From IMG/VR virus record IMGVR_UViG_3300025030_000081, positions 11,883 through 75,882 of that record: DNA of 64,000 nt; one strand, given 5' to 3'. The DNA is from a virus. This document shows, piece by piece, positions 1 through 64,000 of this stretch (within the stretch, counting starts at the first letter, position 1; each line of letters begins with the position of its first letter). The notes beneath the pieces were generated by a model, which worked only from the letters and a program-made list of their open reading frames with translations, searched no databases and had not been told where the DNA came from. The translations under genes were made by a program, and so were the position numbers.

Positions 1-3000
1 GCTGGTGAGCATGGGACTGGCAAGCAAAGAGGATCGGGCCGCGTACGTCAAAGATGCACAAGAGCGCGGAGTGCCCTACCGGACCGCGGCACAGGAGTAC
101 GTCAATGACGTGATTGCGCGCCAGGGTATGCCAGATGCCAACTTCACCGAAAAGGTGTTGGCGCAGCTGACCAAGAACCTGGCAGAGATCGCCGAGCAGA
201 CCACACGCAACAAGAAAGAGGTGATGGACTCGGTACGCCAGTGGCACCAGTACCCGCACCACGGTACCGGGTACTTTGTGGATAACCCTGTAAATACCGG
301 AGATAAGATCTTTGGAGACATCGACACGAACACGGTGCTCTCCCATGATGCAAAGGCACGGGACAAGGACATAGCGCTTATCCAGGGATTCCAGGCGGAA
401 GGTTACCACTCCTCACCCACCGGTAACGTGTCGACCACCGAAGCCGACTACACCCAGCCCTCGCAGGTGATCGACAGCCAGAACGTCGTAGAGAGTTTCG
501 ATGCGCTTATCAGTATGGATAGCAAGCTGGCGTACGCCAGTGTCCAGAACTCGCCAAGCCATGTCGATTACCTGCGGGGCGTCCTGAACTCGATCGTGTC
601 CCGGGTAATGGGTCCGGTCGAGATGTTCATGGATCAGCACAAGATCAACAACGAGACGCAGGGGATGTACACGATCGGCGCCAACGGAACTCAGCGGATC
701 TGGATCCAGACGCAGCAGAAGTCGGATCACCCGCTGGCGGGCATGCTGGGCCAGAGTATCCGGATGTCTCCGGCCGAGGTTTACGTGCACGAGCTGGTGC
801 ACCATATCACCCACACCGGCCTGAAGAACTTCCCACACCTGCAGAGGCAGGCATCAGCCCTTCGTGAGCTGTCCTTTCAGGAGTTCTCCAAAGCATACGG
901 GGAGCATGCCTACCGGGTGTTCCTGAACGACCCGACGATCGACGTTGCCGACCCGGCCAACGCCTACGAGGTTGCCGCGGCGAAAGCCCGCTGGGAGTAC
1001 GTGTTTAACACGAAACGCAAAGCCGACGGCAGCAATGCCGGCCTGGACGAGTTCATCTCCTTCGGGATGACCAACGAAAACTTCAAGCGCGAGCTGGGCA
1101 AGCTGCAGGTGAGCCAGGAGATCCTCAGCGCGCGCAAGTCGCTGAACACGATCTTCGAGAAGAACATCCAGCAGACGCTGGTCAACCTGTTCACCGCGGT
1201 CCTGGAGTTCATCTACCAGCGCTTCAACCAGCAGAGGCACTCGACCCGGGTCGACCAGGAACTGGAGAACCTGGTACGCGCCATCTCCTACGTGGACAGC
1301 AAGAACAAGAGCGTCCTGTGGAAGTTCACTGCTGATATGGAGGAGGCCATTACCGCGGTAAGTTTGCAGATTGACGAAAAGATTGTCGGCATGGTCAAAG
1401 CTGCCGTCGACAAGACCAAGGTGGGCAGCGCAATCAACCAGTTGAAGCAGTTTCCCCAGCTGAACAACATGCTCTCCCACCAGATGCGGATCGTGCTGCA
1501 CTGGTACACCAGCCAGCAGCAGGGGCTGATCCCGAGCATCGTCACGGAGATGCAGGGGACGACCGATCGGATGCGCCCGTTCCACGACCAGCTCAGGATG
1601 CGCAACCATGTACTCGATGCCGCCAAGAACGAAGCAACCCTGGTCGTCCGGGACAAGGTTAACTCCTGGTTCAAACAGGCGCTGACTCCGGCCCAGAAGA
1701 CGGTGATAACCAAGGCGCTACTGAAGACCGATGTCGGTTCCTTACTGGATAAAGGCTTGTCGTCCCAGGCGATCACCGGTTACCTTGCCGAGGACACCCG
1801 GCGGGAAGCGCGGATCACCGAGATCCTGAACCAGCTCCGAAACGATTCGGTACTGAAGGATTATGCGGTCTACTTCGAGAATGCCGCTGATGACCTCGGC
1901 TACTTCATGGTGCACAGCGCGCGTAAAACCAAAGACAGCATGCCGCTCATGAATGCCCACAATATCGTCAGCATGAGGCAGAGCAAGCATGCCGGGAAGC
2001 TCGCCGGTGAGAACTATGGCAGAGCCCTTGACCTGGTCGATCAGCTGGCTACCCTCTCCTCGCTGCGCTACGTACCCAAAGCGCAGAGACTGGCTGCGGC
2101 AGCTCTCATGACCAGTGAGTGGCCGGCCATCGAGAACGTCCTGAACCAGCACAACAAGCTCAAGGACGATGCCTTTCGGGATCTCTTCCACGGCAATCCC
2201 GTGAAGATGACCAAAGGCTACGTCGAGCAGATCCTCAACAGCAGGGTCAAGTTCGAGCAGGCCCATGTCGCCAATCCGGATGACCCGAATGACCCGACCC
2301 GGAAGCGGTTCGAGGATGCCGGCTACTACATGCAGGCGACCCCGATTCCCCGGGATCCGGCAGATCCGGTCCAGGACGACATCTACATGTTCCGCAACAT
2401 GCTTGGGGCGGTGAACGACCTGCAGCCCGGGATTGCATCGTACTCGCAGAATATCGGACGAGGCGCCACAGGCTACGACATACAGCAACAGTTGGGAAAC
2501 ACCTATGATCCTGCCCAAGAAGCCGAGCGGAACAACCAGATCGTTCTGGCGGATACCTTGAACACGATCGACAACCTGTTCAAGGTCCGTCCTCCTGCTA
2601 AACAGGCGTTAGGATCCGGCAAGAACTACATGATCCCCAAGTTTAATGACAAGGGCAACATTGCCGAGATGCGCTACATGATGTCCGAGGCAACCAAGGA
2701 TATAGTGTTTGAGCAGTTCTCCGAGTTCGATGCGGTGCTGGGGAGAATGGCCGCCACAATTATCGACAAGACGGTGACACCGGAGATCAACGCCAATGTG
2801 ATCGAAGCGCTGAAGGATGTTGCCGACCATAAGGATTATGGCCGTAAAGCGCTGCCGGAAGTCTTCGTGGAGATCTCACCCTGGTCGCCGGAGAAACGCT
2901 ACCGGGACATCTATCATCAGCTGCCTCCCAATGCCCGGACCAAGATCCTGTCCATCTGGGGTGAGAACCGAATGTGGGTGGCGCAGGACATGGTGGATCT

Positions 3001-4150
3001 GGCTTTCGGCCAGAGGAAGTACTCGGTCAGCGAGACCTTCAGCAAGAACAAGAAGGAAAGCAACCTGTTTGAGAAGATGTTCGTAGAGGTGCTGAAACTG
3101 GCTCTGGGAGATCACAATCCCTTGAGCGAACCGCCACCAGGAGCCAAGGCGAATGACTCCGTACAGGGCCGTGCAGTGCGCCGTACGACGGCAGTCTACA
3201 ACACGCTTGCCCAAGTGACGAAGCTAGGGAAAGCCAACATCGTGGTGCGTAACCTGGGGGTCGTGTTCGGCAACCACAATAGCAACATGATGCTGCTCAA
3301 GTCGATGGGCATCCCCCTAGAGAAGATCGTCCTTTACAACAAGGAGGCGATGACCGGGATCCTGCAGTACCAGAAGGACAAGCACGAGCTCGAGTCCTGG
3401 CGCCTTGAGTTGGAGAATACCCAACGGAGACGGTCCATCACCCCGGCCGAGAAAGACATCCAGACAAGAAACATCAGCCGGCGGATCGCCGTGCTGGAAA
3501 ACCAGCTGGCCCTGAATAAGGCAACGCCTCTGGTTAAGGAAGGTGCGATGCCGTCCATCGTCGACGATTTCGATACGGATTACGTACCGCCGCCGTTCAC
3601 TTACGGGGTGGATGCGCTCCTGGACAAGAGTCTCGATCTGCTGCCGAAAGGGCTACAGAGGGCCGGTCGGACGCTGTTCATGACCACCGACACCGAGGGG
3701 TTCCGGATGATGAACAACGCGGTCAAGCTGACTGACTTCACCGGGCGGTACATCCTCTACAAGCACCTGACTGCCAAGGGTATGGATCACAACCTGGCTG
3801 TCTCAACAGTCATGGATAAGTTCATCAACTTTGACTTGCCAACTCATCGAATGATAAGTATGGTGAACGACATTGGACTAGTGATGTTTTCCAAGTACCA
3901 GCTGAGGGTGCTCAAACATATCAAGGATGTCTTGAAAGAGCACCCGTTCACGGCGCTGGCCACTTTTCTGATTGGTTCACACATAGGTGACAACAACATC
4001 ATCAATTCGATACCGTTCGTAACCAAAGATGTCATGCAGAATGTCGGCAATGCTGCATCGCTGACCGGCACAGTCTGGGATACCGCGGTGATTGACGGCG
4101 TGCAGTATGTTGGCGGCCTGGCCGCTGATGTGGTTACTCCAGGAACGTGA
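1..4150 (+). CDS. Virion RNA polymerase (N4 gp50-like), C-terminal ~1380 aa; 5' part outside window
   Basis: Frame open from window start; HELVH zincin motif followed by LDEFISFGMTN; C-terminal DFTGRYILYKHL...FINFD...IGLVMFSKY resembles N4-like vRNAP tails; N4 synteny. Confidence 0.85.
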   Translation, partial: LVSMGLASKEDRAAYVKDAQERGVPYRTAAQEYVNDVIARQGMPDANFTEKVLAQLTKNLAEIAEQTTRNKKEVMDSVRQWHQYPHHGTGYFVDNPVNTGDKIFGDIDTNTVLSHDAKARDKDIALIQGFQAEGYHSSPTGNVSTTEADYTQPSQVIDSQNVVESFDALISMDSKLAYASVQNSPSHVDYLRGVLNSIVSRVMGPVEMFMDQHKINNETQGMYTIGANGTQRIWIQTQQKSDHPLAGMLGQSIRMSPAEVYVHELVHHITHTGLKNFPHLQRQASALRELSFQEFSKAYGEHAYRVFLNDPTIDVADPANAYEVAAAKARWEYVFNTKRKADGSNAGLDEFISFGMTNENFKRELGKLQVSQEILSARKSLNTIFEKNIQQTLVNLFTAVLEFIYQRFNQQRHSTRVDQELENLVRAISYVDSKNKSVLWKFTADMEEAITAVSLQIDEKIVGMVKAAVDKTKVGSAINQLKQFPQLNNMLSHQMRIVLHWYTSQQQGLIPSIVTEMQGTTDRMRPFHDQLRMRNHVLDAAKNEATLVVRDKVNSWFKQALTPAQKTVITKALLKTDVGSLLDKGLSSQAITGYLAEDTRREARITEILNQLRNDSVLKDYAVYFENAADDLGYFMVHSARKTKDSMPLMNAHNIVSMRQSKHAGKLAGENYGRALDLVDQLATLSSLRYVPKAQRLAAAALMTSEWPAIENVLNQHNKLKDDAFRDLFHGNPVKMTKGYVEQILNSRVKFEQAHVANPDDPNDPTRKRFEDAGYYMQATPIPRDPADPVQDDIYMFRNMLGAVNDLQPGIASYSQNIGRGATGYDIQQQLGNTYDPAQEAERNNQIVLADTLNTIDNLFKVRPPAKQALGSGKNYMIPKFNDKGNIAEMRYMMSEATKDIVFEQFSEFDAVLGRMAATIIDKTVTPEINANVIEALKDVADHKDYGRKALPEVFVEISPWSPEKRYRDIYHQLPPNARTKILSIWGENRMWVAQDMVDLAFGQRKYSVSETFSKNKKESNLFEKMFVEVLKLALGDHNPLSEPPPGAKANDSVQGRAVRRTTAVYNTLAQVTKLGKANIVVRNLGVVFGNHNSNMMLLKSMGIPLEKIVLYNKEAMTGILQYQKDKHELESWRLELENTQRRRSITPAEKDIQTRNISRRIAVLENQLALNKATPLVKEGAMPSIVDDFDTDYVPPPFTYGVDALLDKSLDLLPKGLQRAGRTLFMTTDTEGFRMMNNAVKLTDFTGRYILYKHLTAKGMDHNLAVSTVMDKFINFDLPTHRMISMVNDIGLVMFSKYQLRVLKHIKDVLKEHPFTALATFLIGSHIGDNNIINSIPFVTKDVMQNVGNAASLTGTVWDTAVIDGVQYVGGLAADVVTPGT

Positions 4151-4157
4151 GGTTTAC

Positions 4158-6869
4158 ATGGCAGATAGAGTAGTCGCTTTCCAGTCAATGGTGTTCCGCC
4201 GGTCGGATCATGACATCGTAGCAGGCGATCCTGCCTTCCCGTCCGGCGGGTCGTATGAATCTCCGGTGCCGGACAACGCATACTGGCCCAGGATACCGTT
4301 ACCGGGCAACGAGCCGCTGTACGTGTCGATGAGAATATTCACCAGCGACGGCCTATTCCCCCAGGAGGAGCTCTGGAGTCCTCCGACGCTGTTCGTAAAG
4401 CACGGGGACAAGGGAGACACCGGCAATAGCGGCGATACCGGGGCAGATGGATTGCACGGATTAAACGGCATAGGCACTCCCGGGAATCCCGGAATCAACG
4501 GGGCTGACGGCGTTGCCGGCAGAGGCATCGTATGGGTCGGTGAGGCCGCGTCACATCCGATTAACCCCGAGTACGGGACGGCTTACTACAACACCACAGA
4601 CCACAAAAGCTACGTCTACTATGATCTGGCCTGGTATCAGATGACCGTAGACGGTGTCGATGGTCAGGACGGGTATCACAGCGCCATCATAACCCTTTAT
4701 CGAAAATCCGCCAGTGCTGCGGTTGAGCCGGAAAGTTTTAGTGGCACCTTCACATACGATTTTACAACAGCGCTCCTGTCCGGGGGCACCTTAAACGGCT
4801 GGACGCAAACCATGCCCGCGAGCGGTGCCGGGGAATACATCTGGGTGAAACAAGCTTCGGCTGTTGCCGATGCCCCTACGGATTCGATTGCCGCCACGGA
4901 GTTCTCCGGAGGGGTGGTCATCAGCGGGGTCGGACTTGACGGCATAAATAGCGCCACCGTGATCCTCTATCGTAAAACGGCCACCACTGCTGCGCCCGCC
5001 ATCCCCACAGGAACCTTTACCTACACGTTTTCTTTAAAAACTCTTTCCGCTGCACCCACCGGCGTGTTCAATTCCTGGTCGCAAACCGCACCGAGCCTGG
5101 TTAATGGTGAGTACCTCTGGATGGTTCAGGCAACGGCCAGTTCGAGGACCGATACCGACACGATCTCTTTCACTGAATTTTCTGTTCCGGCGGTAACATC
5201 GTCAACCGGGATCGACGGTTTATCCATCGTCTGGAAGGGTGATTTGGCAGCGCCTCCGGCGAATCCATCAATAAACTGGGTGTACCGTGATACCACCAAT
5301 GCAACCGTGTATATCTACAATGGATTTGCCTGGGAACTGATGGTTCTCGATGGTAACGATGGAACCAATGGCACCAACGGAACTAACGGAACCAACGGCA
5401 CCGATGGTGATTCAATCGATATCGTATTTGTGCGGAGCGCAGCAACACCGGCAACACCGACAGCATCTGCTGGTGTGCCTTCATCGCCTATCCAATGGTA
5501 CACCAGCGTTGCTGCTGCTAATACCGCCGGGGGTGAGGCCGTAAAGCTCTGGAGCAGCGTAGGTTACCGTCCTTTAAGTGCAGGAAATTACACCTGGGAT
5601 ACGCCGATCAGAGTCGACGGCGACAAAGTTGCCGAGATTACGGTATTCACCCGTGGCGTGCCCAGCACGACCCCGACCGGTGGCACCTACACTTTTGGTG
5701 CAGCTACCCCGATCACGACGTTGCCCACCTCAACCGGCGCAACGTGGTCTCGGACCATACCGACCGGTACTGCAGCGGTTTACACATCGCGCGCGGTGGT
5801 GTCCACAGTTGCCGGGAATACTGGCGCGGTTGCTATTACTGGTTGGTCGACCCCGGTGATAAGTTTGCAAAACGGGCTGTCAGTTTACATAACCTACCAT
5901 GACGCTTCTGCCGCCGGAACTCCCCCAGCGAAACCAACTAGCATCGCCGGGACAGACAACGGCTGGCATACGGCGGCAACAGCGGCGGCAAACTGGATGT
6001 CGCAAAAGGTGGATGACGGCACCACCGCGGCCTGGGGTGACGCCATAAAAATCGGCGGGATAGACGGTACCAACGGCACCGATGGAGCCGACGGACAAAC
6101 CGGCTCGAGTGTCCTGGTGGTTTATGTTGACGCGATCGACCCGGCAACTCCCGGCACCAGCGTCGGTGTTCCCGTCGGCTGGTCGGCTGCGATACCGGCC
6201 AGTGCCACCTATGCCATCTGGGAAACCACCGGGACGAGAGCCACCGGAGGAGCAACCTACACCTGGACAACCCCGGTCGTATCTACAGCCGGCTGGAGAA
6301 AACCAGGGACAACGTTCTTCGACGGCAACAAGATATTCACAGGGGACGCCTATGTGGACACCTTGCAGATCAAGGGGCAAGCCGTCACATTCTCTGTTGC
6401 TACTACGGATTGGGCTGGTTCTACTACGTCTGCTGTGAATATCCAGCCCACAGGTTCCGTGATAACTAAGGATATCTGCTCGACACCGATGAGTTTTACA
6501 GGCCCACTAAGCGGCGTAAATACGCCCGTAATAGTGATGTGCAGAACAACTTTTACACTCTCCGGTTACTGCCCTGACGGGAGTGTTTACACTCGGGGTT
6601 ATATCAAGGTCGAGCTGTTGCGGGACACGACTGTACTGCACACTGCGGTAAACGAACAGTGGACTTTCGATGGATCATCGATTGCAACTACGGTATCACT
6701 GAAGGATGAAATAAGTTTTGAATACCTCGACACTTCTGCCCCTGCGGGGAACCACACATACAAATTGAAAATCACATTTACTACAAATGTGACTTCCTTC
6801 AACAACACATTGACTGGCACGTTGTCTAATTCCAAATCGTCTATATTTGCTCTGGAGACGAAACGATGA
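4158..6869 (+). CDS. Tail fibre / receptor-binding protein with collagen-like G-X-Y linkers and repeated beta-rich modules
   Basis: ATG 4158 after GAGG; GDKGDTG and (GTN)n repeats; Thr/Gly/Trp-rich modules; IFTGDAYVDTLQIKGQAVT motif typical of tail proteins. Confidence 0.75.
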   Translation: MADRVVAFQSMVFRRSDHDIVAGDPAFPSGGSYESPVPDNAYWPRIPLPGNEPLYVSMRIFTSDGLFPQEELWSPPTLFVKHGDKGDTGNSGDTGADGLHGLNGIGTPGNPGINGADGVAGRGIVWVGEAASHPINPEYGTAYYNTTDHKSYVYYDLAWYQMTVDGVDGQDGYHSAIITLYRKSASAAVEPESFSGTFTYDFTTALLSGGTLNGWTQTMPASGAGEYIWVKQASAVADAPTDSIAATEFSGGVVISGVGLDGINSATVILYRKTATTAAPAIPTGTFTYTFSLKTLSAAPTGVFNSWSQTAPSLVNGEYLWMVQATASSRTDTDTISFTEFSVPAVTSSTGIDGLSIVWKGDLAAPPANPSINWVYRDTTNATVYIYNGFAWELMVLDGNDGTNGTNGTNGTNGTDGDSIDIVFVRSAATPATPTASAGVPSSPIQWYTSVAAANTAGGEAVKLWSSVGYRPLSAGNYTWDTPIRVDGDKVAEITVFTRGVPSTTPTGGTYTFGAATPITTLPTSTGATWSRTIPTGTAAVYTSRAVVSTVAGNTGAVAITGWSTPVISLQNGLSVYITYHDASAAGTPPAKPTSIAGTDNGWHTAATAAANWMSQKVDDGTTAAWGDAIKIGGIDGTNGTDGADGQTGSSVLVVYVDAIDPATPGTSVGVPVGWSAAIPASATYAIWETTGTRATGGATYTWTTPVVSTAGWRKPGTTFFDGNKIFTGDAYVDTLQIKGQAVTFSVATTDWAGSTTSAVNIQPTGSVITKDICSTPMSFTGPLSGVNTPVIVMCRTTFTLSGYCPDGSVYTRGYIKVELLRDTTVLHTAVNEQWTFDGSSIATTVSLKDEISFEYLDTSAPAGNHTYKLKITFTTNVTSFNNTLTGTLSNSKSSIFALETKR
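5361..5405 (+). repeat. 9-bp tandem repeat encoding (GTN)4-GTD collagen-like linker
   Basis: ggaaccaat ggcaccaac ggaactaac ggaaccaac ggcaccgat. Confidence 0.9.
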
Positions 6870-7324
6870 TAAAAATTGCAATATATCGAATTAGTGATGG
6901 TGAGATCCAACGCCGAGCTGTTACACACTACCAATTGATTGAACTTAACTACGGAGAGGGAGAAAACTACTTTCTAAACTGCCCTCCTGACGCCACCCAC
7001 ATTATCGATGGGGAGCCAGTAACGGTCATTCCGCCTGTAGTCCCTTCGACCACGGAGGAGCTGATACAGTTGAATGTGACCGCCATCCAGAGGCACCTGG
7101 ACGCTACGGCGCGCACCCGGAACTATGACGGGATACTGAGCCTTGCAAGCTATGCGAGTTCTACGGATGCCGCATTTGCGGCTGAAGGGGCAGCAGGGGT
7201 GTTATGGAGGGATACCTGTTGGCGATTGAGTTATCAGGCTCTAGCGGACGTGCAGGCGGGTCTTAGGGCTATGCCTACACCTGCGGAAGCGGTGGCAGAA
7301 CTACCGCCCATGATCTGGCCTTAA
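6866..7324 (+). CDS. Tail fibre assembly/chaperone-like protein
   Basis: ATGA overlap with fibre gene; IQRHLDATARTRNYDGILSLASY...WRD.CW...ELPPMIWP pattern of fibre-associated proteins. Confidence 0.7.
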   Translation: MIKIAIYRISDGEIQRRAVTHYQLIELNYGEGENYFLNCPPDATHIIDGEPVTVIPPVVPSTTEELIQLNVTAIQRHLDATARTRNYDGILSLASYASSTDAAFAAEGAAGVLWRDTCWRLSYQALADVQAGLRAMPTPAEAVAELPPMIWP

Positions 7325-7356
7325 AAGGATTGTTTGAAAGGATCGTGCAGAAAGGA

Positions 7357-7385
7357 AAAGCCCCTGTGAAAGGGCTTTCTTGTTT
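7357..7385. terminator. Bidirectional intrinsic terminator between convergent late and middle blocks
   Basis: AAAGCCC-ctgtgaaa-GGGCTTT with A-rich 5' flank and T-rich 3' flank. Confidence 0.75.
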
Positions 7386-7401
7386 GGTGGGGTATTGATA
7401 A

Positions 7402-8070
7402 TCACAGGTCGTCAAAGATGACCGGGATCCGCTGTTGAAACTCAGCCAGGGCCGGCCGCATCAACCACTGCATGGATTCATCGGCATGGGAATCCGCCCG
7501 CTGTTTGAAGATATGGCGCCACTCTTCGAGATTGGCGGTTATCTCAACCTCGGTCTTGGCGTCATTGGGTAGGACACCCCTGGCGCGTTCAGGCTTTTGA
7601 CCACACTTTATCAAACCGTGATAGGTCTCTTCTGCGCTGAAGAGGTGACGCAACCACATGCGCGCGCCGTTTGCCGGCGGCGTGATCTGTACTTCAGCCT
7701 CATGATGATAGACGCCAGGCTGGAGTGTATTGTGGTAGTACCAGGGCAGGACGAACACAACCTCCCCATCATTCTTCTTGCTGTAGTTACAGTAGCGCTG
7801 GGACTCCTGGAGGAAGTGCGCCAGCCCGTGCCGGACTATCTGATGAGAAACCGACCGGCTGCATACCAGCCTCATGGATGCCTGTTCGTGGCGCAGCACC
7901 GAATGGTGCTTTTTGACGTGCACCAGATCATGCATGAAATCCAGATCACTCTTGGGTGATACTTTTTCCGGCTTGTAACAGGTGTTCGCCTTCAAGCGCA
8001 GCCGGTGCAGGATCTCGGCACCGCTTCGCAATCCGGGATCCAGTTCAAAACTCGGTTTAACCAGTAGCAT
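7402..8070 (-). CDS. thyX: Flavin-dependent thymidylate synthase
   Basis: HHSVLRH, SHQIVRH...QESQRY (RHx7SxR signature), ARGVLPN motifs. Confidence 0.92.
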   Translation of the reverse strand: MLLVKPSFELDPGLRSGAEILHRLRLKANTCYKPEKVSPKSDLDFMHDLVHVKKHHSVLRHEQASMRLVCSRSVSHQIVRHGLAHFLQESQRYCNYSKKNDGEVVFVLPWYYHNTLQPGVYHHEAEVQITPPANGARMWLRHLFSAEETYHGLIKCGQKPERARGVLPNDAKTEVEITANLEEWRHIFKQRADSHADESMQWLMRPALAEFQQRIPVIFDDL

Positions 8071-8890
8071 TGAATGTCTCCTTTTCCTGAAGTTCCTTGT
8101 GAAGAATCATGCAATGTTCCGCGATTTCCTCTCCCACCACGCTCAGATCCGCGAGTCCCGCGTTGTTGCGGATCTCGTAATCGTAGGGATGGTTCTTTAC
8201 GTTCTGGTCGGCGTGGTTGCCGAAGCCCTGTGCACCATCCCTGTGCACCAGGATAGAGATCGCGCCCGGGTGCGTCTCAAGGAACTTGGCGATCTCCAGC
8301 GGCTCACGGATATGGAAGAACATAACGTCGTGCTTGAGTTGTGTAATCAGCTCGGTCATGTACTTCATGGGACCGTCGTATGTATTCGTCGAGAGGTCTT
8401 TCAAGTCTGAAAGGAACTGGCGCCCCTGCTCGTCTTTCTCGCCGTCCCAACCCAGGATCAGTGCGGCCTCCTTCACCAGCCCGACCGATGAATGATTGCT
8501 CGACACCAATCCCCGCTGTGCCAGGTGAGCTCTCACGAACTCAACAAAGGTGTCCTTTCCTGTCCCTGCTGCGCCGTTGATCACAACGACAAGTGTCTTG
8601 CCCATCCCTCCTCCTGTGGGTAAGTTGATAACTTCTGTGGATAACTGCTTTCGCACCGTGTCCTTATCGCAGATGTCCCTGACGAATTTGATGGCCATGG
8701 CGGCAGATTGGATAGCCTCCTTGCGCATCCATTCAGGATGCTCTGTCGGTCGTACCACTTCTCGTTCCAGCTCCATGACCTCGCACTTCAGGGTGGCTAA
8801 GCCTACCTCCTTGTTGGTCATTGGATCATGAACATATTTGGCGTCTGCTCTGGCCAATTCATCCAGGACATCTTGAATTATCCTGTGCAT
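8057..8890 (-). CDS. MazG-like NTP-pyrophosphohydrolase domain fused to P-loop nucleotide (dNMP) kinase-like domain
   Basis: N-terminal E..EL.E...KEAIQSAAMA motif; C-terminal VVINGAAGTGKDT Walker A; internal GGAGG RBS before in-frame ATG at 8605. Confidence 0.7.
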   Translation of the reverse strand: MHRIIQDVLDELARADAKYVHDPMTNKEVGLATLKCEVMELEREVVRPTEHPEWMRKEAIQSAAMAIKFVRDICDKDTVRKQLSTEVINLPTGGGMGKTLVVVINGAAGTGKDTFVEFVRAHLAQRGLVSSNHSSVGLVKEAALILGWDGEKDEQGRQFLSDLKDLSTNTYDGPMKYMTELITQLKHDVMFFHIREPLEIAKFLETHPGAISILVHRDGAQGFGNHADQNVKNHPYDYEIRNNAGLADLSVVGEEIAEHCMILHKELQEKETFNATG

Positions 8891-8911
8891 AATCTAACCT
8901 CTGTTGATGAC

Positions 8912-8941
8912 GGCGGTGCCACCGGAGTCAGTGGCACCGCC
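8912..8941. other. 11-bp perfect intergenic hairpin
   Basis: GGCGGTGCCAC-cggagtca-GTGGCACCGCC; no U-tract. Confidence 0.6.
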
Positions 8942-8951
8942 AGGATACCGA

Positions 8952-9275
8952 CTAGTTCTTGCCGAACAGCGGCTTACTCTCCGAGGCCGTATCGTCGGTT
9001 GACTGATCCACTACGAAGGGCGGCGGCTCCTCTTTGGCCACCGCCTGGTTGAAGGTCAACCCGGTTGCTTCCTTGACCGCTGCATCGATGACTTCGATCA
9101 CGGCGCGCTTCGGGATTTCGTCGTTGGAGATGTCGATGGAAGCCGACATCCCGTTGGGGGCACGTCCGGCGGTCAGGGTGACGGCGACGTTCTTGCCGGT
9201 GATGCTGATGCCCTGCTCGCCGACAAAGGCGATGATCGCCTTCTCGATTTCTGCCTGGTTCAAAGTGATCTGCAT
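8952..9275 (-). CDS. Conserved N4-like hypothetical protein (MQITLNQAEIE...AGR); frame extends upstream to 9395
   Basis: GGAG RBS before ATG 9275; position downstream of SSB as in N4-like phages. Confidence 0.7.
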   Translation of the reverse strand: MQITLNQAEIEKAIIAFVGEQGISITGKNVAVTLTAGRAPNGMSASIDISNDEIPKRAVIEVIDAAVKEATGLTFNQAVAKEEPPPFVVDQSTDDTASESKPLFGKN

Positions 9276-9395
9276 GGTGCCAATTCTCCTCTTTCTCTTT
9301 GGTGGTGGTGTCATCAGTTTGGTGATCAGCATGGAGGCTACCTGGATCCCAAATAGCCCCCATGGGCCGATAGGCAACTTAGGTGCCCGCAGCAT

Positions 9396-10139
9396 CTAGC
9401 CGAACAGGCTGGTCTTCGGTGCCGCTTCTCCGGACGCTACCGGTGCCCCTTTCAGGCCGGCGCCCTTGACTTCGGTGGACTGGTCATCGATCTGGTCCTT
9501 CCACTTGGCCAGCCACTTCTCGGAGAAGTCGGCGGGGATGCTGTTCTTGATCTCCGCGGCAGTCTTACGCTCGTCCGGGCTGAGGAACTTGTCCACGACG
9601 TTGACGGAGTAGGTCTTGCCGGTCGCCTCGTACTCGCCGGATGCGGCGTTCTTGGCGGTCTTGTCCTGGATCTGATTGAGCACAGCGCCGCAGACCGGTT
9701 TGCCGACCAGGTCAACCAGCATGTCGACCTCGGTAACCACTTCAGCCTTGGCATCGTAGTTGTACAGCTTGATGGACTTCTTCTCGCTGCTGGCCTGCAG
9801 GATGCTCTTGCCGGTAACGATCTGCGCCAGGGAGTCGATGAGGGAGAAGCCGGGAAGGTTGAACTGCTCCTTCTTGCCGTTGCTCTCCTTCTCGTAGTAG
9901 GTCTTGTTCCCCTTGGCGTCGCCGGAGGTGATGTACTCGGTCATCTTGATCTCACGTTCCTCGGGTGTGAGGAGCAGCAGGTTGACAGCCATGGCGCCGC
10001 TTTTGGCCTTGGTGACGTAGGCGTACTTGATGATGAGGTTGTAGATGTTGGAGGCCAACGGCTCCCTCTTCTGGCCCTTGACGGAATCCTTATCCGCGGT
10101 GACGGTGCTGCTGGTGTTTACCTGATCGAAAATTCCCAT
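9396..10139 (-). CDS. Single-stranded DNA-binding protein (N4 gp45-like)
   Basis: AAGGAG RBS; KSGAMAVNL, LPGF and C-terminal ...KTSLFG; follows gp44-like gene. Confidence 0.85.
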   Translation of the reverse strand: MGIFDQVNTSSTVTADKDSVKGQKREPLASNIYNLIIKYAYVTKAKSGAMAVNLLLLTPEEREIKMTEYITSGDAKGNKTYYEKESNGKKEQFNLPGFSLIDSLAQIVTGKSILQASSEKKSIKLYNYDAKAEVVTEVDMLVDLVGKPVCGAVLNQIQDKTAKNAASGEYEATGKTYSVNVVDKFLSPDERKTAAEIKNSIPADFSEKWLAKWKDQIDDQSTEVKGAGLKGAPVASGEAAPKTSLFG

Positions 10140-10208
10140 GTGCGTGTTGCTCCTTTTGTAAGTTCCCTGCTCTATAAGCATGGGGTTGGTGTGCTGCATG
10201 AAATCAAA

Positions 10209-10288
10209 GTGGGTGATGATTCAACGTACACGGATTGGCCCGGTCCATATAGGGGTAGGGGCAGTACCGGCTTTCGCTCATCACCCAC
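10209..10288 (-). ncRNA. Putative structured cis element in SSB leader
   Basis: 11-bp closing stem GTGGGTGATGA/TCATCACCCAC enclosing a GC-GAAA-GC tetraloop and a CCGGT/ACCGG helix. Confidence 0.45.
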
Positions 10289-10294
10289 AAGAGG

Positions 10295-11023
10295 TTAACG
10301 GTAGTAATCGTGGAGACGTTTTAACAGAAGTTCTGCGTCGTTGTCTATGAATGTTTCAGCTACGGACCACATACCCATGCTGCTCCGGATCCGGTGGTTG
10401 ACGGTGTCCTTGGTGATCTTGGTCTGGTAGACGTACTTGTAACCAAGCATGACATCCTCTTCGCTGATGTTCAGCAGCGGATTGGCGTAGTCCTTCAAAC
10501 CGGACAGGCTGACTTTGCGAGCAGTCACCACGGTGGAGAAGTACGCCTCCAGACCGTTGTTCTTCAGGGCGCCCTTGATCGGCACCTTGGTCTCCACGAC
10601 CATCTCGTTCTCGTTGAGGACGTTCAGGACGTGAGCGGTGAAGATGACGTTCTTCGTGGACTTGGCCACCTTGTCCTGCATGAGCTCTTTGAAGAACTGC
10701 TGGTAGTGCTGCCAGGCTTTCATGGTGTCGGCCGCTGTGAGGACGTACACGCTCTCGTACATGTCCATCAGGAAGGTGAGGCTGTCCACGACGATGGTGT
10801 GGATGCTTGGCATGTTCTCGGCTTCGTCGAACGCCTGAAAAACGATTTTCGGATCGGTGACCTTGATCTGTTTGAATTTAGAAGGAAAGGGGAGTTTCTT
10901 CCCCGCCTCACAATTCAGGTAGATCACCCCTTCCGGGTTGGGGAGATTGCGGAGCGAGGCTGATTTGCCTCCTCCGCTGGTGCCGCAGATGAGTACGAGA
11001 TTGTCGTTGCTGTCTTTTGCCAT
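10295..11023 (-). CDS. AAA_24/Sak4-like ATPase (N4 gp44-like)
   Basis: LVLICGTSGGGKS Walker A, IVVDSLT Walker B, VIFTAH. Confidence 0.85.
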   Translation of the reverse strand: MAKDSNDNLVLICGTSGGGKSASLRNLPNPEGVIYLNCEAGKKLPFPSKFKQIKVTDPKIVFQAFDEAENMPSIHTIVVDSLTFLMDMYESVYVLTAADTMKAWQHYQQFFKELMQDKVAKSTKNVIFTAHVLNVLNENEMVVETKVPIKGALKNNGLEAYFSTVVTARKVSLSGLKDYANPLLNISEEDVMLGYKYVYQTKITKDTVNHRIRSSMGMWSVAETFIDNDAELLLKRLHDYYR

Positions 11024-11033
11024 GTGGTCTTCC

Positions 11034-11312
11034 TTATGTGTCTTTGGTGATGATGCCTTTGTCGATCGCCATGCGAATTACGGTCTGGATGTCCCCCGGG
11101 TAGGCTGCGTAATCCGGCAAGTATCGCACGTCGAATGAGTAATCACCACCTTGATCAGGAAAGCCATACTCCTCAGTGGTAAACCAGCAGATTCTAGCTC
11201 CTTGGTTAACGTCATCATCTTTGTACGTATGGTAGATTTTTATTCCGGCATGCTCCATGAACAGTTCAGCCGGCACCGCCTCGCAACTTACAGGCATGTC
11301 AGTCTCCTTCAC
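11034..11312 (-). CDS. Hypothetical protein
   Basis: ORF in operon, coupled to neighbours. Confidence 0.55.
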   Translation of the reverse strand: MKETDMPVSCEAVPAELFMEHAGIKIYHTYKDDDVNQGARICWFTTEEYGFPDQGGDYSFDVRYLPDYAAYPGDIQTVIRMAIDKGIITKDT

Positions 11313-11514
11313 TCACTTTTGGTATTTTGCCACCCAAAGCCCTGAACTTGGCGTTGTTTGCCTGGTCCATGTACCCAAGGATGCGATACAACTCATCCAG
11401 CTTGTCTTTTGGTATCGGGATAGAGGTAGCTACCTTGATCAAACCACCGCTACCTTTAATCATTTTCTTACGCCAAGCCCAGGCTTGTTGAGCTTTTTGT
11501 AGAGGGGTCGCCAT
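11299..11514 (-). CDS. Hypothetical basic protein
   Basis: GGAGG RBS at end of primase gene. Confidence 0.55.
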   Translation of the reverse strand: MATPLQKAQQAWAWRKKMIKGSGGLIKVATSIPIPKDKLDELYRILGYMDQANNAKFRALGGKIPKVSEGD

Positions 11515-11516
11515 AG

Positions 11517-14500
11517 CTAGTCACCTCCGTTCTTGTAGTACTTCTTCTGCACGGTCTTACCGATGGTCTGTGCGATCTCGTCGCTGCTGAGCGGGTTCTC
11601 CAACTTCTCGTTCAAGCTGGCGATCTTCATGTCAATGTCCGCCAGGCTGTAGCCCGAGTCGACCAGCATCAGGCCGTACTTCAGGAGCTGGTTGTTGCGG
11701 TTGCCCCCGACGGTGTTAAGCATGAACCAGCGCTCGACGCCGCTCATGTTCTGGTGGTTCAGGACGAGCTCCTTGCGCTCGTCGTTCTTGCTGGTGCGCG
11801 GGATGAAGAGCAGGGCGTCCAGCATCTCCCCGCTGTTGGTGTGGATCTCCGTGCCGTCGTAGGTCGCCCATTTGCGGGCGCGCTGCCCGGTGTCCGTATC
11901 GCACTCGAAGGGGAGCCAGTCGAAGATGTTCCGCATGAACTCCTTGTAGTCCGTCTCGTTCAGCTTGAGGACGTAGTTCATCGGCATGACCAGCCGGAAG
12001 CGATGCTCCTGCGGGGTATGGCGTTTGGTGGTGTGGATCACGTAGGTGTAGTCCTTGAGCAGGATCTTCACCGTATCTATCTTTACCCCGCCGTCGACAT
12101 CCAGTACCAGCAGGTTGAAGCCGTTGACCATCTCCTCTTCCGCGCGCCGGCCGCTGATGGTGTGGTGACTGCACCAGTGGCGATCGGTCATTTTGAACAG
12201 CTCGGGGAGCTTGTCGAAGGGTGCCTGGACGTTCTCGTAACCGACTGCGAAGTCCTTGCTGTGGGACAGGTACATCTTATCCAGGCTGGTCGGCATGAGT
12301 GTTTCACCGGAGATGAATTCGATGTTGTTCTCGAACTTCCGCTTGATGATGACGGAATTCTTGTAGCCCCAGGCAATCGCCAGCTGCAGCAGATCCACCT
12401 TGAAAGCCTGGGATCCCTTGTAGAAGGGGAGGCTCTCGGTCAGATCGACATGGGTGGCTTCCCGGTTGATGCTGGCCAGGTACTTGGCCAGCTTCACGTA
12501 ATTCTTGTCCTGGTTCATCATCTGCTTAAAAGCCTTGCCGGATTCTTCGCACATGGCGATGGCATGGTACAGGTTGTCCTCGGTGATCTCGCCGTGGCCG
12601 TCGATGAAGGCAAGGCCGCCTGCCAGCTTCAGTGCCTTGAAGTAGCGGTGGGCCAGTTCAGCTTTGAGCATCTCCTCGTGGTCGCCCAGCTTGTCGGCGA
12701 TGTCCTCGCAATGGAGCTTGTACTCGATGAGCAGCAGGCTGACATCCTTGGATACCTGGATCTCCTTGCCGTAGTTGATCTCGGCGGCAAGTATGGCGAA
12801 CCGGTTGGAGAGCGAGACGATCAGGGCTTCCGCATTGGAGCTGGTGAGCTTGTCGTAGACGTCGGCAGCGGTCAGATGCTTGTTCCTGCCGGTCCCCTTG
12901 GTGTAGCCGAAGAAGCAGCGTCGGCCGTAACCCGTCTGGATAAAGGTCCAGAACTCGTCTTCGGTTTTGGCGCCGTCGAACAGTTTCGACGGGGTGCCGA
13001 ACAGCATCAGGTTGGTGGGGGTCTTACCCTCGATCTCCTCGGAGCGGACGTTCTCCTTGGTGTTCTTGGTCAGCTTCTGTTTGACCTTGCCCACGTCGAA
13101 GAGCTCCAGGAAAGTCCCCAGGACGTCGACGTTACCCAGCAGGTTGGAGCCGATCTCGTCGATCTCCAGGTTCATGGCGCCGATGCCTGCCATCAGGAGC
13201 TTGTGGCGCATCTGCTTGACCGCGGCAGTGGTACCCGAATCAAACGAGAAGGCCATTTTGCCCAGGCTTTCATACTCCTTCTGGACGTTGGCGTACATCT
13301 CGTCGAACTCGATCATCGGCGTGGTAAGGCTGGGATTCTGGTTGTGGATATTGGTTCGTTTTACCGCCAGTCCGCGGAGGTTCTTCTCGGCCAGCTGCGG
13401 CAGAGTCTCCTCAAAGAAGACCGTGCGGAACTTGCTGATGATGTGGTCCTCCAGGATATTGGTGCTGTGGCCCTTCGTTTGTGTTCAGGATGAGTCGTTA
13501 ATTCATCCCCGTCATTTTATGACTGCTCCACATCTCTGTGGAGACCAGACTATATCTTAAAGTCTTGTTTTGCATTTAATGCATCCAGATTGGTCAAAGG
13601 TTTGAAGATAGGATTGTTCTCTTGTTACTTCATTTCCACAAGAACAGCGTACATTAAAGTATTTTTTAGTCCCCCGATATTCAGCAAAACTCAGAATTGT
13701 CCAGTTATTGATTTGTGACCCAATCAACTTTTCAATTATGCTGTCTGCTTTAATACCGGAGATACCTCTTGTACGCCCACCTTTAGATTGTGCTGCATGC
13801 AACCTGCCCTGTTTCTGGGCATGGACCATGTTACCTGAATGTGTTGTCCACTCAAGGTTGTCTACACAATTATTGGTTGGATCGTTATCTTTATGGTTCA
13901 CTTGAGGCAACATTAATATATTGGGTATGAACGCTTGCCCTACTAACTGGTGTACCAAATACCGTTTAGTAGTGTGCCCTTTACACAATGTGACCCTATG
14001 GTAACCATTTTTGCCTACATCAGGTTTCAGCTGTTTTTCTGGATAGTATTGTTCTTTGCCATTCTTGTTGATAATAATCCTGGGCAAAGACTTAACATCA
14101 CCGAGTTTATTCACCTGATATAAGCCTTCGTAACCTTTTATATCTTGATACATCAAACACCCCTTTACCTCAAATTTTGCCTAACTTAGCATAGCTTTTG
14201 GTAAAGGACAATACTTTATTCCCATTTCGGATCACTTGATCCTACGCCTTGCGGCTAGTCGTTGAACCTTCTCCTGTACGGAGCTTGGCTGCTGATTGTC
14301 CATAGCTATTAAATTGTCAGGGGTCGCCAACTCATTTCTGGTTGGTATCCTATTAATAGATTAACTGGAGATCCCAGCAATTAAAGAATTTTTCCTTATG
14401 CACTCACATGCATAGGCGGCTAGATAGTACCAACCGATGCCACTGATCCCCAGGTTTATCCCGTAGAAGTTGATGGGGATGTCTCCCCGGTCTTTCGTCT

Positions 14501-14654
14501 TGATATGGACGCGCATGGTTGCCGCCATCTTGCAGACGTAGTAACAGACCATCATTCGGAAGAACTGAGGCAGGGAGTTCTGTGTCTTTTCACACAAGAG
14601 CTCCACTATCTGTTCTGTCGTCGGATGGAAGGTCAGCTTGCTGAGATCCCTCAT
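11517..14654 (-). CDS. DNA primase (N4 gp43-like), spliced: exon 1 14654-14433, exon 2 13475-11517; 726 aa
   Basis: Joining exons restores Walker A NLGISGIG|KGHS in frame; FSFDSGT, DEIGSNL, DVDGG, HRFRL and C-terminal GNRNNQL (PriCT-like) motifs. Confidence 0.9.
13476..14432 (-). mobile_element. Group I self-splicing intron (957 nt, IA2-like) carrying an HNH endonuclease gene
   Basis: Exon ends in U and intron ends in G; core elements AAUUGCUGGGA (P), AAUCAGCAG (Q), GUUCAACGACUA (R), AAGAUAUAGUCU (S); two short hairpins after R; ORF lies between R and S. Confidence 0.93.
13557..14156 (-). CDS. Intron-encoded NUMOD4-HNH homing endonuclease
   Basis: DIKGYEGLYQV (NUMOD4); VHQLV..AF, VNHKDNDPTNNCVDNLEW..H..N (HNH); AT-rich. 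Confidence 0.92.
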   Translation of the reverse strand: MMYQDIKGYEGLYQVNKLGDVKSLPRIIINKNGKEQYYPEKQLKPDVGKNGYHRVTLCKGHTTKRYLVHQLVGQAFIPNILMLPQVNHKDNDPTNNCVDNLEWTTHSGNMVHAQKQGRLHAAQSKGGRTRGISGIKADSIIEKLIGSQINNWTILSFAEYRGTKKYFNVRCSCGNEVTREQSYLQTFDQSGCIKCKTRL

Positions 14655-14850
14655 GATGCCTCTCCTTGGTGAATTGTTGGCGCTTGATGTCAAGCATTTC
14701 AGTGATCAGTAATCTAAAAGCGGCCTGCAGCCGTTCGGCAACTTCCTCGGCGTGGGCGTTCAAAGCATCAAGCGACGTCTGTTCTTCCGGTGTCAGGGTT
14801 TCTGAGTCGATGAAACGTGCCGTCAGATTGGTTTCCAGATGCAGGGACAT
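14590..14850 (-). CDS. Hypothetical protein
   Basis: ORF between exonuclease and primase; its 3' end overlaps the primase start. Confidence 0.5.
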   Translation of the reverse strand: MSLHLETNLTARFIDSETLTPEEQTSLDALNAHAEEVAERLQAAFRLLITEMLDIKRQQFTKERHHEGSQQADLPSDDRTDSGALV

Positions 14851-14851
14851 G

Positions 14852-15838
14852 TCACACCGCCAGTAGGCCGTCAGCTATCAGCTGCTGGGCCTGTGAGCAG
14901 ATGTTGATCGCCGCGCAGTAGTTGCAGGCTTTGGCCATCCCCGGGACGATGTCGATGCAACCGCTGCCCCCGTCCTTCAGGAGGCGGGTCTGAGCTTCGG
15001 CGAAGCTGTCGTAGTTCTTAGTGGAGCGATCCTTGGATGAGGGATCCCGGTAGTACTTGTACACCGCCGGATCCTGCCAGAGCTCCTCCCTGGTGCAAAG
15101 CGGCAGCTCCGCTTCGGTCTTGTTCACGTTGGCCCGGAGCACCCTGATCTGCCCGGAGATCCAGGCTTCGGTCTCCTTCAGGGACATCAGGGTGATGGGC
15201 ACGCTCAGCATGCGGGCGGGAGGATAACCCTTCTTGCTCTCGATCGTGGCGCGCAGTTTCGACCAGTCGGTGAAGGTGTAGTTGATCAGCATCCGGTCGC
15301 TGGTGATGATGTGCGGATTGAGCCAGCGGTAGATCGATCCCTGGATCCGGTACTTCGCGTTGTTGGTCTGCTTCATGTAGGAGAAGACGCCGGTGGTCTT
15401 GTGGTCCTCCAGCTCGCCGTCGCCGACAAAGTCGAACTTGCCCCGGATGATGAAACCGTCCAGCTCCTTCTCGGCGCGCTGTTCCAGGTAGACCGGGATG
15501 GTGTCGGGCTCGAGCTCCTCCGGCTTCGGATTGACCTTGATCCTCTGGATCAGCTTGTCGGAGTAGCCCAGCTTTCTGAGGGCCGGGATGTACCGCTGGT
15601 TACTCCAGCAGCGCTCGATGCCGTCATGGATGGCGCTGCCGAAGCTGGAGGCGACCAGGGAACTGATGTCGATCGTCATGTCGCTGGTCTGTGCGCGCTT
15701 GGACAGGATGACCTGACGCGGCGGCTTCAGGAGACCGGTAGCCGATATGGCGTTGGGGCGTGGGTCGTAGTCGTAGTCGTCGGTGGCAAGGAACACCGCC
15801 ATGGACAGGCCAATTTTCTGGTCGTTGGTCAGTTGCAT
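14852..15838 (-). CDS. PD-(D/E)xK exonuclease (N4 gp42-like)
   Basis: ISATGLLK, GKFDF..LEDHKTT, Q..IY; C-terminal CNYC..C. Confidence 0.85.
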   Translation of the reverse strand: MQLTNDQKIGLSMAVFLATDDYDYDPRPNAISATGLLKPPRQVILSKRAQTSDMTIDISSLVASSFGSAIHDGIERCWSNQRYIPALRKLGYSDKLIQRIKVNPKPEELEPDTIPVYLEQRAEKELDGFIIRGKFDFVGDGELEDHKTTGVFSYMKQTNNAKYRIQGSIYRWLNPHIITSDRMLINYTFTDWSKLRATIESKKGYPPARMLSVPITLMSLKETEAWISGQIRVLRANVNKTEAELPLCTREELWQDPAVYKYYRDPSSKDRSTKNYDSFAEAQTRLLKDGGSGCIDIVPGMAKACNYCAAINICSQAQQLIADGLLAV

Positions 15839-15859
15839 AAGAAGATCCTTTATATTGAA

Positions 15860-16039
15860 CTATTCATTTGTGCTCATTTGAACGCCGACAGCTCTCAACT
15901 CGGAGCGCAGCGTTTGCATTTCATCTGTGTCCATTATGACTTTACTCAAGGCACTCAAGTCACCACTTTCTTCAACTTCTTCAATAGCTTGGCACAAAAC
16001 CACGTACTCATCCCACAGTCTCTGTAGCAGGTCAGACAT
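15860..16039 (-). CDS. Small acidic helical protein
   Basis: AAGGAG RBS before ATG 16039. Confidence 0.6.
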   Translation of the reverse strand: MSDLLQRLWDEYVVLCQAIEEVEESGDLSALSKVIMDTDEMQTLRSELRAVGVQMSTNE

Positions 16040-16145
16040 TGTATTCTCCTTTTGGTGATAGAAAAACCACACCGGAGCACAGATGTGGGATTGTACGGCA
16101 ATGGCCGGAGGCCATGGAACTAGTCTTTATGTGTTCAGGTTGAAC

Positions 16146-16182
16146 AAGGGAAGAGGGCAATGCACACCCTCTTCCCCTTTTT
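16146..16182. terminator. Intrinsic terminator-like hairpin
   Basis: GGGAAGAGGG-N9-CCCTCTTCCC with flanking T tract. Confidence 0.65.
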
Positions 16183-16196
16183 ACTACCGGGTCAAC

Positions 16197-16286
16197 CTAG
16201 CACTTCTTGCCGCCCTTCATCGGCATGTCTTTCTTATCCATCGGCATGTCCTTCTTTACGCCTCCGGTCGGTTTTCCTTTCGGCAA
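16197..16286 (-). CDS. 29-aa Lys-rich peptide MPKGKPTGGVKKDMPMDKKDMPMKGGKKC (not in ORF track)
   Basis: GGAGGTGA RBS, TTG start, TAG stop, followed by terminator hairpin. Confidence 0.65.
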   Translation of the reverse strand: MPKGKPTGGVKKDMPMDKKDMPMKGGKKC

Positions 16287-16316
16287 CTGAATCACCTCCC
16301 CTTTAGTCAGGATTCC

Positions 16317-16865
16317 TTAGAGATTATTCTTCCTCGCCCATTCGGCGATCAGGGCCGCGTCCCCGTCCTTCTTGAAGGTGATCCCGGGGAAGAGCCTCTG
16401 AGCGGTCATCAGGGAGAGCTCCTTGGTCTCGGAGGCAAAGGCCGCGGTCAGCTTCTTGTGGGCTTTCTTCTCCTCATCGGTTGCCCCCTTGCCCAGACGT
16501 GCCACAGCCTTCCGGTTGGGGAGCATGGGAGTCTGCCACTCCTTGGAGTCGACATAGATCATCCTGGCTCCCAGCGCCTCGATGATTCCTCGGGTTACCT
16601 CATCGCACCGTATTGCCGATACAGAGGCTTTCCAGCGCCCGGGGTTGATCATGGGTCGCTCCAGGATAATGGTGGCTTCCCTGGCATAAGGTTGGAGCAG
16701 GTCGGCCAGCTCCTTGACGATGACCCTGGTGACGTATTCCTTTTCCTTGGTGTAGTTCAGGGTCTTCTGGACCGGGGTGGGGACATAGTGCAGACAGGTA
16801 CCGTGCTCATCGAGAACGCACACGCTCCCAGACACACCGTTGTCGATGCCGATAAAATACTTCAA
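16317..16865 (-). CDS. RuvC-like Holliday junction resolvase
   Basis: FIGIDNG, IILERP, KEWQ, DGDAALIAEW motifs. Confidence 0.85.
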   Translation of the reverse strand: MKYFIGIDNGVSGSVCVLDEHGTCLHYVPTPVQKTLNYTKEKEYVTRVIVKELADLLQPYAREATIILERPMINPGRWKASVSAIRCDEVTRGIIEALGARMIYVDSKEWQTPMLPNRKAVARLGKGATDEEKKAHKKLTAAFASETKELSLMTAQRLFPGITFKKDGDAALIAEWARKNNL

Positions 16866-16866
16866 G

Positions 16867-17034
16867 TTATACCCCTTGCAATTTTTTTACATTATTGATG
16901 CACTTGTTTAATTGGTCTTCAGTCATGTCTAACTCGTCAATTTTTTGGATTGTTTTTGCCACCTTTTCTTCGGGATAATCCAATAGAGAAAGTAGCAGAC
17001 GGATATCCTCTCTCTGCTTATCGGTGATAGGCAT
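16867..17034 (-). CDS. 55-aa protein, paralogue of 17036-17203
   Basis: MPITDKQR...DMTEDQLN..I..VK..QGV. Confidence 0.65.
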   Translation of the reverse strand: MPITDKQREDIRLLLSLLDYPEEKVAKTIQKIDELDMTEDQLNKCINNVKKLQGV

Positions 17035-17035
17035 A

Positions 17036-17203
17036 TTACACTCCGCGTACGTTTTTGAGTTTGTCGATGTACTCATTGAGCTGCTGTTCGGTAAGGTCAA
17101 TCCCGTGCAGCTCTTTGAGCTTCTTAAGGACGTCATCTGAACAGTAGGTGGTGTGGGCGAGGACGGATAGGAACTGCAGGCGTTGGGCTTCGGTGACGCT
17201 CAT
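17036..17203 (-). CDS. 55-aa protein, paralogue of 16867-17034
   Basis: MSVTEAQR...DLTEQQLN..I..LK..RGV; ATGA overlap with polymerase. Confidence 0.65.
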   Translation of the reverse strand: MSVTEAQRLQFLSVLAHTTYCSDDVLKKLKELHGIDLTEQQLNEYIDKLKNVRGV

Positions 17204-17925
17204 GGATCCTCCGGCAGCTTGCACAGTTCAATGATGTCATGGAGGCCCATGTCATTCTTCAGTGTAGTGGCTGTGGACCAGTCGGGGTAGTAGATGTCGA
17301 GATTCGCGCCCAGCTTGACGGTTGGGTGCTGCAGTTCTACCAGTTCGCACCATTTCATGCAAGCGATAAGATTGTCGTTGATCCATTTTGTTATCCCGGC
17401 CGTATTGCGCCAGAACACGTATATTGCATCGTGGATCTGGGCGCAGAGGAAGATGTCGTAGATGTACGGCGAGGCCCATACCCTCTCCCGGAATTCGTTG
17501 GCTGCCCGGGTGTTGAGGAGCCCGTACGACTGACCCAGCATATTGCCTGCTGTGCGTCCTTCGGCGGCCGCCTTGTAGTTGAGCTTGCCCGGGCCGTTCA
17601 GCTCGAGTAAAGGCGTCCTGAGGCGCAAGCCGAAGGCGCCCGTGACGTAGCCGTCGATGCATGCCTGCTGGAGCTTATCCGCTACCCACTGATCGGATAC
17701 CTTGTAGAGCTCATGGTAGTTAGATTCGATGGCCAACGCCGCGGTCTTGTCCAGGCCCAGGTTGTTCATCAGGCCGTGGAAGGTGCCCTGGTAGGTGAGG
17801 AGGAAGGTGGGCGCCTTGGAGTCCTGACGCTGTTTCGGGTAGAGCTTCTTGATGCTGTTGATGATGTCTGGTCGCAATCCATCATCAATTTCTTCAATAA
17901 TTTCATTACCGGCAAGTTGTAGCAT
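17200..17925 (-). CDS. Family A DNA polymerase, C-terminal fragment (motifs B and C)
   Basis: RQDSKAPTFLLTYQG (motif B), QIHDAIY (motif C); own AAGGA RBS. Confidence 0.9.
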   Translation of the reverse strand: MLQLAGNEIIEEIDDGLRPDIINSIKKLYPKQRQDSKAPTFLLTYQGTFHGLMNNLGLDKTAALAIESNYHELYKVSDQWVADKLQQACIDGYVTGAFGLRLRTPLLELNGPGKLNYKAAAEGRTAGNMLGQSYGLLNTRAANEFRERVWASPYIYDIFLCAQIHDAIYVFWRNTAGITKWINDNLIACMKWCELVELQHPTVKLGANLDIYYPDWSTATTLKNDMGLHDIIELCKLPEDP

Positions 17926-17939
17926 AATTGTCCTTGGAA

Positions 17940-18440
17940 CTAAGGTTGGGGCTGTAAATTTCTCCCGTGATTAGGATGGTATCCATACCGTATTTCTGCA
18001 CTTTTTCTGGCATCGATAGCCTCCTGCTTATCACTAAAACGACCCAAGGGTATGGGCCTAGATTCATGCCAAATCATTGCTACCCATTTGTTACGAGTAA
18101 CTGACCAAGATACACCTACAACCCCTGATTTATTATTTTTTTGAATAGTACAGTTGCGATTGTTGTCTGTCATGGAAGCATCAAACAGATTTCCCCATTT
18201 ATTATTTAATCTGTTATGATCATCGTGGTCCACATATCTGGGCAATACTCCAGTTTTCATCAAGTAAATGGCTCGATGTGTTTTTAAAACTTTGCCTTTA
18301 AAACCGAAGTATCTGTATCCATCAGAACTGACATAGCCAGCTTCTTCTCCGATTTTACATTTACCTGATTGTTTTTTCCAGATGAGCTTTCCTGTTATTT
18401 CATCGTAATGAAAGTACTCATGTAACTCGGTGCTTGTCAT
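17940..18440 (-). CDS. Free-standing HNH-AP2 homing endonuclease splitting the DNA polymerase
   Basis: HRAIY..VDHDDHNRLNNKWGNL; NKSGVVGV..W.A.I...LGRF AP2-like domain; GGAG RBS at ATG 18440; AT-rich. Confidence 0.9.
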   Translation of the reverse strand: MTSTELHEYFHYDEITGKLIWKKQSGKCKIGEEAGYVSSDGYRYFGFKGKVLKTHRAIYLMKTGVLPRYVDHDDHNRLNNKWGNLFDASMTDNNRNCTIQKNNKSGVVGVSWSVTRNKWVAMIWHESRPIPLGRFSDKQEAIDARKSAEIRYGYHPNHGRNLQPQP

Positions 18441-20475
18441 AGTATTCTCCCATAGGGCGTTGATTACCGTCAGGGCATAGTACCATCGTATCCGCAGTAA
18501 GTATATGGGTTTTTCCATCAACAGTTACTTTAAATTTTCGACCACTGTTTACTGCTTGTTGTAAATCCGGCATGGTATCTTTAAAGTAACTATAGGCGCG
18601 GATGGAGTGGCCGTCGAAACCGTCGAGGTAGACCTTCATCTTGTTCGGATCCCTGGTGGTCAGGGCTGAGACCATATCCTCCAGGGAATTGAAATCAGCG
18701 CCGCCGAAGAGCCATCCGGCGATGCAGCCGAAGCAAGTTTTAATCAGCTCCCCCCAAGTGGATTTTGCAGGGATGTTGGTTAGGTTGGGGTTGGAACTGG
18801 ACAGGCGTCCGGATACGGTCCCACCCAGGTTGAAGTTTCCATAGAGGCGCCAGCTGCTATCCGGCATCTGTACGGCCTTCTCGAAGGCAGGGATGAACGA
18901 AGTCAGGATCTTGTCCACTTGAGCCAAACCGATCAGGGATTCGATGATCTCCAGGATGTCCTGATTCTGGGTCTGGTGCAGCAGTTTCTCCAGGGTGTCC
19001 CCGCCGGTTGCCGGCTGACCGGTATCGGTGGTATCCAGGACCGGTAATCCCAGGTAGGTGTAGAGCAGGTTGGCTACCTGTTGGCCGCTGTTCGGGTTGA
19101 ACTCCAGACGGGCCACCCTCGGGTCGTCCATGTCGAAGACTTTCTTCTTGGCGGCCGCGGTGAACTCGGCGCATTTCTGAGCCTTCACTTCCAACTGGAA
19201 TTCCCGGATCAGTTGGGAGTTGTCGAGCTTGGCCTTGTACCCATCACTCAGCGTAGTCAGGGCTTGCTTGACTCTGGCCACCTCATCCGGGAAGATCGGC
19301 ATGCCGGACAGCTCGGTCTGCAGCAGGGTGATCAGGGAAGGCTTGAACAGCTCCTCGTAGATCCCCATCTGGTTGCTGCTGATCATGCGCGTGTAGTACT
19401 TGTGGTAGACGTACCAGGTGCCCAGGGTGTCCTTGCCGTTGTACTCCAGCAGGCGGGGCAGCTCGATCTTGTCGGTATCCTCGATGTTCTCCTCGGCGTA
19501 ATCGCCCAGGTAATCCGCGGCGAGCACCTTGAGTTTCAGGACGTTTTCCACAGCGTTGTTGGTGGCGAGGTACGTGATCAGCTTGGTGTCGTCGAAGTTC
19601 CTGGTCAGGATCTGGATCCCCTGGATCATACCCCGGTAGTCCTGGAGGTCGGTCATCCAGAGCTCATAAACCAGAACCTTGAAGTCGTAGCCGGCGTTGT
19701 GTGCGATCAGTCTGCCCCGGTAGTTCTCGAAGAAAACCTTGAGCATGTTCTTTACGTAGCTGCCGAACGATTGGGTGAAGACGGTGGTTACGTCTTCTGG
19801 AAAAGAGCCGCGGTCCACCGGGATCGAAATGAAGTTGTGCTGGTCCCAGGCGAAGGCAATGGTGGCGATCCCGCAGTTCCAGAATTCCAGACTGCGGCTC
19901 TCGATGTCGACCGTCAGCGCAGGCTTGGTGTGGAGAAATTCCAGGGCATCGGAGATCTCCGCCAGCGTCATCGGGTACCGGGCGGAATGGATGACGTTGG
20001 TTCCCGGGGCGACGTACGCTCCCGACAGGTGCTGCTTCAGATAGGCCAGAGCGGTGTCGACTTCTTTCGCGGTATGCGGGTTGTACTTGGCCGCGTTGTA
20101 GTTGGGCGCGTAGAAGACGTCGAAAGCGTCCTCGTACCCGGTGAGGCTGGATTTGACTGCGTATCCGATGTAGTTGGTGGCTGCCTTCTGCTTGCCGGTG
20201 AGGTACTTGAAGTACTTCGCGTCGGTCACCAGGATGGTGCCGATGCACAGCGACTTGACCGAATGGAGCAGCGTCTGGAGATGCTCCTTGGCCAGCGCTG
20301 CCTGGCATTTATCGTTGTCGTCGTACCAGAGGCTGTACGCTATGAACCCGGCCGGGTTGGCGCCGATCGGGTCGATGTAGGCCGACTTGATCTTTCCGCT
20401 GTTGAAGCTGGTTTCCTTGACGAGGATGGCGACCGATGCTGAAGCGGGGTCAGCCCCGTAAGTGGCGTGCTGCAT
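18418..20475 (-). CDS. Family A DNA polymerase (N4 gp39-like), N-terminal fragment with 3'-5' exonuclease and motif A
   Basis: TVDIES, AHNAGYD, YNGKD exonuclease motifs; GTVSGRLSSSNPNL; GADFNSLED motif A. Confidence 0.92.
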   Translation of the reverse strand: MQHATYGADPASASVAILVKETSFNSGKIKSAYIDPIGANPAGFIAYSLWYDDNDKCQAALAKEHLQTLLHSVKSLCIGTILVTDAKYFKYLTGKQKAATNYIGYAVKSSLTGYEDAFDVFYAPNYNAAKYNPHTAKEVDTALAYLKQHLSGAYVAPGTNVIHSARYPMTLAEISDALEFLHTKPALTVDIESRSLEFWNCGIATIAFAWDQHNFISIPVDRGSFPEDVTTVFTQSFGSYVKNMLKVFFENYRGRLIAHNAGYDFKVLVYELWMTDLQDYRGMIQGIQILTRNFDDTKLITYLATNNAVENVLKLKVLAADYLGDYAEENIEDTDKIELPRLLEYNGKDTLGTWYVYHKYYTRMISSNQMGIYEELFKPSLITLLQTELSGMPIFPDEVARVKQALTTLSDGYKAKLDNSQLIREFQLEVKAQKCAEFTAAAKKKVFDMDDPRVARLEFNPNSGQQVANLLYTYLGLPVLDTTDTGQPATGGDTLEKLLHQTQNQDILEIIESLIGLAQVDKILTSFIPAFEKAVQMPDSSWRLYGNFNLGGTVSGRLSSSNPNLTNIPAKSTWGELIKTCFGCIAGWLFGGADFNSLEDMVSALTTRDPNKMKVYLDGFDGHSIRAYSYFKDTMPDLQQAVNSGRKFKVTVDGKTHILTADTMVLCPDGNQRPMGEYYDKHRVT

Positions 20476-20478
20476 AAC

Positions 20479-20715
20479 TCACCTTCCCCATGTAATTTTT
20501 TGATCCTTGGCTTGTAAAGCCAGCTCATGCACCTGGTCAGTGGCGGCCTTGGCCCATCCCAGCATGTCATCCTTAGCGGGACCTTCCGAGTAATGGACAG
20601 CGTCTTCCTTTATTCTTCTGGCACTGCTTTCCAGGGTATTTACTACGGCCTTCATGATGTCATGTTGCTGGCCACCTGACAGGTGAGTCATATCAATGAC
20701 GATCTGTTTCTGCAT
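20479..20715 (-). CDS. Hypothetical protein
   Basis: GGAG RBS, operonic position. Confidence 0.6.
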   Translation of the reverse strand: MQKQIVIDMTHLSGGQQHDIMKAVVNTLESSARRIKEDAVHYSEGPAKDDMLGWAKAATDQVHELALQAKDQKITWGR

Positions 20716-20729
20716 GGAAGCTCCCTTGA

Positions 20730-20930
20730 TTATTTACGTTTTGATGCTTGCCAAGCTTCATCCAGAATCTCCTCCGTCGGGTTGAAGCTGTCGACGTTGT
20801 CCGCAGCCCAGAGAATGTACCCGGGATCTTCCTCGAGAACCTCCGTGATTGATTCGTGCTTATGCTTGCCGAAAGGGAAGACGTAATCGTAGTTATGCTT
20901 CAGTAGATCACCTATGGTCGTCATGTGCAT
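20730..20930 (-). CDS. Small FGK(H/Y)K-motif protein (DUF3820/ExoX C-terminal-like)
   Basis: FPFGKHK..I.EV...DPGYI.W motif. Confidence 0.7.
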   Translation of the reverse strand: MHMTTIGDLLKHNYDYVFPFGKHKHESITEVLEEDPGYILWAADNVDSFNPTEEILDEAWQASKRK

Positions 20931-21115
20931 CCTTTACGGGCTTTCCACCCATTCGCTGGTTTGCTGGCTCTAAGTCGCCAGGTACTTTGCCCGTCCCCTC
21001 AACGCAGTCTGCACCGCCTCGATCTCAATAATCTTCTGATGAGGGTCCTGTTGTTCCAGGTACGCCTTGCGGCTCCGCATGTCCCCGTGGGCTGTTATCG
21101 ACATGCGAATTTTTA

Positions 21116-21575
21116 TGGTAGCCACAGACTATTGCCACCTGTCTTAACCGACCGGGATTCGGGCAGGCTGGCTCAATGGTGTGCTGGCACTCTGCATTAC
21201 GCGCGGGCTTGTGACCGCCGTCGGCTGCATTTCCTCCCGTGGTGTGGCATTCCAGGCCGGTGTTTTGGTCGCTGTCCTAACGAGTCCTTGGGCGACTCTT
21301 CCACGGGGCTAGTCAGAGGTTGTCCCCAGCGTGAAGGCTGTGCCAACTTGACCCCAAATTGGTGCCGGCTTCCCACCGGCTTGAGGATTCGCTGCTTTTA
21401 GTATGAAGGTGATCTGCATCCTTAATATTGCACCTTGAATTGCCAGTCTCTCCCGGCTGTCGCGCCACTTTAGCGTATAGCATCGGTTCCAGCACTCATG
21501 TCACCGAAAACGGGAGTTGCCGTCTCTCCGGCTGTCACCCCTCATACAGATCTTGGCGAGGTTACCGTGAGGCGA
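21116..21575 (-). ncRNA. Array of putative structured non-coding RNA modules
   Basis: No convincing ORF; two copies of G(U/C)GACA-GCCGG(G)AGAGAC(U)GGCAA; several multi-helix units ending in ACCA. Confidence 0.5.
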
Positions 21576-21578
21576 AGG

Positions 21579-22007
21579 TTACTCTTTGCCCAGGTTCTCG
21601 ATCTGTCTCCGGCAGGACTCCAGGACGTCGTACGCCCTGTCCGGGCTGACCAGATCCACCAGGCCGATGGCCATGCGGAGTTTGTAGTCGAACTCATCCT
21701 GTTTTTTCTGCAGTTCAACGGCGCGTGTCGTCATCGAGTCGTGGACCAGTTGATTCAAGGTGGCCCCGAACGTTCCGTTGAATTCGTCGATTGCCTCGTT
21801 CAGCTTGTTTCGCAGGTCGACGAGCCCTTCTTCGAGGTTGTTGATCCGGGTGGCTGCCAGGATGAGCGATCTGTTGTTTGATTCCTGGATGATGGCCTTT
21901 GTCGTTTTCACCGGAAAGACCTGGTCGAGTTTAACCCGGTGCCGGTCGCTGAACACACCGACGTGCCGGTGAACGAATGTCCTCTGTTCCTCTGTGCAGG
22001 GCGCCAT
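21579..22007 (-). CDS. Hypothetical coiled-coil protein
   Basis: ORF with host-like codon usage, operonic. Confidence 0.6.
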   Translation of the reverse strand: MAPCTEEQRTFVHRHVGVFSDRHRVKLDQVFPVKTTKAIIQESNNRSLILAATRINNLEEGLVDLRNKLNEAIDEFNGTFGATLNQLVHDSMTTRAVELQKKQDEFDYKLRMAIGLVDLVSPDRAYDVLESCRRQIENLGKE

Positions 22008-22008
22008 G

Positions 22009-22173
22009 TTACAGGGCCACCGACAGACCGCGAAACGCCTTCAGTTCCTTGGCGATCTCCAGGGATGTTTTGCGCGCCCGGGTGCCGGCTGCCTTGTTGC
22101 CGTTCAGCTGCTTGGCCGAATCCGTTTTGAACTCTTCCATCAGCTTGCTAATCTTTTCCAGATGCTGTTCCAT
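22009..22173 (-). CDS. Histone H1-like Hc1-family protein, 54 aa (not in ORF track)
   Basis: AGGAGG RBS; MEQHLEKISKLMEEFKTDSAKQLNGNKAAGTRARKTSLEIAKELKAFRGLSVAL contains the GNKAAGTRARK Hc1 signature. Confidence 0.85.
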   Translation of the reverse strand: MEQHLEKISKLMEEFKTDSAKQLNGNKAAGTRARKTSLEIAKELKAFRGLSVAL

Positions 22174-22515
22174 ACTTCCTCCTGTAGTTCTGCTTGGGTT
22201 GCCTCAAGATGAGGTTTTTGTGGAGCCAGAGACTCGACAATCGTTAACCGCTGGACGCCCGATTCTGACGAGGTCGACGGAGGGTATTTCCATGATGCCA
22301 CGATTACCTTTGGTGTGGTCGTTGTTAAAGAGCAGCTTGAAGAGGTAGCCGATAACTGCCCCGAGTATCAGCGCATTCCAATTGTTCATGTGGTTTCCTG
22401 GTGGTCTGTGGTAATAGGCAAAACGCATAAAACAGTGCGACAGGCCCGTTTGCCACGGGTACGTTAAACCACACTGCCCATATGGGATGCAAGATTTTTC
22501 TTTCAGGAGTGTCGA

Positions 22516-23088
22516 TTATCTGCTTTCCAGCAGCAGCTTGTTCATGAGCTGGTCACGCAGAATGGCGATGGTGTGGGCGTAATGTTCCTTGATGGCCTCG
22601 ATGTTCCTGCGGGTGGTTTCGATGGGTTCCCAGTGGTGGGGTTGGGTACCGGAGATATCACCATCGATTATGGCGTATTCGGCAGCCAGGAACTCCCCTC
22701 TCAGATGGCCTACCAGAATAGCTGGCAGAAGCTCGTCCAGAACGATCCCATTGGCAGAGGCGCTGAGTACGGCGCGGAAGTAATTGGACACCTCGATGGT
22801 GCCGGCAGTGGTGGTGCGTCTTACGATCCCGTCATACGCCTCGTACAGCGAGTAATGCAGGGCAGGAGCCACCACGTTCACCAGGCGTACCGTCTCTCCG
22901 TTTCTGGTCGTGTTGGGGTAGATGGTACCGTTATAGGTGAAGTAGCTGGCGGTCACTCCCCGGAGCTTGGCGTTCTGGCCCGCCAGCTCCTGGTAGTCCT
23001 GATAGGCCACCTGGTTGATGTAGCGGAAGGCTTCGGTGGTGAGTACCCGGAGGGCCATTTCTTTCAGGGAATTTATTGATTCGGCCAT
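22516..23088 (-). CDS. Hypothetical protein (position similar to N4 gp38)
   Basis: GGAGG RBS; lies between helicase and polymerase. Confidence 0.65.
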   Translation of the reverse strand: MAESINSLKEMALRVLTTEAFRYINQVAYQDYQELAGQNAKLRGVTASYFTYNGTIYPNTTRNGETVRLVNVVAPALHYSLYEAYDGIVRRTTTAGTIEVSNYFRAVLSASANGIVLDELLPAILVGHLRGEFLAAEYAIIDGDISGTQPHHWEPIETTRRNIEAIKEHYAHTIAILRDQLMNKLLLESR

Positions 23089-23110
23089 TGGTCCCTCCGT
23101 TGGTTTTGGA

Positions 23111-23467
23111 TCACGCCTTGGGTGTCAGAAGCTCGGGGTTCTCGTAGATGTTACCAACCACAGTAGACCAAACGTAGGCATCTACCATGTCTTGAATGTC
23201 GTCACCGAAGTCACAATAGAAACCGGCGTATTTGGGTTGCCATGTCACGGTACAGAAACTCTCATCGTCTGAAAGTACATCCCCCTCGTAAATCTCCTTG
23301 CTGTTCTTGTCGAGGATGCCGGTGAACTGCCGCCTAGCAACAAGAGTGTGCCCCTTGTATAAGACGCCTACGGTTAACTCTTCAACCTGCTGCAACGTTA
23401 GGACGCTTTCGGTGAGGCATCCCGTCTCGTTGTGTTGCTGGATATAGCTGAACTTGAGCTCTCTCAC
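23111..23467 (-). CDS. YopX-family protein
   Basis: GTG start; QFTGILDKNSKEIYEGDV...VVGNIYENPELL. Confidence 0.85.
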   Translation of the reverse strand: MRELKFSYIQQHNETGCLTESVLTLQQVEELTVGVLYKGHTLVARRQFTGILDKNSKEIYEGDVLSDDESFCTVTWQPKYAGFYCDFGDDIQDMVDAYVWSTVVGNIYENPELLTPKA

Positions 23468-23487
23468 TTCTCTTCCCCCGTTTTGGT

Positions 23488-24804
23488 TTAGCGGCAGTAC
23501 CGATCCGGCAGGTGTCCGTAGCAGACAACCTGCTTCGCCGCCCGGGTTATCCCGACGTACAAGAGCCGGGCCACATCGGTGGCGCTCCAGTTCCGGCCGA
23601 TATCGGCCAGGTCCAGGAACACGGTGTCGTAGGTGCTCCCCTGTGATTTGTGGAGCGAGCTGGAGTAGACCGCCCTCAGGTCGAACCAGGTCTCCTTGAT
23701 CTCGAAGTACTTCTTCCACTCCTTCTCAGTAGCCAATTTCTGCATCAAGGCTTTGGCCTGTTTAAAGTCGGTGGGCATGAAGCTGACGTAGGTGTGATCC
23801 AGTTCGATCATGCGCCCCTGGACACCGTAAACAGTGGTGTCCTGGGGGTTGATCCCGGTGATGGTCACCTCGGAATCGACCGATCGGCTGTAGCTGCTGT
23901 TGCCCTTGATGAACTCGTTGGTGACCACAACCTCGCCGGTTCTAAATCCGGCCGGTAATCCCAGGGCTTGCCGGATGTGGCTGTTGTACTCCTGCACCCG
24001 CTCGTTGGTCCAGGCCAGTACCCGGCTAGTCGACGGCTTCCAGTTCGGATCCTTGAAGGAGCTTTCGACCAGATGCTGGAAGGTGGGCCCGTCCACGTGG
24101 ATCACGTCCTGCTTGTTGTACTGGATCGGCTGGAAGTTGCCGCTTTCAACGGTGCGCCTGAACTGGGTTCCGGTAGCCAGGATGTGCCCGCTATTCCGGA
24201 CAATCTCGTCCAGGGACACCTTGGTGCATTGCAACGTGTCCATGGCGGAAAACTGCTGTCCGACCGGTGCCAGCTGGTACTTGTCGCCGATGTAGACGAT
24301 CTTGGCTTTGGCCTGCTGCTTGAGGATCTCGCAGATGATCGAGTGCAGTTCCTCGCTGATGAAGGAGGCTTCGTCGATGAAGACCAGTGGGGCGATGTTG
24401 TCGAACGACGAGAATGCCTGGGCGCCACCGTTGGAGAAAGACAGGTTGGTTTTGCCTGTCTTGATGTCGTTGGTCACCTTCAGCCCCAGCAGCGAGTAGA
24501 TCGTGCTGAGCTGGATGTCATCCCGGATGGCCAGCAGATCGGCCAGAAAATCGTCGATCACGTTGACCGCCTTGTTGGTGGTGGCGGTGATCTTGATGTC
24601 GAATTCCTTGACGTCCTTTTGCAGCAGCAGGCAGTACGCCTTGTACTTGGCGTAGAAAGTCTCCAGCAGGTGCTTGATCAGGAAGCTTTTGCCGGTACCC
24701 GCCGCACCCTGGACGACGAAGAAGTTCTCCTCACCCACCAGAAAATCCAGAAAGGCATTGGTGGCTTTTTGCTGATCTTGGGTCAGCGTTATGTTAGGTG
24801 GCAT
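23488..24804 (-). CDS. Dda/RecD-like SF1 DNA helicase (N4 gp37-like)
   Basis: GAAGTGKS, FIDEAS, GDKYQLAPV, HKSQGSTY, LYVGITRA. Confidence 0.92.
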   Translation of the reverse strand: MPPNITLTQDQQKATNAFLDFLVGEENFFVVQGAAGTGKSFLIKHLLETFYAKYKAYCLLLQKDVKEFDIKITATTNKAVNVIDDFLADLLAIRDDIQLSTIYSLLGLKVTNDIKTGKTNLSFSNGGAQAFSSFDNIAPLVFIDEASFISEELHSIICEILKQQAKAKIVYIGDKYQLAPVGQQFSAMDTLQCTKVSLDEIVRNSGHILATGTQFRRTVESGNFQPIQYNKQDVIHVDGPTFQHLVESSFKDPNWKPSTSRVLAWTNERVQEYNSHIRQALGLPAGFRTGEVVVTNEFIKGNSSYSRSVDSEVTITGINPQDTTVYGVQGRMIELDHTYVSFMPTDFKQAKALMQKLATEKEWKKYFEIKETWFDLRAVYSSSLHKSQGSTYDTVFLDLADIGRNWSATDVARLLYVGITRAAKQVVCYGHLPDRYCR

Positions 24805-25069
24805 CGTCTTGAACTCCCAGTAGTTTGATCATCTTCTGTTCACGATACTCTTTTTGCGTGACGGTATGTATTACTACGTCCGGCTTGTCGTCCGTGAAGA
24901 CAACCGTTGAACCGCCGGAATGCCGCTCGATCGGTTCCGCCTTTTCCAGGGCAGCCAGGAGCGCTACGCCGTCTTTGTAGGGGAGGATGATGTTGAAGTA
25001 GTAGCCGAGGCTGATCGTCATATAGGACACGACCACGTCGAGTTCCGAATTGGTAGGAGTTTTAGCCAT
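24794..25069 (-). CDS. Hypothetical protein
   Basis: Coupled ORF in operon. Confidence 0.6.
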   Translation of the reverse strand: MAKTPTNSELDVVVSYMTISLGYYFNIILPYKDGVALLAALEKAEPIERHSGGSTVVFTDDKPDVVIHTVTQKEYREQKMIKLLGVQDDAT

Positions 25070-25805
25070 GACCTACTCCCAGCAGGGTATCCATGCTGTC
25101 CCTCTGGTACTGCTCCCTGGTTATCACCGGATAGTGGGCGCCCATGGTACATGCGTAGTAGACGCTGTCGTCTTCGACATGCACCCCACCGGTCTTGTCG
25201 GCCTCTTTCAGAAAACCGACGGCGATGGGGTACTGCCCCTGTGCCAGTACGAGATAGCGCTTAAGATTGGTGAGGATCTGGGCGATGCCACTCGTGACTT
25301 CCCGGGCGTAGTCGACCTTTGTGGTGAAGGCTTTGACGATGTCTTTGCGCTCCTGCAGGATCTCTTGGTAGACCTTGTTGTTCTGGTTCCAGTCTTCCAG
25401 GCCGGCGGCTTGTTGAGCCACGGTGTCCTTGATCTTTGCGAACTCTGTCGCGGAATACGCCGGGGTGCTCTTGATGTCCGGCCGGTAGTAGTCGTTCTCG
25501 GGCATGGGTTCGAGGACCTGGACGCCGTTATCGGTGCGCGTTCTCCACAGCCCTTTTGCCGTCATGAGACGGATGATCTCTTCGGCGTCCTCGATTTTGA
25601 GGAAACCCCAGTTGCCTATTTTGTAAAGGACGGTGTCCGGCTTGCTGGCCGCCGTTTCCGGTTTCGGTCCCGGGTGGGGCGGCAGCAGACTGATCCCAGC
25701 ATGGGCGCACTCCAGATCGATGGTCTGCAGGTACCTTTCCGAACCGATCGGAATAGCGAGGATCTCTTCGTGGGTGAGGTCGGCTAAGCGTTTAAGGGGT
25801 TCCAT
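25062..25805 (-). CDS. Hypothetical protein
   Basis: GGAG RBS; coupled ORF. Confidence 0.65.
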   Translation of the reverse strand: MEPLKRLADLTHEEILAIPIGSERYLQTIDLECAHAGISLLPPHPGPKPETAASKPDTVLYKIGNWGFLKIEDAEEIIRLMTAKGLWRTRTDNGVQVLEPMPENDYYRPDIKSTPAYSATEFAKIKDTVAQQAAGLEDWNQNNKVYQEILQERKDIVKAFTTKVDYAREVTSGIAQILTNLKRYLVLAQGQYPIAVGFLKEADKTGGVHVEDDSVYYACTMGAHYPVITREQYQRDSMDTLLGVGHG

Positions 25806-25816
25806 TTATGGCTCCG

Positions 25817-27016
25817 TTATTTTTTCAAGATGTTGTAGTGGATCACCCGGCCGTGGTCGCATTTCCAGGACGGATCATCGTGGATGATCCAGAGCAGGGG
25901 GATGCTGCTGTTCTTGGGTGACGTCTTGGTAAACTCGCCGTCGGTGAATACCAGGATCAGCGTCGGCCGGTGTTCGGCCACCCAGTCATGGACCGGCTGG
26001 ATCCTCGTTCCCCCGCGCCCGACGAACTTCAGTTCCTTGAACGGGTTCTGGTCTTCCCGCAGCTCCTGGGTGCTTTTCAGCACCGTGTTGAAGTCGATGA
26101 CCGTGATCTTCTTCGGGTGCATGGTCTGCTGGATTTCCGCGATTTTGGTGATGAAGACATTGAACTCCTCGTCCGACACGGAGCTGGAAGAGTCGACCGC
26201 AATGGCGATATGGGGCAGCGCTTCCGAATGGGCAACCGGCATGTAGTGGTCCGGCAGGAAGCGCTTGTTCGGGCGCCGGAACGAGTAGTCGTCGTTGGCG
26301 AAATCGGTCAGGTAGTTCTGCAGGATGATGTGCCAGGGAAGTGGCGGGTTCAGGGTATTGGCCAGCTCGATCTCGACCTCGCCAGGTATGCTCCCCGGAG
26401 GCTGCTTGGCCAGCTTTGCCTGGGTTGTCGCGCGCAGGATGATGGTGGTGACTTCGTCCTGTCCAACGGCCTGTCCCGGTGCAGCCTGCTCCGGGTAGCT
26501 GACGTCGGCCCCGTTCATGCCGCTACCGTTATCCGTGCATTGCTTGAGGATGTTGCACTTCTCGGTTTCCGACTTCTTGTAGATGATGTCGTACACCTGT
26601 TCCGTGTTCATGCCATCGTACTTGTGGTCGAGCAGGCCGCCCTTGGGCAGAGCGTACTTGGCCGTGTCCAGGAAGCCGTTGATGACGTAATCGGCGGCGA
26701 TGTTGTACCACTTCGGATCCCGGTCACCGCGGCGGTGCATGTGATCCAGCGCCACATGGAGTACCTCGTGGGCCAAGAGGCCGATCCGCTCATTGGGTGT
26801 GAGGTCGGTGAAGAAGATCGGGTTCACCAGCAGGGATCTGCCATCCGTCGCCGCGGATGGTATCTCCTCGGTGATGAGCTGCTTCATGGAGAAGAGGATG
26901 GTGGTGTAATATACGGTATTTTTCTGCATCATCAGCGTGATCTTGGCTATCTTCAGGGCGTCTGCCGCATCCTGCAGTATGCACATACTGGCTCCTTTAG
27001 TGTTACAGTTTTTCAA
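25817..27016 (-). CDS. Metallopeptidase-vWA domain protein (N4 gp25-like)
   Basis: AATDG, LLAHEVLH (HExxH), NIAADYVIN; VDSSSS MIDAS, GRGGT, FTDG; start may be 26985. Confidence 0.88.
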   Translation of the reverse strand: MKNCNTKGASMCILQDAADALKIAKITLMMQKNTVYYTTILFSMKQLITEEIPSAATDGRSLLVNPIFFTDLTPNERIGLLAHEVLHVALDHMHRRGDRDPKWYNIAADYVINGFLDTAKYALPKGGLLDHKYDGMNTEQVYDIIYKKSETEKCNILKQCTDNGSGMNGADVSYPEQAAPGQAVGQDEVTTIILRATTQAKLAKQPPGSIPGEVEIELANTLNPPLPWHIILQNYLTDFANDDYSFRRPNKRFLPDHYMPVAHSEALPHIAIAVDSSSSVSDEEFNVFITKIAEIQQTMHPKKITVIDFNTVLKSTQELREDQNPFKELKFVGRGGTRIQPVHDWVAEHRPTLILVFTDGEFTKTSPKNSSIPLLWIIHDDPSWKCDHGRVIHYNILKK

Positions 27017-27386
27017 ACCTTCCCTTGGCGCCCCTCTTGACCGTCGGCTTTGGTTCCGACTTGAGCAACCGGTACTGGTCCTTTTCCCCTTTCCATGCCA
27101 GGTCAGCGTCCTTCCTATCCTGGTCGGTGATCTCTCCCCAGAACTCGTCCAGGGCGAGCTGCACCCGGGCGAAGAAGCGTTCCGTCGCCAGCAGGTACTC
27201 GTCCTTGACCCTTCCCTTGATGTGGCGGTCCACGGCCTTGATCTTGTAGAGGATATCCTTGACCTCGGCGTGCGGCATGGAACCCCTGTTGAAACGGGTC
27301 TCCAGATCGGTGAAGAGCGCGTCCCCCATGGCCAGTAGCGCCAGGGAACGGGAGTCTTGCTTACTTACCATAATTTCGATCTGCAT
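27003..27386 (-). CDS. Hypothetical protein
   Basis: AAGGAG RBS before ATG 27386. Confidence 0.55.
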   Translation of the reverse strand: MQIEIMVSKQDSRSLALLAMGDALFTDLETRFNRGSMPHAEVKDILYKIKAVDRHIKGRVKDEYLLATERFFARVQLALDEFWGEITDQDRKDADLAWKGEKDQYRLLKSEPKPTVKRGAKGRFEKL

Positions 27387-27391
27387 TAAAT

Positions 27392-27652
27392 CTATGCTCC
27401 TTCGGGACTGTGGTGGTTGATGAGCTCGTGGGCGTGGAGGGACAGGAGTCGGTCCTCCTCGGCATTGAGACGCGCCTGGTAGGCGTAGCGGGTTTCCCCG
27501 TTGATGTAGAAGAACCATTCGTCGGCCGTGTAGTTGACGCCGTCGTGATGCCGGCTGCCGCACCTGACGCAACAGAAATGCCTGACCCGTTCAGCATCTC
27601 CGGCGTCGCGATAGTAGCTGAACTTGCTCATCTGGGTTCCGCAGCATTCCAT
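27392..27652 (-). CDS. Zinc-ribbon-like small protein
   Basis: CCG...CVRCG. Confidence 0.6.
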   Translation of the reverse strand: MECCGTQMSKFSYYRDAGDAERVRHFCCVRCGSRHHDGVNYTADEWFFYINGETRYAYQARLNAEEDRLLSLHAHELINHHSPEGA

Positions 27653-27671
27653 ATCGTGATTCCTTTGTTGA

Positions 27672-28055
27672 CTAGATTTTGGTAGTGATGAACGGCGCTT
27701 TAACTTTCTCGATCAGCGAGACGACGTCGGGCGAGTCGATCTGGGCGATGACCAGGGCGTTGAACACGCTCGAGTCACAGTATTGGGATGGCGCGCTCAC
27801 TTCCGTTTGGGTTTTGCGGAGATACGGCAGGATTTCAGACAAACCGACTTTGCCCATATCTTTGTGGGCAGCATCCAAGTACGCCCGAAGGGTCTTGTTC
27901 ATGGTTCTGATGGACCTCAAGGCGAGTTTCGCTGCAGGTGTGTTTTGTTCGTCCTGGATCATGTTTAACTCATTTTGCTTCTTTTTGGCAGCTTCCCGGA
28001 GTTCTTTGCAGATCTGGGTGGTCAGGGCGGTCAGTTCGGTTTTATTTAATTTCAT
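27672..28055 (-). CDS. Hypothetical protein
   Basis: AAGGA RBS. Confidence 0.6.
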   Translation of the reverse strand: MKLNKTELTALTTQICKELREAAKKKQNELNMIQDEQNTPAAKLALRSIRTMNKTLRAYLDAAHKDMGKVGLSEILPYLRKTQTEVSAPSQYCDSSVFNALVIAQIDSPDVVSLIEKVKAPFITTKI

Positions 28056-28100
28056 CTTTGTTTTCCTTTATTGGGTTAGTGGTTTATTGTTTATCGCCTT

Positions 28101-28193
28101 GCTGCCTACGGGATTTCCTCGTTCAGGAATACAATCCCGTCGCCCAAAGGGCTCGGGGATTCCATTCCTTCACTCGAAAATACCTACGGCAGC
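28101..28193. ncRNA. Putative multi-helix structured intergenic element
   Basis: GCTGCC/GGCAGC closing stem with internal ACGGGAT/ATCCCGT, TCCT/AGGA and GCCC/GGGC helices. Confidence 0.45.
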
Positions 28194-28196
28194 CGG

Positions 28197-28412
28197 CTAA
28201 TCGGGTTGGGCTTTGACCCATTCCAAGGCGGCCAGATGTTCCCGCTCTTCCTTTTCGTACCCGTCCAAAATGGCTTGGCAGGTTTCACCGCTCTCGCCAT
28301 AAAGTTCCTGCATCTGTTCAGGGGTGCGACCACGAAACGCCGCCCTTGCTCTTGCACCATTGTCTCCTTTAGTGCATTCCAGAATGCAAATTGCTTTTTG
28401 TTTCGGCGTCAT
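28197..28412 (-). CDS. Hypothetical protein
   Basis: ARAAFRG.TPEQMQE.YGESG.T pattern; RBS present. Confidence 0.6.
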   Translation of the reverse strand: MTPKQKAICILECTKGDNGARARAAFRGRTPEQMQELYGESGETCQAILDGYEKEEREHLAALEWVKAQPD

Positions 28413-28432
28413 ATCGATTCCTTTATGATTGG

Positions 28433-29440
28433 TTAGAAGATCTCGGATGCGACCGCGTGCGCCCAGTCACGGATGGCCGGAACCTGGAGCAGTTCCTTCT
28501 TGCGCTTCAGGGTTGCCCGGATCGAGGTGGTGCCGAACTCCAGCGGCAGGCGCTTGACGTACTTCATCAGGATGTCGGCGCTGGCCTCGTCGATGTAGGA
28601 GGCGACCATGTGGCTCACCGCGTAGAGCAGGGCCGGATCGTCGGGAACGGTGATCCCCGTGGGATCTCGCTTGATGTCGTTGATGCTGGGGAGCGAGGAG
28701 CAGTAGCTCAGGTAGGCGTTGAACTCATGGGCGATGCCGGCCGACAGGGTGCCGATAAGGATGTCCAGCATCCCGAGGGATACCTCCCTATCCTTGATCA
28801 GCTTGGAGGCGAATTCCCAGGTCCTGGGGCACGAGAAGGTGGTATCGTTGTGGTTGGGATCGAAGTTGTGCAGGTGTTCGGGACGACCCTCTATGTAGCT
28901 GACGATCCTGTGGTCGATGCCGTTACCGGTGGCCCACTCGATCCAGAGGCGCGCGTCGACGTCCAGCTCCAGGTGGATCAGGCGGGACTGCATGGCCGTG
29001 CTCATCCGGTTCACGATGGCGCCGTCGGTCACCTTGTTGCCGGCGCAGACGATGGCCACGTTCTTGTGCAGATGGTGGCTACCAACCTGCCGGTCCAGGA
29101 CGAGCTTGTAGGCTGCAGCCTGGACCGCCAGCGGAGCCGAAGGGAACTCGTCCAGGAACAGCAGCCAGCCGTCGTAACCGTCCGGTGGGGTATCCAGACC
29201 CTGCAACGGGAAGTGCTCCGGCGGGGCGTAACCCATGCGGGATCCGTTATGGGTGGGGAAACCGCAGAGGTCGGTAGGGTCGCACTGGGACAGGCGGAGG
29301 TCGATCACCTTGAGCCTGAACTGCTTGGCTATGCCACGGATGATGTCGGATTTGCCGATGCCCGGGCTTCCCGCGATATAGGGAACCAGGCCGGCAGCGA
29401 GTATGGTGACTACTGATTCCTGTAAGTCTTTCGAGTTCAT
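28433..29440 (-). CDS. MoxR-like AAA ATPase (N4 gp24-like)
   Basis: GSPGIGKS, LLFLDE, VCAGN, SRL.H, CPRTW. Confidence 0.9.
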   Translation of the reverse strand: MNSKDLQESVVTILAAGLVPYIAGSPGIGKSDIIRGIAKQFRLKVIDLRLSQCDPTDLCGFPTHNGSRMGYAPPEHFPLQGLDTPPDGYDGWLLFLDEFPSAPLAVQAAAYKLVLDRQVGSHHLHKNVAIVCAGNKVTDGAIVNRMSTAMQSRLIHLELDVDARLWIEWATGNGIDHRIVSYIEGRPEHLHNFDPNHNDTTFSCPRTWEFASKLIKDREVSLGMLDILIGTLSAGIAHEFNAYLSYCSSLPSINDIKRDPTGITVPDDPALLYAVSHMVASYIDEASADILMKYVKRLPLEFGTTSIRATLKRKKELLQVPAIRDWAHAVASEIF

Positions 29441-29494
29441 GGTATCTCCGAATTCCGAATTGGTTATTGATTTTATGAAACCCGCCGGAGGCGG

Positions 29495-30010
29495 CTATTC
29501 TCCAGGTTCGCATACCTGGCAGGTGTCGTGCCGCACCGCCTCTGCCAGCCGGAAATTGTTCAGGTTGACGTCGAAGAGACCCTGAGCACCCTTAGCCGGA
29601 ACAGGCTTTTCAAACGCCCGCACTTTTTCCAGTTGCCATGCAAAGCGCCCAGGGCTGAAGTCTCCGAACGGATAATCGCCGCCGATCTGACTGAGCGACA
29701 TGGTATCGGTGCGGACACAATCCACCAGTTGGACAACGCCAAGTGCTGCACCAAACGGAAGATCGTCAATCCCTATGAGCGCTTTGGGGATCAGTGTGTC
29801 ACCGTGTAGAGGGGCGAGTCCCCTCTGAAAATCTTCCTTGAACAGCGGCCCAAAAAGGTAATCCTTCAGTTTGTACTTAGGAAGCCCACCTTTGGCAGCG
29901 TAGATCACGATAGGGCCGCGATACCGAGTTGCCCACGACCTGGTTTCAAACCTCTTGGCACCAGTGAAAATCAGAGATGCCCATGGTTGCCACAAGCTAA
30001 GCCCTTTCAT
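29495..30010 (-). CDS. ASCH domain protein
   Basis: LSLWQPWASLI..GAKRFETRSW..YRG, KGAQGLF. Confidence 0.88.
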   Translation of the reverse strand: MKGLSLWQPWASLIFTGAKRFETRSWATRYRGPIVIYAAKGGLPKYKLKDYLFGPLFKEDFQRGLAPLHGDTLIPKALIGIDDLPFGAALGVVQLVDCVRTDTMSLSQIGGDYPFGDFSPGRFAWQLEKVRAFEKPVPAKGAQGLFDVNLNNFRLAEAVRHDTCQVCEPGE

Positions 30011-30089
30011 CTTCCCCCTCCCCAAATATCCCCAGCCGCACAGGGCAGAGGATGGTTAATTGTCTTTGTGCTGCGGTCAGTTTTAACCA

Positions 30090-30437
30090 TCAGTACACCT
30101 CGTAAAGGAGCTGCGCGATGAACTCCTTCATCGCCTTGTTGGACCACTCCTTCATCTTCAGGCGGGGCATGCGGATCAGGATGGCCGGATGGTCATACAT
30201 CATGACGTGGACCAGGGTGCGCTTCCTGTTGACGAAGGCCGTCCAGTCTCGGCCCTTGGCGCAGTCCATCGATTTAGAGACCTGGTCGACCTGCAGGTTG
30301 TAATCCAGCTTCAGGCGGACTCGGCGTTTGATGGGTACCTCTTCTTCCACCGGGATGAGAACACCCTCTAGCTGCATGTTTTCGAGCTCTCTTTTTGTCC
30401 GGTCTGTCAAGCCTGCTGCATCGATTCTGTACAGCAT
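30090..30437 (-). CDS. Hypothetical protein
   Basis: AAGGAG RBS before ATG 30437. Confidence 0.55.
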   Translation of the reverse strand: MLYRIDAAGLTDRTKRELENMQLEGVLIPVEEEVPIKRRVRLKLDYNLQVDQVSKSMDCAKGRDWTAFVNRKRTLVHVMMYDHPAILIRMPRLKMKEWSNKAMKEFIAQLLYEVY

Positions 30438-30454
30438 CTGGGTCTTCTCCTTTC

Positions 30455-31084
30455 CTATTCTCCCGGGAAGCGCAGCAGCTTCATGTAGTCGGTATCCGCG
30501 GCAGTCACCACGTCGGTGGTCCCCTCGTACTGGGGTTTTCTGCCTTGCCGTCTTGCTTTCGCATATTCCGTAGCACACTGCTTATGCTGGTATACGAAAC
30601 TTTTTTGCCCATTAAAACTTTCGGTCATGTTTTTAGTAAAATCGTACTTACCACACAACCTACATTTTCTTTTATTAGCGTTTCCGCAGTCTTTATACGC
30701 TTGCATTGACCGATGAATTTCGGTGTGTTCTGCCCGTGTTAGGGCCAGCAAGTTTTCTATTCTGTTGTCAGTTTTTATTTCATTTATGTGGTGGGATACT
30801 TCAGATGGTAATAACTGACGTCCAAGAAAATTCTCCAACACCATTACATGTTCGTATGTGTATGGGTTTTTTCTTCCAATTCTTTTGTCTGCAACTTTTA
30901 TGTAACCGCCTGATTTTATTTTTCCACCACTCCATGAGGATGATTCTGCTCCGGCTAGAGTTGTTACTTTTGCGTGGTGATGCTGCACGAATCTACGATA
31001 TTCACCCTTTTTAATACCTTCACTTGTTGTTGTTTTAGTAGCCATAGCAGTCGGCATTCCACAACCACATTCGCATAATTTCAT
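30455..31084 (-). CDS. Free-standing HNH endonuclease
   Basis: CECGCG N-terminus; EHVMV..LGR.L...HHINEIKTDNRIENL; AT-rich; extended -10 (TG-TATACT) upstream. Confidence 0.88.
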   Translation of the reverse strand: MKLCECGCGMPTAMATKTTTSEGIKKGEYRRFVQHHHAKVTTLAGAESSSWSGGKIKSGGYIKVADKRIGRKNPYTYEHVMVLENFLGRQLLPSEVSHHINEIKTDNRIENLLALTRAEHTEIHRSMQAYKDCGNANKRKCRLCGKYDFTKNMTESFNGQKSFVYQHKQCATEYAKARRQGRKPQYEGTTDVVTAADTDYMKLLRFPGE

Positions 31085-31144
31085 ATACTACTCCTTTTTC
31101 ATATTTGTCATAGTATACACTGTCTACCAGCAACAACAACAACA

Positions 31145-32296
31145 TTATTCTTCTGGTGGCCTTAATAGTTTATTCCAATCTGTATCCATTGCTGTACAGT
31201 CATCTCGTGCCCCTTGATAGATCGGCTGGAACAGCGAACCGTCTTCGTAGTAGTACTTGTAGCGGATCTCGACGAACTCCCCGATCTGCGGGATGGCGTA
31301 GTTGGCCGGTATGGTCACGTTGCCCACCGGCACCCAGACCTGCTTGGCCAGGTCGTAGCAGGCGAGTGCCACGCTTCTCTTGCCTTCAGTGATCCCGGTA
31401 ACGATGGCCTGGGTGTGCTGCCAGAAGATCACCTTGAGCTGGTCGCCCAGGCGGTTCGGCCGTCCTTCGGTATGCGCCGCGTCCAGTCGCTTGAAGACGA
31501 CCCCTTCCCCGCCGGCCGATTTCACCCTGTCCCAGAGTTCCTGCTTGGCTGCAGTCGAGGTCCACAGCGGTACCAGCTCAACGGAGTCGTTGCAGTAGGT
31601 TCGGTGAAATTCCAGCAGGTCGTTGTAACGCTGCAGATAGGGGTGGCTTTTGCGGGAAAAGCAGTTCAGATCCAGGAGGTCGAACGCGTAGAGCTTGCTG
31701 CCGATTATCTCACCGTCCAGCTGCAAGGAGAACAGCGCCGCGTTGAAGCTGACGGGCGTAGGGACGGTGAACCCGAGCTTGTTGGCTCCCCGCGGTTCCC
31801 GGTTCGTGGGATCGACCAGCACCGTATGGCGCCTGCCGTTCTTCTTCTCCTGGGCTCCCCAGGCGTCGTCGTCGAGGTAGGCCTGAGCCTCCTCCTCGGA
31901 GATCTCGTTCAATAGTTGGGGCAGGAAGCCGGAGGGGATCTTCTCCATGGCTTTCTTGCGGGTGTCCGTCATGACCCTGGTGTCGACCATCACATCGTCA
32001 ACCATGATGGTCTTGACAGTGAAGTCGCCTGTGCCCGGGTCCACGGCAACCTGGTGCCCCCAGACGTTGCCGCTGATCCCGTTGGCTACCTGGTAACCCT
32101 TGGCCAGCTTCTCGTTGAATTTCTTGGTGAACTCCGCGGCGGCTTTGGCTGCAGTCGGGTGGTCCTGCTGGGACATGGCCAAGCCCGATCCGCGCCGGCC
32201 ATAGGCCACATGCAGGGCGGTCCCGTTCTGCAGGAGATGGTATACCTTGTCGGATCCGCCGCCGGTGAAGTGGAGGTCGGCTGTCTGTTTTGTCAT
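31145..32296 (-). CDS. WGR-domain ATP-dependent DNA ligase-like protein
   Basis: SDKVY...YGRRG (WGR-like); QEKKNG, LDGE, AFDLL, EGVVFK ligase motifs; C-terminal OB fold. Confidence 0.8.
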   Translation of the reverse strand: MTKQTADLHFTGGGSDKVYHLLQNGTALHVAYGRRGSGLAMSQQDHPTAAKAAAEFTKKFNEKLAKGYQVANGISGNVWGHQVAVDPGTGDFTVKTIMVDDVMVDTRVMTDTRKKAMEKIPSGFLPQLLNEISEEEAQAYLDDDAWGAQEKKNGRRHTVLVDPTNREPRGANKLGFTVPTPVSFNAALFSLQLDGEIIGSKLYAFDLLDLNCFSRKSHPYLQRYNDLLEFHRTYCNDSVELVPLWTSTAAKQELWDRVKSAGGEGVVFKRLDAAHTEGRPNRLGDQLKVIFWQHTQAIVTGITEGKRSVALACYDLAKQVWVPVGNVTIPANYAIPQIGEFVEIRYKYYYEDGSLFQPIYQGARDDCTAMDTDWNKLLRPPEE

Positions 32297-32307
32297 TGGT
32301 TACTCCT

Positions 32308-32478
32308 TTAGTAGTCGCAATGCCTGTTGTGGTAGCCGCCGAGTACCTCGATCATGTGCTCGTAGTGCGCCTCTTCCAGCCTCTCAATCAGCGCCCGGCA
32401 CTCCGGGCAGAGGCAGTCCTTCTGCTCCGTGCAGGGGCCGTCCTGCTTCGCCTCGCAGTCGTTTTCACGTAAGGTCAT
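32308..32478 (-). CDS. 56-aa Cys-rich protein (not in ORF track)
   Basis: MTLRENDCEAKQDGPCTEQKDCLCPECRAL...; overlaps upstream stop. Confidence 0.55.
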   Translation of the reverse strand: MTLRENDCEAKQDGPCTEQKDCLCPECRALIERLEEAHYEHMIEVLGGYHNRHCDY

Positions 32479-32761
32479 GGCTATCCCCCTGTATCTCCAC
32501 CTCCGGTTCCGGTTCCGGTTCCGGTACCGCGCAGATATGGGGCATCACCTTCACCGCGACATTCCCGAGTCCCCGGGAAAGCTGGGACATGATGCGCACC
32601 CCGCATTCGGCGCAGTAGACCTCCACGTCGATATCGAAGGATTGCCGGGGCTGGAAGTTATGGTTGAAGTTGATCAGGTAGGTCCCGTGCCGGTTGGCCT
32701 TGCAGAGGTCCACACCCTTCTGCGTCTCGTAGTGCTTGCCGCATTCGCATTTGGAAGTCAT
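32465..32761 (-). CDS. Cys-rich protein with (PE)4 tail
   Basis: AAGGAG RBS; CECG, CAEC; ccggtt repeats. Confidence 0.6.
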   Translation of the reverse strand: MTSKCECGKHYETQKGVDLCKANRHGTYLINFNHNFQPRQSFDIDVEVYCAECGVRIMSQLSRGLGNVAVKVMPHICAVPEPEPEPEVEIQGDSHDLT

Positions 32762-32772
32762 GTCGTTTCTCC

Positions 32773-33381
32773 TTAACTGCCCCAGGCATCAAGAGCTGCC
32801 TGCCGCTCCTTGGCCAGGAACGCCCTGGTTTCCTCGTCGAACATCTCCTCGATGTTGGCGTCCGGATCCAGTAGGGCAACCCAGTCTTCACCGACATAGT
32901 GAGTCGACCTGATGATGATGAGGATGCCGTCGGTACGCCTGATCGCCTCGAAGCTGGTGTTCTTGTGGTTGATCTTCTCGATCGGCAGCACGTAGGTGCC
33001 GTAGAATTTGCAGCCGTAATGACTGCGGGTATCGGGACTTCTTTCCGACCAGCCTCTGGTGCCGCCCATATGCCCGCACAGGCCGGCGTTGCCGCCCAGG
33101 AACTTGACGCCTTCCGGTTTGTCCTTCTGGTCGGTGGGGAGGAAGTAGGCGGCCGTGAACAGGTCGGAGAACTTCGACGCGTTGGGCATGAGGAGAGGCC
33201 GGTAGGTTTCCTTGCCGGCCTTGAAGGTATTGAAGGCAGCCTCGATCCAGCCGCCGATGTAGTTATCCAGATGGTTCAACCCGGCCAGCTGGATGAAGGT
33301 GGTGAAGTTGTCGGAAACCTTGAATGCATCGTTATGCTTCCTGAACAGGGCGTAGGCGTCTTCCGTCTTATGCAGTGCCAT
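32773..33381 (-). CDS. Hypothetical protein
   Basis: AGGAGG RBS; host-like codon usage. Confidence 0.65.
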   Translation of the reverse strand: MALHKTEDAYALFRKHNDAFKVSDNFTTFIQLAGLNHLDNYIGGWIEAAFNTFKAGKETYRPLLMPNASKFSDLFTAAYFLPTDQKDKPEGVKFLGGNAGLCGHMGGTRGWSERSPDTRSHYGCKFYGTYVLPIEKINHKNTSFEAIRRTDGILIIIRSTHYVGEDWVALLDPDANIEEMFDEETRAFLAKERQAALDAWGS

Positions 33382-33598
33382 CCGGTGCCTCCTTGTCGTA
33401 GATGTTTCCCTTATCGTCGATGACTGCAGCCAGGTGGTAGGAGTCGGTCCATTGGGCGCAGCATTCGTCGCAGCTGCATTCCTGGTAAGCGTTGCCGTTA
33501 TCGATCGTCACACTGTTACCCTGCACGGAATCGCTGCCGCAGATCGGGCAGGCGGACCCGTCACTTCTCAGATAGGCTTGCGCCTGTTCGTTGGTCAT
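33368..33598 (-). CDS. Zinc-ribbon protein
   Basis: CPICGS...CDEC.A.W.D.Y. Confidence 0.65.
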   Translation of the reverse strand: MTNEQAQAYLRSDGSACPICGSDSVQGNSVTIDNGNAYQECSCDECCAQWTDSYHLAAVIDDKGNIYDKEAPDGTA

Positions 33599-33766
33599 GC
33601 CACTCTCCTTATCGTTTACCCAATCGGTATTTGTCGCTATTCCCCTCGATCTGACAGAGCTTCCGTTCGGGCCTTGGCCACTGGTACTCACCTTCCAGCT
33701 CCCGGCGTTCCTCTTCCGACAAGACACGGCCCTGGTTGAAGGTGAATGGTTCAGGTCGCTGCAGAA

Positions 33767-34012
33767 TCACCGGTTACCTCCCCTGGTTATGGTGACTTCC
33801 GAATCCTTGAAATAGGCAAGACAGCCCGGACTGTTGTGAAACGGCGGCTTCTCCAGGATGACCCCGTACCTGAACCATTCCTCACCTTTTCTGGTGTACC
33901 ACCAGAAGGGGCTGAACTCGATCTCAACCGCCAGTCCCGGTCCCAGCTCGGTCGTGCAGGGCTGGTGTTCGATCGTGTAGCGGTACACCTCCATGCGTTC
34001 CAGCTGGCTCAT
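33767..34012 (-). CDS. Hypothetical protein
   Basis: AAGGAG RBS. Confidence 0.55.
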   Translation of the reverse strand: MSQLERMEVYRYTIEHQPCTTELGPGLAVEIEFSPFWWYTRKGEEWFRYGVILEKPPFHNSPGCLAYFKDSEVTITRGGNR

Positions 34013-34031
34013 AGTTTCTCCTTATTATTCG

Positions 34032-34595
34032 TTAGGCGCCGGCATCCAGCGCAGCGTCGTAAGCCTTGGCTTCACGGTCCATAGTCAGTGCAGACCTAAC
34101 GGCGTCCAGTATCCGGCACAGGTAGGCGTATTCAGGGTTTTCAATGGTAGGCAAGCGGTACCACCACTCTTCCCCGAAGATTTCCACCATCGCTTTGCCG
34201 TGTACGTCATGGAGTGTTTCGACTCGTTCGACGCCTTCCAGATTCTCAGCCATTTCGAACAGCTCGCGCGCCTGCTCTTTGTCAATCCACCTTTTCTTGA
34301 ACTCCTTGATGATCCACCTCTTCGCGTGCTTGACCAACTCTTCCAGATCATAAATGTGGTCGCTGATGCCCCGGTTGAAATTGTTGGCGAGATAGTCGTT
34401 GTTACAGGACAGCAGGAACCCACGGATGTCGTGGTCACCCATACCGCCCCAAGAGGCAACCCACGACTTGTCCCAGCAGGTGATCGTCGCTTTTCCGCAC
34501 CTTGGCCCTAAGTCTTCAAGGAATACTGTGATGGTGTCCAGTCGCGGTACTTCGGTTATGGTCACTTTTGTGACGACTGCTTCTTCTACCTTCAT
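34032..34595 (-). CDS. Conserved phage hypothetical protein
   Basis: LD.I.V.LED.G...G..TI.C...SW...WGGMG...NP.Y.YL.RI pattern common in phage accessory genes. Confidence 0.7.
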   Translation of the reverse strand: MKVEEAVVTKVTITEVPRLDTITVFLEDLGPRCGKATITCWDKSWVASWGGMGDHDIRGFLLSCNNDYLANNFNRGISDHIYDLEELVKHAKRWIIKEFKKRWIDKEQARELFEMAENLEGVERVETLHDVHGKAMVEIFGEEWWYRLPTIENPEYAYLCRILDAVRSALTMDREAKAYDAALDAGA

Positions 34596-34714
34596 GGTTT
34601 CTCCTTGGGTACCCGGAAGCGCAGGTGCCGGCGACTATCTGCATCGTGCATGACGGTCAGCTGGTGCTGGGCGACGTCCTTCAAGAACTGCTCTTCGGTG
34701 GGTTCCTGGCTCAT
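34592..34714 (-). pseudogene. 40-aa truncated gene remnant (FLKDVAQHQLTVMHD..RHLRF)
   Basis: AGGAG RBS; resembles the N-terminus of a longer phage protein family but stops at the ATGA of the next gene. Confidence 0.45.
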
Positions 34715-34970
34715 ATCGGCTCCTAGGGTATCTAAAGTTAAACTTTCGTGACTATCTGTCATATCACAGTTAGCTGTAGGAATTCACCCGAAATCGAGTG
34801 TTAGGTGTCATGTTGGAGGTATGCACTTTTCGTGATTTTTGAAAAGTTACCATGCATGTTTTGGGTATTTTTCACAGTGCCATTTTCAACCCGTAAAAAT
34901 GCACAAAAGCAGCCGGAGGCTGCCCTGTATCGTGGAGGATAAAACAGCTAAGCGAAGTTAACTTTTAGGT

Positions 34971-35006
34971 AAACAAAAAACTGCCTACCCGGTTAGGGGT
35001 AGGCAT
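34971..35006 (-). terminator. Intrinsic terminator after RNAP2
   Basis: Minus strand TGCCTACCC-ctaacc-GGGTAGGCA then GTTTTTT. Confidence 0.75.
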
Positions 35007-35010
35007 GTGG

Positions 35011-36219
35011 TTATGAGAGGAAGTAGTCGGCTTCCATGATGTGGTCGCCCAGATCGTCGGACAGTTTGGCGTAGTTGTAGCGGCGGTCGTTCCTGAGCTC
35101 CCTGATGATCTGGACGCCGACGTTGCTGTCGGCCAGCTCCGCCAGGATGTCCCGGTAGACCTCCCGCATCTCGTTGGCGTAGTTGGGGTGGCACTTGAAT
35201 GCATCGTGGATGGTGAGGACCGGGAAGCTTGGTCTGGTGAGGGTTTCCTGGATCAAGGAAAGGAGCTCTTCAAGGTAACCAACGGTGAACTGACTGATGT
35301 TCTCCGGGTTGACGATCTCGACACCGCGCAGGCTGAGGAAGCCGTGGTTCGCTGCGTTGATCTCGAAGGGGTGGGTGGGTTCGGTAACCCGGGAGGTGAG
35401 TTTCTGATACTGGATCAATGCGGCTACGTCCTCGAGGTGATCCCGGTCGTAGTTGCAGCGCCTGACGGTCTCCCTGACGAGGAAGCCGTCAACCGAGTGG
35501 GTGGCATTGGCGGCCACTGCCAAGCCGTACTCGGAGCCGATGTTCTCCTCGTAGACGTAGGTGAGGGTGGCGTGATCCAGCTCGTCGATCTCGATCTTGG
35601 ACTTCATCTTCTGAAGCACCGGTACCTTCGCCTGATAGCCGTCAGGCAGAGTGTTGTGGTGGAAGAGGGCATTGGGCTGCCATGAGGCCAAGAGCTCCTG
35701 CATGAGGAAGCAGGCGCCCGGAGCGACCATTTCCTGAGCCTGATAGAAGGCGTAGAGCTCAGGGGACTCGTCTCCGAAGATCCGCTTGGGAGTAGCCACG
35801 CTCCCATAGTAGTGAGTCATCGTCGCGGATTTGGCGTCCGATCTCGGCACCACCACCTCGCTCGGCAAGAGCTCGTTCATGGCTGCCGTGCACTGGCCGT
35901 ACATGTCCATGCGCTTCTTACCGGTGACCCCGGTGTTGGCGCTGGTCACCGGGCAGCCGGTGAGGATACCCAGTATCGAGATCCCCGAGGCGCAGGCGTC
36001 CAGCTCAACCAGAAAGCCAGAAGGTCTCCCGGCCAGAGCGTCCTCCAGAGCCAGCACACCGGCAAGGAACTGGGCGGGCTTCTCGGCCTGAGCCACCTTG
36101 GAACGCAGATCCTTGATCGAATCCACCCAAGCGATGCGCTGTCTGAAGCTCTTCTTGTCCAGCCCGTAGTTGTTGGCGATGTCGATCTTGATGTATTCAA
36201 GCGCTGAAAATTTCATCAT
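35011..36219 (-). CDS. N4-like RNA polymerase II subunit 2 (gp16-like)
   Basis: YIKIDIAN.YGLDK, LDACASG, R..AK...MT.YYGS, N..HSVDG, IHDAF motifs. Confidence 0.92.
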   Translation of the reverse strand: MMKFSALEYIKIDIANNYGLDKKSFRQRIAWVDSIKDLRSKVAQAEKPAQFLAGVLALEDALAGRPSGFLVELDACASGISILGILTGCPVTSANTGVTGKKRMDMYGQCTAAMNELLPSEVVVPRSDAKSATMTHYYGSVATPKRIFGDESPELYAFYQAQEMVAPGACFLMQELLASWQPNALFHHNTLPDGYQAKVPVLQKMKSKIEIDELDHATLTYVYEENIGSEYGLAVAANATHSVDGFLVRETVRRCNYDRDHLEDVAALIQYQKLTSRVTEPTHPFEINAANHGFLSLRGVEIVNPENISQFTVGYLEELLSLIQETLTRPSFPVLTIHDAFKCHPNYANEMREVYRDILAELADSNVGVQIIRELRNDRRYNYAKLSDDLGDHIMEADYFLS

Positions 36220-36890
36220 GGGATACTCTCCTGTATTTTATGTGGAAGTTTGTGATTTAAGATGTATTGGTTTCTGTGAGTTACAGCGGCGTGTTCTGTA
36301 GGGAAGACACCAAGGTGTATGTTTTGAAATTTAACACAAATTCTTGCTCTCCACCTACCTTCACCAATACAATTAACACCCATAAAATTGAATTTAGTAT
36401 TTAGCATTTTATTACGATTTGCTTGTTGAGCTGGTTTAGCAACCCAATGACAATTATCAGGTGAATACCCTAAATCATTATTTTGGCGGTCTAGTTCTAA
36501 TGCTTCGTTAAAGCCATTTTGTCTAGCCCATTGAGCAAACACAGCATAGTCTTTCCACTCTGGGCATATGCTTATTCCTCTTGCACCATATCTACGATAT
36601 GCTTTGGATTTAGGATTATTACATCGTTGATTCATTGATTTCCAGCGTTTGTATAGTATGGATAGCCCATGTTGGGGAGCTTCTCCGTGGATAGTTTGTT
36701 CTGTGAATTGCCCACAACCACATGTTTTAGCTCTACCTGATCTAACATTACCAAGTACCATTACTTTTGTTGAACCACACTCACACTGAAATAAGGCCAA
36801 TCTACAGTTTTGTTTGAGGCGTGGAGCATCCTGTAAATAGGTCAATTTGTTGAACTTATCACCATGATTAATGTGGATAACTTTTGGCAT
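36216..36890 (-). CDS. HNH-AP2 homing endonuclease
   Basis: W..M..RC.NP..YGARGI.IC.EW, LDR.NND.GYSPDNC.W, C-terminal AP2-like domain; AT-rich; AGGAGG RBS. Confidence 0.88.
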   Translation of the reverse strand: MPKVIHINHGDKFNKLTYLQDAPRLKQNCRLALFQCECGSTKVMVLGNVRSGRAKTCGCGQFTEQTIHGEAPQHGLSILYKRWKSMNQRCNNPKSKAYRRYGARGISICPEWKDYAVFAQWARQNGFNEALELDRQNNDLGYSPDNCHWVAKPAQQANRNKMLNTKFNFMGVNCIGEGRWRARICVKFQNIHLGVFPTEHAAVTHRNQYILNHKLPHKIQESIP

Positions 36891-36919
36891 ATAGCCTCCT
36901 TTGAGCAATCGTGTCGTAT

Positions 36920-36948
36920 GATATACTCTATGGGTGGCTATATGTCAA
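36920..36948 (-). promoter_or_regulatory. Sigma70-like promoter for HNH-AP2/RNAP2
   Basis: TTGACA-17 nt-TATATC on the minus strand. Confidence 0.7.
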
Positions 36949-37126
36949 GAGTAGTTATCTGGTCATGGTCAGTCCTCCCGGACAGGTATATTTCTTGGTA
37001 ATTTCTTCACGTATTGTGCGGTCCAGAGCTGGCCGTCGACGGAGCCGCAGGTGCCTAGACAGCCCGCGGGTCGCAGGATCCAGCCGGTGCGTAAGCGGGT
37101 GGCGTCAAGTTTCATGATTGATTCTC

Positions 37127-37513
37127 CTAGTTGATGTTCAGGATGATGTCCACAACCTCTTTGCAGTACCATGCCCGGTAGTCGTTCGTGTCCTCTCCGG
37201 TCCAGACGTAGTCACCAGTGAAGAAGGTTTCTCTTGCCTGTGCCTGGCACCAGTAGCCGGTTCCGTCTTTGGTTTTACCCAAGCCATTGCCGCATGTTTT
37301 TCCTCCGTGGTAATCCATTACCGCCCACAGTAGCGTTCTTCTGAAGGATCTTGCTATCTGATCGGGATATGGCTCCAGTGCGAATACTCCTCGCAGGGTG
37401 CTGGAGGCATGCTCCGGCGGCGGTCGGTTGATGGAGACGCGGGTGATCCCGGCTCTGGCCAGATCCTCCAGCAGGTTGAAGGTCTTGGTGATGGTTTCAG
37501 TGACCTGTGTCAT
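37127..37513 (-). CDS. Hypothetical protein
   Basis: AAGGAG RBS. Confidence 0.6.
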   Translation of the reverse strand: MTQVTETITKTFNLLEDLARAGITRVSINRPPPEHASSTLRGVFALEPYPDQIARSFRRTLLWAVMDYHGGKTCGNGLGKTKDGTGYWCQAQARETFFTGDYVWTGEDTNDYRAWYCKEVVDIILNIN

Positions 37514-37516
37514 AGC

Positions 37517-37708
37517 TTAGTTTCTCCTTACGGTGTCCACTACTTCAGCAAGCAGGTCTTCCAGAGACATACTTTGGCAATAGAAGTAGCCACCATCGAG
37601 GGCAGTGACTTCTGCGCAGTACAGGTTGGTTACAGCACATTGGTACAGTTTGATAGAGTCAACGTGGTCCATGAGATAAATCAGGTTCTCTGATATGTGA
37701 GCTGTCAT
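37517..37708 (-). CDS. Hypothetical protein
   Basis: AGGAGGTGA RBS; overlaps RNAP1 stop. Confidence 0.55.
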   Translation of the reverse strand: MTAHISENLIYLMDHVDSIKLYQCAVTNLYCAEVTALDGGYFYCQSMSLEDLLAEVVDTVRRN

Positions 37709-38508
37709 AGCCGGATCACCTCCTTGTCGGCCAGCTGGACGATGGCCTTCTTGTAGCTGGATCCCTGATAGCCCACGCAGTAGCCAGAGGCGTAGCATCT
37801 CCCTCTGGTGTCATGGCTGTGGCTCAGGTGAAAGCGGTTACCCTGTTTCCTGATCAGCCCGTAGACGCTGCTGCTGTTCTCCACGAAGGCATTCCATGCC
37901 TGCTCCTGTTCGACGGTCTCGTGGGCGTTCTTGGTGGTCTCCGGCAGGGTGTCGATGACGCGCAGCTCGAGCGCCAGAGGTATCGCGTTCATTCTGTCGA
38001 TATGCTCGTTGCAGACGTCGCCCTCATGCTGCTTCAGCCGGGAACCAAGGATCCTGCTGGTCACCGGTTCGGGTCTTTCGAAGAGCGGCATGTGCTGGAT
38101 GAACCTCGGGATCTCCACCTCGAGCTCGTGGTCGGTCGTGATGACCATGTTGTTCTCCGAGGTCTTGGTGATGACGATCAGCTCGCACTGGTAAGCCAGG
38201 GCGATCATCTCGGCGGCCGTCTTGGCCCGATCCAGAGTACTGGCGCAGTTGACATGATTGGCGATGGCGCCGATCAGCGCCTGATAGGTGATGCCCGACG
38301 GATGCAGCAGGGCCATGGCGTAGATATGGTAGGCCACGTCGTAGAGCGCCTCCTCTTCCGGAGACCACTCCATGAGCCTGTCGTTCTTGGACTGGTAGCC
38401 GTGGAGCATGTTAACCCAGTGGAACAGCGTCTCGACGGTATCCAGCAGATCCTGAGGTACCGCATGGGAGTTGAAGTACTCCTTCAGCCATCTCACTTCG
38501 TTTTGCAT
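37705..38508 (-). CDS. N4-like RNA polymerase II subunit 1 (gp15-like)
   Basis: SKNDRL, MPL...P, GNRFHL.H..D.RGR.Y..GY...QG..Y.KA. Confidence 0.9.
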   Translation of the reverse strand: MQNEVRWLKEYFNSHAVPQDLLDTVETLFHWVNMLHGYQSKNDRLMEWSPEEEALYDVAYHIYAMALLHPSGITYQALIGAIANHVNCASTLDRAKTAAEMIALAYQCELIVITKTSENNMVITTDHELEVEIPRFIQHMPLFERPEPVTSRILGSRLKQHEGDVCNEHIDRMNAIPLALELRVIDTLPETTKNAHETVEQEQAWNAFVENSSSVYGLIRKQGNRFHLSHSHDTRGRCYASGYCVGYQGSSYKKAIVQLADKEVIRL

Positions 38509-38523
38509 GACTGTCTCCTTTGG

Positions 38524-38712
38524 TTACCAGCAGTAGTTGTGATTGCAGTACTTTCGCGGTGTATATGACTTGATGGGGGCGTTGAAGCGATCCTGATAAT
38601 AACGGTCAATCGTCCACTTCTCGTAAGGCGTGGCACCGGCAGGATAGTGGTATGCGGGACCACAACCAGTCAGTACTGCAACAAGGAACAGCAGTGTGAG
38701 CAGTTTGTGCAT
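38524..38712 (-). CDS. Predicted small lipoprotein
   Basis: Signal peptide with lipobox LTG-C. Confidence 0.7.
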   Translation of the reverse strand: MHKLLTLLFLVAVLTGCGPAYHYPAGATPYEKWTIDRYYQDRFNAPIKSYTPRKYCNHNYCW

Positions 38713-38734
38713 GGTGTTCTCCTTGAGTTAGTTG

Positions 38735-38773
38735 AAAAACGGTAGCCACCCTAAACTGCTTGGATGGCTACCG
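38735..38773 (-). terminator. Intrinsic terminator after gp2-like gene
   Basis: CGGTAGCCA...TGGCTACCG followed by TTTTT on the minus strand. Confidence 0.75.
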
Positions 38774-38780
38774 GTGGAGG

Positions 38781-39110
38781 TTAGTTGAAGACCGGCTTCT
38801 GCACCAGCTTGATGGCGCTGATGTCCAGCTTCTCGGGCTGCTCGGCGTGGATGACGATGCGGAGTTCCGCGTTGACGATTGCGGTGCCACCGTTCTCCGT
38901 GGCGAGCTGGATCAGTGCCTTCTCCTGCAACGAGAGGTATTCGTTGTCGATCAGGCTGAAGCCGCGGTTGGACCTGAGGATCGGCTTGCCGTCGTCGCCG
39001 TTGATGCTCCAGTTGACGAAGGCTAAGACCTTGGCTTTCTCTTTGACGAGAGCGGGCTTGAGAGCGGGAGCGGAGGAAGATTGAGCGGATTTGAGATTGG
39101 GTTTTGCCAT
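38781..39110 (-). CDS. N4 gp2-like ssDNA-binding RNAPII activator
   Basis: KA.AFVNW motif, size, and position just upstream of RNAP1. Confidence 0.55.
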   Translation of the reverse strand: MAKPNLKSAQSSSAPALKPALVKEKAKVLAFVNWSINGDDGKPILRSNRGFSLIDNEYLSLQEKALIQLATENGGTAIVNAELRIVIHAEQPEKLDISAIKLVQKPVFN

Positions 39111-39309
39111 GATAGGACTCCTTTGATCGAATGTAATACCTGACGGTATCCACTTATGTAGAGAGGGTTTTGACTGTCCAAGTGTGTGCCTCTAAAAACG
39201 ACAAAGCCCTCAATCAAGAGGGCTCTGAAGACGGACTGCTTTCAACCTCGTCAGGTCGCGCAACTTGATTTCAGTTCTTCATGGGAACCTCCGGTGACCA
39301 CGTTATTGG

Positions 39310-39543
39310 CTAGTTGAAGTAACTGCCGGGTTTTGCTCCCGGTCTTTTACTGAAGTAGCCTTTGGAGCTCTTGGAGCTTTTGCCCTTGCTCTTGCCCTTG
39401 CTGAACGACTTGCCAGAGGAGGACTTGCTGTAGCTCTTGCCGGAAGACTTACCGGAAGAGTGGCCGCCATGATTACTGCTTTTGGCGAACGCGGGGGCAG
39501 ACAGCACCAGGGACAGCATGAGACAGAGAACGAGAGCTTTCAT
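39310..39543 (-). CDS. Secreted Ser/Lys/Gly-rich low-complexity protein
   Basis: Sec signal ending APAFA; (SSGKS)-type repeats. Confidence 0.65.
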   Translation of the reverse strand: MKALVLCLMLSLVLSAPAFAKSSNHGGHSSGKSSGKSYSKSSSGKSFSKGKSKGKSSKSSKGYFSKRPGAKPGSYFN

Positions 39544-39570
39544 TACAACCTCCAAGAGATAGATGATTAT

Positions 39571-39765
39571 TTACCGTCTATGCGAGAAGGGTTTTAAGTG
39601 TGTGCCTGTGGACACCAGCCCCTTACGGAGCTGGCAGTACACCTCTTTCAAGTAGCGTATCTCGTCGTACCGGTGCATGGTCCGCCTGCTTTTCGGCGTT
39701 CCGAGCCAATCCTGCACGGCCCCGAGGGATAGAAGCAGGCGCCGTCGGGCGGTTCGTAACTGCAC
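39571..39765 (-). CDS. Basic hypothetical protein
   Basis: ORF overlapping the 3' end of the upstream ORF; the two calls compete. Confidence 0.4.
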   Translation of the reverse strand: MQLRTARRRLLLSLGAVQDWLGTPKSRRTMHRYDEIRYLKEVYCQLRKGLVSTGTHLKPFSHRR

Positions 39766-40244
39766 GTCACCATCATGGCGTTGATGCCGCAGCTGGTCAT
39801 ACCCGCTATCGTCGGTGCCAGAAGCACTTCGGCGCTGCCGGATCGCAGTTCAGGTTTCTCCTTCAAGATACTCTCTACCCAGCGCACACCGCTTTCCGTT
39901 TGCTCCGAAAGGATCGACGGTGCCCGCATCGGGAGGGAACGGACCTCGTATTCAAATTCAGAGGTTGCACCCACAAGGTGTGCACCGGCGCAGGTCGGGC
40001 AAATTCCATGACTCTCACCCACGGAACCGTTACCCTCTTTGTCTCCCATTGAAGTCTTGCACCAAGCACAGGTGACCGTCATCGTGGTCAACCGGAGTTC
40101 AGGACCGACCAGTTCGCGTACCCGGGCCAGAGCGTCGAAGAATGCCGCATCGCGCTGAGACGCCTCGTTGTAACGGCTGGAAGTCATATTGCAAAGTGCT
40201 GCAACGGTAACGGATAATGCCTGGTGCAGATTGTCGTAAGACAT
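39648..40244 (-). CDS. Hypothetical protein with CAWC...HGICPTC zinc finger
   Basis: GGAGG RBS before ATG 40244. Confidence 0.55.
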   Translation of the reverse strand: MSYDNLHQALSVTVAALCNMTSSRYNEASQRDAAFFDALARVRELVGPELRLTTMTVTCAWCKTSMGDKEGNGSVGESHGICPTCAGAHLVGATSEFEYEVRSLPMRAPSILSEQTESGVRWVESILKEKPELRSGSAEVLLAPTIAGMTSCGINAMMVTCSYEPPDGACFYPSGPCRIGSERRKAGGPCTGTTRYAT

Positions 40245-40310
40245 GTCGCCTCCATTCATTTCATTTCATTTTAAGTGTGGTCCAGGTATTTCTGCTCCTT
40301 GTCTGAAACC

Positions 40311-40388
40311 GTCCAGCCCAAGACGTCCTGGCGGGCTTGTCCCGCCGGGAGAGTTTTCTCCTCGAGAAAACTCCAGTCTTGGGTGGAC
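40311..40388. other. T-shaped three-way inverted-repeat element
   Basis: GTCCAgCCCAAGAC/GTCTTGGGTGGAC stem with TGGCGGG/CCCGCCG and GAGTTTTCTC/GAGAAAACTC arms. Confidence 0.7.
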
Positions 40389-40572
40389 AGCAGTATTCCT
40401 TTTCTTTGTTAGGTGTTTCCATTGTTATAACGCACAAAGTTATCCGCCTTGTTGATAAGGGTGAACTCTTTGTGGGTAAGCGATGTTACCAAGTACTTGA
40501 TCAGGATCAATAGCAAGCTGATTATCATCTTATGTTCGTTCATTTAAGACTCCTTGTGGGTGGACAGCAGAA

Positions 40573-40926
40573 TCAGCGCAGTTCCTTCAGCATCTCGTTA
40601 AGCTTGTCGAGGGTGGGCTGGACGAGCCGTTTGGACAGCGTGCTGAACCCAAGCTCTTTCTCGCAGATCGTAATCAGGACGCTGAGGTCCCCTTTGTCCA
40701 GGCGCGGCCTGTCTGGTCCTACCTGCTCAGTTTTGCAGTAAGGGCAGTCGAAGGTCTTGGGAGTGGAAGCATCAGTCCAGCTGCCCTGAAACCAGATACG
40801 CTCACCGCATTTCTTGCAGAGCATCGAACAGGTGCTGCTTTCTAGGGTGTACTTATTGTCGTCAAGGGTGTACCTATTGTCACCGAATCTCTCTATTGCC
40901 TGTGCTGTCGTCATTGGCGTTTTCAT
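40573..40926 (-). CDS. Zinc-ribbon-containing early protein
   Basis: CKKC...CPYC; AAGGAG RBS. Confidence 0.65.
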   Translation of the reverse strand: MKTPMTTAQAIERFGDNRYTLDDNKYTLESSTCSMLCKKCGERIWFQGSWTDASTPKTFDCPYCKTEQVGPDRPRLDKGDLSVLITICEKELGFSTLSKRLVQPTLDKLNEMLKELR

Positions 40927-41004
40927 GATTTTCTCCTTGTGATGAAGGGTAAGGGTAACCCCTGCGGCTGAAGGCAGCCTACAGGGGCACCTGCTTCGTT
41001 AACT

Positions 41005-41387
41005 CTAGCCTCGGAATAAGCCGCGTATTAGTTGCCGCAGCCACTGCTGGCAGGTGAGTGTTGCTCCGAAGAGGAAGCGGTAGCACTCGATCCCCCGAGT
41101 CCCTGCCATGATGTTCTCGATCTTGGTGTTGCCTGCCAGTAGGTCACGTTGCATGGTGGATCTCCTTTAAGGGTATTGAAGCCAGTTGGCACAGGGAACG
41201 GTGGACTTGGCGCAGATGCTTTTCAGGTAGCAATTGGAGCAGGATTTGTCAGGCATGAGACTGCCTCCTATGACTTTACAGTAAATGAATGGTTACAGGC
41301 ATAGCAAAGGTAGTCAGCCCACGACAATGTAGGATGATTGCCTTGGAACTTGACCTTGCTTTCATTACCACATTTTGGACACTTCAT
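41005..41387 (-). CDS. Three micro-ORFs: 41387-41268 (39 aa zinc ribbon), 41256-41167 (29 aa Cys-rich), 41154-41005 (49 aa)
   Basis: Each has an AGGAG(G) RBS; tightly packed; not in ORF track. Confidence 0.6.
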
Positions 41388-41443
41388 GGTTATCTCCTTT
41401 TGGAATGTAGGCAAGGCTGGATGTTACTCCAGCCCGGGATTTA

Positions 41444-41701
41444 TTACCAGTAGGTGAGGGTGCCGACGACCTTCTTCAGGGTGATCTGGCACTTGTGACC
41501 TGCGAGAGTGCCCTGATAGATGTTCAGGGTAGGATGCTTGGTAAGGACATAGGAGCCTTTGGTGGTGACCAGCCTGACAGTGGCCTGATCGACGATGGAT
41601 ACGGAGATTTGGGATTTGTCGTCGGTGAACCTGACTACGTCCTTGGAGAGCTGGATTGCTTCGCCCAGAGCGTTAACGCCTGCGAGTTGGATCTTGGTCA
41701 T
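41444..41701 (-). CDS. Early hypothetical beta-rich protein
   Basis: AGGAGG RBS. Confidence 0.65.
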   Translation of the reverse strand: MTKIQLAGVNALGEAIQLSKDVVRFTDDKSQISVSIVDQATVRLVTTKGSYVLTKHPTLNIYQGTLAGHKCQITLKKVVGTLTYW

Positions 41702-41737
41702 AGTAGCCTCCTGAGAGTTATGAGAATAGGAAAAGGA

Positions 41738-41968
41738 TTACTTAGGGCTTCTAGGGTAGTTGGCTTTGTTAACCCACTCCCCTGCAACATAATCCAAGAC
41801 GCCCTCTTCGTAAATGAGCCTCTCTTCTTCTTCAGTGAGAGGACGGCCACAGCAATCGGTGGTGAGTGATCCTTCAGCACCATGGCAGATGGTGCAGAAC
41901 TGGAGACCTCCACCGCAGATGTTGCAAGGATCTTCACCGCAATTGCAAGTAGCATACTTATGTTCCAT
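41738..41968 (-). CDS. Cys-rich early protein
   Basis: CNC...CNIC.GGL..C..C.GAEGSLTTDCCGR pattern; GGAGG RBS. Confidence 0.7.
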   Translation of the reverse strand: MEHKYATCNCGEDPCNICGGGLQFCTICHGAEGSLTTDCCGRPLTEEEERLIYEEGVLDYVAGEWVNKANYPRSPK

Positions 41969-42120
41969 GGTATTACCTCCGAGAGTAGGGAATAGTTAAC
42001 TTCCAGATATGCGTAGAGGGTTTTAGGCATCTTTAGGGATACTATCTTCCTCTGACGATACTATCTGAGGTGTGGTGTTTGTGTGCCTTTGGCTGTGTGA
42101 ACTTAGTTGTGTGGTTGGAG

Positions 42121-42147
42121 AACTAAACCCTACCCCGAAGGGTAGGG
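42121..42147 (-). terminator. UUCG-tetraloop terminator after the first early gene
   Basis: CCCUACCC-UUCG-GGGUAGGG-UUUAGUU on the minus strand. Confidence 0.8.
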
Positions 42148-42156
42148 AGTTAGGTG

Positions 42157-42348
42157 CTATGCTTCTGCCAAGTTGGCGAGCATGGCCTGCTTCTGGGAGT
42201 TGATCATGATAGTTGAGATCTCATGAATCCCTTCTGCTCCGTCACGCAGGGTGAGGGTTGCGAACTCTACGGTCTCGCAGATGTTGTTGGCGGATCTGAA
42301 CAGCGAGCCTACGAATGCGGGTAACAGCGATGTTTGTTTCTGTGCCAT
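42157..42348 (-). CDS. First early gene (N4 gp1 position)
   Basis: AGGAGG RBS; outermost minus-strand ORF with a good RBS. Confidence 0.6.
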   Translation of the reverse strand: MAQKQTSLLPAFVGSLFRSANNICETVEFATLTLRDGAEGIHEISTIMINSQKQAMLANLAEA

Positions 42349-42517
42349 GGTGGTGCCTCCTGATCAGGGAAGATGGAGATGCCCTATTGCACTCCGCCCA
42401 TGTGAGGAGGGTTTGGCCTTTGACTTTGAGAGGAGGCTGGAACTTTGGAGGGCAAAGTTTATTGACTCCCGGGGGGTGGTTTGAGGTGTTGACCTTGGGC
42501 CATACAGTACAACGTCA

Positions 42518-42658
42518 GTACCTAGATTATGTAAATTTGCCCAGGTTTCGTTATCCTCTTCTAACACAACACCTGTACCCAGATTATATAATTTTCCTAT
42601 AGTTTCATTATCTTAGCCTAATGCTTACGTACCTAGATTACGCAAAAAAAAAAAAAAA
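42518..42658. repeat. Degenerate ~55-bp tandem repeat (GTACCYAGATTA at 42518, 42575, 42629) followed by A15
   Basis: Units 1 and 2 align along their length (gtttcgttatc/gtttcattatc, ctaa); located at the strand-divergence point. Confidence 0.8.
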
Positions 42659-42701
42659 TGGTGAGGTTTGATTAGAAATTATTTTACTTTCCTGTAATTT
42701 A

Positions 42702-42733
42702 GTTCTTGTATATTTTCCTACAGGAAGTATACT
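42702..42733 (+). promoter_or_regulatory. Sigma70-like promoter overlapped by a palindromic operator-like site
   Basis: TTGTAT-16-TATACT; GTTCTTGT-N10-ACAGGAAG. Confidence 0.6.
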
Positions 42734-42741
42734 CCCACTCC

Positions 42742-42936
42742 ATGATCATCAACAACTATTTTGAAATAGCTGACTCATGCATAGAAAAGCTGACTCCACG
42801 TGATAAGGCTGAATACTTTCTGCTCGGCGCCGTCTTCAGTACCGTGGGATCTGAGGGTATCCAGTACGACATAATGACTTATGAAGGCACCACACGTATC
42901 CTGGCTGTGCGCAGCACCGGTCTATTAAAATGGTAG
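42742..42936 (+). CDS. Small protein, DKAEYFLLGA family copy 1 (possibly leaderless)
   Basis: ATG 8 nt after the -10 box, no SD; motif shared with next ORF. Confidence 0.6.
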   Translation: MIINNYFEIADSCIEKLTPRDKAEYFLLGAVFSTVGSEGIQYDIMTYEGTTRILAVRSTGLLKW

Positions 42937-43178
42937 TCATAACAACCCCTACCAATCTATATTCAGCCGCCGAAAGCTATGTTAACGATTACGCCCTGGT
43001 GCAGCAGCTATTGTTGAAGCACGGTGCCACAACTCTGGTCAGGGCGCCACTCACGGCGGAGGATAAGGCCGAGTATTTCCTGCTGGGTGCCACCTTTACA
43101 ACCGAAGTGATCCACGACCAGGAAAGGCAGCTCATGCTGTACAAGGACAGGCTTTACCTGCTGGAGCCTGAATACTGA
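42930..43178 (+). CDS. Small protein, DKAEYFLLGA family copy 2
   Basis: LT..DKAEYFLLGA.F.T motif. Confidence 0.65.
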   Translation: MVVITTPTNLYSAAESYVNDYALVQQLLLKHGATTLVRAPLTAEDKAEYFLLGATFTTEVIHDQERQLMLYKDRLYLLEPEY

Positions 43179-43241
43179 TCTTTCTTCGGACATCTATCTG
43201 GGAATCTCTCGGGTCTCCCTAACTACCAGTAGGAGAATCTT

Positions 43242-43424
43242 ATGGAACGAATTGAAGATACCGGAATTATTGTCGCAGCCAGGTTAGCGTATGCAACACC
43301 ATCAGAGTACAGACTCCGGCGTGGGTCTGATGGTGAGGTGGTACTGCAAGGCGCCTACCGGTGGGAGCAAGGATCGAGTGGCGGTTTTGAATGGCGGGAC
43401 ATCCCCACTATTGAAGAGGAATAA
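43242..43424 (+). CDS. Small hypothetical protein
   Basis: AGGAG RBS; LQ...W......EWRDIP motif common in phage micro-proteins. Confidence 0.7.
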   Translation: MERIEDTGIIVAARLAYATPSEYRLRRGSDGEVVLQGAYRWEQGSSGGFEWRDIPTIEEE

Positions 43425-43700
43425 GGTGGACGGAGAGAAGCGTGGCCGGGGCGGACGAGCGGAGCGAGGATCGCCGGAAGGCCAAAGCTTCTCGACTGGT
43501 AGGTAGACAAATAAAGGAGAACATATTGGAATTGATATCTGCATCGTCTGGGCTGGCTGCGTTAGGTTTGTCTGTTGGTTTCTTTATGATTGGCTACCTT
43601 CTCGGAAGATGCCATGCATAACAAATCCAGCGTGCTTAGATTATATATATGGCGTTCAGTGGTCTGTTTTCCTCAATGGTTTCGCTGGGTTAGTATTTCA

Positions 43701-43801
43701 CTTCTTGTAATTATTTTACAGGAAGTCTTTCTTCTTGTGCATAGACTACAGGAAGTGTATTGTGCGTGGCAAGAAGTCATTGTAGCTAAAGGTACAGGAA
43801 A
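43701..43801 (+). promoter_or_regulatory. Three tandem palindromic operator-like sites overlapping a sigma70-like promoter
   Basis: CTTCTTGT-N9-ACAGGAAG at 43701 and 43731; GTCATTGT-N10-ACAGGAAA at 43776; TTGTGC-17-TATTGT at 43735-43763. Confidence 0.7.
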
Positions 43802-43905
43802 TTGTGGAAGCTACCGATGACCAATGACTAGTGGGTGGTGCAGGTGAAGCAGCAGTTCTGGTAGTCTCCGTGGCGGCGGCGCAGGACAACAAGGGGGATA
43901 AAACA

Positions 43906-44166
43906 ATGGGACCAGCTCGTGAGAGAAGGCAGCAGGTGGCACTGACCGAAAACCGGTATCGAAGGAAGAGCGACATGATCGAAGCCGTGGCGAAACTGAA
44001 GACGTACTCCATGGGCGAGCAGGCGCTGATCATCGCCAAGGCCGGGGAGCTGATGGGAGGGAACAAGAGAATGGAGGCATCGGCGGCGATCTTCCGAGCG
44101 ATCGAGAGTTGGACAGAGAGGCGCCAGAAAGTGCAGGGGGAGGGCGGTCATGGGCAGGCTGCTTAG
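43906..44166 (+). CDS. Small basic helical protein (candidate regulator)
   Basis: AAGGGGG RBS; first gene after the operator cluster. Confidence 0.6.
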   Translation: MGPARERRQQVALTENRYRRKSDMIEAVAKLKTYSMGEQALIIAKAGELMGGNKRMEASAAIFRAIESWTERRQKVQGEGGHGQAA

Positions 44167-44410
44167 AGAGGTGATGGCCGAGGGCTACCGCAACCCACCA
44201 CCGGAGCTGATTCCCGAGCTCCTGTTACTGGGTGAGCTGGAGCATGTTCAGCTTTCCCTGGATAACGGCCAGGTTATCGAGATGGACATGATCAGGTACA
44301 AGGGGATGGATTACGCCATGAAGGTCATCGACGGCGGGGTCTGGTATGGGACCAGGACCGAGCTGTTGGGCAAGGGGTTTCAACAACCGATAAGGGAGGA
44401 GATGGAATGA
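44150..44410 (+). CDS. Small protein, distant member of the DKAEYFLLGA family
   Basis: PELLLLG...MDMIRYKG aligns loosely with EYFLLG...YDIMTYEG. Confidence 0.55.
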   Translation: MGRLLREVMAEGYRNPPPELIPELLLLGELEHVQLSLDNGQVIEMDMIRYKGMDYAMKVIDGGVWYGTRTELLGKGFQQPIREEME

Positions 44411-44907
44411 AGAAATATGTGGGCGTGAAGTTGGTACTGGCAGAATTGATGAATCTCGGTGAGTACAACACACTTAGAGGCCAAGAGTTGCCGGCCGAGC
44501 AGGATCCGGCGACTGAGGGTTACCTGGTTGAGTATCTGGATATGGAAACAGCCCACCATCCGGAGTTCGCTCCTGGTTACATATCCTGGTGCCCGAAGGC
44601 CCAGTTCGAGAGAGCCAACCGTGCGATTGACGGTATGACCTTCGGCCATGCAATCGAGCTGGCGAAGACAGGACACAGGATCGCCCGGGCCGGCTGGAAC
44701 GGGAAGGGGATGTTCGTGGTTTATCTTCCTGGTTACCTGGAAGGGATCCTGGCCAACGAGGTCACCCAGCAGGCGTTCGGGTATGTCGGCCCGGAACTGC
44801 ATAAGGTGCGGCCGTATCTGGTCATGCGCTGTGCCGACGGCACGCACCAGATGTGGCTCGCTTCGCAGAGCGACATTCTCGAGGAGGATTGGGTAGTGGT
44901 GCAGTAG
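44407..44907 (+). CDS. DUF2829 / Tad2-like cyclic-nucleotide sponge with extra N-terminal domain
   Basis: MTFGHAIE..K.G.RIARAGWNGKGMF...W.ASQSDILEEDW signature; N-terminal KYVGVK..A..M...GYLVEY...YISW.PK..FE. Confidence 0.8.
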   Translation: MKKYVGVKLVLAELMNLGEYNTLRGQELPAEQDPATEGYLVEYLDMETAHHPEFAPGYISWCPKAQFERANRAIDGMTFGHAIELAKTGHRIARAGWNGKGMFVVYLPGYLEGILANEVTQQAFGYVGPELHKVRPYLVMRCADGTHQMWLASQSDILEEDWVVVQ

Positions 44908-44916
44908 GCAAAAGAA

Positions 44917-44945
44917 AAGGGCTGGATGGCGGCCAGCCCTTCTCC
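44917..44945. terminator. Terminator-like hairpin after the Tad2-like gene
   Basis: AAGGGCTGG-N7-CCAGCCCTT. Confidence 0.6.
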
Positions 44946-44998
44946 ACTTCGGAGGATACCACAAGCAAGGAGGGAACTTGTGATGGGGCTGTTATATT

Positions 44999-45475
44999 AT
45001 GAATAACTTGATAAATCAAGATGTAATTAACATTGACTTAAAAAATAACGAGATACTCATAAGGAAGCGCAGCCACAGATCGATCCGCGCACCGTTCTCA
45101 GTAGTGAGTATGCTAACCAACAAGAAACAGAGAAGGCGGGTGATTCAAATGGATGTCTTTGATTTACTGGATAAAGTTAGCAAGGGCGCCTTCAGCGTGT
45201 TCAACAATTTGAAGTACAACCGGTCTGAGGAAGACAACGTCACCCAGTATGTCGGCGACGAGATGAACAAGACAGAGAGGGAGAGCCTGAGCAGGCGTCT
45301 GAAGGAGCTGAAGGATGTGGGTTTGATCAGGCGGGTTAAAAAAGAGTTGAAAAGTGGTGGCGGAAAAGTTTATACATTCAAAGACCCGCGGAACACATTC
45401 ATCATCAACCCGGAGATGATCCGCTGTCAGGACCACGACGAGGCGGAACACCTATGGAACCAGTGCACCAAATAA
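44999..45475 (+). CDS. Winged-helix DNA-binding protein (RepL-like)
   Basis: SLSRRLKELKDVGLIRRV...FIINP pattern. Confidence 0.6.
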   Translation: MNNLINQDVINIDLKNNEILIRKRSHRSIRAPFSVVSMLTNKKQRRRVIQMDVFDLLDKVSKGAFSVFNNLKYNRSEEDNVTQYVGDEMNKTERESLSRRLKELKDVGLIRRVKKELKSGGGKVYTFKDPRNTFIINPEMIRCQDHDEAEHLWNQCTK

Positions 45476-45487
45476 GCGAGGCTATTA

Positions 45488-45724
45488 ATGGCAATTACCG
45501 ATCTTCGTGAAGTGAGGTGTGGCAAGGATCCCGCGGCCATCCTTGAGACTCTCGACCACATCAGGGAGCAGATACTCTCCGGTGAGGTTATCGGCATCAT
45601 GGCGGTTCTCGACCATCCGGACGGAAAGTACACGACTGTCGGTTCAGGAAGTCCCGATTCCCGACAGACGGTAGGCGGGCTGTTCGAGCTTGCCATCCGA
45701 CGTGCGGGGTTCGAGTACAGATGA
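45488..45724 (+). CDS. Hypothetical protein
   Basis: GAGG RBS. Confidence 0.55.
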   Translation: MAITDLREVRCGKDPAAILETLDHIREQILSGEVIGIMAVLDHPDGKYTTVGSGSPDSRQTVGGLFELAIRRAGFEYR

Positions 45725-45745
45725 GCAACCTAAAGGACAGACTCA

Positions 45746-46447
45746 ATGAAAGCAGCGCATAACACGCCGATCACGATCGAGGAGTTCAAGGAAGCCCTGC
45801 CGGCGCACATACGCAAGACGGTCAACCAGGACGTGCTCGACACCATCAACGCGGGCATGTCGGATCCCGAAGTGCTGGCCGTCTACCGTGAGAACGTGAT
45901 AGGCCTGACGACCGTGCTGCAGGAAGGGCGCTTCAAGATGAGCGACTACCTGAGCGCGGTGAAGTTCGTCAGCCACAAGCTCTTGGGGGACAACAACATC
46001 GTCGCCTGGTCCAAGACCTTCCCCGACCGGTACAACGCCATGCGTCAGAGGGGCAATTCCTCCAGCGAGATAGCTTCCGTCTGTTCCCGTTACGGCACCA
46101 GCAAGCTGGTGATACTGTTACTGGGTCAGACGATGATGCCGACGCACATCCTCAATGCCCCACTGTACCAGAAGGCGATCAATGTGCAGGCCGATCTGAT
46201 GATGAACGCCAAGAGCGAGAAGGTAAGATCCGACGCCGCGGCAAATCTTTTGTTGACATTGAAACCGCCTGAGGTTAAGAAGGTGGAGTTGTCGATCGGA
46301 CTGCAGGAAGATTCAGCCATTACTCAACTACGAGAGTCCACGATGGCACTAGTCAACCAGCAGCGTCAAATGATCGAACAGGGGGCATTGTCAGTGCGAT
46401 CTATTGCCGAGAGTAAACTGATTACCATCGATGTGACGGATGCCTAA
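45746..46447 (+). CDS. Putative terminase small subunit (N4 gp69-like)
   Basis: Y.SAVKFVSHKL.G, TFPDRY, AKSEKVRSDAA motifs; directly upstream of TerL. Confidence 0.8.
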   Translation: MKAAHNTPITIEEFKEALPAHIRKTVNQDVLDTINAGMSDPEVLAVYRENVIGLTTVLQEGRFKMSDYLSAVKFVSHKLLGDNNIVAWSKTFPDRYNAMRQRGNSSSEIASVCSRYGTSKLVILLLGQTMMPTHILNAPLYQKAINVQADLMMNAKSEKVRSDAAANLLLTLKPPEVKKVELSIGLQEDSAITQLRESTMALVNQQRQMIEQGALSVRSIAESKLITIDVTDA

Positions 46448-49067
46448 GCCTGTACTGGAAGGCACCACCTACCCCAAGAAGACAGTGATTGAGTGGTTGA
46501 ACTCGGTTGATTACGGTAACGACCTCTTCTACGTTCCTGATGCATTCGCCCTCGAATTCCTAAACTTCATCAAGATGGTCAACGGTGATGCCGGGGAGGA
46601 ACACACCTCTCCGGTTACCCACCTGCGCATGCTGGACAATGTCCATGGACCTGACCAGAAGATCCTGAACATGTGCAGTCGCGGTTTGGCGAAGACTACC
46701 CTGATGGGTGAATACCTGTTCCTCTACATCGCCGTCTATGGCGAGATCCCCGGTTTCGGCAAGGTGAACCTGGCGCTGTATGTCTCGGACAGCATCGAGA
46801 ACGGCGTCAAGAATATGAGGAAGAACCTGGAGTTCCGCTGGGAGAACAGCGCCTTCCTGCAGAAGTACGTGCCCACGACGCGCTTCACCGATATCCGCTG
46901 GGAGTTCGTCAACGCCGACGGCCGGGTGTTCGTGGTGAAGGGGTACGGAGCCAAGGCACTGGCTCTGGACAGCAAACTGTTTACGATTAATGGCCTAACC
47001 ACGATTGGGGAGTGTCGGGTGGGGGATCAGATTTTTGGAGCAGACGGAAAGCTCACGACTATCACCGCCAAGAGTGAAATGTTTCACAAGCCAATGTACC
47101 AGTTGAGTCTTGCTGATGGGCGTTCGATCCGGGCGTCAGAAGATCATCTAAACCCAGTCGTAATCAATACTAACCCAAACAACACTGTGCGCTGGGAAGA
47201 GAAAGTACTGACTACTTTGGAGCTGATGGAACAGCCACTACTCCATACCAAAAAGGGAAATCTGAAACATCGAGGCACCTCTAGCAAGAGCTTGGTATTC
47301 GTAAAAAACATTGAACCGCTACAGTACCCAGAGGCTAACCTTACTATTGACCCGTACACCTTGGGTGTTGTGATTGGGGATGGCCGGATTCGCAAGGATT
47401 GTGGGTCAGTGGAATTGACCGTGAGCTCTGACGAATTGGCCCACTACCATGCTCAAGTGCCCTACGAGTTCGGAAAAATTTACGTGGATCCAAGATCCAG
47501 TGCAGTCACTCAGAGTATCCGGGGATTGGGCAAGCGGCTTATGGTAATGAAGCTCAACGTACGTGGGGAGCAAAAATTCATCCCTCCCGAGTACTTCTTA
47601 GGTTCTATCGAACAGCGCCTAGCCTTGCTGCAGGGGCTGATGGACACGGATGGCACCGTCTTAGAGAACGGACGAATGAGTTTTACCAGTTCGTCGCGCC
47701 AATTGGTGAATGACCTGGCTTGCCTGGTACGTTCCTTGGGTGGCACTGCTGGTCCTATCTGCAAGCACTCTAGCGCGGAGGCATACCGGGTTGAGAGTTG
47801 GATGCAACTTAACCCATTTCGCCTAGCCCGAAAGGCTGCCCGATTTGTGGCAAAAATTAAGCATGTGGCTGTGGTGTCAATCGATCGAATTGCTGATGAA
47901 CCCAGCCAGTGTATCGCGGTGAATAATGACGAGCATCAGTTTGTCACCGAATGCTATTTTCGTACTCACAATACCGGAGTCCGCGGTGCCAAGGAAATGG
48001 GTGTCCGGCCGCAGCTTGCGGTCCTGGACGACCTGATCTCCGATGAGGATGCCCGGTCGGAGACCGTCATCAAGTCGATCGAGAACACCGTCAACAAGGC
48101 GGTCAACTTCGCTCTGCACCCCACCCACTCGAAGATCCTCTGGTCGGGCACACCCTTCAACGCGCGGGATCCCTTGTACAAGGCGGTGGAGTCCGGTGCC
48201 TGGAAGGTCAACGTCTTTCCGGTCTGCAACCAGTTCCCCTGTTCGCCGGCCGACTTCCGCGGCGCCTGGGAGAGTCGCTTCCCTTATAGCTACGTGAAGC
48301 AGCAGTACGACTTCGCGCTGGCACAGGGGAAGATCGCCGACTTCAACCAGGAGCTGATGCTTAGGATCATGAGTGAGGAGGACCGGCTGATCCTGGACGG
48401 GGACATCCTCTGGTACAACCGCTCCAACCTGCTCGCCAACAAATCCAAATTCAACTACTACATCACCACCGACTTCGCCACCAGCGAGAAGCAATCGGCT
48501 GACTACTCGGTCATCGCGGTATGGGCACTGAACAGCAAAGGTTTTTGGTTCCTGGTGGACGGGATCTGCAAGCGGCAGACGATGGACAAGAACATAGAGT
48601 CCCTGTTCATGTTCGCCCAGATCTACAGCCCGCAGCAGGTGGGCATCGAGATAAGCGGCCAGCAGGGCGGCTTCATCCCCTGGATCCAATCGCAGATGCT
48701 GGATCGGAACTGCTACTTCACGATGGCCAGCGACGGCAACAGCAACGCCCCGGGGATCAATCCCAATACAAACAAGATGGTGCGGTTTAACATAGTCGTG
48801 CCCTGGTTTAAGTCACACATAATGTTCTTCCCGAATGAGCTGAAGGACACTCCGTTCATCCAGGAGTACCTCGCTGAACTTCAGCTGGTTTCTCCTGCCG
48901 GATTCAAATCCAAAAATGATGATTGTCTTGACACAATCTCCATGCTATCTTCCCTCAAAGTTTGGCGACCGTCTGAAGCGGCGGAAATGATCCGGCGTAA
49001 AGACGATATGTGGGACATTGAGCAAGAAAGTATTGACGACTGCGCATTAAGCTCGTATGTTGTGTGA
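46440..49067 (+). CDS. terL: Terminase large subunit (N4 gp68-like) containing an intein; 536-aa extein
   Basis: RGLAKTT, LAVLDDL, GTPF, TTDFATS, DDCLDTISML; KGYGAK|TGVRG restored on intein removal. Confidence 0.93.
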   Translation: MPKPVLEGTTYPKKTVIEWLNSVDYGNDLFYVPDAFALEFLNFIKMVNGDAGEEHTSPVTHLRMLDNVHGPDQKILNMCSRGLAKTTLMGEYLFLYIAVYGEIPGFGKVNLALYVSDSIENGVKNMRKNLEFRWENSAFLQKYVPTTRFTDIRWEFVNADGRVFVVKGYGAKALALDSKLFTINGLTTIGECRVGDQIFGADGKLTTITAKSEMFHKPMYQLSLADGRSIRASEDHLNPVVINTNPNNTVRWEEKVLTTLELMEQPLLHTKKGNLKHRGTSSKSLVFVKNIEPLQYPEANLTIDPYTLGVVIGDGRIRKDCGSVELTVSSDELAHYHAQVPYEFGKIYVDPRSSAVTQSIRGLGKRLMVMKLNVRGEQKFIPPEYFLGSIEQRLALLQGLMDTDGTVLENGRMSFTSSSRQLVNDLACLVRSLGGTAGPICKHSSAEAYRVESWMQLNPFRLARKAARFVAKIKHVAVVSIDRIADEPSQCIAVNNDEHQFVTECYFRTHNTGVRGAKEMGVRPQLAVLDDLISDEDARSETVIKSIENTVNKAVNFALHPTHSKILWSGTPFNARDPLYKAVESGAWKVNVFPVCNQFPCSPADFRGAWESRFPYSYVKQQYDFALAQGKIADFNQELMLRIMSEEDRLILDGDILWYNRSNLLANKSKFNYYITTDFATSEKQSADYSVIAVWALNSKGFWFLVDGICKRQTMDKNIESLFMFAQIYSPQQVGIEISGQQGGFIPWIQSQMLDRNCYFTMASDGNSNAPGINPNTNKMVRFNIVVPWFKSHIMFFPNELKDTPFIQEYLAELQLVSPAGFKSKNDDCLDTISMLSSLKVWRPSEAAEMIRRKDDMWDIEQESIDDCALSSYVV
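46956..47972 (+). mobile_element. 339-aa intein with LAGLIDADG endonuclease; Ala1 start, class-3 type
   Basis: ALALDSKL start, ASEDHL block B, LGVVIGDG and LQGLMDTDG, QCIAV block F, THN|T end; lower GC. Confidence 0.92.
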
Positions 49068-49098
49068 AAGTTGAGTCAGTTCTTACAAGGGGCATCCA

Positions 49099-49812
49099 AT
49101 GCTAAAGCTTAAAGATCTGTTTACATTGCTTGCCGCCGGGGATCTTTCCAATGTCTCGCTGGGCAGAGACAGTTATGGCGAGATCAATGAGACTGAATAC
49201 CCGAAAGTGATCGGGGCCATCAATCTCGGGTTGGTGGAGCTATGCAAACGCTTCAGGCTGTTGGAGAACGAGCTGCTGCTCCATGTCACTCCCGCCACCT
49301 CGCTCTACTACTTACGGGACGCTAACGTCGTAGGACTGGTGCCGAGTCCCACCAGGTACATCGAACTGCTGAGCGGCCAGAGCAGCGTGAACATCATCGA
49401 GGTCACCGGGGTATTCGATTCCGCCGGTAACGAGATCATAATCAACAACCGGCACACCACGCCAAGTATTGTTCAGGCGGCGACGGATACCTTACGGTTT
49501 AGCGGACTGACTGCCGCAACCACGTATAACGTCGTCTACCAGGCGCACCCGGACAAGATTGATTTAAACACCGCCTACAGCTCGGAGACCTGCATACTTC
49601 CGGTACCCGATGCGGTGATCGAACCGTTAATGTTTTACGTAGCTCACCGCATATACAAGCCGGGCGGAGTTAACAACTCTGCAGCCAATGCCGACAAAAG
49701 CGCCGGTTACCAGCAGCAGTACGAACTCTCGTGCCAGAAGATCGAGCTGCTTGGTTTAGGCATACAAAACTGCGACAGTGAGGATACATTTGCCGCGAAA
49801 GGGTGGGTCTAG
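49099..49812 (+). CDS. Virion structural protein (N4 gp67-like head-tail adaptor)
   Basis: L..G.LS, INLGL..L.KRF, YQA.P, YE..C..IE, F..KGWV; synteny. Confidence 0.78.
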   Translation: MLKLKDLFTLLAAGDLSNVSLGRDSYGEINETEYPKVIGAINLGLVELCKRFRLLENELLLHVTPATSLYYLRDANVVGLVPSPTRYIELLSGQSSVNIIEVTGVFDSAGNEIIINNRHTTPSIVQAATDTLRFSGLTAATTYNVVYQAHPDKIDLNTAYSSETCILPVPDAVIEPLMFYVAHRIYKPGGVNNSAANADKSAGYQQQYELSCQKIELLGLGIQNCDSEDTFAAKGWV

Positions 49813-49815
49813 TCT

Positions 49816-52002
49816 ATGGGCATGACGGAAACTGTTGATCCGGCTGGCGTCGAAATCGCTCCAATGACCAATTGGAAAAACGAGCCCAAGGTCTCTGATC
49901 TGAAACAGAACCTGGACGACGCCGAGATCGACCATAGCGGCCATAGAGCTAATGTCACCCGCTGGCTGAACAGTCGGGCTGCGGTGCGGGCGAAGGTTGA
50001 GGGGCGTTCCAACGTGGCGCCTAAGCTGATTCGCAAGCAGGCCGAGTGGCGCTACTCCTCGCTGTCGGATCCGTTCCTGAGCACGCCGGATATCTTCAAC
50101 GTCTATCCGGTCACGGCCGGCGACATCAACCGGGCGAGACAGAACGAGCTGGTGCTGAACCAGCAGTTCAATACCAAACTGGATAAAGTGAAGTTCATCG
50201 ACGACTATGTCAGAGAGGCTGTGGACATCGGCACGGTCATCGTCAAGCTCGGCTGGGTGACTGAAGAAGAGGAACGCACCGAGACTAAATCGAGTTACCG
50301 GTACCTGCCGGATAACACCGGCAAGCTGGCTGAATACTACATGCAGCTGATGCAGATGCGTGTGGAGGATCCGGAAGGCTACGCTGACCACAGCACGCCG
50401 GGCATCGATCACGCCCTGGAATTGTTTCAGCAGAGTGGTGTTGCCATGTTTGCCAAAGAGACAGGCAAGGTCACCGTCACCAAGATGGTCGAGACCAAGA
50501 ACCAGCCGGTAGTCGAGATCCCACTAAGCGAGAACATCATCATCGATCCCTCCTGCGGCGGTGACATCAGCAAGGCTCTCTTTGTCGGTGAGAAGTTCCG
50601 TTCCTCGCTGTCGGCATTGAAGCGCGACGGCAAGTACAAGAACCTGGACAAGATAAACGTCAAAGCCCTGCCGAGCACGATAGCCGAAGAAGCGACCACG
50701 ACACCCCAGGCAGATCAGTCCACCTTCAGCTTCAAGGACAGCCCGCGCAAGCAATTCACCGTCCACACCTATTGGGGCGAGTGGGATATCAACGGCGACG
50801 GTACGACCCGGCAGATCGTCTGTTCCTGGGTAGGGGACGTCTGTATCCGGAAAGAATTGAATCCCTTTCCCGACCAGCTGCCGCCGTTCGTGAAGGCGGT
50901 CTACATGCCGGTACGGGCGTCCGTCTACGGTGAGCCTGACGGTGAGCTCCTGAAGGATAACCAGGACATCATCGGCGCGGTCACCCGCGGTGCGATCGAT
51001 TTGATGGCCAAGTCGGCCAACAGTCAGACGGGCATGCGCAAGGACATGCTGGACGTAACCAACAAGCGCCTGTACAAGAAGGGCGCCGACTACGAGTTCA
51101 ACGCCAGTGTGGATCCCGCACACGGCGTCTACCAGCACAAGTTTCCGGAGATCCCCCGGTCGGTCTTCGACATGCTCGGTGTCCAGAACAACGAGGCGGA
51201 GAGCCTGACAGGTGTCAAGGCGTACTCCTCTGGCATCAACTCCGGGGCGCTCGGTGATGGCGCGCGCAACGCCGGCCGGGTGCTGGATGCCGCGGCCCGG
51301 AGAGAGCTCGGGATTCTGCGACGCCTGGCTCAGGGCATCCTGGCCGTCGGCCGGAAGATCATCGCCATGAATGCCGAGTTCCTGTCCGAAGAAGAGGTGG
51401 TCAGGATCACCGACCGGAAGTTCATCCAGGTACGCCGGGACGACCTGGCCGGCAACTTCGATCTGCGCCTGGTCATCTCGACCGCGGAAGAGGATGCGGC
51501 CAAGGCTGAAGAGCTGGCCTTCATGCTGCAGACCGCCGGACCGAACATGGACCTGGAATTCTCCAAGATGATCTGGGCCGACATCGCCCGCCTGCGCAAG
51601 ATGCCCGGGCTGGCCGACCGGATCGAGAAGTTCCAGCCGCAACCCGATCCGCTTGCCAAGGCCAAGGCCGAGATGGAGGTTGCGCTGCTCCAGGCCCAGA
51701 TCGCCAAGGAAGAGGCGCTGGCGCAGAAGCACCTGGCGGAAGCTCAGGCAGCAGGCGGCCGAGGACTCAGGGATGCCACCCAGGCGGACCTCAACCAGGC
51801 CAAGGCAGGGGAGGCATCGGCTAAGGGTGAGCTGCACCGCTCAGAGGCGGACAAGGGCAACCTGGACTACATGCAGACGGCCGACGGCACGAAGCACATG
51901 CGCGAGCTGGAGAAGCAGGACCAGAAGGACGGCAACGCTCTGGCGATCGCGGTTGCCAAAGAGAAGGCCAAGCCGGTCAAGCCGGTAGTCAGTAAGAAGT
52001 AA
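49816..52002 (+). CDS. Portal protein (N4 gp59-like)
   Basis: W.NEP...LK.., PKLIRKQAEWRY..LS.PFL, YGEPDGELL.DNQ. Confidence 0.92.
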   Translation: MGMTETVDPAGVEIAPMTNWKNEPKVSDLKQNLDDAEIDHSGHRANVTRWLNSRAAVRAKVEGRSNVAPKLIRKQAEWRYSSLSDPFLSTPDIFNVYPVTAGDINRARQNELVLNQQFNTKLDKVKFIDDYVREAVDIGTVIVKLGWVTEEEERTETKSSYRYLPDNTGKLAEYYMQLMQMRVEDPEGYADHSTPGIDHALELFQQSGVAMFAKETGKVTVTKMVETKNQPVVEIPLSENIIIDPSCGGDISKALFVGEKFRSSLSALKRDGKYKNLDKINVKALPSTIAEEATTTPQADQSTFSFKDSPRKQFTVHTYWGEWDINGDGTTRQIVCSWVGDVCIRKELNPFPDQLPPFVKAVYMPVRASVYGEPDGELLKDNQDIIGAVTRGAIDLMAKSANSQTGMRKDMLDVTNKRLYKKGADYEFNASVDPAHGVYQHKFPEIPRSVFDMLGVQNNEAESLTGVKAYSSGINSGALGDGARNAGRVLDAAARRELGILRRLAQGILAVGRKIIAMNAEFLSEEEVVRITDRKFIQVRRDDLAGNFDLRLVISTAEEDAAKAEELAFMLQTAGPNMDLEFSKMIWADIARLRKMPGLADRIEKFQPQPDPLAKAKAEMEVALLQAQIAKEEALAQKHLAEAQAAGGRGLRDATQADLNQAKAGEASAKGELHRSEADKGNLDYMQTADGTKHMRELEKQDQKDGNALAIAVAKEKAKPVKPVVSKK

Positions 52003-52067
52003 CAAGCGCTCAGCGCATACTATAACTCTAGCCCGACAACGGGGCAGAGGACACAAGGAGATTCACC

Positions 52068-52418
52068 ATGAGCACTGCAGAGGACCTGAACAGCATCGAA
52101 ATAAGCATCGCCCAGGCGAGGGTATCCATCGCCCGCAAGGACCAGCTGGTTCGCCTGCAGGGTAACCCGGACTTCGTGGCCCTGATCGAGAAAGGCTTCA
52201 TGGAGTCGCACGCAGTCAGGCAGGTCATGCTGAAGGCACATCCGTCCCTGCAGAGCGAGGCCCAGCAGAAGCTCCTGGATCAGCAGATCACCGCGATCGG
52301 CGGTTTCAAACAGTTCCTGATCGGCGTGTACACCGAAGGGATGAACGCGGCTGCCGCACTGGCCGCCGACGAGCAGACCCGTGAAGACCTGCTCGCGGAG
52401 GGACTCGCCGATGAGTAA
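52068..52418 (+). CDS. N4 gp58-like protein
   Basis: L.RL..NPDF..LI..GF motif; synteny. Confidence 0.75.
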   Translation: MSTAEDLNSIEISIAQARVSIARKDQLVRLQGNPDFVALIEKGFMESHAVRQVMLKAHPSLQSEAQQKLLDQQITAIGGFKQFLIGVYTEGMNAAAALAADEQTREDLLAEGLADE

Positions 52419-53601
52419 TCCCGCCGACGTACTGAACATGTCCGACGAGGAGTTCATGAAGCAGGATCCGTCCTCCTTCGAGATTGCGCCGGCCGACACC
52501 ACAACCGAAGCTGCCGAGGAAGACTCCGGTGATGAGGAGGCGTCAGCCGACGACAATCACCGGGAGGCTGACGAAGGCGCAGATACAAAAACAGCAACCC
52601 CCGCAGTTGACGCAGCTGCAGCTACAGTTGCAGACGCCACGCCCGCCGGTGCAGACGCAGGAAGCAAAGTCGGTCCTTCCGGTGAGAAGGGTCATGCCGA
52701 CGAACCCGGCGCTGCTGCCGCGGAGACAAAGCCTGCTGCCGCAACCGGTATGACCGATGAGCAGTATGTCGAGATCGGCAAGCAGATCATGACCGAGTTC
52801 AAGGCCAACGGCACGAGCATCAAGGTGAAGAGCGTCGAGGATGCCATCCAGCTGATGCAGATGGGCGCCAACTATCACAAGAAGATGTCCGGTCTGAAGC
52901 CTTCGCTGAAGACGCTGAAGCTCCTGGAAAACAACGGCCTGATGGATCCGGAGAAACTCAACTACCTGATCGATCTCAGCCAGAAGAAGCCGGAGGCGAT
53001 TGCCCAGTTACTGAAAGACAGCAAGATCGATCCGATGAACATCGACTTGGCTGACACGAAAGAATACGTTCCGCAACAGCGATCCGTAAGCGACACAGAG
53101 CTTCTATTGGATGAGGTACTGGAAAGCATTAGCCATTCCACCCACTACAATAAAACTCTCACTGTCCTGGGTGATGAGTGGGACGCGGAGAGCCGTAACC
53201 TGCTGGCGGCGAATCCGGTTGTAATCCGGACAATCAACGCCCACATGGAGAACGGCATCTACGACCAGGTAGCACGGGCGGTTGCCTATGAGCGAAGTCT
53301 GGGTAAATTGGCCGGGGTGAGCGACTACGAAGCGTACCAACAGGTCGGTTCGCACATGCACGAAAACGGACTCTTCGTTTCTGCCGCTGTGCAGCCGGAT
53401 AAGGGCGCGACCAAGCCGACAGCACCTGCCGACACCCAAGCAAGCAACGCAGCCGCAATCGAGGCCGCCGCTCGAGCAGAACGCAAAAGAGCGGCAAGTC
53501 CTTCTCGTACCGGTAAGGCGGTGGACGACAGCAAGACGACGTACAATCCGCTCACCATGTCCGATGAAGATTTCGTTAAACTCAACAACCTGCGCATCTA
53601 A
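52411..53601 (+). CDS. N4 gp57-like protein (probable scaffold)
   Basis: MSDEEF motif at N-terminus and MSDEDF at C-terminus; FKANG, LMQMGANY; precedes MCP. Confidence 0.8.
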   Translation: MSNPADVLNMSDEEFMKQDPSSFEIAPADTTTEAAEEDSGDEEASADDNHREADEGADTKTATPAVDAAAATVADATPAGADAGSKVGPSGEKGHADEPGAAAAETKPAAATGMTDEQYVEIGKQIMTEFKANGTSIKVKSVEDAIQLMQMGANYHKKMSGLKPSLKTLKLLENNGLMDPEKLNYLIDLSQKKPEAIAQLLKDSKIDPMNIDLADTKEYVPQQRSVSDTELLLDEVLESISHSTHYNKTLTVLGDEWDAESRNLLAANPVVIRTINAHMENGIYDQVARAVAYERSLGKLAGVSDYEAYQQVGSHMHENGLFVSAAVQPDKGATKPTAPADTQASNAAAIEAAARAERKRAASPSRTGKAVDDSKTTYNPLTMSDEDFVKLNNLRI

Positions 53602-53619
53602 GCGCCAAAAAGGATAACC

Positions 53620-55146
53620 ATGCAAACTTACAATAATCCCGCAGGAGGGGTCGAGTCGGATATCGGTACCCAGATCCGTACCGACAATTTCATCAAGACC
53701 GCGCTGATCGAGGTCAAGAAAGAAGTCTTCTTCGGCGCGCTGGCCGACGTCACCGCCATGCCGAAGAACATGGGCAAGAAGATCAAGCGCTACCAGTACG
53801 TTCCTCTCTTGGACGACGCGAACATCAACGACCAGGGCATCGACGCCAACGGCCTGGTCGCCAACAAGGAAGTCACCATCGTCGTGAGGATGGCCGACGG
53901 TTCCATCCCGAACATCCAGAACTCCCACGGCGTCCCGATCGGCAACAAGGTCTACTTCGTCGGCTCCGGAGCCAATGCTGCGGCCGCTGAAGACGCCGCC
54001 ATCCTGTCGGTGATCACCTGGATGCAGCAGCTGGTGGTTGCAGGCGGTCTCGGTCTGACTCTGGTTGGCGCTACCGACGACCTCAAATTCGCAAACGGCG
54101 TCAACTCCGTGGACGGCCAGGCATACGCCAAAGGCTTCCGCTTCTCCCAGCCTGACGGCACCGCCATTCAGGCAGCTGCCGGCGCTCTGGAAGCACAGGC
54201 TGTCATGTCTGCCGGTAACCTGTACGGCTCCAGCAAGGACGTCGGAACCATCGCCGGCAAGATGCCGGTCCTCTCCGAGACGGGCGGCCGGGTCAACAGG
54301 GTTGGCTTCACCCGCGTCGAGCTGGAGGGCACCCTGGAGAAGTACGGTTTCTTCGAGGAGTACACCCAGGAATCCCTGGACTTCGATTCCGACGCGGAAC
54401 TCGAGATGCACATCAACCGGGAGATGGTGTTCGGCGCGAACGAGATCACCGAAGACCTCCTGCAGATCGACCTGCTCAACTCGGCCGGTGTCGTCTTCTA
54501 CGCAGGCATCGCCACGGCGAACTCCGGGATCACCGGTGTCGCTGCCGACACGGTGAGTGAAGTCGCCTACGGTGACCTCTCCCGCCTGTCCGTCGAGCTG
54601 GACAACAACCGCTGCCCGAAGACCACCAAGATCATCTCCGGTTCCCGGATGGTCGACACCCGCGTCATCCGCGGTGGCAGGGTGATGTACATCGGTTCGG
54701 AGCTGACCGAGACTGTCGAGCGCATGGTCGACTACTTCAGCAACCAGGCATTCGTCGGTGTTCAGCACTACGCCGATGCCGGCACGATCATCAACGGCGA
54801 GATCGGTACCGTCGGTCCCTTCCGGATCGTGGTTGTTCCGGAGATGATGCACTGGGCCGGGGCCGGTGCGGCTGAAGGCGTCAACGCCGGCTACCGCGCA
54901 ACCGGTGGCAACTACGACATCTTCCCGATGCTCGTGGTAGGCGACGGCTCCTTCACCACCATCGGTTTCCAGACCAGTGGCAACTCGGTCAAGTTCAACA
55001 TCAAGCATTCCAAACCCGGCTCCCCGGAGTCGTATGCCAGCGACCCCTACGGCGAGACCGGCTTCATGTCGATCAAGTGGTACTATGGATTCATGGCGTT
55101 GCGTCCCGAGCGCATCGCCCTTATCAAGACTGTCGCCCGCATCTAG
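53620..55146 (+). CDS. Major capsid protein (N4 gp56-like) with ~115-aa insertion
   Basis: MPKNMGKKIK..YVPLLDD.N.NDQGIDA, GNLYGSSKD, GGRVNRVGF, DPYGETGF.SIKWYYG. Confidence 0.95.
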   Translation: MQTYNNPAGGVESDIGTQIRTDNFIKTALIEVKKEVFFGALADVTAMPKNMGKKIKRYQYVPLLDDANINDQGIDANGLVANKEVTIVVRMADGSIPNIQNSHGVPIGNKVYFVGSGANAAAAEDAAILSVITWMQQLVVAGGLGLTLVGATDDLKFANGVNSVDGQAYAKGFRFSQPDGTAIQAAAGALEAQAVMSAGNLYGSSKDVGTIAGKMPVLSETGGRVNRVGFTRVELEGTLEKYGFFEEYTQESLDFDSDAELEMHINREMVFGANEITEDLLQIDLLNSAGVVFYAGIATANSGITGVAADTVSEVAYGDLSRLSVELDNNRCPKTTKIISGSRMVDTRVIRGGRVMYIGSELTETVERMVDYFSNQAFVGVQHYADAGTIINGEIGTVGPFRIVVVPEMMHWAGAGAAEGVNAGYRATGGNYDIFPMLVVGDGSFTTIGFQTSGNSVKFNIKHSKPGSPESYASDPYGETGFMSIKWYYGFMALRPERIALIKTVARI

Positions 55147-55163
55147 TCCACAGTCATCATCCG

Positions 55164-55195
55164 GTAGCCCCCTGATGCTAGGGGGCTACTTTGTT
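55164..55195 (+). terminator. Intrinsic terminator after MCP
   Basis: GTAGCCCCCT-gatgct-AGGGGGCTAC-TTTGTT. Confidence 0.85.
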
Positions 55196-55211
55196 ATGCA
55201 AAGGAGAAGTC

Positions 55212-55454
55212 ATGCACTACAGAAACGGACGTGAAGCGAAGAACGGTGACAAGATCGTGAAGCTGGAAGCGGGAAAGGTTGTTTCTTTCGGCGTGCTGCA
55301 CAGCGCGACCCCCGGCAACGACTACTGCAACGGCCACATTGCGGTCGTGCAACCGGCAAATGACTACGCCTGCATGTGCGACTGCCTCCACGTTGATGAC
55401 GTGGCGGAGCTTCTGGCAGTTCAGGGTTTGGACAAACGCCCCGAGGGGAAGTAA
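55212..55454 (+). CDS. 80-aa Cys/His-containing protein inserted in the structural cluster
   Basis: AAGGAG RBS; MHYRNGREAKNGD...YCNG...CDCLHVDD. Confidence 0.7.
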   Translation: MHYRNGREAKNGDKIVKLEAGKVVSFGVLHSATPGNDYCNGHIAVVQPANDYACMCDCLHVDDVAELLAVQGLDKRPEGK

Positions 55455-55542
55455 TAGAAACAGTTGCTTAATCATTCAATAGCAGGTATCTTCCGGGTAA
55501 CTACAACAGTCGTCCGACACTCATAAGGACAAGGAGAATGCA

Positions 55543-56196
55543 ATGAGCTTGCAAGATGAACTCAGTCAGGAAACCGAAGGCAAAGATGAAAGCCCTGGTG
55601 CAGCGGAACCGATGGATGAGATGTCCCTGCTGAAGCAGCGCGCCGACATGATGGGCATCAAGTACAGCCCGAACATCGGCATTGACAAACTCAAAGCCAA
55701 GATCGAAGAAAAGAAGTCAGCGCCGGTTGCCACCACGGATCCCAGCCAGATGGCCGAAGAGCTGGAAACCATCAACGCCGCGGCCGAGGTAGCTGGCGGC
55801 GACGTGTTCACCCCGGGGCTCAGGGAAACGCCGGCCCAGCTGAACATGAAGCGGCGCCAGCAGGCGCTGCGTCTGGTCCGCATCCGGGTGACCAACATGA
55901 ACCCGCTGAAGGGCAACCTCAAGGGCGAGATCTTCTCGGTCGGCAACTCGCAGATCGGTTTCATCAAGAAGTTCGTGCCGTACAATGCCGAAGCCGGCTG
56001 GCATGTGCCGCAGATCATCCTGACCCACATGCAGGAAAAGAAGTACATGACCCACTTCGAGGTCAAGGTCGGCAACAAGAAGATCAAAAAGCACCGCCTG
56101 GTTCCGGAACTGGCAATCGAGATCCTGCCGCCGCTGACCGCGGCTGAACTGCAGGAGCTCAAACAGCGTCAGCTCATGGCGTCGGGCGGCCAGTAA
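55543..56196 (+). CDS. N4 gp55-like protein
   Basis: LK.RAD.MGI.YS.NIG..KL, LVRIRVTNMNP.K, LPPLT..EL..L. Confidence 0.85.
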   Translation: MSLQDELSQETEGKDESPGAAEPMDEMSLLKQRADMMGIKYSPNIGIDKLKAKIEEKKSAPVATTDPSQMAEELETINAAAEVAGGDVFTPGLRETPAQLNMKRRQQALRLVRIRVTNMNPLKGNLKGEIFSVGNSQIGFIKKFVPYNAEAGWHVPQIILTHMQEKKYMTHFEVKVGNKKIKKHRLVPELAIEILPPLTAAELQELKQRQLMASGGQ

Positions 56197-56221
56197 CAAT
56201 TAACTTTCAGGAGAGCTGATA

Positions 56222-56677
56222 ATGTCATTGCGTTTGCAGGCAGTGGATTTAAGTCTTGCAGGATGGACACCGACAACGCTTCAGGCGGACAATGCCGCGG
56301 GCAATGTGGATGAGATGGTTAAAAGTCTCGGCACGCCGCTGACCAGTCTGACGTCTGAAACGCTGAGCGGCACCGGTGCATTCGACGTGCTGATGCGTAC
56401 TACCAAGCTGCATCTTAAAGCCGAGTATGACGCTCAGCGCATTACCGGTGCCGAATACGCTACGGTCTACCTGGGAGCCTTGACCGCTGTACTGCAAACG
56501 TCCATCCAGTTCCTGCTCAACGAGCAGCAGGCGTACAGGCTGGCCGCCGAGATCGGTTTGATCCGCCAGCAGACGGTAACTGAACTAACCAACACGGAGG
56601 ATAACATCCCGGTCGGGCTTGGATTCAACCACGTCCCGGTCAGTCCTGTTACCATCCCCCCTGTGAGCCAAGGATAA
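56222..56677 (+). CDS. N4 gp54-like protein, N-terminal part
   Basis: G.G.FD.LM...K.HL..EY...RI.G.EYA.VYLG. Confidence 0.75.
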   Translation: MSLRLQAVDLSLAGWTPTTLQADNAAGNVDEMVKSLGTPLTSLTSETLSGTGAFDVLMRTTKLHLKAEYDAQRITGAEYATVYLGALTAVLQTSIQFLLNEQQAYRLAAEIGLIRQQTVTELTNTEDNIPVGLGFNHVPVSPVTIPPVSQG

Positions 56678-56680
56678 CCC

Positions 56681-57463
56681 ATGTCTATCGAGCCAGGAAC
56701 CACATCGTTATGTTATGACCCCTTAGCGCCGTACACTGCCCCTGTAGGGCGTCTGCCTGTGCTGGGTAAGGTAAGGGCCGAGATTGACCAGATACGGGCT
56801 GCAATCGCCAACGACACGGCCAGAACAGCCAACGAGGTGCTCAAGATCGCTGCCGAAGTTGCAGCCCTTGAAGTCGAAAAAGACAAGGTTGCCGCGGAGG
56901 TTTTGAGAATCGGCGCGGAGAAGCTGAGGATTGACGCCGAGATTCTGGCTCTCGGAGTGGAACGGGAAAAACTCCTGGTGGAGAAAGACAGGATCTCGGC
57001 TGAGATCCTGCTCATGGGCGTCCAGTCCAGCAAGGTTGCCGCTGAAAAGCTGGCGATTGAAGCCAACGTCATCAACGAGAACACCCGTACCATCAACGAC
57101 ACCACCCGAGCAACCAACGAGGTGAACAGGACGGTCGGCGAGCTGCAGGAGCTGGTCAACAAGACAGCGGCTGAGGTCGGCTTACTGGATCAGAAAAAGC
57201 AGACTGAGCTGGCCCAGGTGTCTGACACCGTGAGCACCGGCAGCGTGGCCGGTATCGTCGGCAAGCAGAAGACGCTGTTCCAGAAGCAGGCGGCCGGTTT
57301 CGATCGGGATGCCGAACAGAAGCTGGCAAAGATCATGGTCGATGCCTGGTCGGTAACAGCAACGGTCGCCGGCGAAGCTGACCCGGCTACGGCCGGTTTG
57401 GACAACACCTCCATAGCCTCGGTAATGACCCTGGCCAAAGCGGGAATTACTCCCCCACCATAA
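56681..57463 (+). CDS. N4 gp54-like protein, C-terminal part with heptad repeats
   Basis: GIVGKQK.L...Q..GF.RDAEQK.AK..D.W; AE..-type repeats. Confidence 0.75.
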   Translation: MSIEPGTTSLCYDPLAPYTAPVGRLPVLGKVRAEIDQIRAAIANDTARTANEVLKIAAEVAALEVEKDKVAAEVLRIGAEKLRIDAEILALGVEREKLLVEKDRISAEILLMGVQSSKVAAEKLAIEANVINENTRTINDTTRATNEVNRTVGELQELVNKTAAEVGLLDQKKQTELAQVSDTVSTGSVAGIVGKQKTLFQKQAAGFDRDAEQKLAKIMVDAWSVTATVAGEADPATAGLDNTSIASVMTLAKAGITPPP

Positions 57464-57472
57464 GGATGATGC

Positions 57473-59761
57473 ATGGGTCTATTCAGTAGCAAGAAAGTCA
57501 TATCTGTTTCTGCTGTAACCCTGCCTCTTGTGGAAGCCCCTAAGAAGCCGTATGTCGTGACCGTGGCAGGCGCCGTTTACCGCAGAGAAGACGTGACATC
57601 AGCTATCCTGAATATGATCCACAGCAATCCTGCTGCCCGTATCCCTGGTGTTCACGCCTACGCCAGGGATCACTATACGCTGGGCCTGCCTCAGGGCAAA
57701 GCGCTGAACTACAGCAACATCAACCTCGATCGGATCGACGAGGTCCTGCTGAGCGCGTTAGGTGGCAGTCCCCCGCTAAAGGCAGTGGGCGCCGCTTACA
57801 TGACCATCTCACCCACCATCGCAGCCTACCCGCACCTATATAATGTCCGTCAATACGACCGCATGACTAACCTGATCGCGGTGCCTCCGGTCGACCTGGT
57901 TTGGGTGCAACCACCGGAACCCGGCAGTATCGATGTCGCCTCCGCCAATAAGGAGATCCGCCTGAAATCGGTGGCGGTCGCCTTAGACGGCGTGAGCCTG
58001 GATATCACGTACGGCCTGTTTCTGGAACAGCCCGTGATCAACTATGATGATTTCAGCTATGGGGGCGTAATATCCATGCAGTATGTGGAGGAGCCCTATA
58101 GCTATATCGAGAATATCTCGTTACCCGAGGCACCCACGATAACCTGGGGCGAGGAGTACCTGGTAGCTTTCTACAATGAGCTGGCCGGGGACGGCGTCAC
58201 CCCGATCAGTGGCGACAAACCCTGGCTGTACCGGGTGAGTTCAAATGTGTATCCGGACCTCCGTTCAACGGAGGTGCCGACAGCTCTGGACTATTTTCCC
58301 GTCATACCGCTGCGCTACAATAATAAAGACCTGATGGGTACCGCTTATGAAAGTACCCCACTCTATACAACCAGCCGGGAATTGGCCAGAAGAATGAATC
58401 TTGACTTGGATGCGCTCTCCGGGAAACTAAACTCGAACGAGAGTATAGCCGACATAGACCATGCCTATGTCATGTATGGCATCAACGTAAGAACAGAAGT
58501 CCCCGCCAGTCTAAAGTACCTGCACAAATTTTTTGAGCAGTTGTATGAAACACAGTACACCGATCAACTGGAATACCTGAGCAAGGTCGGTACGCCCCTC
58601 TACGGACTGTCCGCCGTGAATTCCTTATTGGCCGGCACTGAGACAGGCACCTTTGAAGAGAACGGTTTAAGCGTTTTCCTCGACTATGACTATATAACCT
58701 CCACCACAGGTTTCGGCGTAATTGGCAACAACAGAACTGGCAATATTGAGAAAGAGCTAGTTGAGTACACAGAGAATGTTTCGCAAGGATTGTATCAGGC
58801 TGTTATCCCACAAGTGAAAGGCGCGATGTTATTGAAGCTCCAGGTGGCTCCGAACGTGGTGCACACGATAGGGGTTTATGGTTTAGAGCACCGGAACCTT
58901 ATCTATAAAGGTAAGTCCGAGTACACTTCGATGCTCGATGTCATGCGCAATCCAGATGAAAACAATCTGGTGATCCCACTCCAGTTTCAACTGGTCCAGG
59001 CGCTGACTTTGCAATTGCGCACGGAACTGTATTCGGATGCCATGCTGATGATCATCAATGCGTACCAGGTGACCAAGCTGAAATGGTACCAGAGCTCCTG
59101 GTTTAAAGTCATCTTGGTCATCGTCGCCGTCATCCTGATCGTCATATCATTCATATACGGCCAGGCATGGGTAGCTGCGCTCGTTGCAAAAGGTTATGCA
59201 GCCATCACGGCCGTGACTATAGTACTTGCCCATATTGTAGGGATCTCCATGATTGTATCGGCAGCCGCCAAGTACCTGGTGAACCAGTTCGGAGCGAAGT
59301 GGGGAGTCATCGGTACGGTCATCCTGATGGTGGTGGCTGCCGTACTGTCTCAGGGTAGGAGTCTGTTGGGATCTTTAGAGGCGTTCGCCCTGGTTACTGC
59401 CCAGACCTGCTTACAGATGTCTGCTGCGCTCATCGGGGCCACCAACGAATTCCTGATAAAGGCCGGTCAGGAGATCGTCAATGACTATGTCGATTTTCAA
59501 GCCGATCTATCGGAACGGTACGAAGAATTAAAGACTGCGGAAGACCTACTAAACAATAGTAATGATGTGAACCCTCTGCTATATATAAAGCCGGCCAGGT
59601 TCAAGATCGTGCCGAATGAGTCGCCCGATAGATTTTACAGCAGATGTCTGGAATTGCCCGCCTACACGATGTTCACGATTCATGGCCAGGTGGCCAATTA
59701 CTGTACACAGCTTTTGAAACTGCCTGAGCTGCCCGCTATCAATACATATCTGGAAACATAG
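57473..59761 (+). CDS. N4 gp53-like virion protein with C-terminal hydrophobic segments
   Basis: MGLFSSKK.I.VS start, FPVIPLR, IDHAY..G, KWYQ..WF then TM helices, ESP..F..R. Confidence 0.82.
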   Translation: MGLFSSKKVISVSAVTLPLVEAPKKPYVVTVAGAVYRREDVTSAILNMIHSNPAARIPGVHAYARDHYTLGLPQGKALNYSNINLDRIDEVLLSALGGSPPLKAVGAAYMTISPTIAAYPHLYNVRQYDRMTNLIAVPPVDLVWVQPPEPGSIDVASANKEIRLKSVAVALDGVSLDITYGLFLEQPVINYDDFSYGGVISMQYVEEPYSYIENISLPEAPTITWGEEYLVAFYNELAGDGVTPISGDKPWLYRVSSNVYPDLRSTEVPTALDYFPVIPLRYNNKDLMGTAYESTPLYTTSRELARRMNLDLDALSGKLNSNESIADIDHAYVMYGINVRTEVPASLKYLHKFFEQLYETQYTDQLEYLSKVGTPLYGLSAVNSLLAGTETGTFEENGLSVFLDYDYITSTTGFGVIGNNRTGNIEKELVEYTENVSQGLYQAVIPQVKGAMLLKLQVAPNVVHTIGVYGLEHRNLIYKGKSEYTSMLDVMRNPDENNLVIPLQFQLVQALTLQLRTELYSDAMLMIINAYQVTKLKWYQSSWFKVILVIVAVILIVISFIYGQAWVAALVAKGYAAITAVTIVLAHIVGISMIVSAAAKYLVNQFGAKWGVIGTVILMVVAAVLSQGRSLLGSLEAFALVTAQTCLQMSAALIGATNEFLIKAGQEIVNDYVDFQADLSERYEELKTAEDLLNNSNDVNPLLYIKPARFKIVPNESPDRFYSRCLELPAYTMFTIHGQVANYCTQLLKLPELPAINTYLET

Positions 59762-59771
59762 GAGGACCATC

Positions 59772-60260
59772 ATGTCGACACTGTTGCAAAGCAAAACGAG
59801 ACCCGGAATGTTAAAACCATTGGGCAGCACACCCGGTTCTGATTGGTTGACCTCATCCAGCAGCACCTCGTACGGGGATTTTACAGGAACTCCGGCCATG
59901 ACGCAACCCCTGACTCCGGCCAATGGACCTACTTTTCAGAACGCGGCGAAGCAAGGTCCCGTACTGGGTGGCGGCTGGATGGAAGGTGCCGGTCTGGGTC
60001 TCCAGGCAGCAAATGTCGGTCTGGGTATCTACAGCGCCCTGGAGCAGTCGAAAATGAACAAGTTTATGCGGGGCTACTACGGAAACGAGATGGCCAGAAA
60101 TAAAGTCGACTTCAACAACAATGTCACAAGCACCAATGCGGCCTTGGAGAAGCAGGCAAGGACCAGCGCATCACAGAACGGTTTTGCGTTCGGCAGCACT
60201 GAAAACCAGGCGGCTACCGCTGAAGCCATGAATAAATGGGGTGTGCAGAAGTTTGAATAA
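59772..60260 (+). CDS. N4 gp52-like ejection protein
   Basis: Gly-rich hydrophobic segment; size and synteny. Confidence 0.6.
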   Translation: MSTLLQSKTRPGMLKPLGSTPGSDWLTSSSSTSYGDFTGTPAMTQPLTPANGPTFQNAAKQGPVLGGGWMEGAGLGLQAANVGLGIYSALEQSKMNKFMRGYYGNEMARNKVDFNNNVTSTNAALEKQARTSASQNGFAFGSTENQAATAEAMNKWGVQKFE

Positions 60261-60269
60261 GGAGCCTAC

Positions 60270-62096
60270 ATGAGCGACGTGCTGTACAAAAAATATGGCA
60301 GTAACGATCTCAGCAACATGGGACGTGACCTGCAAGCCGGTCAGGATGCCATGACCAGGAACTTCAAGGGCGTGCTCGCTGATGTGGACGGCCTGCTGAA
60401 GACGGTGGAAAAAGGCTACGTTGAGGACAATACCCTCAAGCTGCAGGACTACCTGCGGACCAACATCAAGAGCGCCGGCTTGGGGGCTGACGCTCCGGAG
60501 ATGGATCAGATAACCAGTCAGTTCGGAAAGCTGATCGACAAGGACGTGCTGGGAAAAACCATTGCCGACACGCGAGCCAAGATGGTGGTCGATGCCACCG
60601 ATCAGGCAGGCACTGCAGCCGGCACCGACTTCAGTGAGAATGAGGATCTTGGTTCCGCAACAGGCGCCTTCAAACAGTCCCTACTCTCCCTCGGCATGAA
60701 GGACAGCGACGCCACTGCTGAGGCGACCAAGTGGCGCCAGAACAATACGTACTTGGCCGAAGACGTCGAGCTCAACAACGCGGCTCTGGTGAACGATTTT
60801 GGCGGCGAGGTTTTGAACGCGATCAAAAGCCACCAAGGGAAGGCCACTGCCGAAGAGGTCATCAATAGCCTGGCCGAAGATGTCCCGGAGAAGCTTCGTA
60901 ATAAGGCGATCATGTCTGCCAGAGACATGGTCGAACAGCGCAGCAAACTAACCACGGAACAGCAGGAAGAGCACGACTACATAAAGGGTACCGTCAATCG
61001 GAAGCTCGCCGAATTCGATTCCCAGCAGGCAGTCAAGGCTTCCTCGGCTGCCGCGGCAGTCGCAAAGTATGATTCCATCAACCCGGCTATCATGGCCAGT
61101 GCGAATAAGCTGGCTGCCGAGAATCCGGCCGGGGTAATGAAGTCAATAGCTGAAGACGCCGGCAGCTGGTTTGGCGGTCTGTTCGGGCGACTGGACGGTC
61201 AGGAAGTCACACGGGAATTGCAGCCTCAGGTGACTTCCCTGATAAAGGACTATGGAGTCCCGGCAGCGGACGCTTACGCAATCGGGCTGCAAGCTTACCA
61301 GGAGGCGAGGGCTGACGGAGGTGAAGCCTGGATCGGTAGCGGCTCAGCCATACAGTCAGAAAAATTACAGGAAAGGGTACACGAGCATTTAAGCCAGTGG
61401 TCAGCAAAGCAGGCAGCCATCCAGGCGCAGAGCGCTGTCCTGCTGGCCGGCGTGACTGAGCGGGCCCGGCTGATGAAAGCCGGTGAGGAACTCACCCACG
61501 GAATCCTCAAGGGAGAGCGCTTCTCCAACATAGACGGCAAACCATACGATTCGCAGGCGGTGTTTAAAAAGAGCCTGTTCGGTGGTGGAGGCACAACTAC
61601 GCCGCCCGTTCAAGCGGCTGACACTAAACTGAGGACAACTGCGCCGAAAACCTCCCCAACCACTAGCACTACTGTGAACAAAGTTACAGCATTAGCTGCA
61701 CAGATCAAAGCAGATAGAGAAAAAGCAGACAAGGCAAAAGCCAATTTAAAAAAGACTCCCGGCACACCAACTGAAACTCCCATTACCGGTAAACCTGTTG
61801 GTGCTACTTCGGCTAAAGGGCAGAATGCCACCAAAGAAGTAAACACTAACGGTGGGTTATTAGGGAAGTCGATTAGAAAAGCCCTCAGCCTCATCAATGG
61901 ACCGAAAGCGGCTGAAGCTGCCGGGAGTTTGGGCAAGGAAAAAGTGGATCTTGACACTTTGACTGCCATTTCAGGAATGGCTGACAAGGTCTTGAAGAGC
62001 ACAAAAGAAGGTCAAAAATTCACCTTTACATACAAAGGCAAAAGCATCACGGGGCGGAAACTCAATAACAAGCTAGTCTACGACCACATGAAGTAA
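60270..62096 (+). CDS. N4 gp51-like internal virion/ejection protein
   Basis: Ala-rich helical 608-aa protein directly upstream of vRNAP. Confidence 0.6.
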   Translation: MSDVLYKKYGSNDLSNMGRDLQAGQDAMTRNFKGVLADVDGLLKTVEKGYVEDNTLKLQDYLRTNIKSAGLGADAPEMDQITSQFGKLIDKDVLGKTIADTRAKMVVDATDQAGTAAGTDFSENEDLGSATGAFKQSLLSLGMKDSDATAEATKWRQNNTYLAEDVELNNAALVNDFGGEVLNAIKSHQGKATAEEVINSLAEDVPEKLRNKAIMSARDMVEQRSKLTTEQQEEHDYIKGTVNRKLAEFDSQQAVKASSAAAAVAKYDSINPAIMASANKLAAENPAGVMKSIAEDAGSWFGGLFGRLDGQEVTRELQPQVTSLIKDYGVPAADAYAIGLQAYQEARADGGEAWIGSGSAIQSEKLQERVHEHLSQWSAKQAAIQAQSAVLLAGVTERARLMKAGEELTHGILKGERFSNIDGKPYDSQAVFKKSLFGGGGTTTPPVQAADTKLRTTAPKTSPTTSTTVNKVTALAAQIKADREKADKAKANLKKTPGTPTETPITGKPVGATSAKGQNATKEVNTNGGLLGKSIRKALSLINGPKAAEAAGSLGKEKVDLDTLTAISGMADKVLKSTKEGQKFTFTYKGKSITGRKLNNKLVYDHMK

Positions 62097-62124
62097 CCGC
62101 AGTAATCAAAGTATAGGAGTCAAT

Positions 62125-64000
62125 GTGGCCGAGCCATCTAACATGTTTGACACAGCTGACTGGTTTGCAGCTTCTCCAGAAGATCAAGCCCTGGTTGCCG
62201 AGGACCACTTCAATAAGGTTGTCGGTAATACCGCTGCTTTCCGTAATGCCGATGCAGCGGGCCAAGCTGATCTCAGGTTAGCCCACAAAATGCTGCTCGA
62301 AGAAAGCACCTTGAAGAGCCCCCACAATCCAACCATACGCAAAGCTCAGGAAGCCCAGGCCAAGGTCGATGGTCAGGGGTTTCTGGAGAATATCAAAGAT
62401 ACCATCGTGCGTTCCCACCAGGAGGCGATTAGTCTGCTTCCCCTGGGAAACGACGCCATCCGGATGGATGGCACCATGGATCCGGGGGCGTACGGTCAGG
62501 CGGTCAAGTACCTGCAGAAAAGGGCCGCAGCTCCCCAGACGCTGGAACGCAAGCAGATAGACGTGGACATGGCCTCCTGGCGCAATAGCCACGATCACAG
62601 TGACTTGGCGGGTAAATTCAAAGCCGGATTAAAACTGGCCAGTGACTTCGTCACCAATCCTACAGGTGTCGCCCAGCTGGCGGCTGAGTCAACTTCGTCG
62701 ATTACCGCGGGGTGGGTGGGCGGTAAAACCGGTGCCCTTGCCGGTACGGGTGTAGCTGCTGCTGCAGCTGCTGCAACCGGCGGTGCGGCTGCTCCGATTG
62801 CTGCGGTGACTGTACCGGTCGGTGCAATGGCCGGCTCTGTGGCTTCACTGTCAGGACAGGCCGCAACACAGAAATACCTGGACAATCTCGGCAAGGCGAT
62901 GACGGAGCGTAAGATCCCGTTGACTGAAGCCAACATGAAACAGTTCGTAGAGACCAATCCGGAACTGGTCAAAGAGCTGCAGACAAGCGCCGTAAAATAC
63001 GGCGCCGGCATGGGGTTAGTCGATCGACTCTTGGGTGGTGTCGGTGGACGCTTAGCAACCGCACCCGAGAGAGCGGCGAGTAGGGTGGCCCGAGCGTCAG
63101 CGAAGGGAGCACCCGGCCGAGCCGCGATCTCGGAGATAGCACAAACAACAGGAAAATCAGTCGACGAGGCAACCGAACTCTACGTGAATAGTCAGGCCCG
63201 GGCAACAATGGCGGAACAGACATTCAAGTCAAAGATTGGGCGCAAGGCTGCAAACTATGGCGTACAAGTTGCCAGTGAGCCGGTTTCTGAAGCTGCCGGT
63301 ATGGTCGCTGCGGGTGAGGAGATAAAAGCGGAGGATCTGATCCTTGAAACTGTCGGCGGTATCGGGGCCGGTCCTTACGCCGCCGCAGTGGATAAGTCTC
63401 TCTTCGGTACGAAACTGGCTAAAGAGCAGACCACGAACTTCGCCAAGAAGATCCTGGCCGGCACCCCGGAATCCCGGGCGGTGGCCGAGGTCCAGAAGCA
63501 GGAGCTCAAGACGGCGAAGGCACAGAACAACGCTCCGGCCGATTTCAACCATGACAAGGAAGTGGCGGCAACCGAGATCAGCGATCCGAAAGTGGCCGAG
63601 TGGGCGGATCCGAAGCATGCCTCCTATAACCCCGTCAAAGCAGTGAAGGTGCTGGCCAAGGAAGAGAATCCTGATGCCGACCATGTCGACCGGACCCGCC
63701 AAGTTTACCTCGATTACCGTGACTCCGTAATGGAGTCGATGGACCGGTGGGAAGCGGAAATGAACGAGGCCAAGACCTTCGCGGACAAGGGCGAAGTGGG
63801 CAAGGCCGCGATTGCCCAGAAGGCCGCCGATACTACAGCGCAGATCATAGAGACGAAGCAGAAGACGCTCAAGCAGATAGCCGACCAGGTCAACAACGTG
63901 AAGGCGCGGGCAGAGCTGTCGGCCAAGGCCCGGACAGTCAAGCCGATCGACCCGGAGACTGCCACTCCGGACGAGCTCACTGAGCATATCACGGAATCCC
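62125..64000 (+). CDS. Virion RNA polymerase N-terminal part (runs off window end; not in ORF track)
   Basis: AGGAG RBS then GTG 62125; frame open for about 625 codons (MAEPSNMFDTADWF...); Gly/Ala hydrophobic segment; synteny. Confidence 0.8.
   Translation, partial: MAEPSNMFDTADWFAASPEDQALVAEDHFNKVVGNTAAFRNADAAGQADLRLAHKMLLEESTLKSPHNPTIRKAQEAQAKVDGQGFLENIKDTIVRSHQEAISLLPLGNDAIRMDGTMDPGAYGQAVKYLQKRAAAPQTLERKQIDVDMASWRNSHDHSDLAGKFKAGLKLASDFVTNPTGVAQLAAESTSSITAGWVGGKTGALAGTGVAAAAAAATGGAAAPIAAVTVPVGAMAGSVASLSGQAATQKYLDNLGKAMTERKIPLTEANMKQFVETNPELVKELQTSAVKYGAGMGLVDRLLGGVGGRLATAPERAASRVARASAKGAPGRAAISEIAQTTGKSVDEATELYVNSQARATMAEQTFKSKIGRKAANYGVQVASEPVSEAAGMVAAGEEIKAEDLILETVGGIGAGPYAAAVDKSLFGTKLAKEQTTNFAKKILAGTPESRAVAEVQKQELKTAKAQNNAPADFNHDKEVAATEISDPKVAEWADPKHASYNPVKAVKVLAKEENPDADHVDRTRQVYLDYRDSVMESMDRWEAEMNEAKTFADKGEVGKAAIAQKAADTTAQIIETKQKTLKQIADQVNNVKARAELSAKARTVKPIDPETATPDELTEHITES

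Follow-up and report, generated by a model that had tools for sequence, protein, structure and literature searches.

The question raised by this locus is what function a phage genome may place in 648 nt without an ORF, in the middle of its replication genes. The locus belongs to an IMG/VR virus record (IMGVR_UViG_3300025030_000081) of 75,882 bp, whose completeness is rated 100% and whose source sample was groundwater. We analyzed bases 11883-75882 of the record, and this stretch of 64 kb is here referred to as the window; all positions are counted from its first letter. The genes around the ORF-free stretch (the "island") are all on the minus strand and comprise a Dda-like helicase, YopX, a 142-aa ORF, an ExoX-like_C protein and a family-A DNA polymerase, which lies downstream of the island and whose ORF there represents the N-terminal part of the enzyme. 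A preliminary description, made from the letters alone, had seen here about 460 nt of non-coding minus strand with several separate structured RNA units, tRNA-like in their T-arm-like hairpins and ACCA ends, and had proposed tRNA mimics, such as decoys for anticodon nucleases, or processing signals; an Rfam search and covariation among homologues were named as checks.

A non-coding island in a replication operon

The stretch is non-coding and reads with the minus strand, as had been described, but it extends further, because the earlier coordinates cover only the first 460 nt of the island listed in Table 1. The small ORFs of the gap, including a 158-aa ORF on the plus strand and a 44/51-aa ORF on the minus strand, have no match in Pfam. 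Moreover, comparison of the gap with its relatives gave indels of 1, 2 and 4 nt and tblastx matches that switch frame. Since such indels are not multiples of three and the frames are not kept, the conservation of the gap is not that of coding sequence, and coding on either strand was ruled out. Neither a sigma-70-like promoter nor an intrinsic terminator was predicted on the minus strand of the gap. We regard the island as a non-coding stretch inside a minus-strand replication-gene operon, and its transcription is predicted.

Searches with the 66-aa ORF and the polymerase gave two related contigs only, here referred to as L002 and L004 (the latter IMGVR_UViG_3300034077_000016). A metagenome scan with the polymerase alignment gave one distant match, no relative of the 142-aa ORF was found, and blastn of the gap against GenBank phages matched nothing.

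As for known RNAs, ARAGORN found 0 tRNA or tmRNA genes in the 64-kb window, and no Rfam family passed its gathering score. A permissive Rfam scan of 1 kb (E up to 10) left twister type P1, below its gathering score, as the only credible match; RF00005 was unmatched, as were RAGATH, hammerhead, pistol, hatchet, HDV-like, group I intron, ROOL and GOLLD. The statement that none of the units folds as a canonical cloverleaf is thus confirmed. A group I intron, considered for an R/S-like GGUUAAGAC...AAUAGUC, was rejected, there being no room for P4-P6 and no Rfam match. When folded as a whole, the stretch shows no extra stability over shuffled sequence (MFE z = +1.39), so the case for structure must rest on comparison. 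Comparison with homologues did reveal compensatory changes, in the hairpin, the twister, the pseudoknot unit and the 240-nt RNA described below, and the modules so defined bear out the earlier impression of several separate structured units on the minus strand.

Table 1. Features of the island and its two neighbouring ORFs (window positions).
Feature	Position	Strand	Basis or remark
142-aa ORF, upstream neighbour	21579-22007	minus	stop at 21579
ORF-free RNA island	20931-21578	minus	648 nt, between two ORFs
Hairpin copy 1, (U)GACA-GCCG-GAGAGA-CGGC-A	21519-21536	minus	GGGG/CUCC flanks enclose the copy
Hairpin copy 2, (C)GACA-GCCGG-GAGAGA-CUGGC-A	21442-21461	minus	one G-U pair
Pseudoknot-plus-hairpin unit	21360-21436	minus	direct reading; comparison with L002, RNAalifold
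Multi-hairpin unit, GGGGUC...GACC-A	21266-21355	minus	short blocks shared with L002; weakest module
Minimal type-P1 twister ribozyme (predicted)	21186-21234	minus	Rfam twister-P1 and phage class alignment
240-nt multi-helix RNA (predicted)	20936-21172	minus	alignment to L004
66-aa ExoX-like_C ORF, downstream neighbour	20730-20930	minus	start at 20930

A 22-nt hairpin widespread in phages and prophages

The two repeats noticed earlier are present at the places described for them, and they belong to a motif of 22 nt, U-GACA-GCCGG-GARAGA-CCGGC-A(CC), which consists of a U-GACA leader, a GC stem of 4-5 bp, a GARAGA loop and a 3' A. A covariance model (R1), built from 30 copies of the hairpin from other phages, matches exactly these two in the 64-kb window, namely copy 1 at 21511-21544 (28.3 bits, E 4e-4) and copy 2 at 21434-21469 (34.7 bits, E 9e-6); a scan of the window with 3 mismatches gave no further good copy. 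A small hairpin ending in GGCGC stands before copy 2. In L002 the stem is kept through two double changes, G-C to U-A and C-G to U-A, and the hairpin of L004 reads GAUGACAGCCGGGAAAGACCGGCC.

Phages and prophages from most bacterial phyla contain the hairpin. The scan of IMG/VR for GACAGCCGGGARAGAC found it in at least 117 viral contigs, and CGGC, which the pattern did not demand, completed the stem in 116 of the 120 matches listed. Among bacteria represented by one genome per species, at least 120 contigs contain the 20-mer, mostly in one to three copies each. The matches listed come from Alpha-, Beta- and Gammaproteobacteria, Cyanobacteria, Firmicutes, Bacteroidota, Planctomycetota, Chloroflexota, Spirochaetes, Actinobacteria, Verrucomicrobia, Armatimonadota, Melainabacteria and a Paceibacterota genome. 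Exact copies are also present in GenBank phages, including the lambdoid mEp390, the T1-like ESP2949-1, Acinetobacter phage Alexa, Klebsiella phage P7641, Pseudomonas phage Medea1 and the N4-like Stenotrophomonas phage Pokken, in all cases within unannotated intergenic DNA. In E. coli the hairpin is rare (9 of 5,426 genomes).

In an alignment of 123 copies the stem is 98% paired and has 18 doubly changed cells, and 0 of 500 shuffles were as high. On the gene-sense strand, 8 wobble pairs are G-U while 2 are C-A/A-C, and the long ORFs downstream are co-oriented with the hairpin in 136 of 184 cases; the excess of wobble pairs on this strand and the co-oriented neighbours indicate that the hairpin works as RNA. 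No family of Rfam 15 covers it, and no paper was found by full-text searches with its sequence and topic, so that it appears to be uncatalogued. By eye it may resemble CR-I/CR-V of RNase P RNA and the sarcin-ricin loop.

Surroundings of the hairpin

Beyond the 22 nt the flanks have an information content of about 0, the exception being the three bases past the stem, where A, C/A and C are preferred in this order. Of 217 copies, 50 have ACC after the hairpin (23%, against 1.6% in the background), and the next base is A in 11 of these 50. A tRNA on the same strand, as detected by ARAGORN, starts 3-10 nt past the hairpin in 27 of the 217 non-redundant copies, and 0 start at 11-37 nt. Each of four successive tRNAs in one contig (L141) is preceded by a copy of its own at 5-7 nt, and in Pokken the spacer of 410 nt ahead of the tRNA cluster starts with a copy. 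In Alexa, a candidate hammerhead with a full core by eye (Rfam HH9, 20.4 bits, E 0.01) begins 10 nt after the hairpin. For about a fifth of the copies, a ribosome-binding site with its start codon follows at 20-60 nt. In Mu-like prophages the hairpin lies between the major head gene gpT and gp36; its identity with Mu-gpT-DE was rejected, the copy downstream of gpT having no Rfam match. Two to five copies often form an array within 1 kb.

No protein family occurs within 3.5 kb of the hairpin in more than 12% of 233 loci, which makes a dedicated phage partner protein unlikely. The hairpin does not generally accompany the twister either, as about 0.7 Mb of twister loci contained 1 hairpin and 0.9 Mb of hairpin loci contained 0 twisters.

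A minimal twister ribozyme

The Rfam model twister-P1 (RF03160) matches at 21184-21236 with 33.8 bits (E 2.7e-5), below the gathering score of 67.2; likewise, none of 14 loci with type-P1 phage twisters reaches this cut-off. This module was absent from the list of units in the preliminary description. Its helices P2 (UGCA/UGCA) and P4 (GCGG/CCGC) and both pseudoknots, T1 (CAC/GUG) and T2 (GC/GC), are present, together with the conserved core as judged from RF03160 and 38 phage twisters, that is, A after the cut, GCC, GGUC.CAAGCCCG, UAA and GAG.G. T1 is CAC/GUG in place of the usual CCC/GGG, with the loop GUCACAAGCC and the 3' strand GAGUG. Two features of the class are lacking: P1 consists of GG/CC only (2 bp), and the base before the predicted cut, which the alignment places between 21232 and 21231, is A where 38/39 relatives have U. 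A flanking P1 is also missing from the two closest twister cores (L017 and L018), and the 44-nt core is identical in L018 (contig IMGVR_UViG_3300031277_000002). P1 of twister has been reported to be dispensable in vitro.

The subclass with CAC/GUG as T1, as found by a scan of IMG/VR for GGTCACAAGCCCG...TAA, comprises more than 116 contigs, many of them with two to four copies. Among non-redundant IMG/VR cores with a recognisable type-P1 P2, a middle base A in T1 goes with GAGUG 74 times and with GAGGG 0 times, the two CCC cores go with GAGGG, and the one CGC core goes with GAGCG; the partner tracks the loop base, and this is covariation of the predicted pseudoknot, in a count in which the 5' half is fixed by the search pattern. 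An alignment of 39 sequences, that is, the window and 38 phage twisters without P3, has 89.6% of its cells paired, with 11 pairs and 108 cells changed on both sides. Its covariation score is 0.348, against 0.105 in shuffles, and 0 of 500 shuffles were as high. P2 and P4 are covarying and 99.4% paired across these 39 sequences, and the island sequence fits P2, P4, T1 and T2 of the class exactly. No second twister was found elsewhere in the genome. By these comparisons the module is a genuine minimal twister of a phage-wide subclass, and its self-cleavage is predicted.

Lineage-specific folds and the mosaic make-up of the island

Since only two related genomes were found, the covariation of the remaining modules rests on pairs of sequences. 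The pseudoknot unit was previously described as a 75-nt tRNA-like unit. Its sequence and its tail stand, the latter being kept as RCCAAU (GCCAAU in L002), but the fold is a predicted pseudoknot plus hairpin and is not tRNA-like. A stem is formed by AAGGUG (21436-21431) with CACCUU (21411-21406), the loop AGGAU (21422-21418) pairs with the downstream AUCCU (21388-21384), and the 3' hairpin GCCGG-UGGGAAG-CCGGC (21380-21364) ends in the ACCA tail. L002 has equivalents at the same places, AUGGG/CCCAU (two pairs changed on both sides) and AAGG/CCUU, and its 3' hairpin reads GCCGGG-UGAAAAG-CCUGGC-GCCAAU. A pattern for the UCAA-GCCGG...CCGGC-ACCAAU hairpin returned just 2-3 extra non-coding matches (L372, L375). 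The adjoining multi-hairpin unit is common to L002 in short blocks only (GCUGGG and AAGG..UUAGGA).

The 240-nt RNA shares 72% nucleotide identity with L004, with frame-breaking indels, while the polymerases of the two phages are only 65% identical in protein. RNAalifold gave 51 consensus pairs, all of which are kept in both sequences and 12 of which are changed on both sides, though the structure was derived from the same two sequences; when partners were slid by 1-3 columns, 0-1 doubly changed pairs were left. The RNA ends with AUGGG-UGGAAAG-CCCGU (20952-20936), which directly adjoins the next gene's ribosome-binding site, AAAGG (20935-20931). L004 has another gene downstream, an Hc1-like one, so the RNA is not tied to one gene. 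A pattern for it (GGTTAAGACAG...GCAATAGTC) matched the L004 contig only. The pseudoknot unit and the 240-nt RNA are, on these structure models, conserved folds with compensatory changes, each with one relative.

These alignments also bear on the tRNA-like appearance of the units. ACCA ends are indeed present at 21363-21360, 21270-21266 (GACC-A) and 21119-21116, but two of the three are not conserved in the relatives. The last unit, described as AGCCA...UGGCU-ACCA, is not borne out, because covariation supports the stem GCCA (21172-21169) with UGGC (21137-21134) instead and L004 has no ACCA there. Nor do the supposed T-arm-like hairpins hold, since their loops, UGGRAAG, are without the UUC of a T-loop.

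The relatives keep different subsets of modules. L002 has a gap of 328 nt with the hairpin, the pseudoknot unit and a portion of the unit after it, and its entire record of 66.9 kb contains neither twister nor 240-nt RNA. L004 has a different 5' part, followed by the hairpin directly before the 240-nt RNA; the available L004 sequence, which ends about 500 nt upstream of the hairpin, contains neither pseudoknot unit nor twister. In L004, 8 nt separate the end of the hairpin from the 240-nt RNA, which in the window comes after the twister, so that twister and hairpin occupy one slot in two related phages, and this swap suggests that the hairpin is functionally interchangeable with a self-cleaving ribozyme. 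Moreover, the twister alone and the hairpin alone each occur in hundreds of unrelated phages. Because of these solitary occurrences and the different subsets kept by the relatives, the island appears to be an assembly of exchangeable parts and not one large RNA, and the window indicates that such RNA islands are built by module shuffling.

Probable role of the island and other explanations

The island most likely cuts and shields the phage's long message. We consider it probable, judging from the sequence comparisons, that it is a processing and end-protection island of independent, exchangeable RNA modules inside the replication operon, which are neither tRNAs nor decoys. Among the possibilities offered in the preliminary description, processing signals agree best with a self-cleaving ribozyme unit and with a hairpin that stands 3-10 nt before tRNAs in other phages. 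The island would be transcribed together with the operon, as part of a long middle transcript, and the twister would cut this transcript at 21232|21231. The cut would free the upstream message with a 2',3'-cyclic-phosphate end, and the other product, with a 5'-OH end, would have the compact ribozyme first and then the folded 240-nt leader of the ExoX-like and DNA-polymerase genes. As for the hairpins, they may serve as punctuation or mark boundaries ahead of structured RNAs, or alternatively may simply protect processed ends from exonucleases.

The broad conservation of the hairpin and the lack of a linked protein gene suggest that a universal host machine recognises it or that the RNA has an activity of its own. 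A boundary or processing role by way of a universal host enzyme, which would be the most likely reader, is favoured by the letter-perfect spread across phyla, the absence of a linked protein, the fixed place before tRNAs and the interchangeability with a ribozyme. RNase P is our leading candidate for this reader, and may take the hairpin for an acceptor-stem-like microhelix. This is a guess, possible at best, which is suggested by a first pair that is G-C, a tail similar to A-C-C and the nearness of tRNAs; the 5-bp stem is short for a substrate, and the ACC tail is present in about a quarter of the copies. It is likewise conceivable, though doubtful, that the hairpin is a universal "mini-tRNA" punctuation before tRNAs, ribozymes, structured RNAs and 5' UTRs, at which a universal host enzyme, most plausibly RNase P, cuts or docks and for which a self-cleaving ribozyme can be substituted.

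The main rival explanation for the hairpin is a boxB-like effect on RNA polymerase. The hairpins would then be cis-acting anti-termination or polymerase-modifying signals in the style of lambda boxB/nut or HK022 put, which sustain transcription past Rho over long untranslated stretches, with the twister and other folds as separate passengers. boxB is a 5-bp GC stem with a purine-rich GNRA-like loop, and the hairpin has this form. Most of its support comes from two copies that lie in ORF-poor leaders of 650-780 nt past cI and a putative pL in lambdoid phages without annotated N (mEp390 and P7641); a variant is present in a comparable leader of Stx2a_WGPS2, other copies precede untranslated arrays of tRNAs and ncRNAs, and RNA polymerase is as universal as the spread of the hairpin over phyla. 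However, one copy per tRNA at a fixed distance speaks for a local and not a processive role, and the nearly information-free flanks include no boxA-like partner. N4-like phages carry the hairpin although they are said to rely on a phage RNA polymerase for their middle genes. Identity with HK022 put was rejected, as R1 gave only a chance match of 12 bits inside HK022 cI and the sequence differs from putL/putR. We regard anti-termination as unlikely.

It is very unlikely that the units are tRNA mimics or acceptor-end decoys whose ACC(A)-tailed hairpins soak up tRNA-attacking host nucleases or toxins. Immunity systems that cut tRNA tails do exist (PMC12851939), a hairpin with an A-C-C tail resembles an acceptor microhelix, and GCCGG-UGGGAAG-CCGGC-ACCA has the geometry of a T-arm (5-bp stem, 7-nt loop). 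But with no cloverleaf, no anticodon-like arm and ACCA ends that are mostly not conserved in the relatives (A after ACC likewise being the minority among hairpin copies), tRNA mimicry and a role as decoy for anticodon nucleases are unsupported; in addition, a decoy would need a free 3' end, none of which is indicated, and it leaves the fixed place before real tRNAs unexplained. A DNA-level element, such as a promoter, an origin or priming site or a recombination site, is still harder to credit. TGACA does resemble a -35 hexamer, several copies within 1 kb look like iterons, and in some phages the hairpin is 25-35 nt from the start of a divergent gene; GAC/GTC trinucleotides, in turn, are similar to primase recognition sites. 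The compensatory stem changes and the wobble pairs on one strand only are those of an RNA, however, and copies are located inside operons, that of mEp390 390 nt downstream of the putative pL. A sigma-70 promoter with TGACA as its -35 was rejected, because no -10 element follows, the tRNA start is too close for a start site and no promoter-like site was predicted in the gap. The least probable explanation, which we hold to be barely tenable, is that the whole 650 nt acts as a single large structured RNA, as ROOL or GOLLD would. In its favour, the stretch is long, has no ORF, is rich in helices and comes from a phage, but it matches no large RNA of Rfam, its twister and hairpin are found singly elsewhere, and the relatives reduce it to hairpin and pseudoknot unit only (L002) or, in the available part, to hairpin and 240-nt RNA only (L004).

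Comparison with known systems

A processing island of exchangeable modules has several partial counterparts. In mitochondria, tRNAs punctuate polycistronic transcripts, and RNase P also accepts hairpin substrates such as the 4.5S RNA precursor and acceptor-T-stem minihelices. The UGACA hairpin would only work like these, being a compact acceptor-like helix with an RCC tail between functional RNAs; it differs by its 5-bp stem, its fixed GARAGA loop and its fixed UGACA leader, its cleavage is hypothetical, and it often stands directly before a genuine tRNA, already an RNase P site on its own. Lambda boxB/nut is similar in its 5-bp GC stem, its purine-rich loop and its location near the early-operon starts of some lambdoid phages, whereas the hairpin has a six-base loop, has neither boxA nor an N-like partner gene that was found, and occurs in non-lambdoid phages of many phyla. 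The T4 tRNA gene cluster encodes the stable RNAs species 1 and 2, and thus is a case of small stable phage RNAs processed with tRNAs from one transcript; the window has no tRNA and no sequence relation to it.

The closest counterparts are those of the ribozyme. With twister type P1 (Rfam RF03160, clan CL00120), of a class reportedly described by Roth et al. in 2014, the island shares P2, P4, both pseudoknots and the conserved core, but its copy is without P3 and has a P1 of 2 bp, an A before the cut, CAC/GUG as T1 and a score below gathering. The ribozyme-associated arrays (RAGATH, motifs that are said to come from Weinberg et al. in 2015) and the ribozyme-punctuated phage operons likewise combine a self-cleaving ribozyme with other conserved folds in an intergenic stretch of a phage, and RAGATH-28 and Hammerhead_II of Rfam were found near other phage twisters. 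In contrast to these systems, the accompanying modules of the island match no RAGATH or other Rfam family, and its genome has a single twister and not one at each gene junction.

Phage intergenic twisters surrounded by unclassified folds are therefore a known arrangement, of which the island twister is a new member, and since ribozyme-bearing non-coding islands of phages are already known, the twister by itself is nothing unusual. What deserves attention is the hairpin, which is found letter for letter from Proteobacteria to Firmicutes, Bacteroidota, Cyanobacteria and CPR bacteria and lies outside Rfam 15. If RNase P or another core enzyme reads it, it would be a compact and portable signal for RNA processing, and would offer a new handle on how phages mature their tRNA arrays and untranslated RNAs.

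Genomic contexts of the hairpin

The widespread 22-nt UGACA hairpin was found in several settings (see table). In the phage tRNA array of L141, four tRNAs have one hairpin copy each, located 5-7 nt upstream of the tRNA 5' end, and a fifth copy is present upstream of a protein gene. In mEp390 and Stx2a_WGPS2, which have an annotated repressor, an ORF-poor leader of 650-780 nt lies downstream of the cI-like gene, and Klebsiella phage P7641 possesses a comparable 700-nt gap, whose neighbouring genes are annotated merely as "hypothetical". These gaps consist of conserved modules in differing combinations, two hairpin copies among them, and the annotation of none of the three phages includes an N gene. 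One of the modules is overlapped in mEp390 by an annotated 81-aa "gp36", which has no gene call in RefSeq E. coli prophages.

In Acinetobacter phage vB_AbaP_Alexa, a 535-nt gap 3' of the integrase gene contains a canonical copy of the hairpin and, 10 nt downstream of that copy, a candidate type-I hammerhead (CCCAU-CUGACGAG-stem II-CGAAAC-stem III-GUC-AUGGG; 20.4 bits and E 0.01 against Rfam HH9). A variant hairpin (GACAGCUUGGAAAGACAGC) is found in the same gap 200 nt beyond these. Moreover, a conserved element some 90 nt long (CCCUUAACGGCUG.CCU..UAGU.AGGG ... AGAAAUGCCGGU) occurs immediately 5' of the hairpin both in L004, a relative of the window phage, and in an unrelated bacterial MAG (Gallionella, L262), and may represent another uncatalogued RNA.

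A rarer second type, UCAA-GCCGG-(loop)-CCGGC-ACCAAU, is identical to the widespread hairpin in stem and ACC tail but differs in leader and loop; in L372 a terminator-like hairpin lies just 3' of it.

Locations of the hairpin-associated features and of genes near the RNA island
Feature	Location	Strand	Remarks
UCAA-type hairpin	L372:2657-2684; L375:3402-3429; window 21384-21358		
tRNA array with hairpins	L141:4650-6260		IMGVR_UViG_3300032007_000179
ORF-poor gaps	L245:2000-2800; L248:920-1640; L376:1268-2045		mEp390; Klebsiella phage P7641; Stx2a_WGPS2
Canonical hairpin, candidate hammerhead, variant hairpin	L247:1495-1600 and 1700-1735		vB_AbaP_Alexa, MT375042.1 about 34914-35154
Conserved element, ~90 nt	L004:426-516; L262:263-378 (-)		
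54-aa ORF	window 22009-22173	-	Pfam Hc1 (histone H1-like protein), E 1.4e-16
DNA polymerase ORF	window 18418-20475	-	685 aa
DNA polymerase ORF	L003:4001-6892		963 aa
DNA polymerase ORF	L004:1109-3670		853 aa

Genes near the RNA island

In L004, the homologue of the Hc1 ORF has the RNA island on one side and the polymerase gene on the other. The DNA polymerase is a single ORF in both relatives compared (L003 and L004), whereas that of the window ends earlier, which is consistent with a split DNA polymerase.

Type-P1 phage twisters

Type-P1 phage twisters in the IMG/VR loci L012-L127 are usually arranged in the order of stable hairpin, twister, ribosome-binding site and start codon. None of the type-P1 copies in the 14 of these loci that were scanned reached the Rfam gathering score of 67 bits, yet the twisters show strong covariation despite these lower scores; therefore, the threshold of the Rfam catalogue seems to miss this subclass.

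Follow-up and report, generated by a model that had tools for sequence, protein, structure and literature searches.

Timing by three RNA polymerases has its textbook example in the N4-type phages, a family regarded as strictly virulent. In the immI region of phage P22, the Mnt and Arc repressors, both ribbon-helix-helix proteins, act at Pant, accompanied by the sar antisense RNA, and the cargo is an antirepressor. The late-strand genes of N4 and LUZ7 are transcribed by the host sigma70 RNA polymerase, with N4SSB as activator, and the portions of the two accounts drawn on here mention neither palindromic operators nor a winged-helix regulator dedicated to them (PMC4496689, PMC9163698). Within the excerpts of N4-type accounts used here, the regulators are polymerase cofactors only, namely gp1, gp2, Drc and N4SSB.

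Four palindromes occupy the start of the late-strand genes of an uncultured N4-like phage (IMG/VR record IMGVR_UViG_3300025030_000081; the window is the 64,000-nucleotide stretch from positions 11,883 to 75,882 of that record, and coordinates refer to it). On balance, and judging from the DNA sequence, we favour the view that they are the operators of the phage's own protein p8 in a clade-specific, self-regulated accessory cassette. Such a locus would resemble P22 immI in having short palindromic operators over a host-type promoter, in encoding its regulator within the controlled unit, in being accessory and outside the main developmental switch, and in a small antisense RNA, here predicted, that has a promoter and a terminator of its own and covers the leader of a gene further downstream. 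It would differ from P22 in that p8 is a predicted winged helix of an unnamed family, the cargo consists of ORFans and a Tad2-like sponge, and the phage is N4-like, virulent in type, and equipped with three RNA polymerases. As in N4 and LUZ7, the late-strand genes stand behind weak sigma70-like promoters.

The sites, the promoter-like sequences and the adjoining repeats are as follows.

42518-42658, + strand: three degenerate ~55-bp repeats (core GTACCYAGATTA at 42518, 42575 and 42629), then A15
42702-42727, no strand assigned: candidate operator O1, a CTTCTTGTA-N8-TACAGGAAG type palindrome, sequence gTTCTTGTAtattttccTACAGGAAG
42706-42733, + strand: promoter-like P1, TTGTAT (42706-42711), 16 nt, TATACT (42728-42733)
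43701-43725, no strand assigned: candidate operator O2, CTTCTTGTAattatttTACAGGAAG, 5' of P2
43731-43755, no strand assigned: candidate operator O3, CTTCTTGTGcatagacTACAGGAAG, spanning the P2 -35 hexamer and spacer
43735-43763, + strand: promoter-like P2, TTGTGC (43735-43740), 17 nt, TATTGT (43758-43763)
43776-43801, no strand assigned: candidate operator O4, GTCATTGTAgctaaaggTACAGGAAA, at about +6 to +31 of P2

A reading of the sequence alone had picked out these four copies and seen none elsewhere, and a pattern scan bears it out. TTGT-N9/10-ACAGGAA occurs four times, always on the + strand (42706, 43705, 43735 and 43780), against 0.05 matches expected; none of 100 shuffled controls reached four, and no fifth match was found anywhere in the whole 75,882-bp record. 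A relaxed pattern added a single match at 58541, probably a chance one. The complete palindrome in this genome is CTTCTTGTA-N7/8-TACAGGAAG, of the 25 bp class, with TACAGG rather than TACAAG in the right arm of all four copies, which form two clusters with 1 kb of genes between them; O1 has an additional left half-site, TTCCTGTA, at 42689-42696. One site per cluster spans the -35 hexamer and spacer of a predicted sigma70-like promoter, with the hexamers and spacings given in that first reading. Both -35 hexamers are weak, matching the consensus at 3 of 6 positions, so that P1 and P2 went unlisted in a promoter consensus scan, in which promoter-like sites were not enriched in the region. The first ATG (42742) lies 9 nt past the P1 -10 and lacks a Shine-Dalgarno, so a P1 mRNA would be nearly leaderless; the same layout recurs in one relative, L102 (TTGTAA-17-TAGCTT, ending 7 nt before an ATG). 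As for the ~55-bp tandem repeats also reported, the three copies are real, but they are degenerate, and Tandem Repeats Finder returns the A15 run only. A fourth copy of the core lies at 43632-43649, and in relatives the repeat is single-copy, one copy being kept in L102 and L104. The repeats are context, outside the operator system.

Conservation in related phages had been named as a test of the palindromes, and of 11 related loci from uncultured N4-like phages that encode a p8 homologue, 9 have them in the corresponding position, while they were not found in 19 N4-like loci without one. With the strict pattern, the 11 p8-encoding loci gave 22 matches in 106 kb, 19 of them within the module, and the 19 loci lacking p8 gave none in 214 kb, a co-occurrence that is seen in one clade only and is confounded by shared descent. 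Two loci, L104 and L136, encode p8 next to degenerate sites, none canonical, and their p8 proteins share a divergent recognition helix and wing. Over 28 sites in 10 loci the consensus is CTTCTTGTA-N7-TACAAGAAG, with a nearly invariant TTGT/ACA core and a spacer of 7 in 23 sites. The right arm, TACAAGAAG, which corresponds to no sigma70 element, equals the left in conservation. Mismatches between the arms are balanced (15 T.G, 14 C.A), and therefore neither strand is favoured as a hairpin; what the conserved sequence and fixed spacing suggest is recognition by a protein, not pairing alone.

The position of the sites is similarly regular. They lie between the divergent point and the Tad2/p8/TerS genes, 5' of p8, with a single exception (L129 566), and p8 is downstream on the same strand in every case. 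In L106 and L129 the sites are the last element ahead of p8, where L132 has a variant copy; L106 also has a three-site layout, with spacings of 32 and 45 bp compared with 30 and 45 bp here, and a TATAGT -10 after the middle site. The left arm provides a -35-like TTGTAx, and a -10-like TAnnnT begins 4-6 nt past the right arm at 9 of the 28 sites (expected 7.4%, P ~1e-4), the hexamers including TATACT twice, TATAAT, TATAGT and TATTGT. Many sites have no following -10, or lie downstream of a promoter or over a ribosome-binding site. Dyad sites cover the predicted core promoter of the regulator-encoding operon here (O3/P2) and in L106, L105, L103 and L102. Base composition here ranges among the site-bearing relatives from visibly AT-rich (L102) to 46-58% GC in this window, so the sites have probably been kept across different hosts. 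The present DNA was found only in its source groundwater metagenome, and one Logan contig runs through the region.

The genes associated with the sites, p8 aside, are mostly small.

42742-43178, + strand: two paralogous small ORFs (42742-42936 and 42930-43178), KAEYFLLGA motif in both
43242-43621, + strand: small ORFans, 43242-43424 (60 aa) and a hydrophobic 31-aa ORF (43526-43621)
43906-44410, + strand: basic ORFan (43906-44166) and small conserved protein (44150-44410), the latter with a PELLLLGELE motif
44407-44907, + strand: Tad2-like (DUF2829) protein with an extra N-terminal domain (PF11195, phrog_872)
45488-46447, + strand: the unit's downstream end, with an ORFan of 78 aa (45488-45724) and a small terminase-like gene (45746-46447)

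Both the paralogy and the Tad2 likeness had been proposed from the translations, and both are confirmed. The paralogous ORFs are 50% identical over 32 aa (E 2e-8), have homologues in L102 and L103, and match no Pfam or PHROG family; residues 77-165 of the Tad2-like protein match PF11195 (E 4.2e-25, 88.5 bits, cut-off 25), and the protein matches phrog_872 at 4e-49. A Tad2-like gene is present in 12 of 12 p8-encoding loci. For the ORFans at 43242-43621, no homologues were found in the relatives. Homologues of 44150-44410 occur in L102-L105. The terminase-like gene matches phrog_2109 (1.3e-84). A search of the whole 75.9-kb genome for integrase, resolvase (tyrosine and serine recombinases), ParA and ParB found none, with no match to PF00589, PF00239, PF13614 or PF02195 at E <= 0.01, while the controls matched.

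Two proteins had been put forward as the binder of the palindromes. One, 43906-44166, has one homologue among 5.8 billion proteins and was not found in the relatives that retain the sites; the other co-occurs with them.

44999-45475, + strand: p8, 158 aa, predicted winged-helix DNA-binding protein and candidate operator-binding autoregulator

The AF2 model of p8 (mean pLDDT 72.5) has a helix-strand-helix-wing topology, and residues 48-143 align to winged-helix domains at Z 5-6 (VIA-align, where a clear match has Z >= 8). These fold matches are generic, with ORC/Cdc6, TFIIE, ArsR, RepA-WH1 and MarR tied. HTH_Crp_2 is weakly matched by 35 of 50 family members (best 1.6e-5, below cut-off), and the recognition helix and wing of MarR/SlyA (4mnu) align weakly to residues 88-112 (E 0.29); no Pfam model reaches threshold with p8 itself. 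In the predicted fold of residues 48-143, at these sub-threshold scores, and in a palindrome that fits a dimer, p8 may be like the MarR/ArsR/Crp-type regulators. It is unlike those families in its conserved basic N-terminal arm (EVxVRKK..RxPFSAI..TN) and C-terminal INPxxIRC..H...W motif. p8 is a probable winged helix, from an uncharacterised and unnamed family of about 170 clusters at 50% identity. By tblastn it has no match in 50,697 GenBank phage records, an absence that fits an accessory rather than a core N4 function.

The leader of p8 carries further signals, most of them on the opposite strand.

44910-44939, - strand: intrinsic terminator, stem GGGCTGG/CCAGCCC at 44919-44939, T-tail at 44918-44910
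44910-44984, - strand: predicted antisense RNA of ~75 nt opposite the p8 leader; its 5' stem-loop has the anti-Shine-Dalgarno loop UUCCCUCCU, and the terminator follows
44991-45019, - strand: putative antisense promoter, -35 TTGATT (45019-45014), 17 nt, -10 TATAAC (44996-44991)
44983-45006, + strand: 7-codon upstream ORF MGLLYYE*, with a good Shine-Dalgarno, AGGAGG (44968-44973), overlapping the p8 ATG

The terminator shows covariation at 10 of 11 pairs and is present in 9 of 13 loci with p8 versus 2 of 16 without. The putative promoter, whose spacer contains the p8 start codon, is found in 9 of 10 aligned loci as a -35-like hexamer, 17 nt (16 in L132) and TAnnnn; in seven of those nine the -10 reads TATAnn, and several of the hexamers lack the final T. 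Such a promoter and terminator pair would yield an antisense RNA of ~75 nt, for which the predicted fold has a dG of -31 kcal/mol (z -4.45) and of which the architecture is repeated in 6 other loci. The overlap of MGLLYYE* with the p8 ATG suggests translational coupling, and comparable short ORFs exist in L130 and L131. A small winged-helix protein with its leader under a short, predicted, terminator-ended antisense RNA is reminiscent of plasmid Rep and countertranscript control (RepL PF05732; ctRNA_p42d RF00489). Unlike in plasmid Rep control, the RepL HMM is unmatched, origin and partition functions were not found in this genome, and the match to ctRNA_p42d (44908-44943, - strand) reaches 31.9 bits, below the gathering threshold of 50, with only the terminator hairpin and tail aligning.

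In the reading that we favour, each cluster of palindromes would sit on a promoter used by the host sigma70 RNA polymerase. O1 would control P1, at the head of the first small-gene operon (42742-43621), and O3 would control P2, flanked by O2 and O4; P2 would head a second operon of ORFans, the Tad2-like sponge and p8, with the terminase genes probably reached by read-through. Bound at these sites, p8 would be an autoregulator and probably a repressor: by occluding the -35 hexamer and spacer it would limit synthesis of the cargo and, since it belongs to the P2 operon, its own synthesis as well, which is negative autoregulation. Its output may be trimmed further by the short antisense RNA over its leader and by coupling to the upstream ORF. 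The unit would then be a moron-like accessory cassette in the rightmost part of this N4-like genome, serving neither lysogeny nor partition. An accessory, self-regulated unit fits better because the module is clade-specific and has anti-defence-type cargo beside the terminase genes.

Of the alternatives, which are all unlikely, the least so is a replication-control cassette in which p8 is a RepL-type initiator acting on the palindromes, the AT-rich and repeated DNA is an origin, and autorepression with a countertranscript RNA limits p8, as in plasmids, allowing extra or episomal replication. The nearest named ESM Atlas clusters of p8 carry PF05732 RepL (score 0.94, with 185 features shared out of 256 and a structural TM of 0.52 across 107 aa; a lead from shared features rather than from an alignment), the tied folds include RepA-pPS10 WH1 at Z 5.4, and A15, AT-rich DNA and three repeats adjoin O1. 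It is this look-alike, together with the antisense RNA layer and its sub-threshold ctRNA_p42d match, that keeps replication control as a minority rival. Yet a six-frame search of the genome with the Pfam RepL HMM gave no match at E <= 10, and RepL is absent from the Pfam families matched by 120 p8 family members (50 close, 70 remote). Of the "RepL-like wHTH" of the sequence-only reading, the winged helix has support, and the RepL label has none from any HMM, only from the ESM Atlas look-alike. Moreover, tblastn finds no p8 match in 72,556 plasmids, the sites are on promoters ahead of operons rather than in an iteron array, the repeat is single-copy in relatives, and most N4-like phages lack p8 and replicate by their own polymerase and primase. 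With no recombinase, ParA or ParB in the genome, no RepL HMM match and no plasmid homologue of p8, the carrier-state or plasmid-like maintenance first proposed has no positive evidence, and what survives of that interpretation is its operator-like sites over host-type promoters and, of its two candidate binders, 44999-45475. The stronger version, a captured, rate-limited plasmid-style cassette giving episomal persistence or over-replication (a carrier state) in this clade, is less probable than the hairpins discussed below and more so than a packaging role.

Less likely than replication control is that a host regulator binds the palindromes, or that they reflect a shared promoter architecture (TTGTAA -35), with p8 doing something else. 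This would account for the -35-like left arm and for a p8 link that is co-occurrence in one clade, but not for the equally conserved right arm, for the many sites away from a -10, or for their persistence among relatives of differing GC and probably differing hosts. Lower again we place strand-specific hairpins, whether as promoters for a phage RNA polymerase (of the N4 vRNAP or LUZ7 RNAPII kind), as terminators, or as elements for RNA processing or stability. As RNA, O2 has a good fold (-12.4 kcal/mol, z -6.5) and is scored as a weak terminator-like hairpin, and the T.G mismatch at all four local sites retains + strand pairing; O3 and O4, however, are no more stable than their shuffled versions (z -1.6 and -0.7), a T-rich tail occurs at O2 only, and the 5-8-nt loops on AT-rich stems of 8-11 bp are unlike the 3-nt loops given for N4/LUZ7 promoters in the part of PMC9163698 drawn on here, where the defining form is a short stem and a loop of 3-4 nt ahead of the start site. 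What is conserved at the 28 sites is also sequence, not merely pairing, with mismatches free of strand bias. It is more doubtful still that p8 on the palindromes marks the right genome end for terminase: p8 is directly upstream of a TerS-like gene in all loci, and the sites are within about 1.5 kb of the genome-end junction (by N4 gene order), but they track -10 hexamers and gene starts, in two clusters 1 kb apart, and N4-like phages lacking p8 use the same TerS family. Least probable of all is a lysis/latency switch giving a carrier or pseudolysogenic state. Immunity regions such as P22 immI combine multi-operator control with an antisense RNA, and such an RNA is probable here, but the operators would touch right-end accessory operons only, the motif is nowhere else in the genome, the phage relies on its own polymerases for the early and middle genes of the other strand, and the integrase, resolvase, ParA and ParB searches were negative.

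If the p8-operator reading is correct, the unnamed p8 family would gain a testable DNA target, and the compact set of promoter, operator and regulator would be suited to characterisation in a surrogate host. Conserved operators with a dedicated DNA-binding protein, and probably an antisense RNA, would together give N4-type control a classical repressor layer, one acting specifically on accessory and anti-defence genes that the host polymerase drives in an uncultured clade.

The phage record, an IMG/VR entry of 75,882 bp of which the window covers bases 11883-75882, originates from a groundwater metagenome and is assigned to the N4-like phages (Schitoviridae) through PHROG matches to the virion RNA polymerase, both N4-type RNAPII subunits, the DNA polymerase, primase, portal and major capsid protein. 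The palindrome module comprises the gap between the two divergent gene blocks (the divergent gap) together with the first 3 kb of late-strand genes. Among sequencing runs, the region was found only in contigs of the source groundwater sample, one of which bridges it, and in no listed RNA run; its sole blastn match among GenBank phages was 100 bp of TerS, the small terminase gene, in a Xanthomonas N4-like phage.

Features in and around the module (window positions; L numbers are related viral loci from metagenomes)
42348 down to ~7400, minus strand: early/middle gene block
42128-42147, minus strand: terminator hairpin with a UUCG loop (CCCTACCCTTCGGGGTAGGG), after the first early gene
42466-42535: conserved block in the divergent gap (L102 5237-5300; L103 3802-3860; L104 3118-3182; L106 2280-2345; L136 2063-2125)
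From 42742, plus strand: late gene block of small ORFs, a TerS-like gene at 45746, an intein-bearing large terminase gene (TerL), portal and capsid
43455-43474: GC-rich element GAGCG(A/G/C)AGCGA (L102 ~5915-5935; L103 ~4572-4592; L106 ~2515-2535; L136 ~2385-2400)
Overlapping the ATG of p8 (44999-45475, plus strand, 158 aa): upstream ORF of 7 codons with a good Shine-Dalgarno

Several of these features have counterparts in other viruses. The UUCG-loop terminator keeps its form in L102, L103, L104 and L106. The divergent-gap block, CCCGGGGGG(T)GG..TTT..TTGA..ATACAGTAC..GTACCYAGATT, is conserved among relatives even at very different GC content; its CCC-GGG-GGG could form a hairpin with a 3-nt loop in the template strand of the minus-strand early genes (the stem is 6 bp in L106), and the block is a candidate for the first early (vRNAP) promoter or a terminus signal. 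The GC-rich element, which several relatives conserve some 200-250 bp ahead of the second operator cluster, falls here within the doubtful GTG-started portion of ORF 43442-43621. TerL (46440-49067) encodes 875 aa as against 530 aa in L102, the surplus of ~345 aa being an intein-type insertion. A second contig in the same sample (run X1, record 2; 12.8 kb, about half the depth) matches 42129-42146, in the early-gene terminator, and 46770-46846, in TerL, with the two matches just ~1.5 kb apart, which suggests that a relative whose right-end cassette is far shorter occurs alongside this phage.

The sequence-only reading had described four palindromes (the candidate operators O1-O4), two of them lying over sigma70-like promoters, and these observations hold. 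The core TTGT-N9/10-ACAGGAA occurs four times (42706, 43705, 43735 and 43780), always on the plus strand, where 0.05 copies are expected, and nowhere else in the 75,882-bp genome; the full-length sites read CTTCTTGTA-N7/8-TACAGGAAG. O1 (42702-42727) overlaps TTGTAT-16-TATACT and O3 (43731-43755) overlaps TTGTGC-17-TATTGT, the promoter-like sites P1 and P2. Both have weak -35 hexamers, and a consensus promoter scan neither listed the P1 and P2 hexamers nor found promoter-like sites to be enriched in the region. Host polymerase transcribes the late-strand genes of N4 and LUZ7 (PMC4496689; PMC9163698), so a host-type promoter would be expected at the palindromes.

Three items of the module inventory made in that reading were likewise borne out: the small ORFs are paralogous, the Tad2-like protein is present, and the ~55-bp repeats exist in degenerate form. 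Two further candidates, p2 and 44150-44410, do not align in sequence and were not added as paralogues. The repeat core, motif A (GTACCYAGATTA), was ruled out as a genome-wide promoter, its only other look-alike sitting within a coding region. A fourth copy resembling it (TTAGATTATATATATGG, 43632-43649) aligns with a TATATATA-rich element that in relatives precedes the operator cluster by ~70-90 bp (L102 ~5955, L103 ~4612, L106 ~2605, L136 ~2483), and may act as one more promoter, reading through the operators.

Support for a connection between the palindromes and p8 is comparative throughout and comes from a single clade. An exact scan of IMG/VR with CTTCTTGT-N9/10-ACAGGAAG was uninformative, giving 96 scattered single matches; related loci were instead retrieved through the TerS-like protein and through p8. 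Equivalent palindromes, of the form CTTGTA-N7-TACAAG, recur at the same position in nine of them (L102, L103, L105, L106, L129, L130, L131, L132 and L134), the conservation that an operator role had been said to call for. Pooling 28 sites gives the consensus CTTCTTGTA-N7-TACAAGAAG, with a spacer of 7 in 23 sites and nearly invariant TTGT/ACA cores. The tandem triplet of L106 is spaced by 32 + 45 bp, compared with 30 + 45 bp in this phage. Across the p8-encoding loci (106 kb) the strict pattern has 22 matches, 19 of them within the module, as against none in 214 kb from 19 N4-like loci that lack p8. The p8 gene lies downstream of every site and on the same strand, save for one site past a divergent gene (L129 566); a palindrome is the last element ahead of p8 in L106 and L129, and a variant copy occupies that place in L132. 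A -10-like TAnnnT begins 4-6 nt past the right arm at 9 of the 28 sites (7.4% expected; P ~1e-4), good hexamers such as TATACT, TATAAT and TATAGT among them, so that most loci probably have, in each cluster, a single site that also supplies the -35 hexamer and spacer for a sigma70-type promoter.

Of the two candidate binders proposed earlier, 43906-44166 is not supported: it is an ORFan with one homologue, missing from relatives that retain palindromes. The other, p8, has 73 close homologues, every one metagenomic, and a family of 172 clusters by profile search, with no hit in 50,697 GenBank phage records or 72,556 plasmids. Its AF2 model (mean pLDDT 72.5) places a helix-strand-helix-wing domain at residues ~48-143, while residues 1-41, which include a conserved basic arm, fall below 50. 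The domain scores Z 5-6 against winged helices, with ORC/Cdc6, TFIIE, ArsR, RepA-WH1 and MarR tied, and Foldseek gave no PDB match at E <= 0.001. HTH_Crp_2 is matched weakly by 35 of 50 family members, and a profile search of PDB sequences picked up the MarR/SlyA recognition helix alone (E 0.29); repeating it with the remote p8 set returned nothing useful. The winged-helix signals in the sequence are weak but consistent. L104 and L136 encode p8 and have degenerate sites only, and the two p8 proteins have in common a divergent recognition helix and wing, which fits altered specificity and also plain phylogeny.

P0087, a remote relative of p8 on an AT-rich viral contig of 66-131 kb (L140, positions 3848-3903 and 4001-4447), is preceded by a 425-bp gap containing its own inverted repeat with 25-nt arms (..ATCAAGTATATAT../..ATATATACTTGAT..), consistent with a family that may bind palindromes upstream of its own gene. 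A few remote family members of greater length have an HNH endonuclease domain (PF13392, 5e-13), and in these the p8-type domain seems to act as the DNA-binding module of homing-type nucleases.

Other roles for the module were considered. One was a RepL-type replication-control cassette, in line with the likeness of p8 to RepL noted earlier; the Pfam RepL model finds no match in p8, and the ESM Atlas alone puts clusters with a RepL domain closest to it. The palindromes might instead act as strand-specific hairpins, yet their arm mismatches are strand-symmetric (15 T.G and 14 C.A over 28 sites), which favours duplex-DNA recognition and disfavours a one-strand hairpin. Sites for packaging recognition or for a host factor were weighed too; LexA, TyrR and LysR-type boxes, whose spacing we take to be unlike that of the palindromes, were set aside. 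A true latency switch was also entertained, and the module had been proposed as a carrier-state or plasmid-like maintenance system. The genome encodes no integrase, resolvase, ParA or ParB, so a maintenance reading lacks its usual parts. A literature search on repressors, operators or a carrier state in Schitoviridae turned up nothing relevant.

A further layer of control may lie over the p8 leader. In 11 of 13 loci, the DNA ahead of p8 contains a GC hairpin that follows an A-tract on the plus strand, a predicted intrinsic terminator of minus-strand transcription. Its pairs covary at 10 of 11 positions, and under a strict rule it occurs in 9 of 13 loci with p8 versus 2 of 16 without; the Rfam match there, ctRNA_p42d, is sub-threshold and covers essentially the terminator alone. 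When 10 loci were aligned at the p8 start codon, nine showed a -35-like hexamer, spacer and -10-like hexamer on the minus strand, with a spacer of 17 nt in eight and 16 in L132. Seven of the -10s start TATA, L132 has TACCTT and L104 TATCGT, and several lack the final T. The predicted RNA of ~75 nt (44984 to 44910) would form a stem-loop at its 5' end, the loop reading UUCCCUCCU, and then the terminator (dG -31 kcal/mol, z -4.45), a design repeated with different stems in six other loci. From this putative promoter, RNA and terminator, together with the overlapping upstream ORF, we predict that antisense RNA and translational coupling keep p8 production low.

In the proposed mechanism, host RNA polymerase would fire P1 and P2, the P2 operon would yield p8, and a p8 dimer on O1-O4 would shut or throttle both promoters; the antisense RNA would be an additional check on p8. 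The cargo, ORFans and a Tad2-like sponge, is clade-specific, and the sponge is found in every p8 locus. Judged from sequence comparison, the palindromes and p8 with this cargo are best seen as a putative self-regulated accessory cassette.
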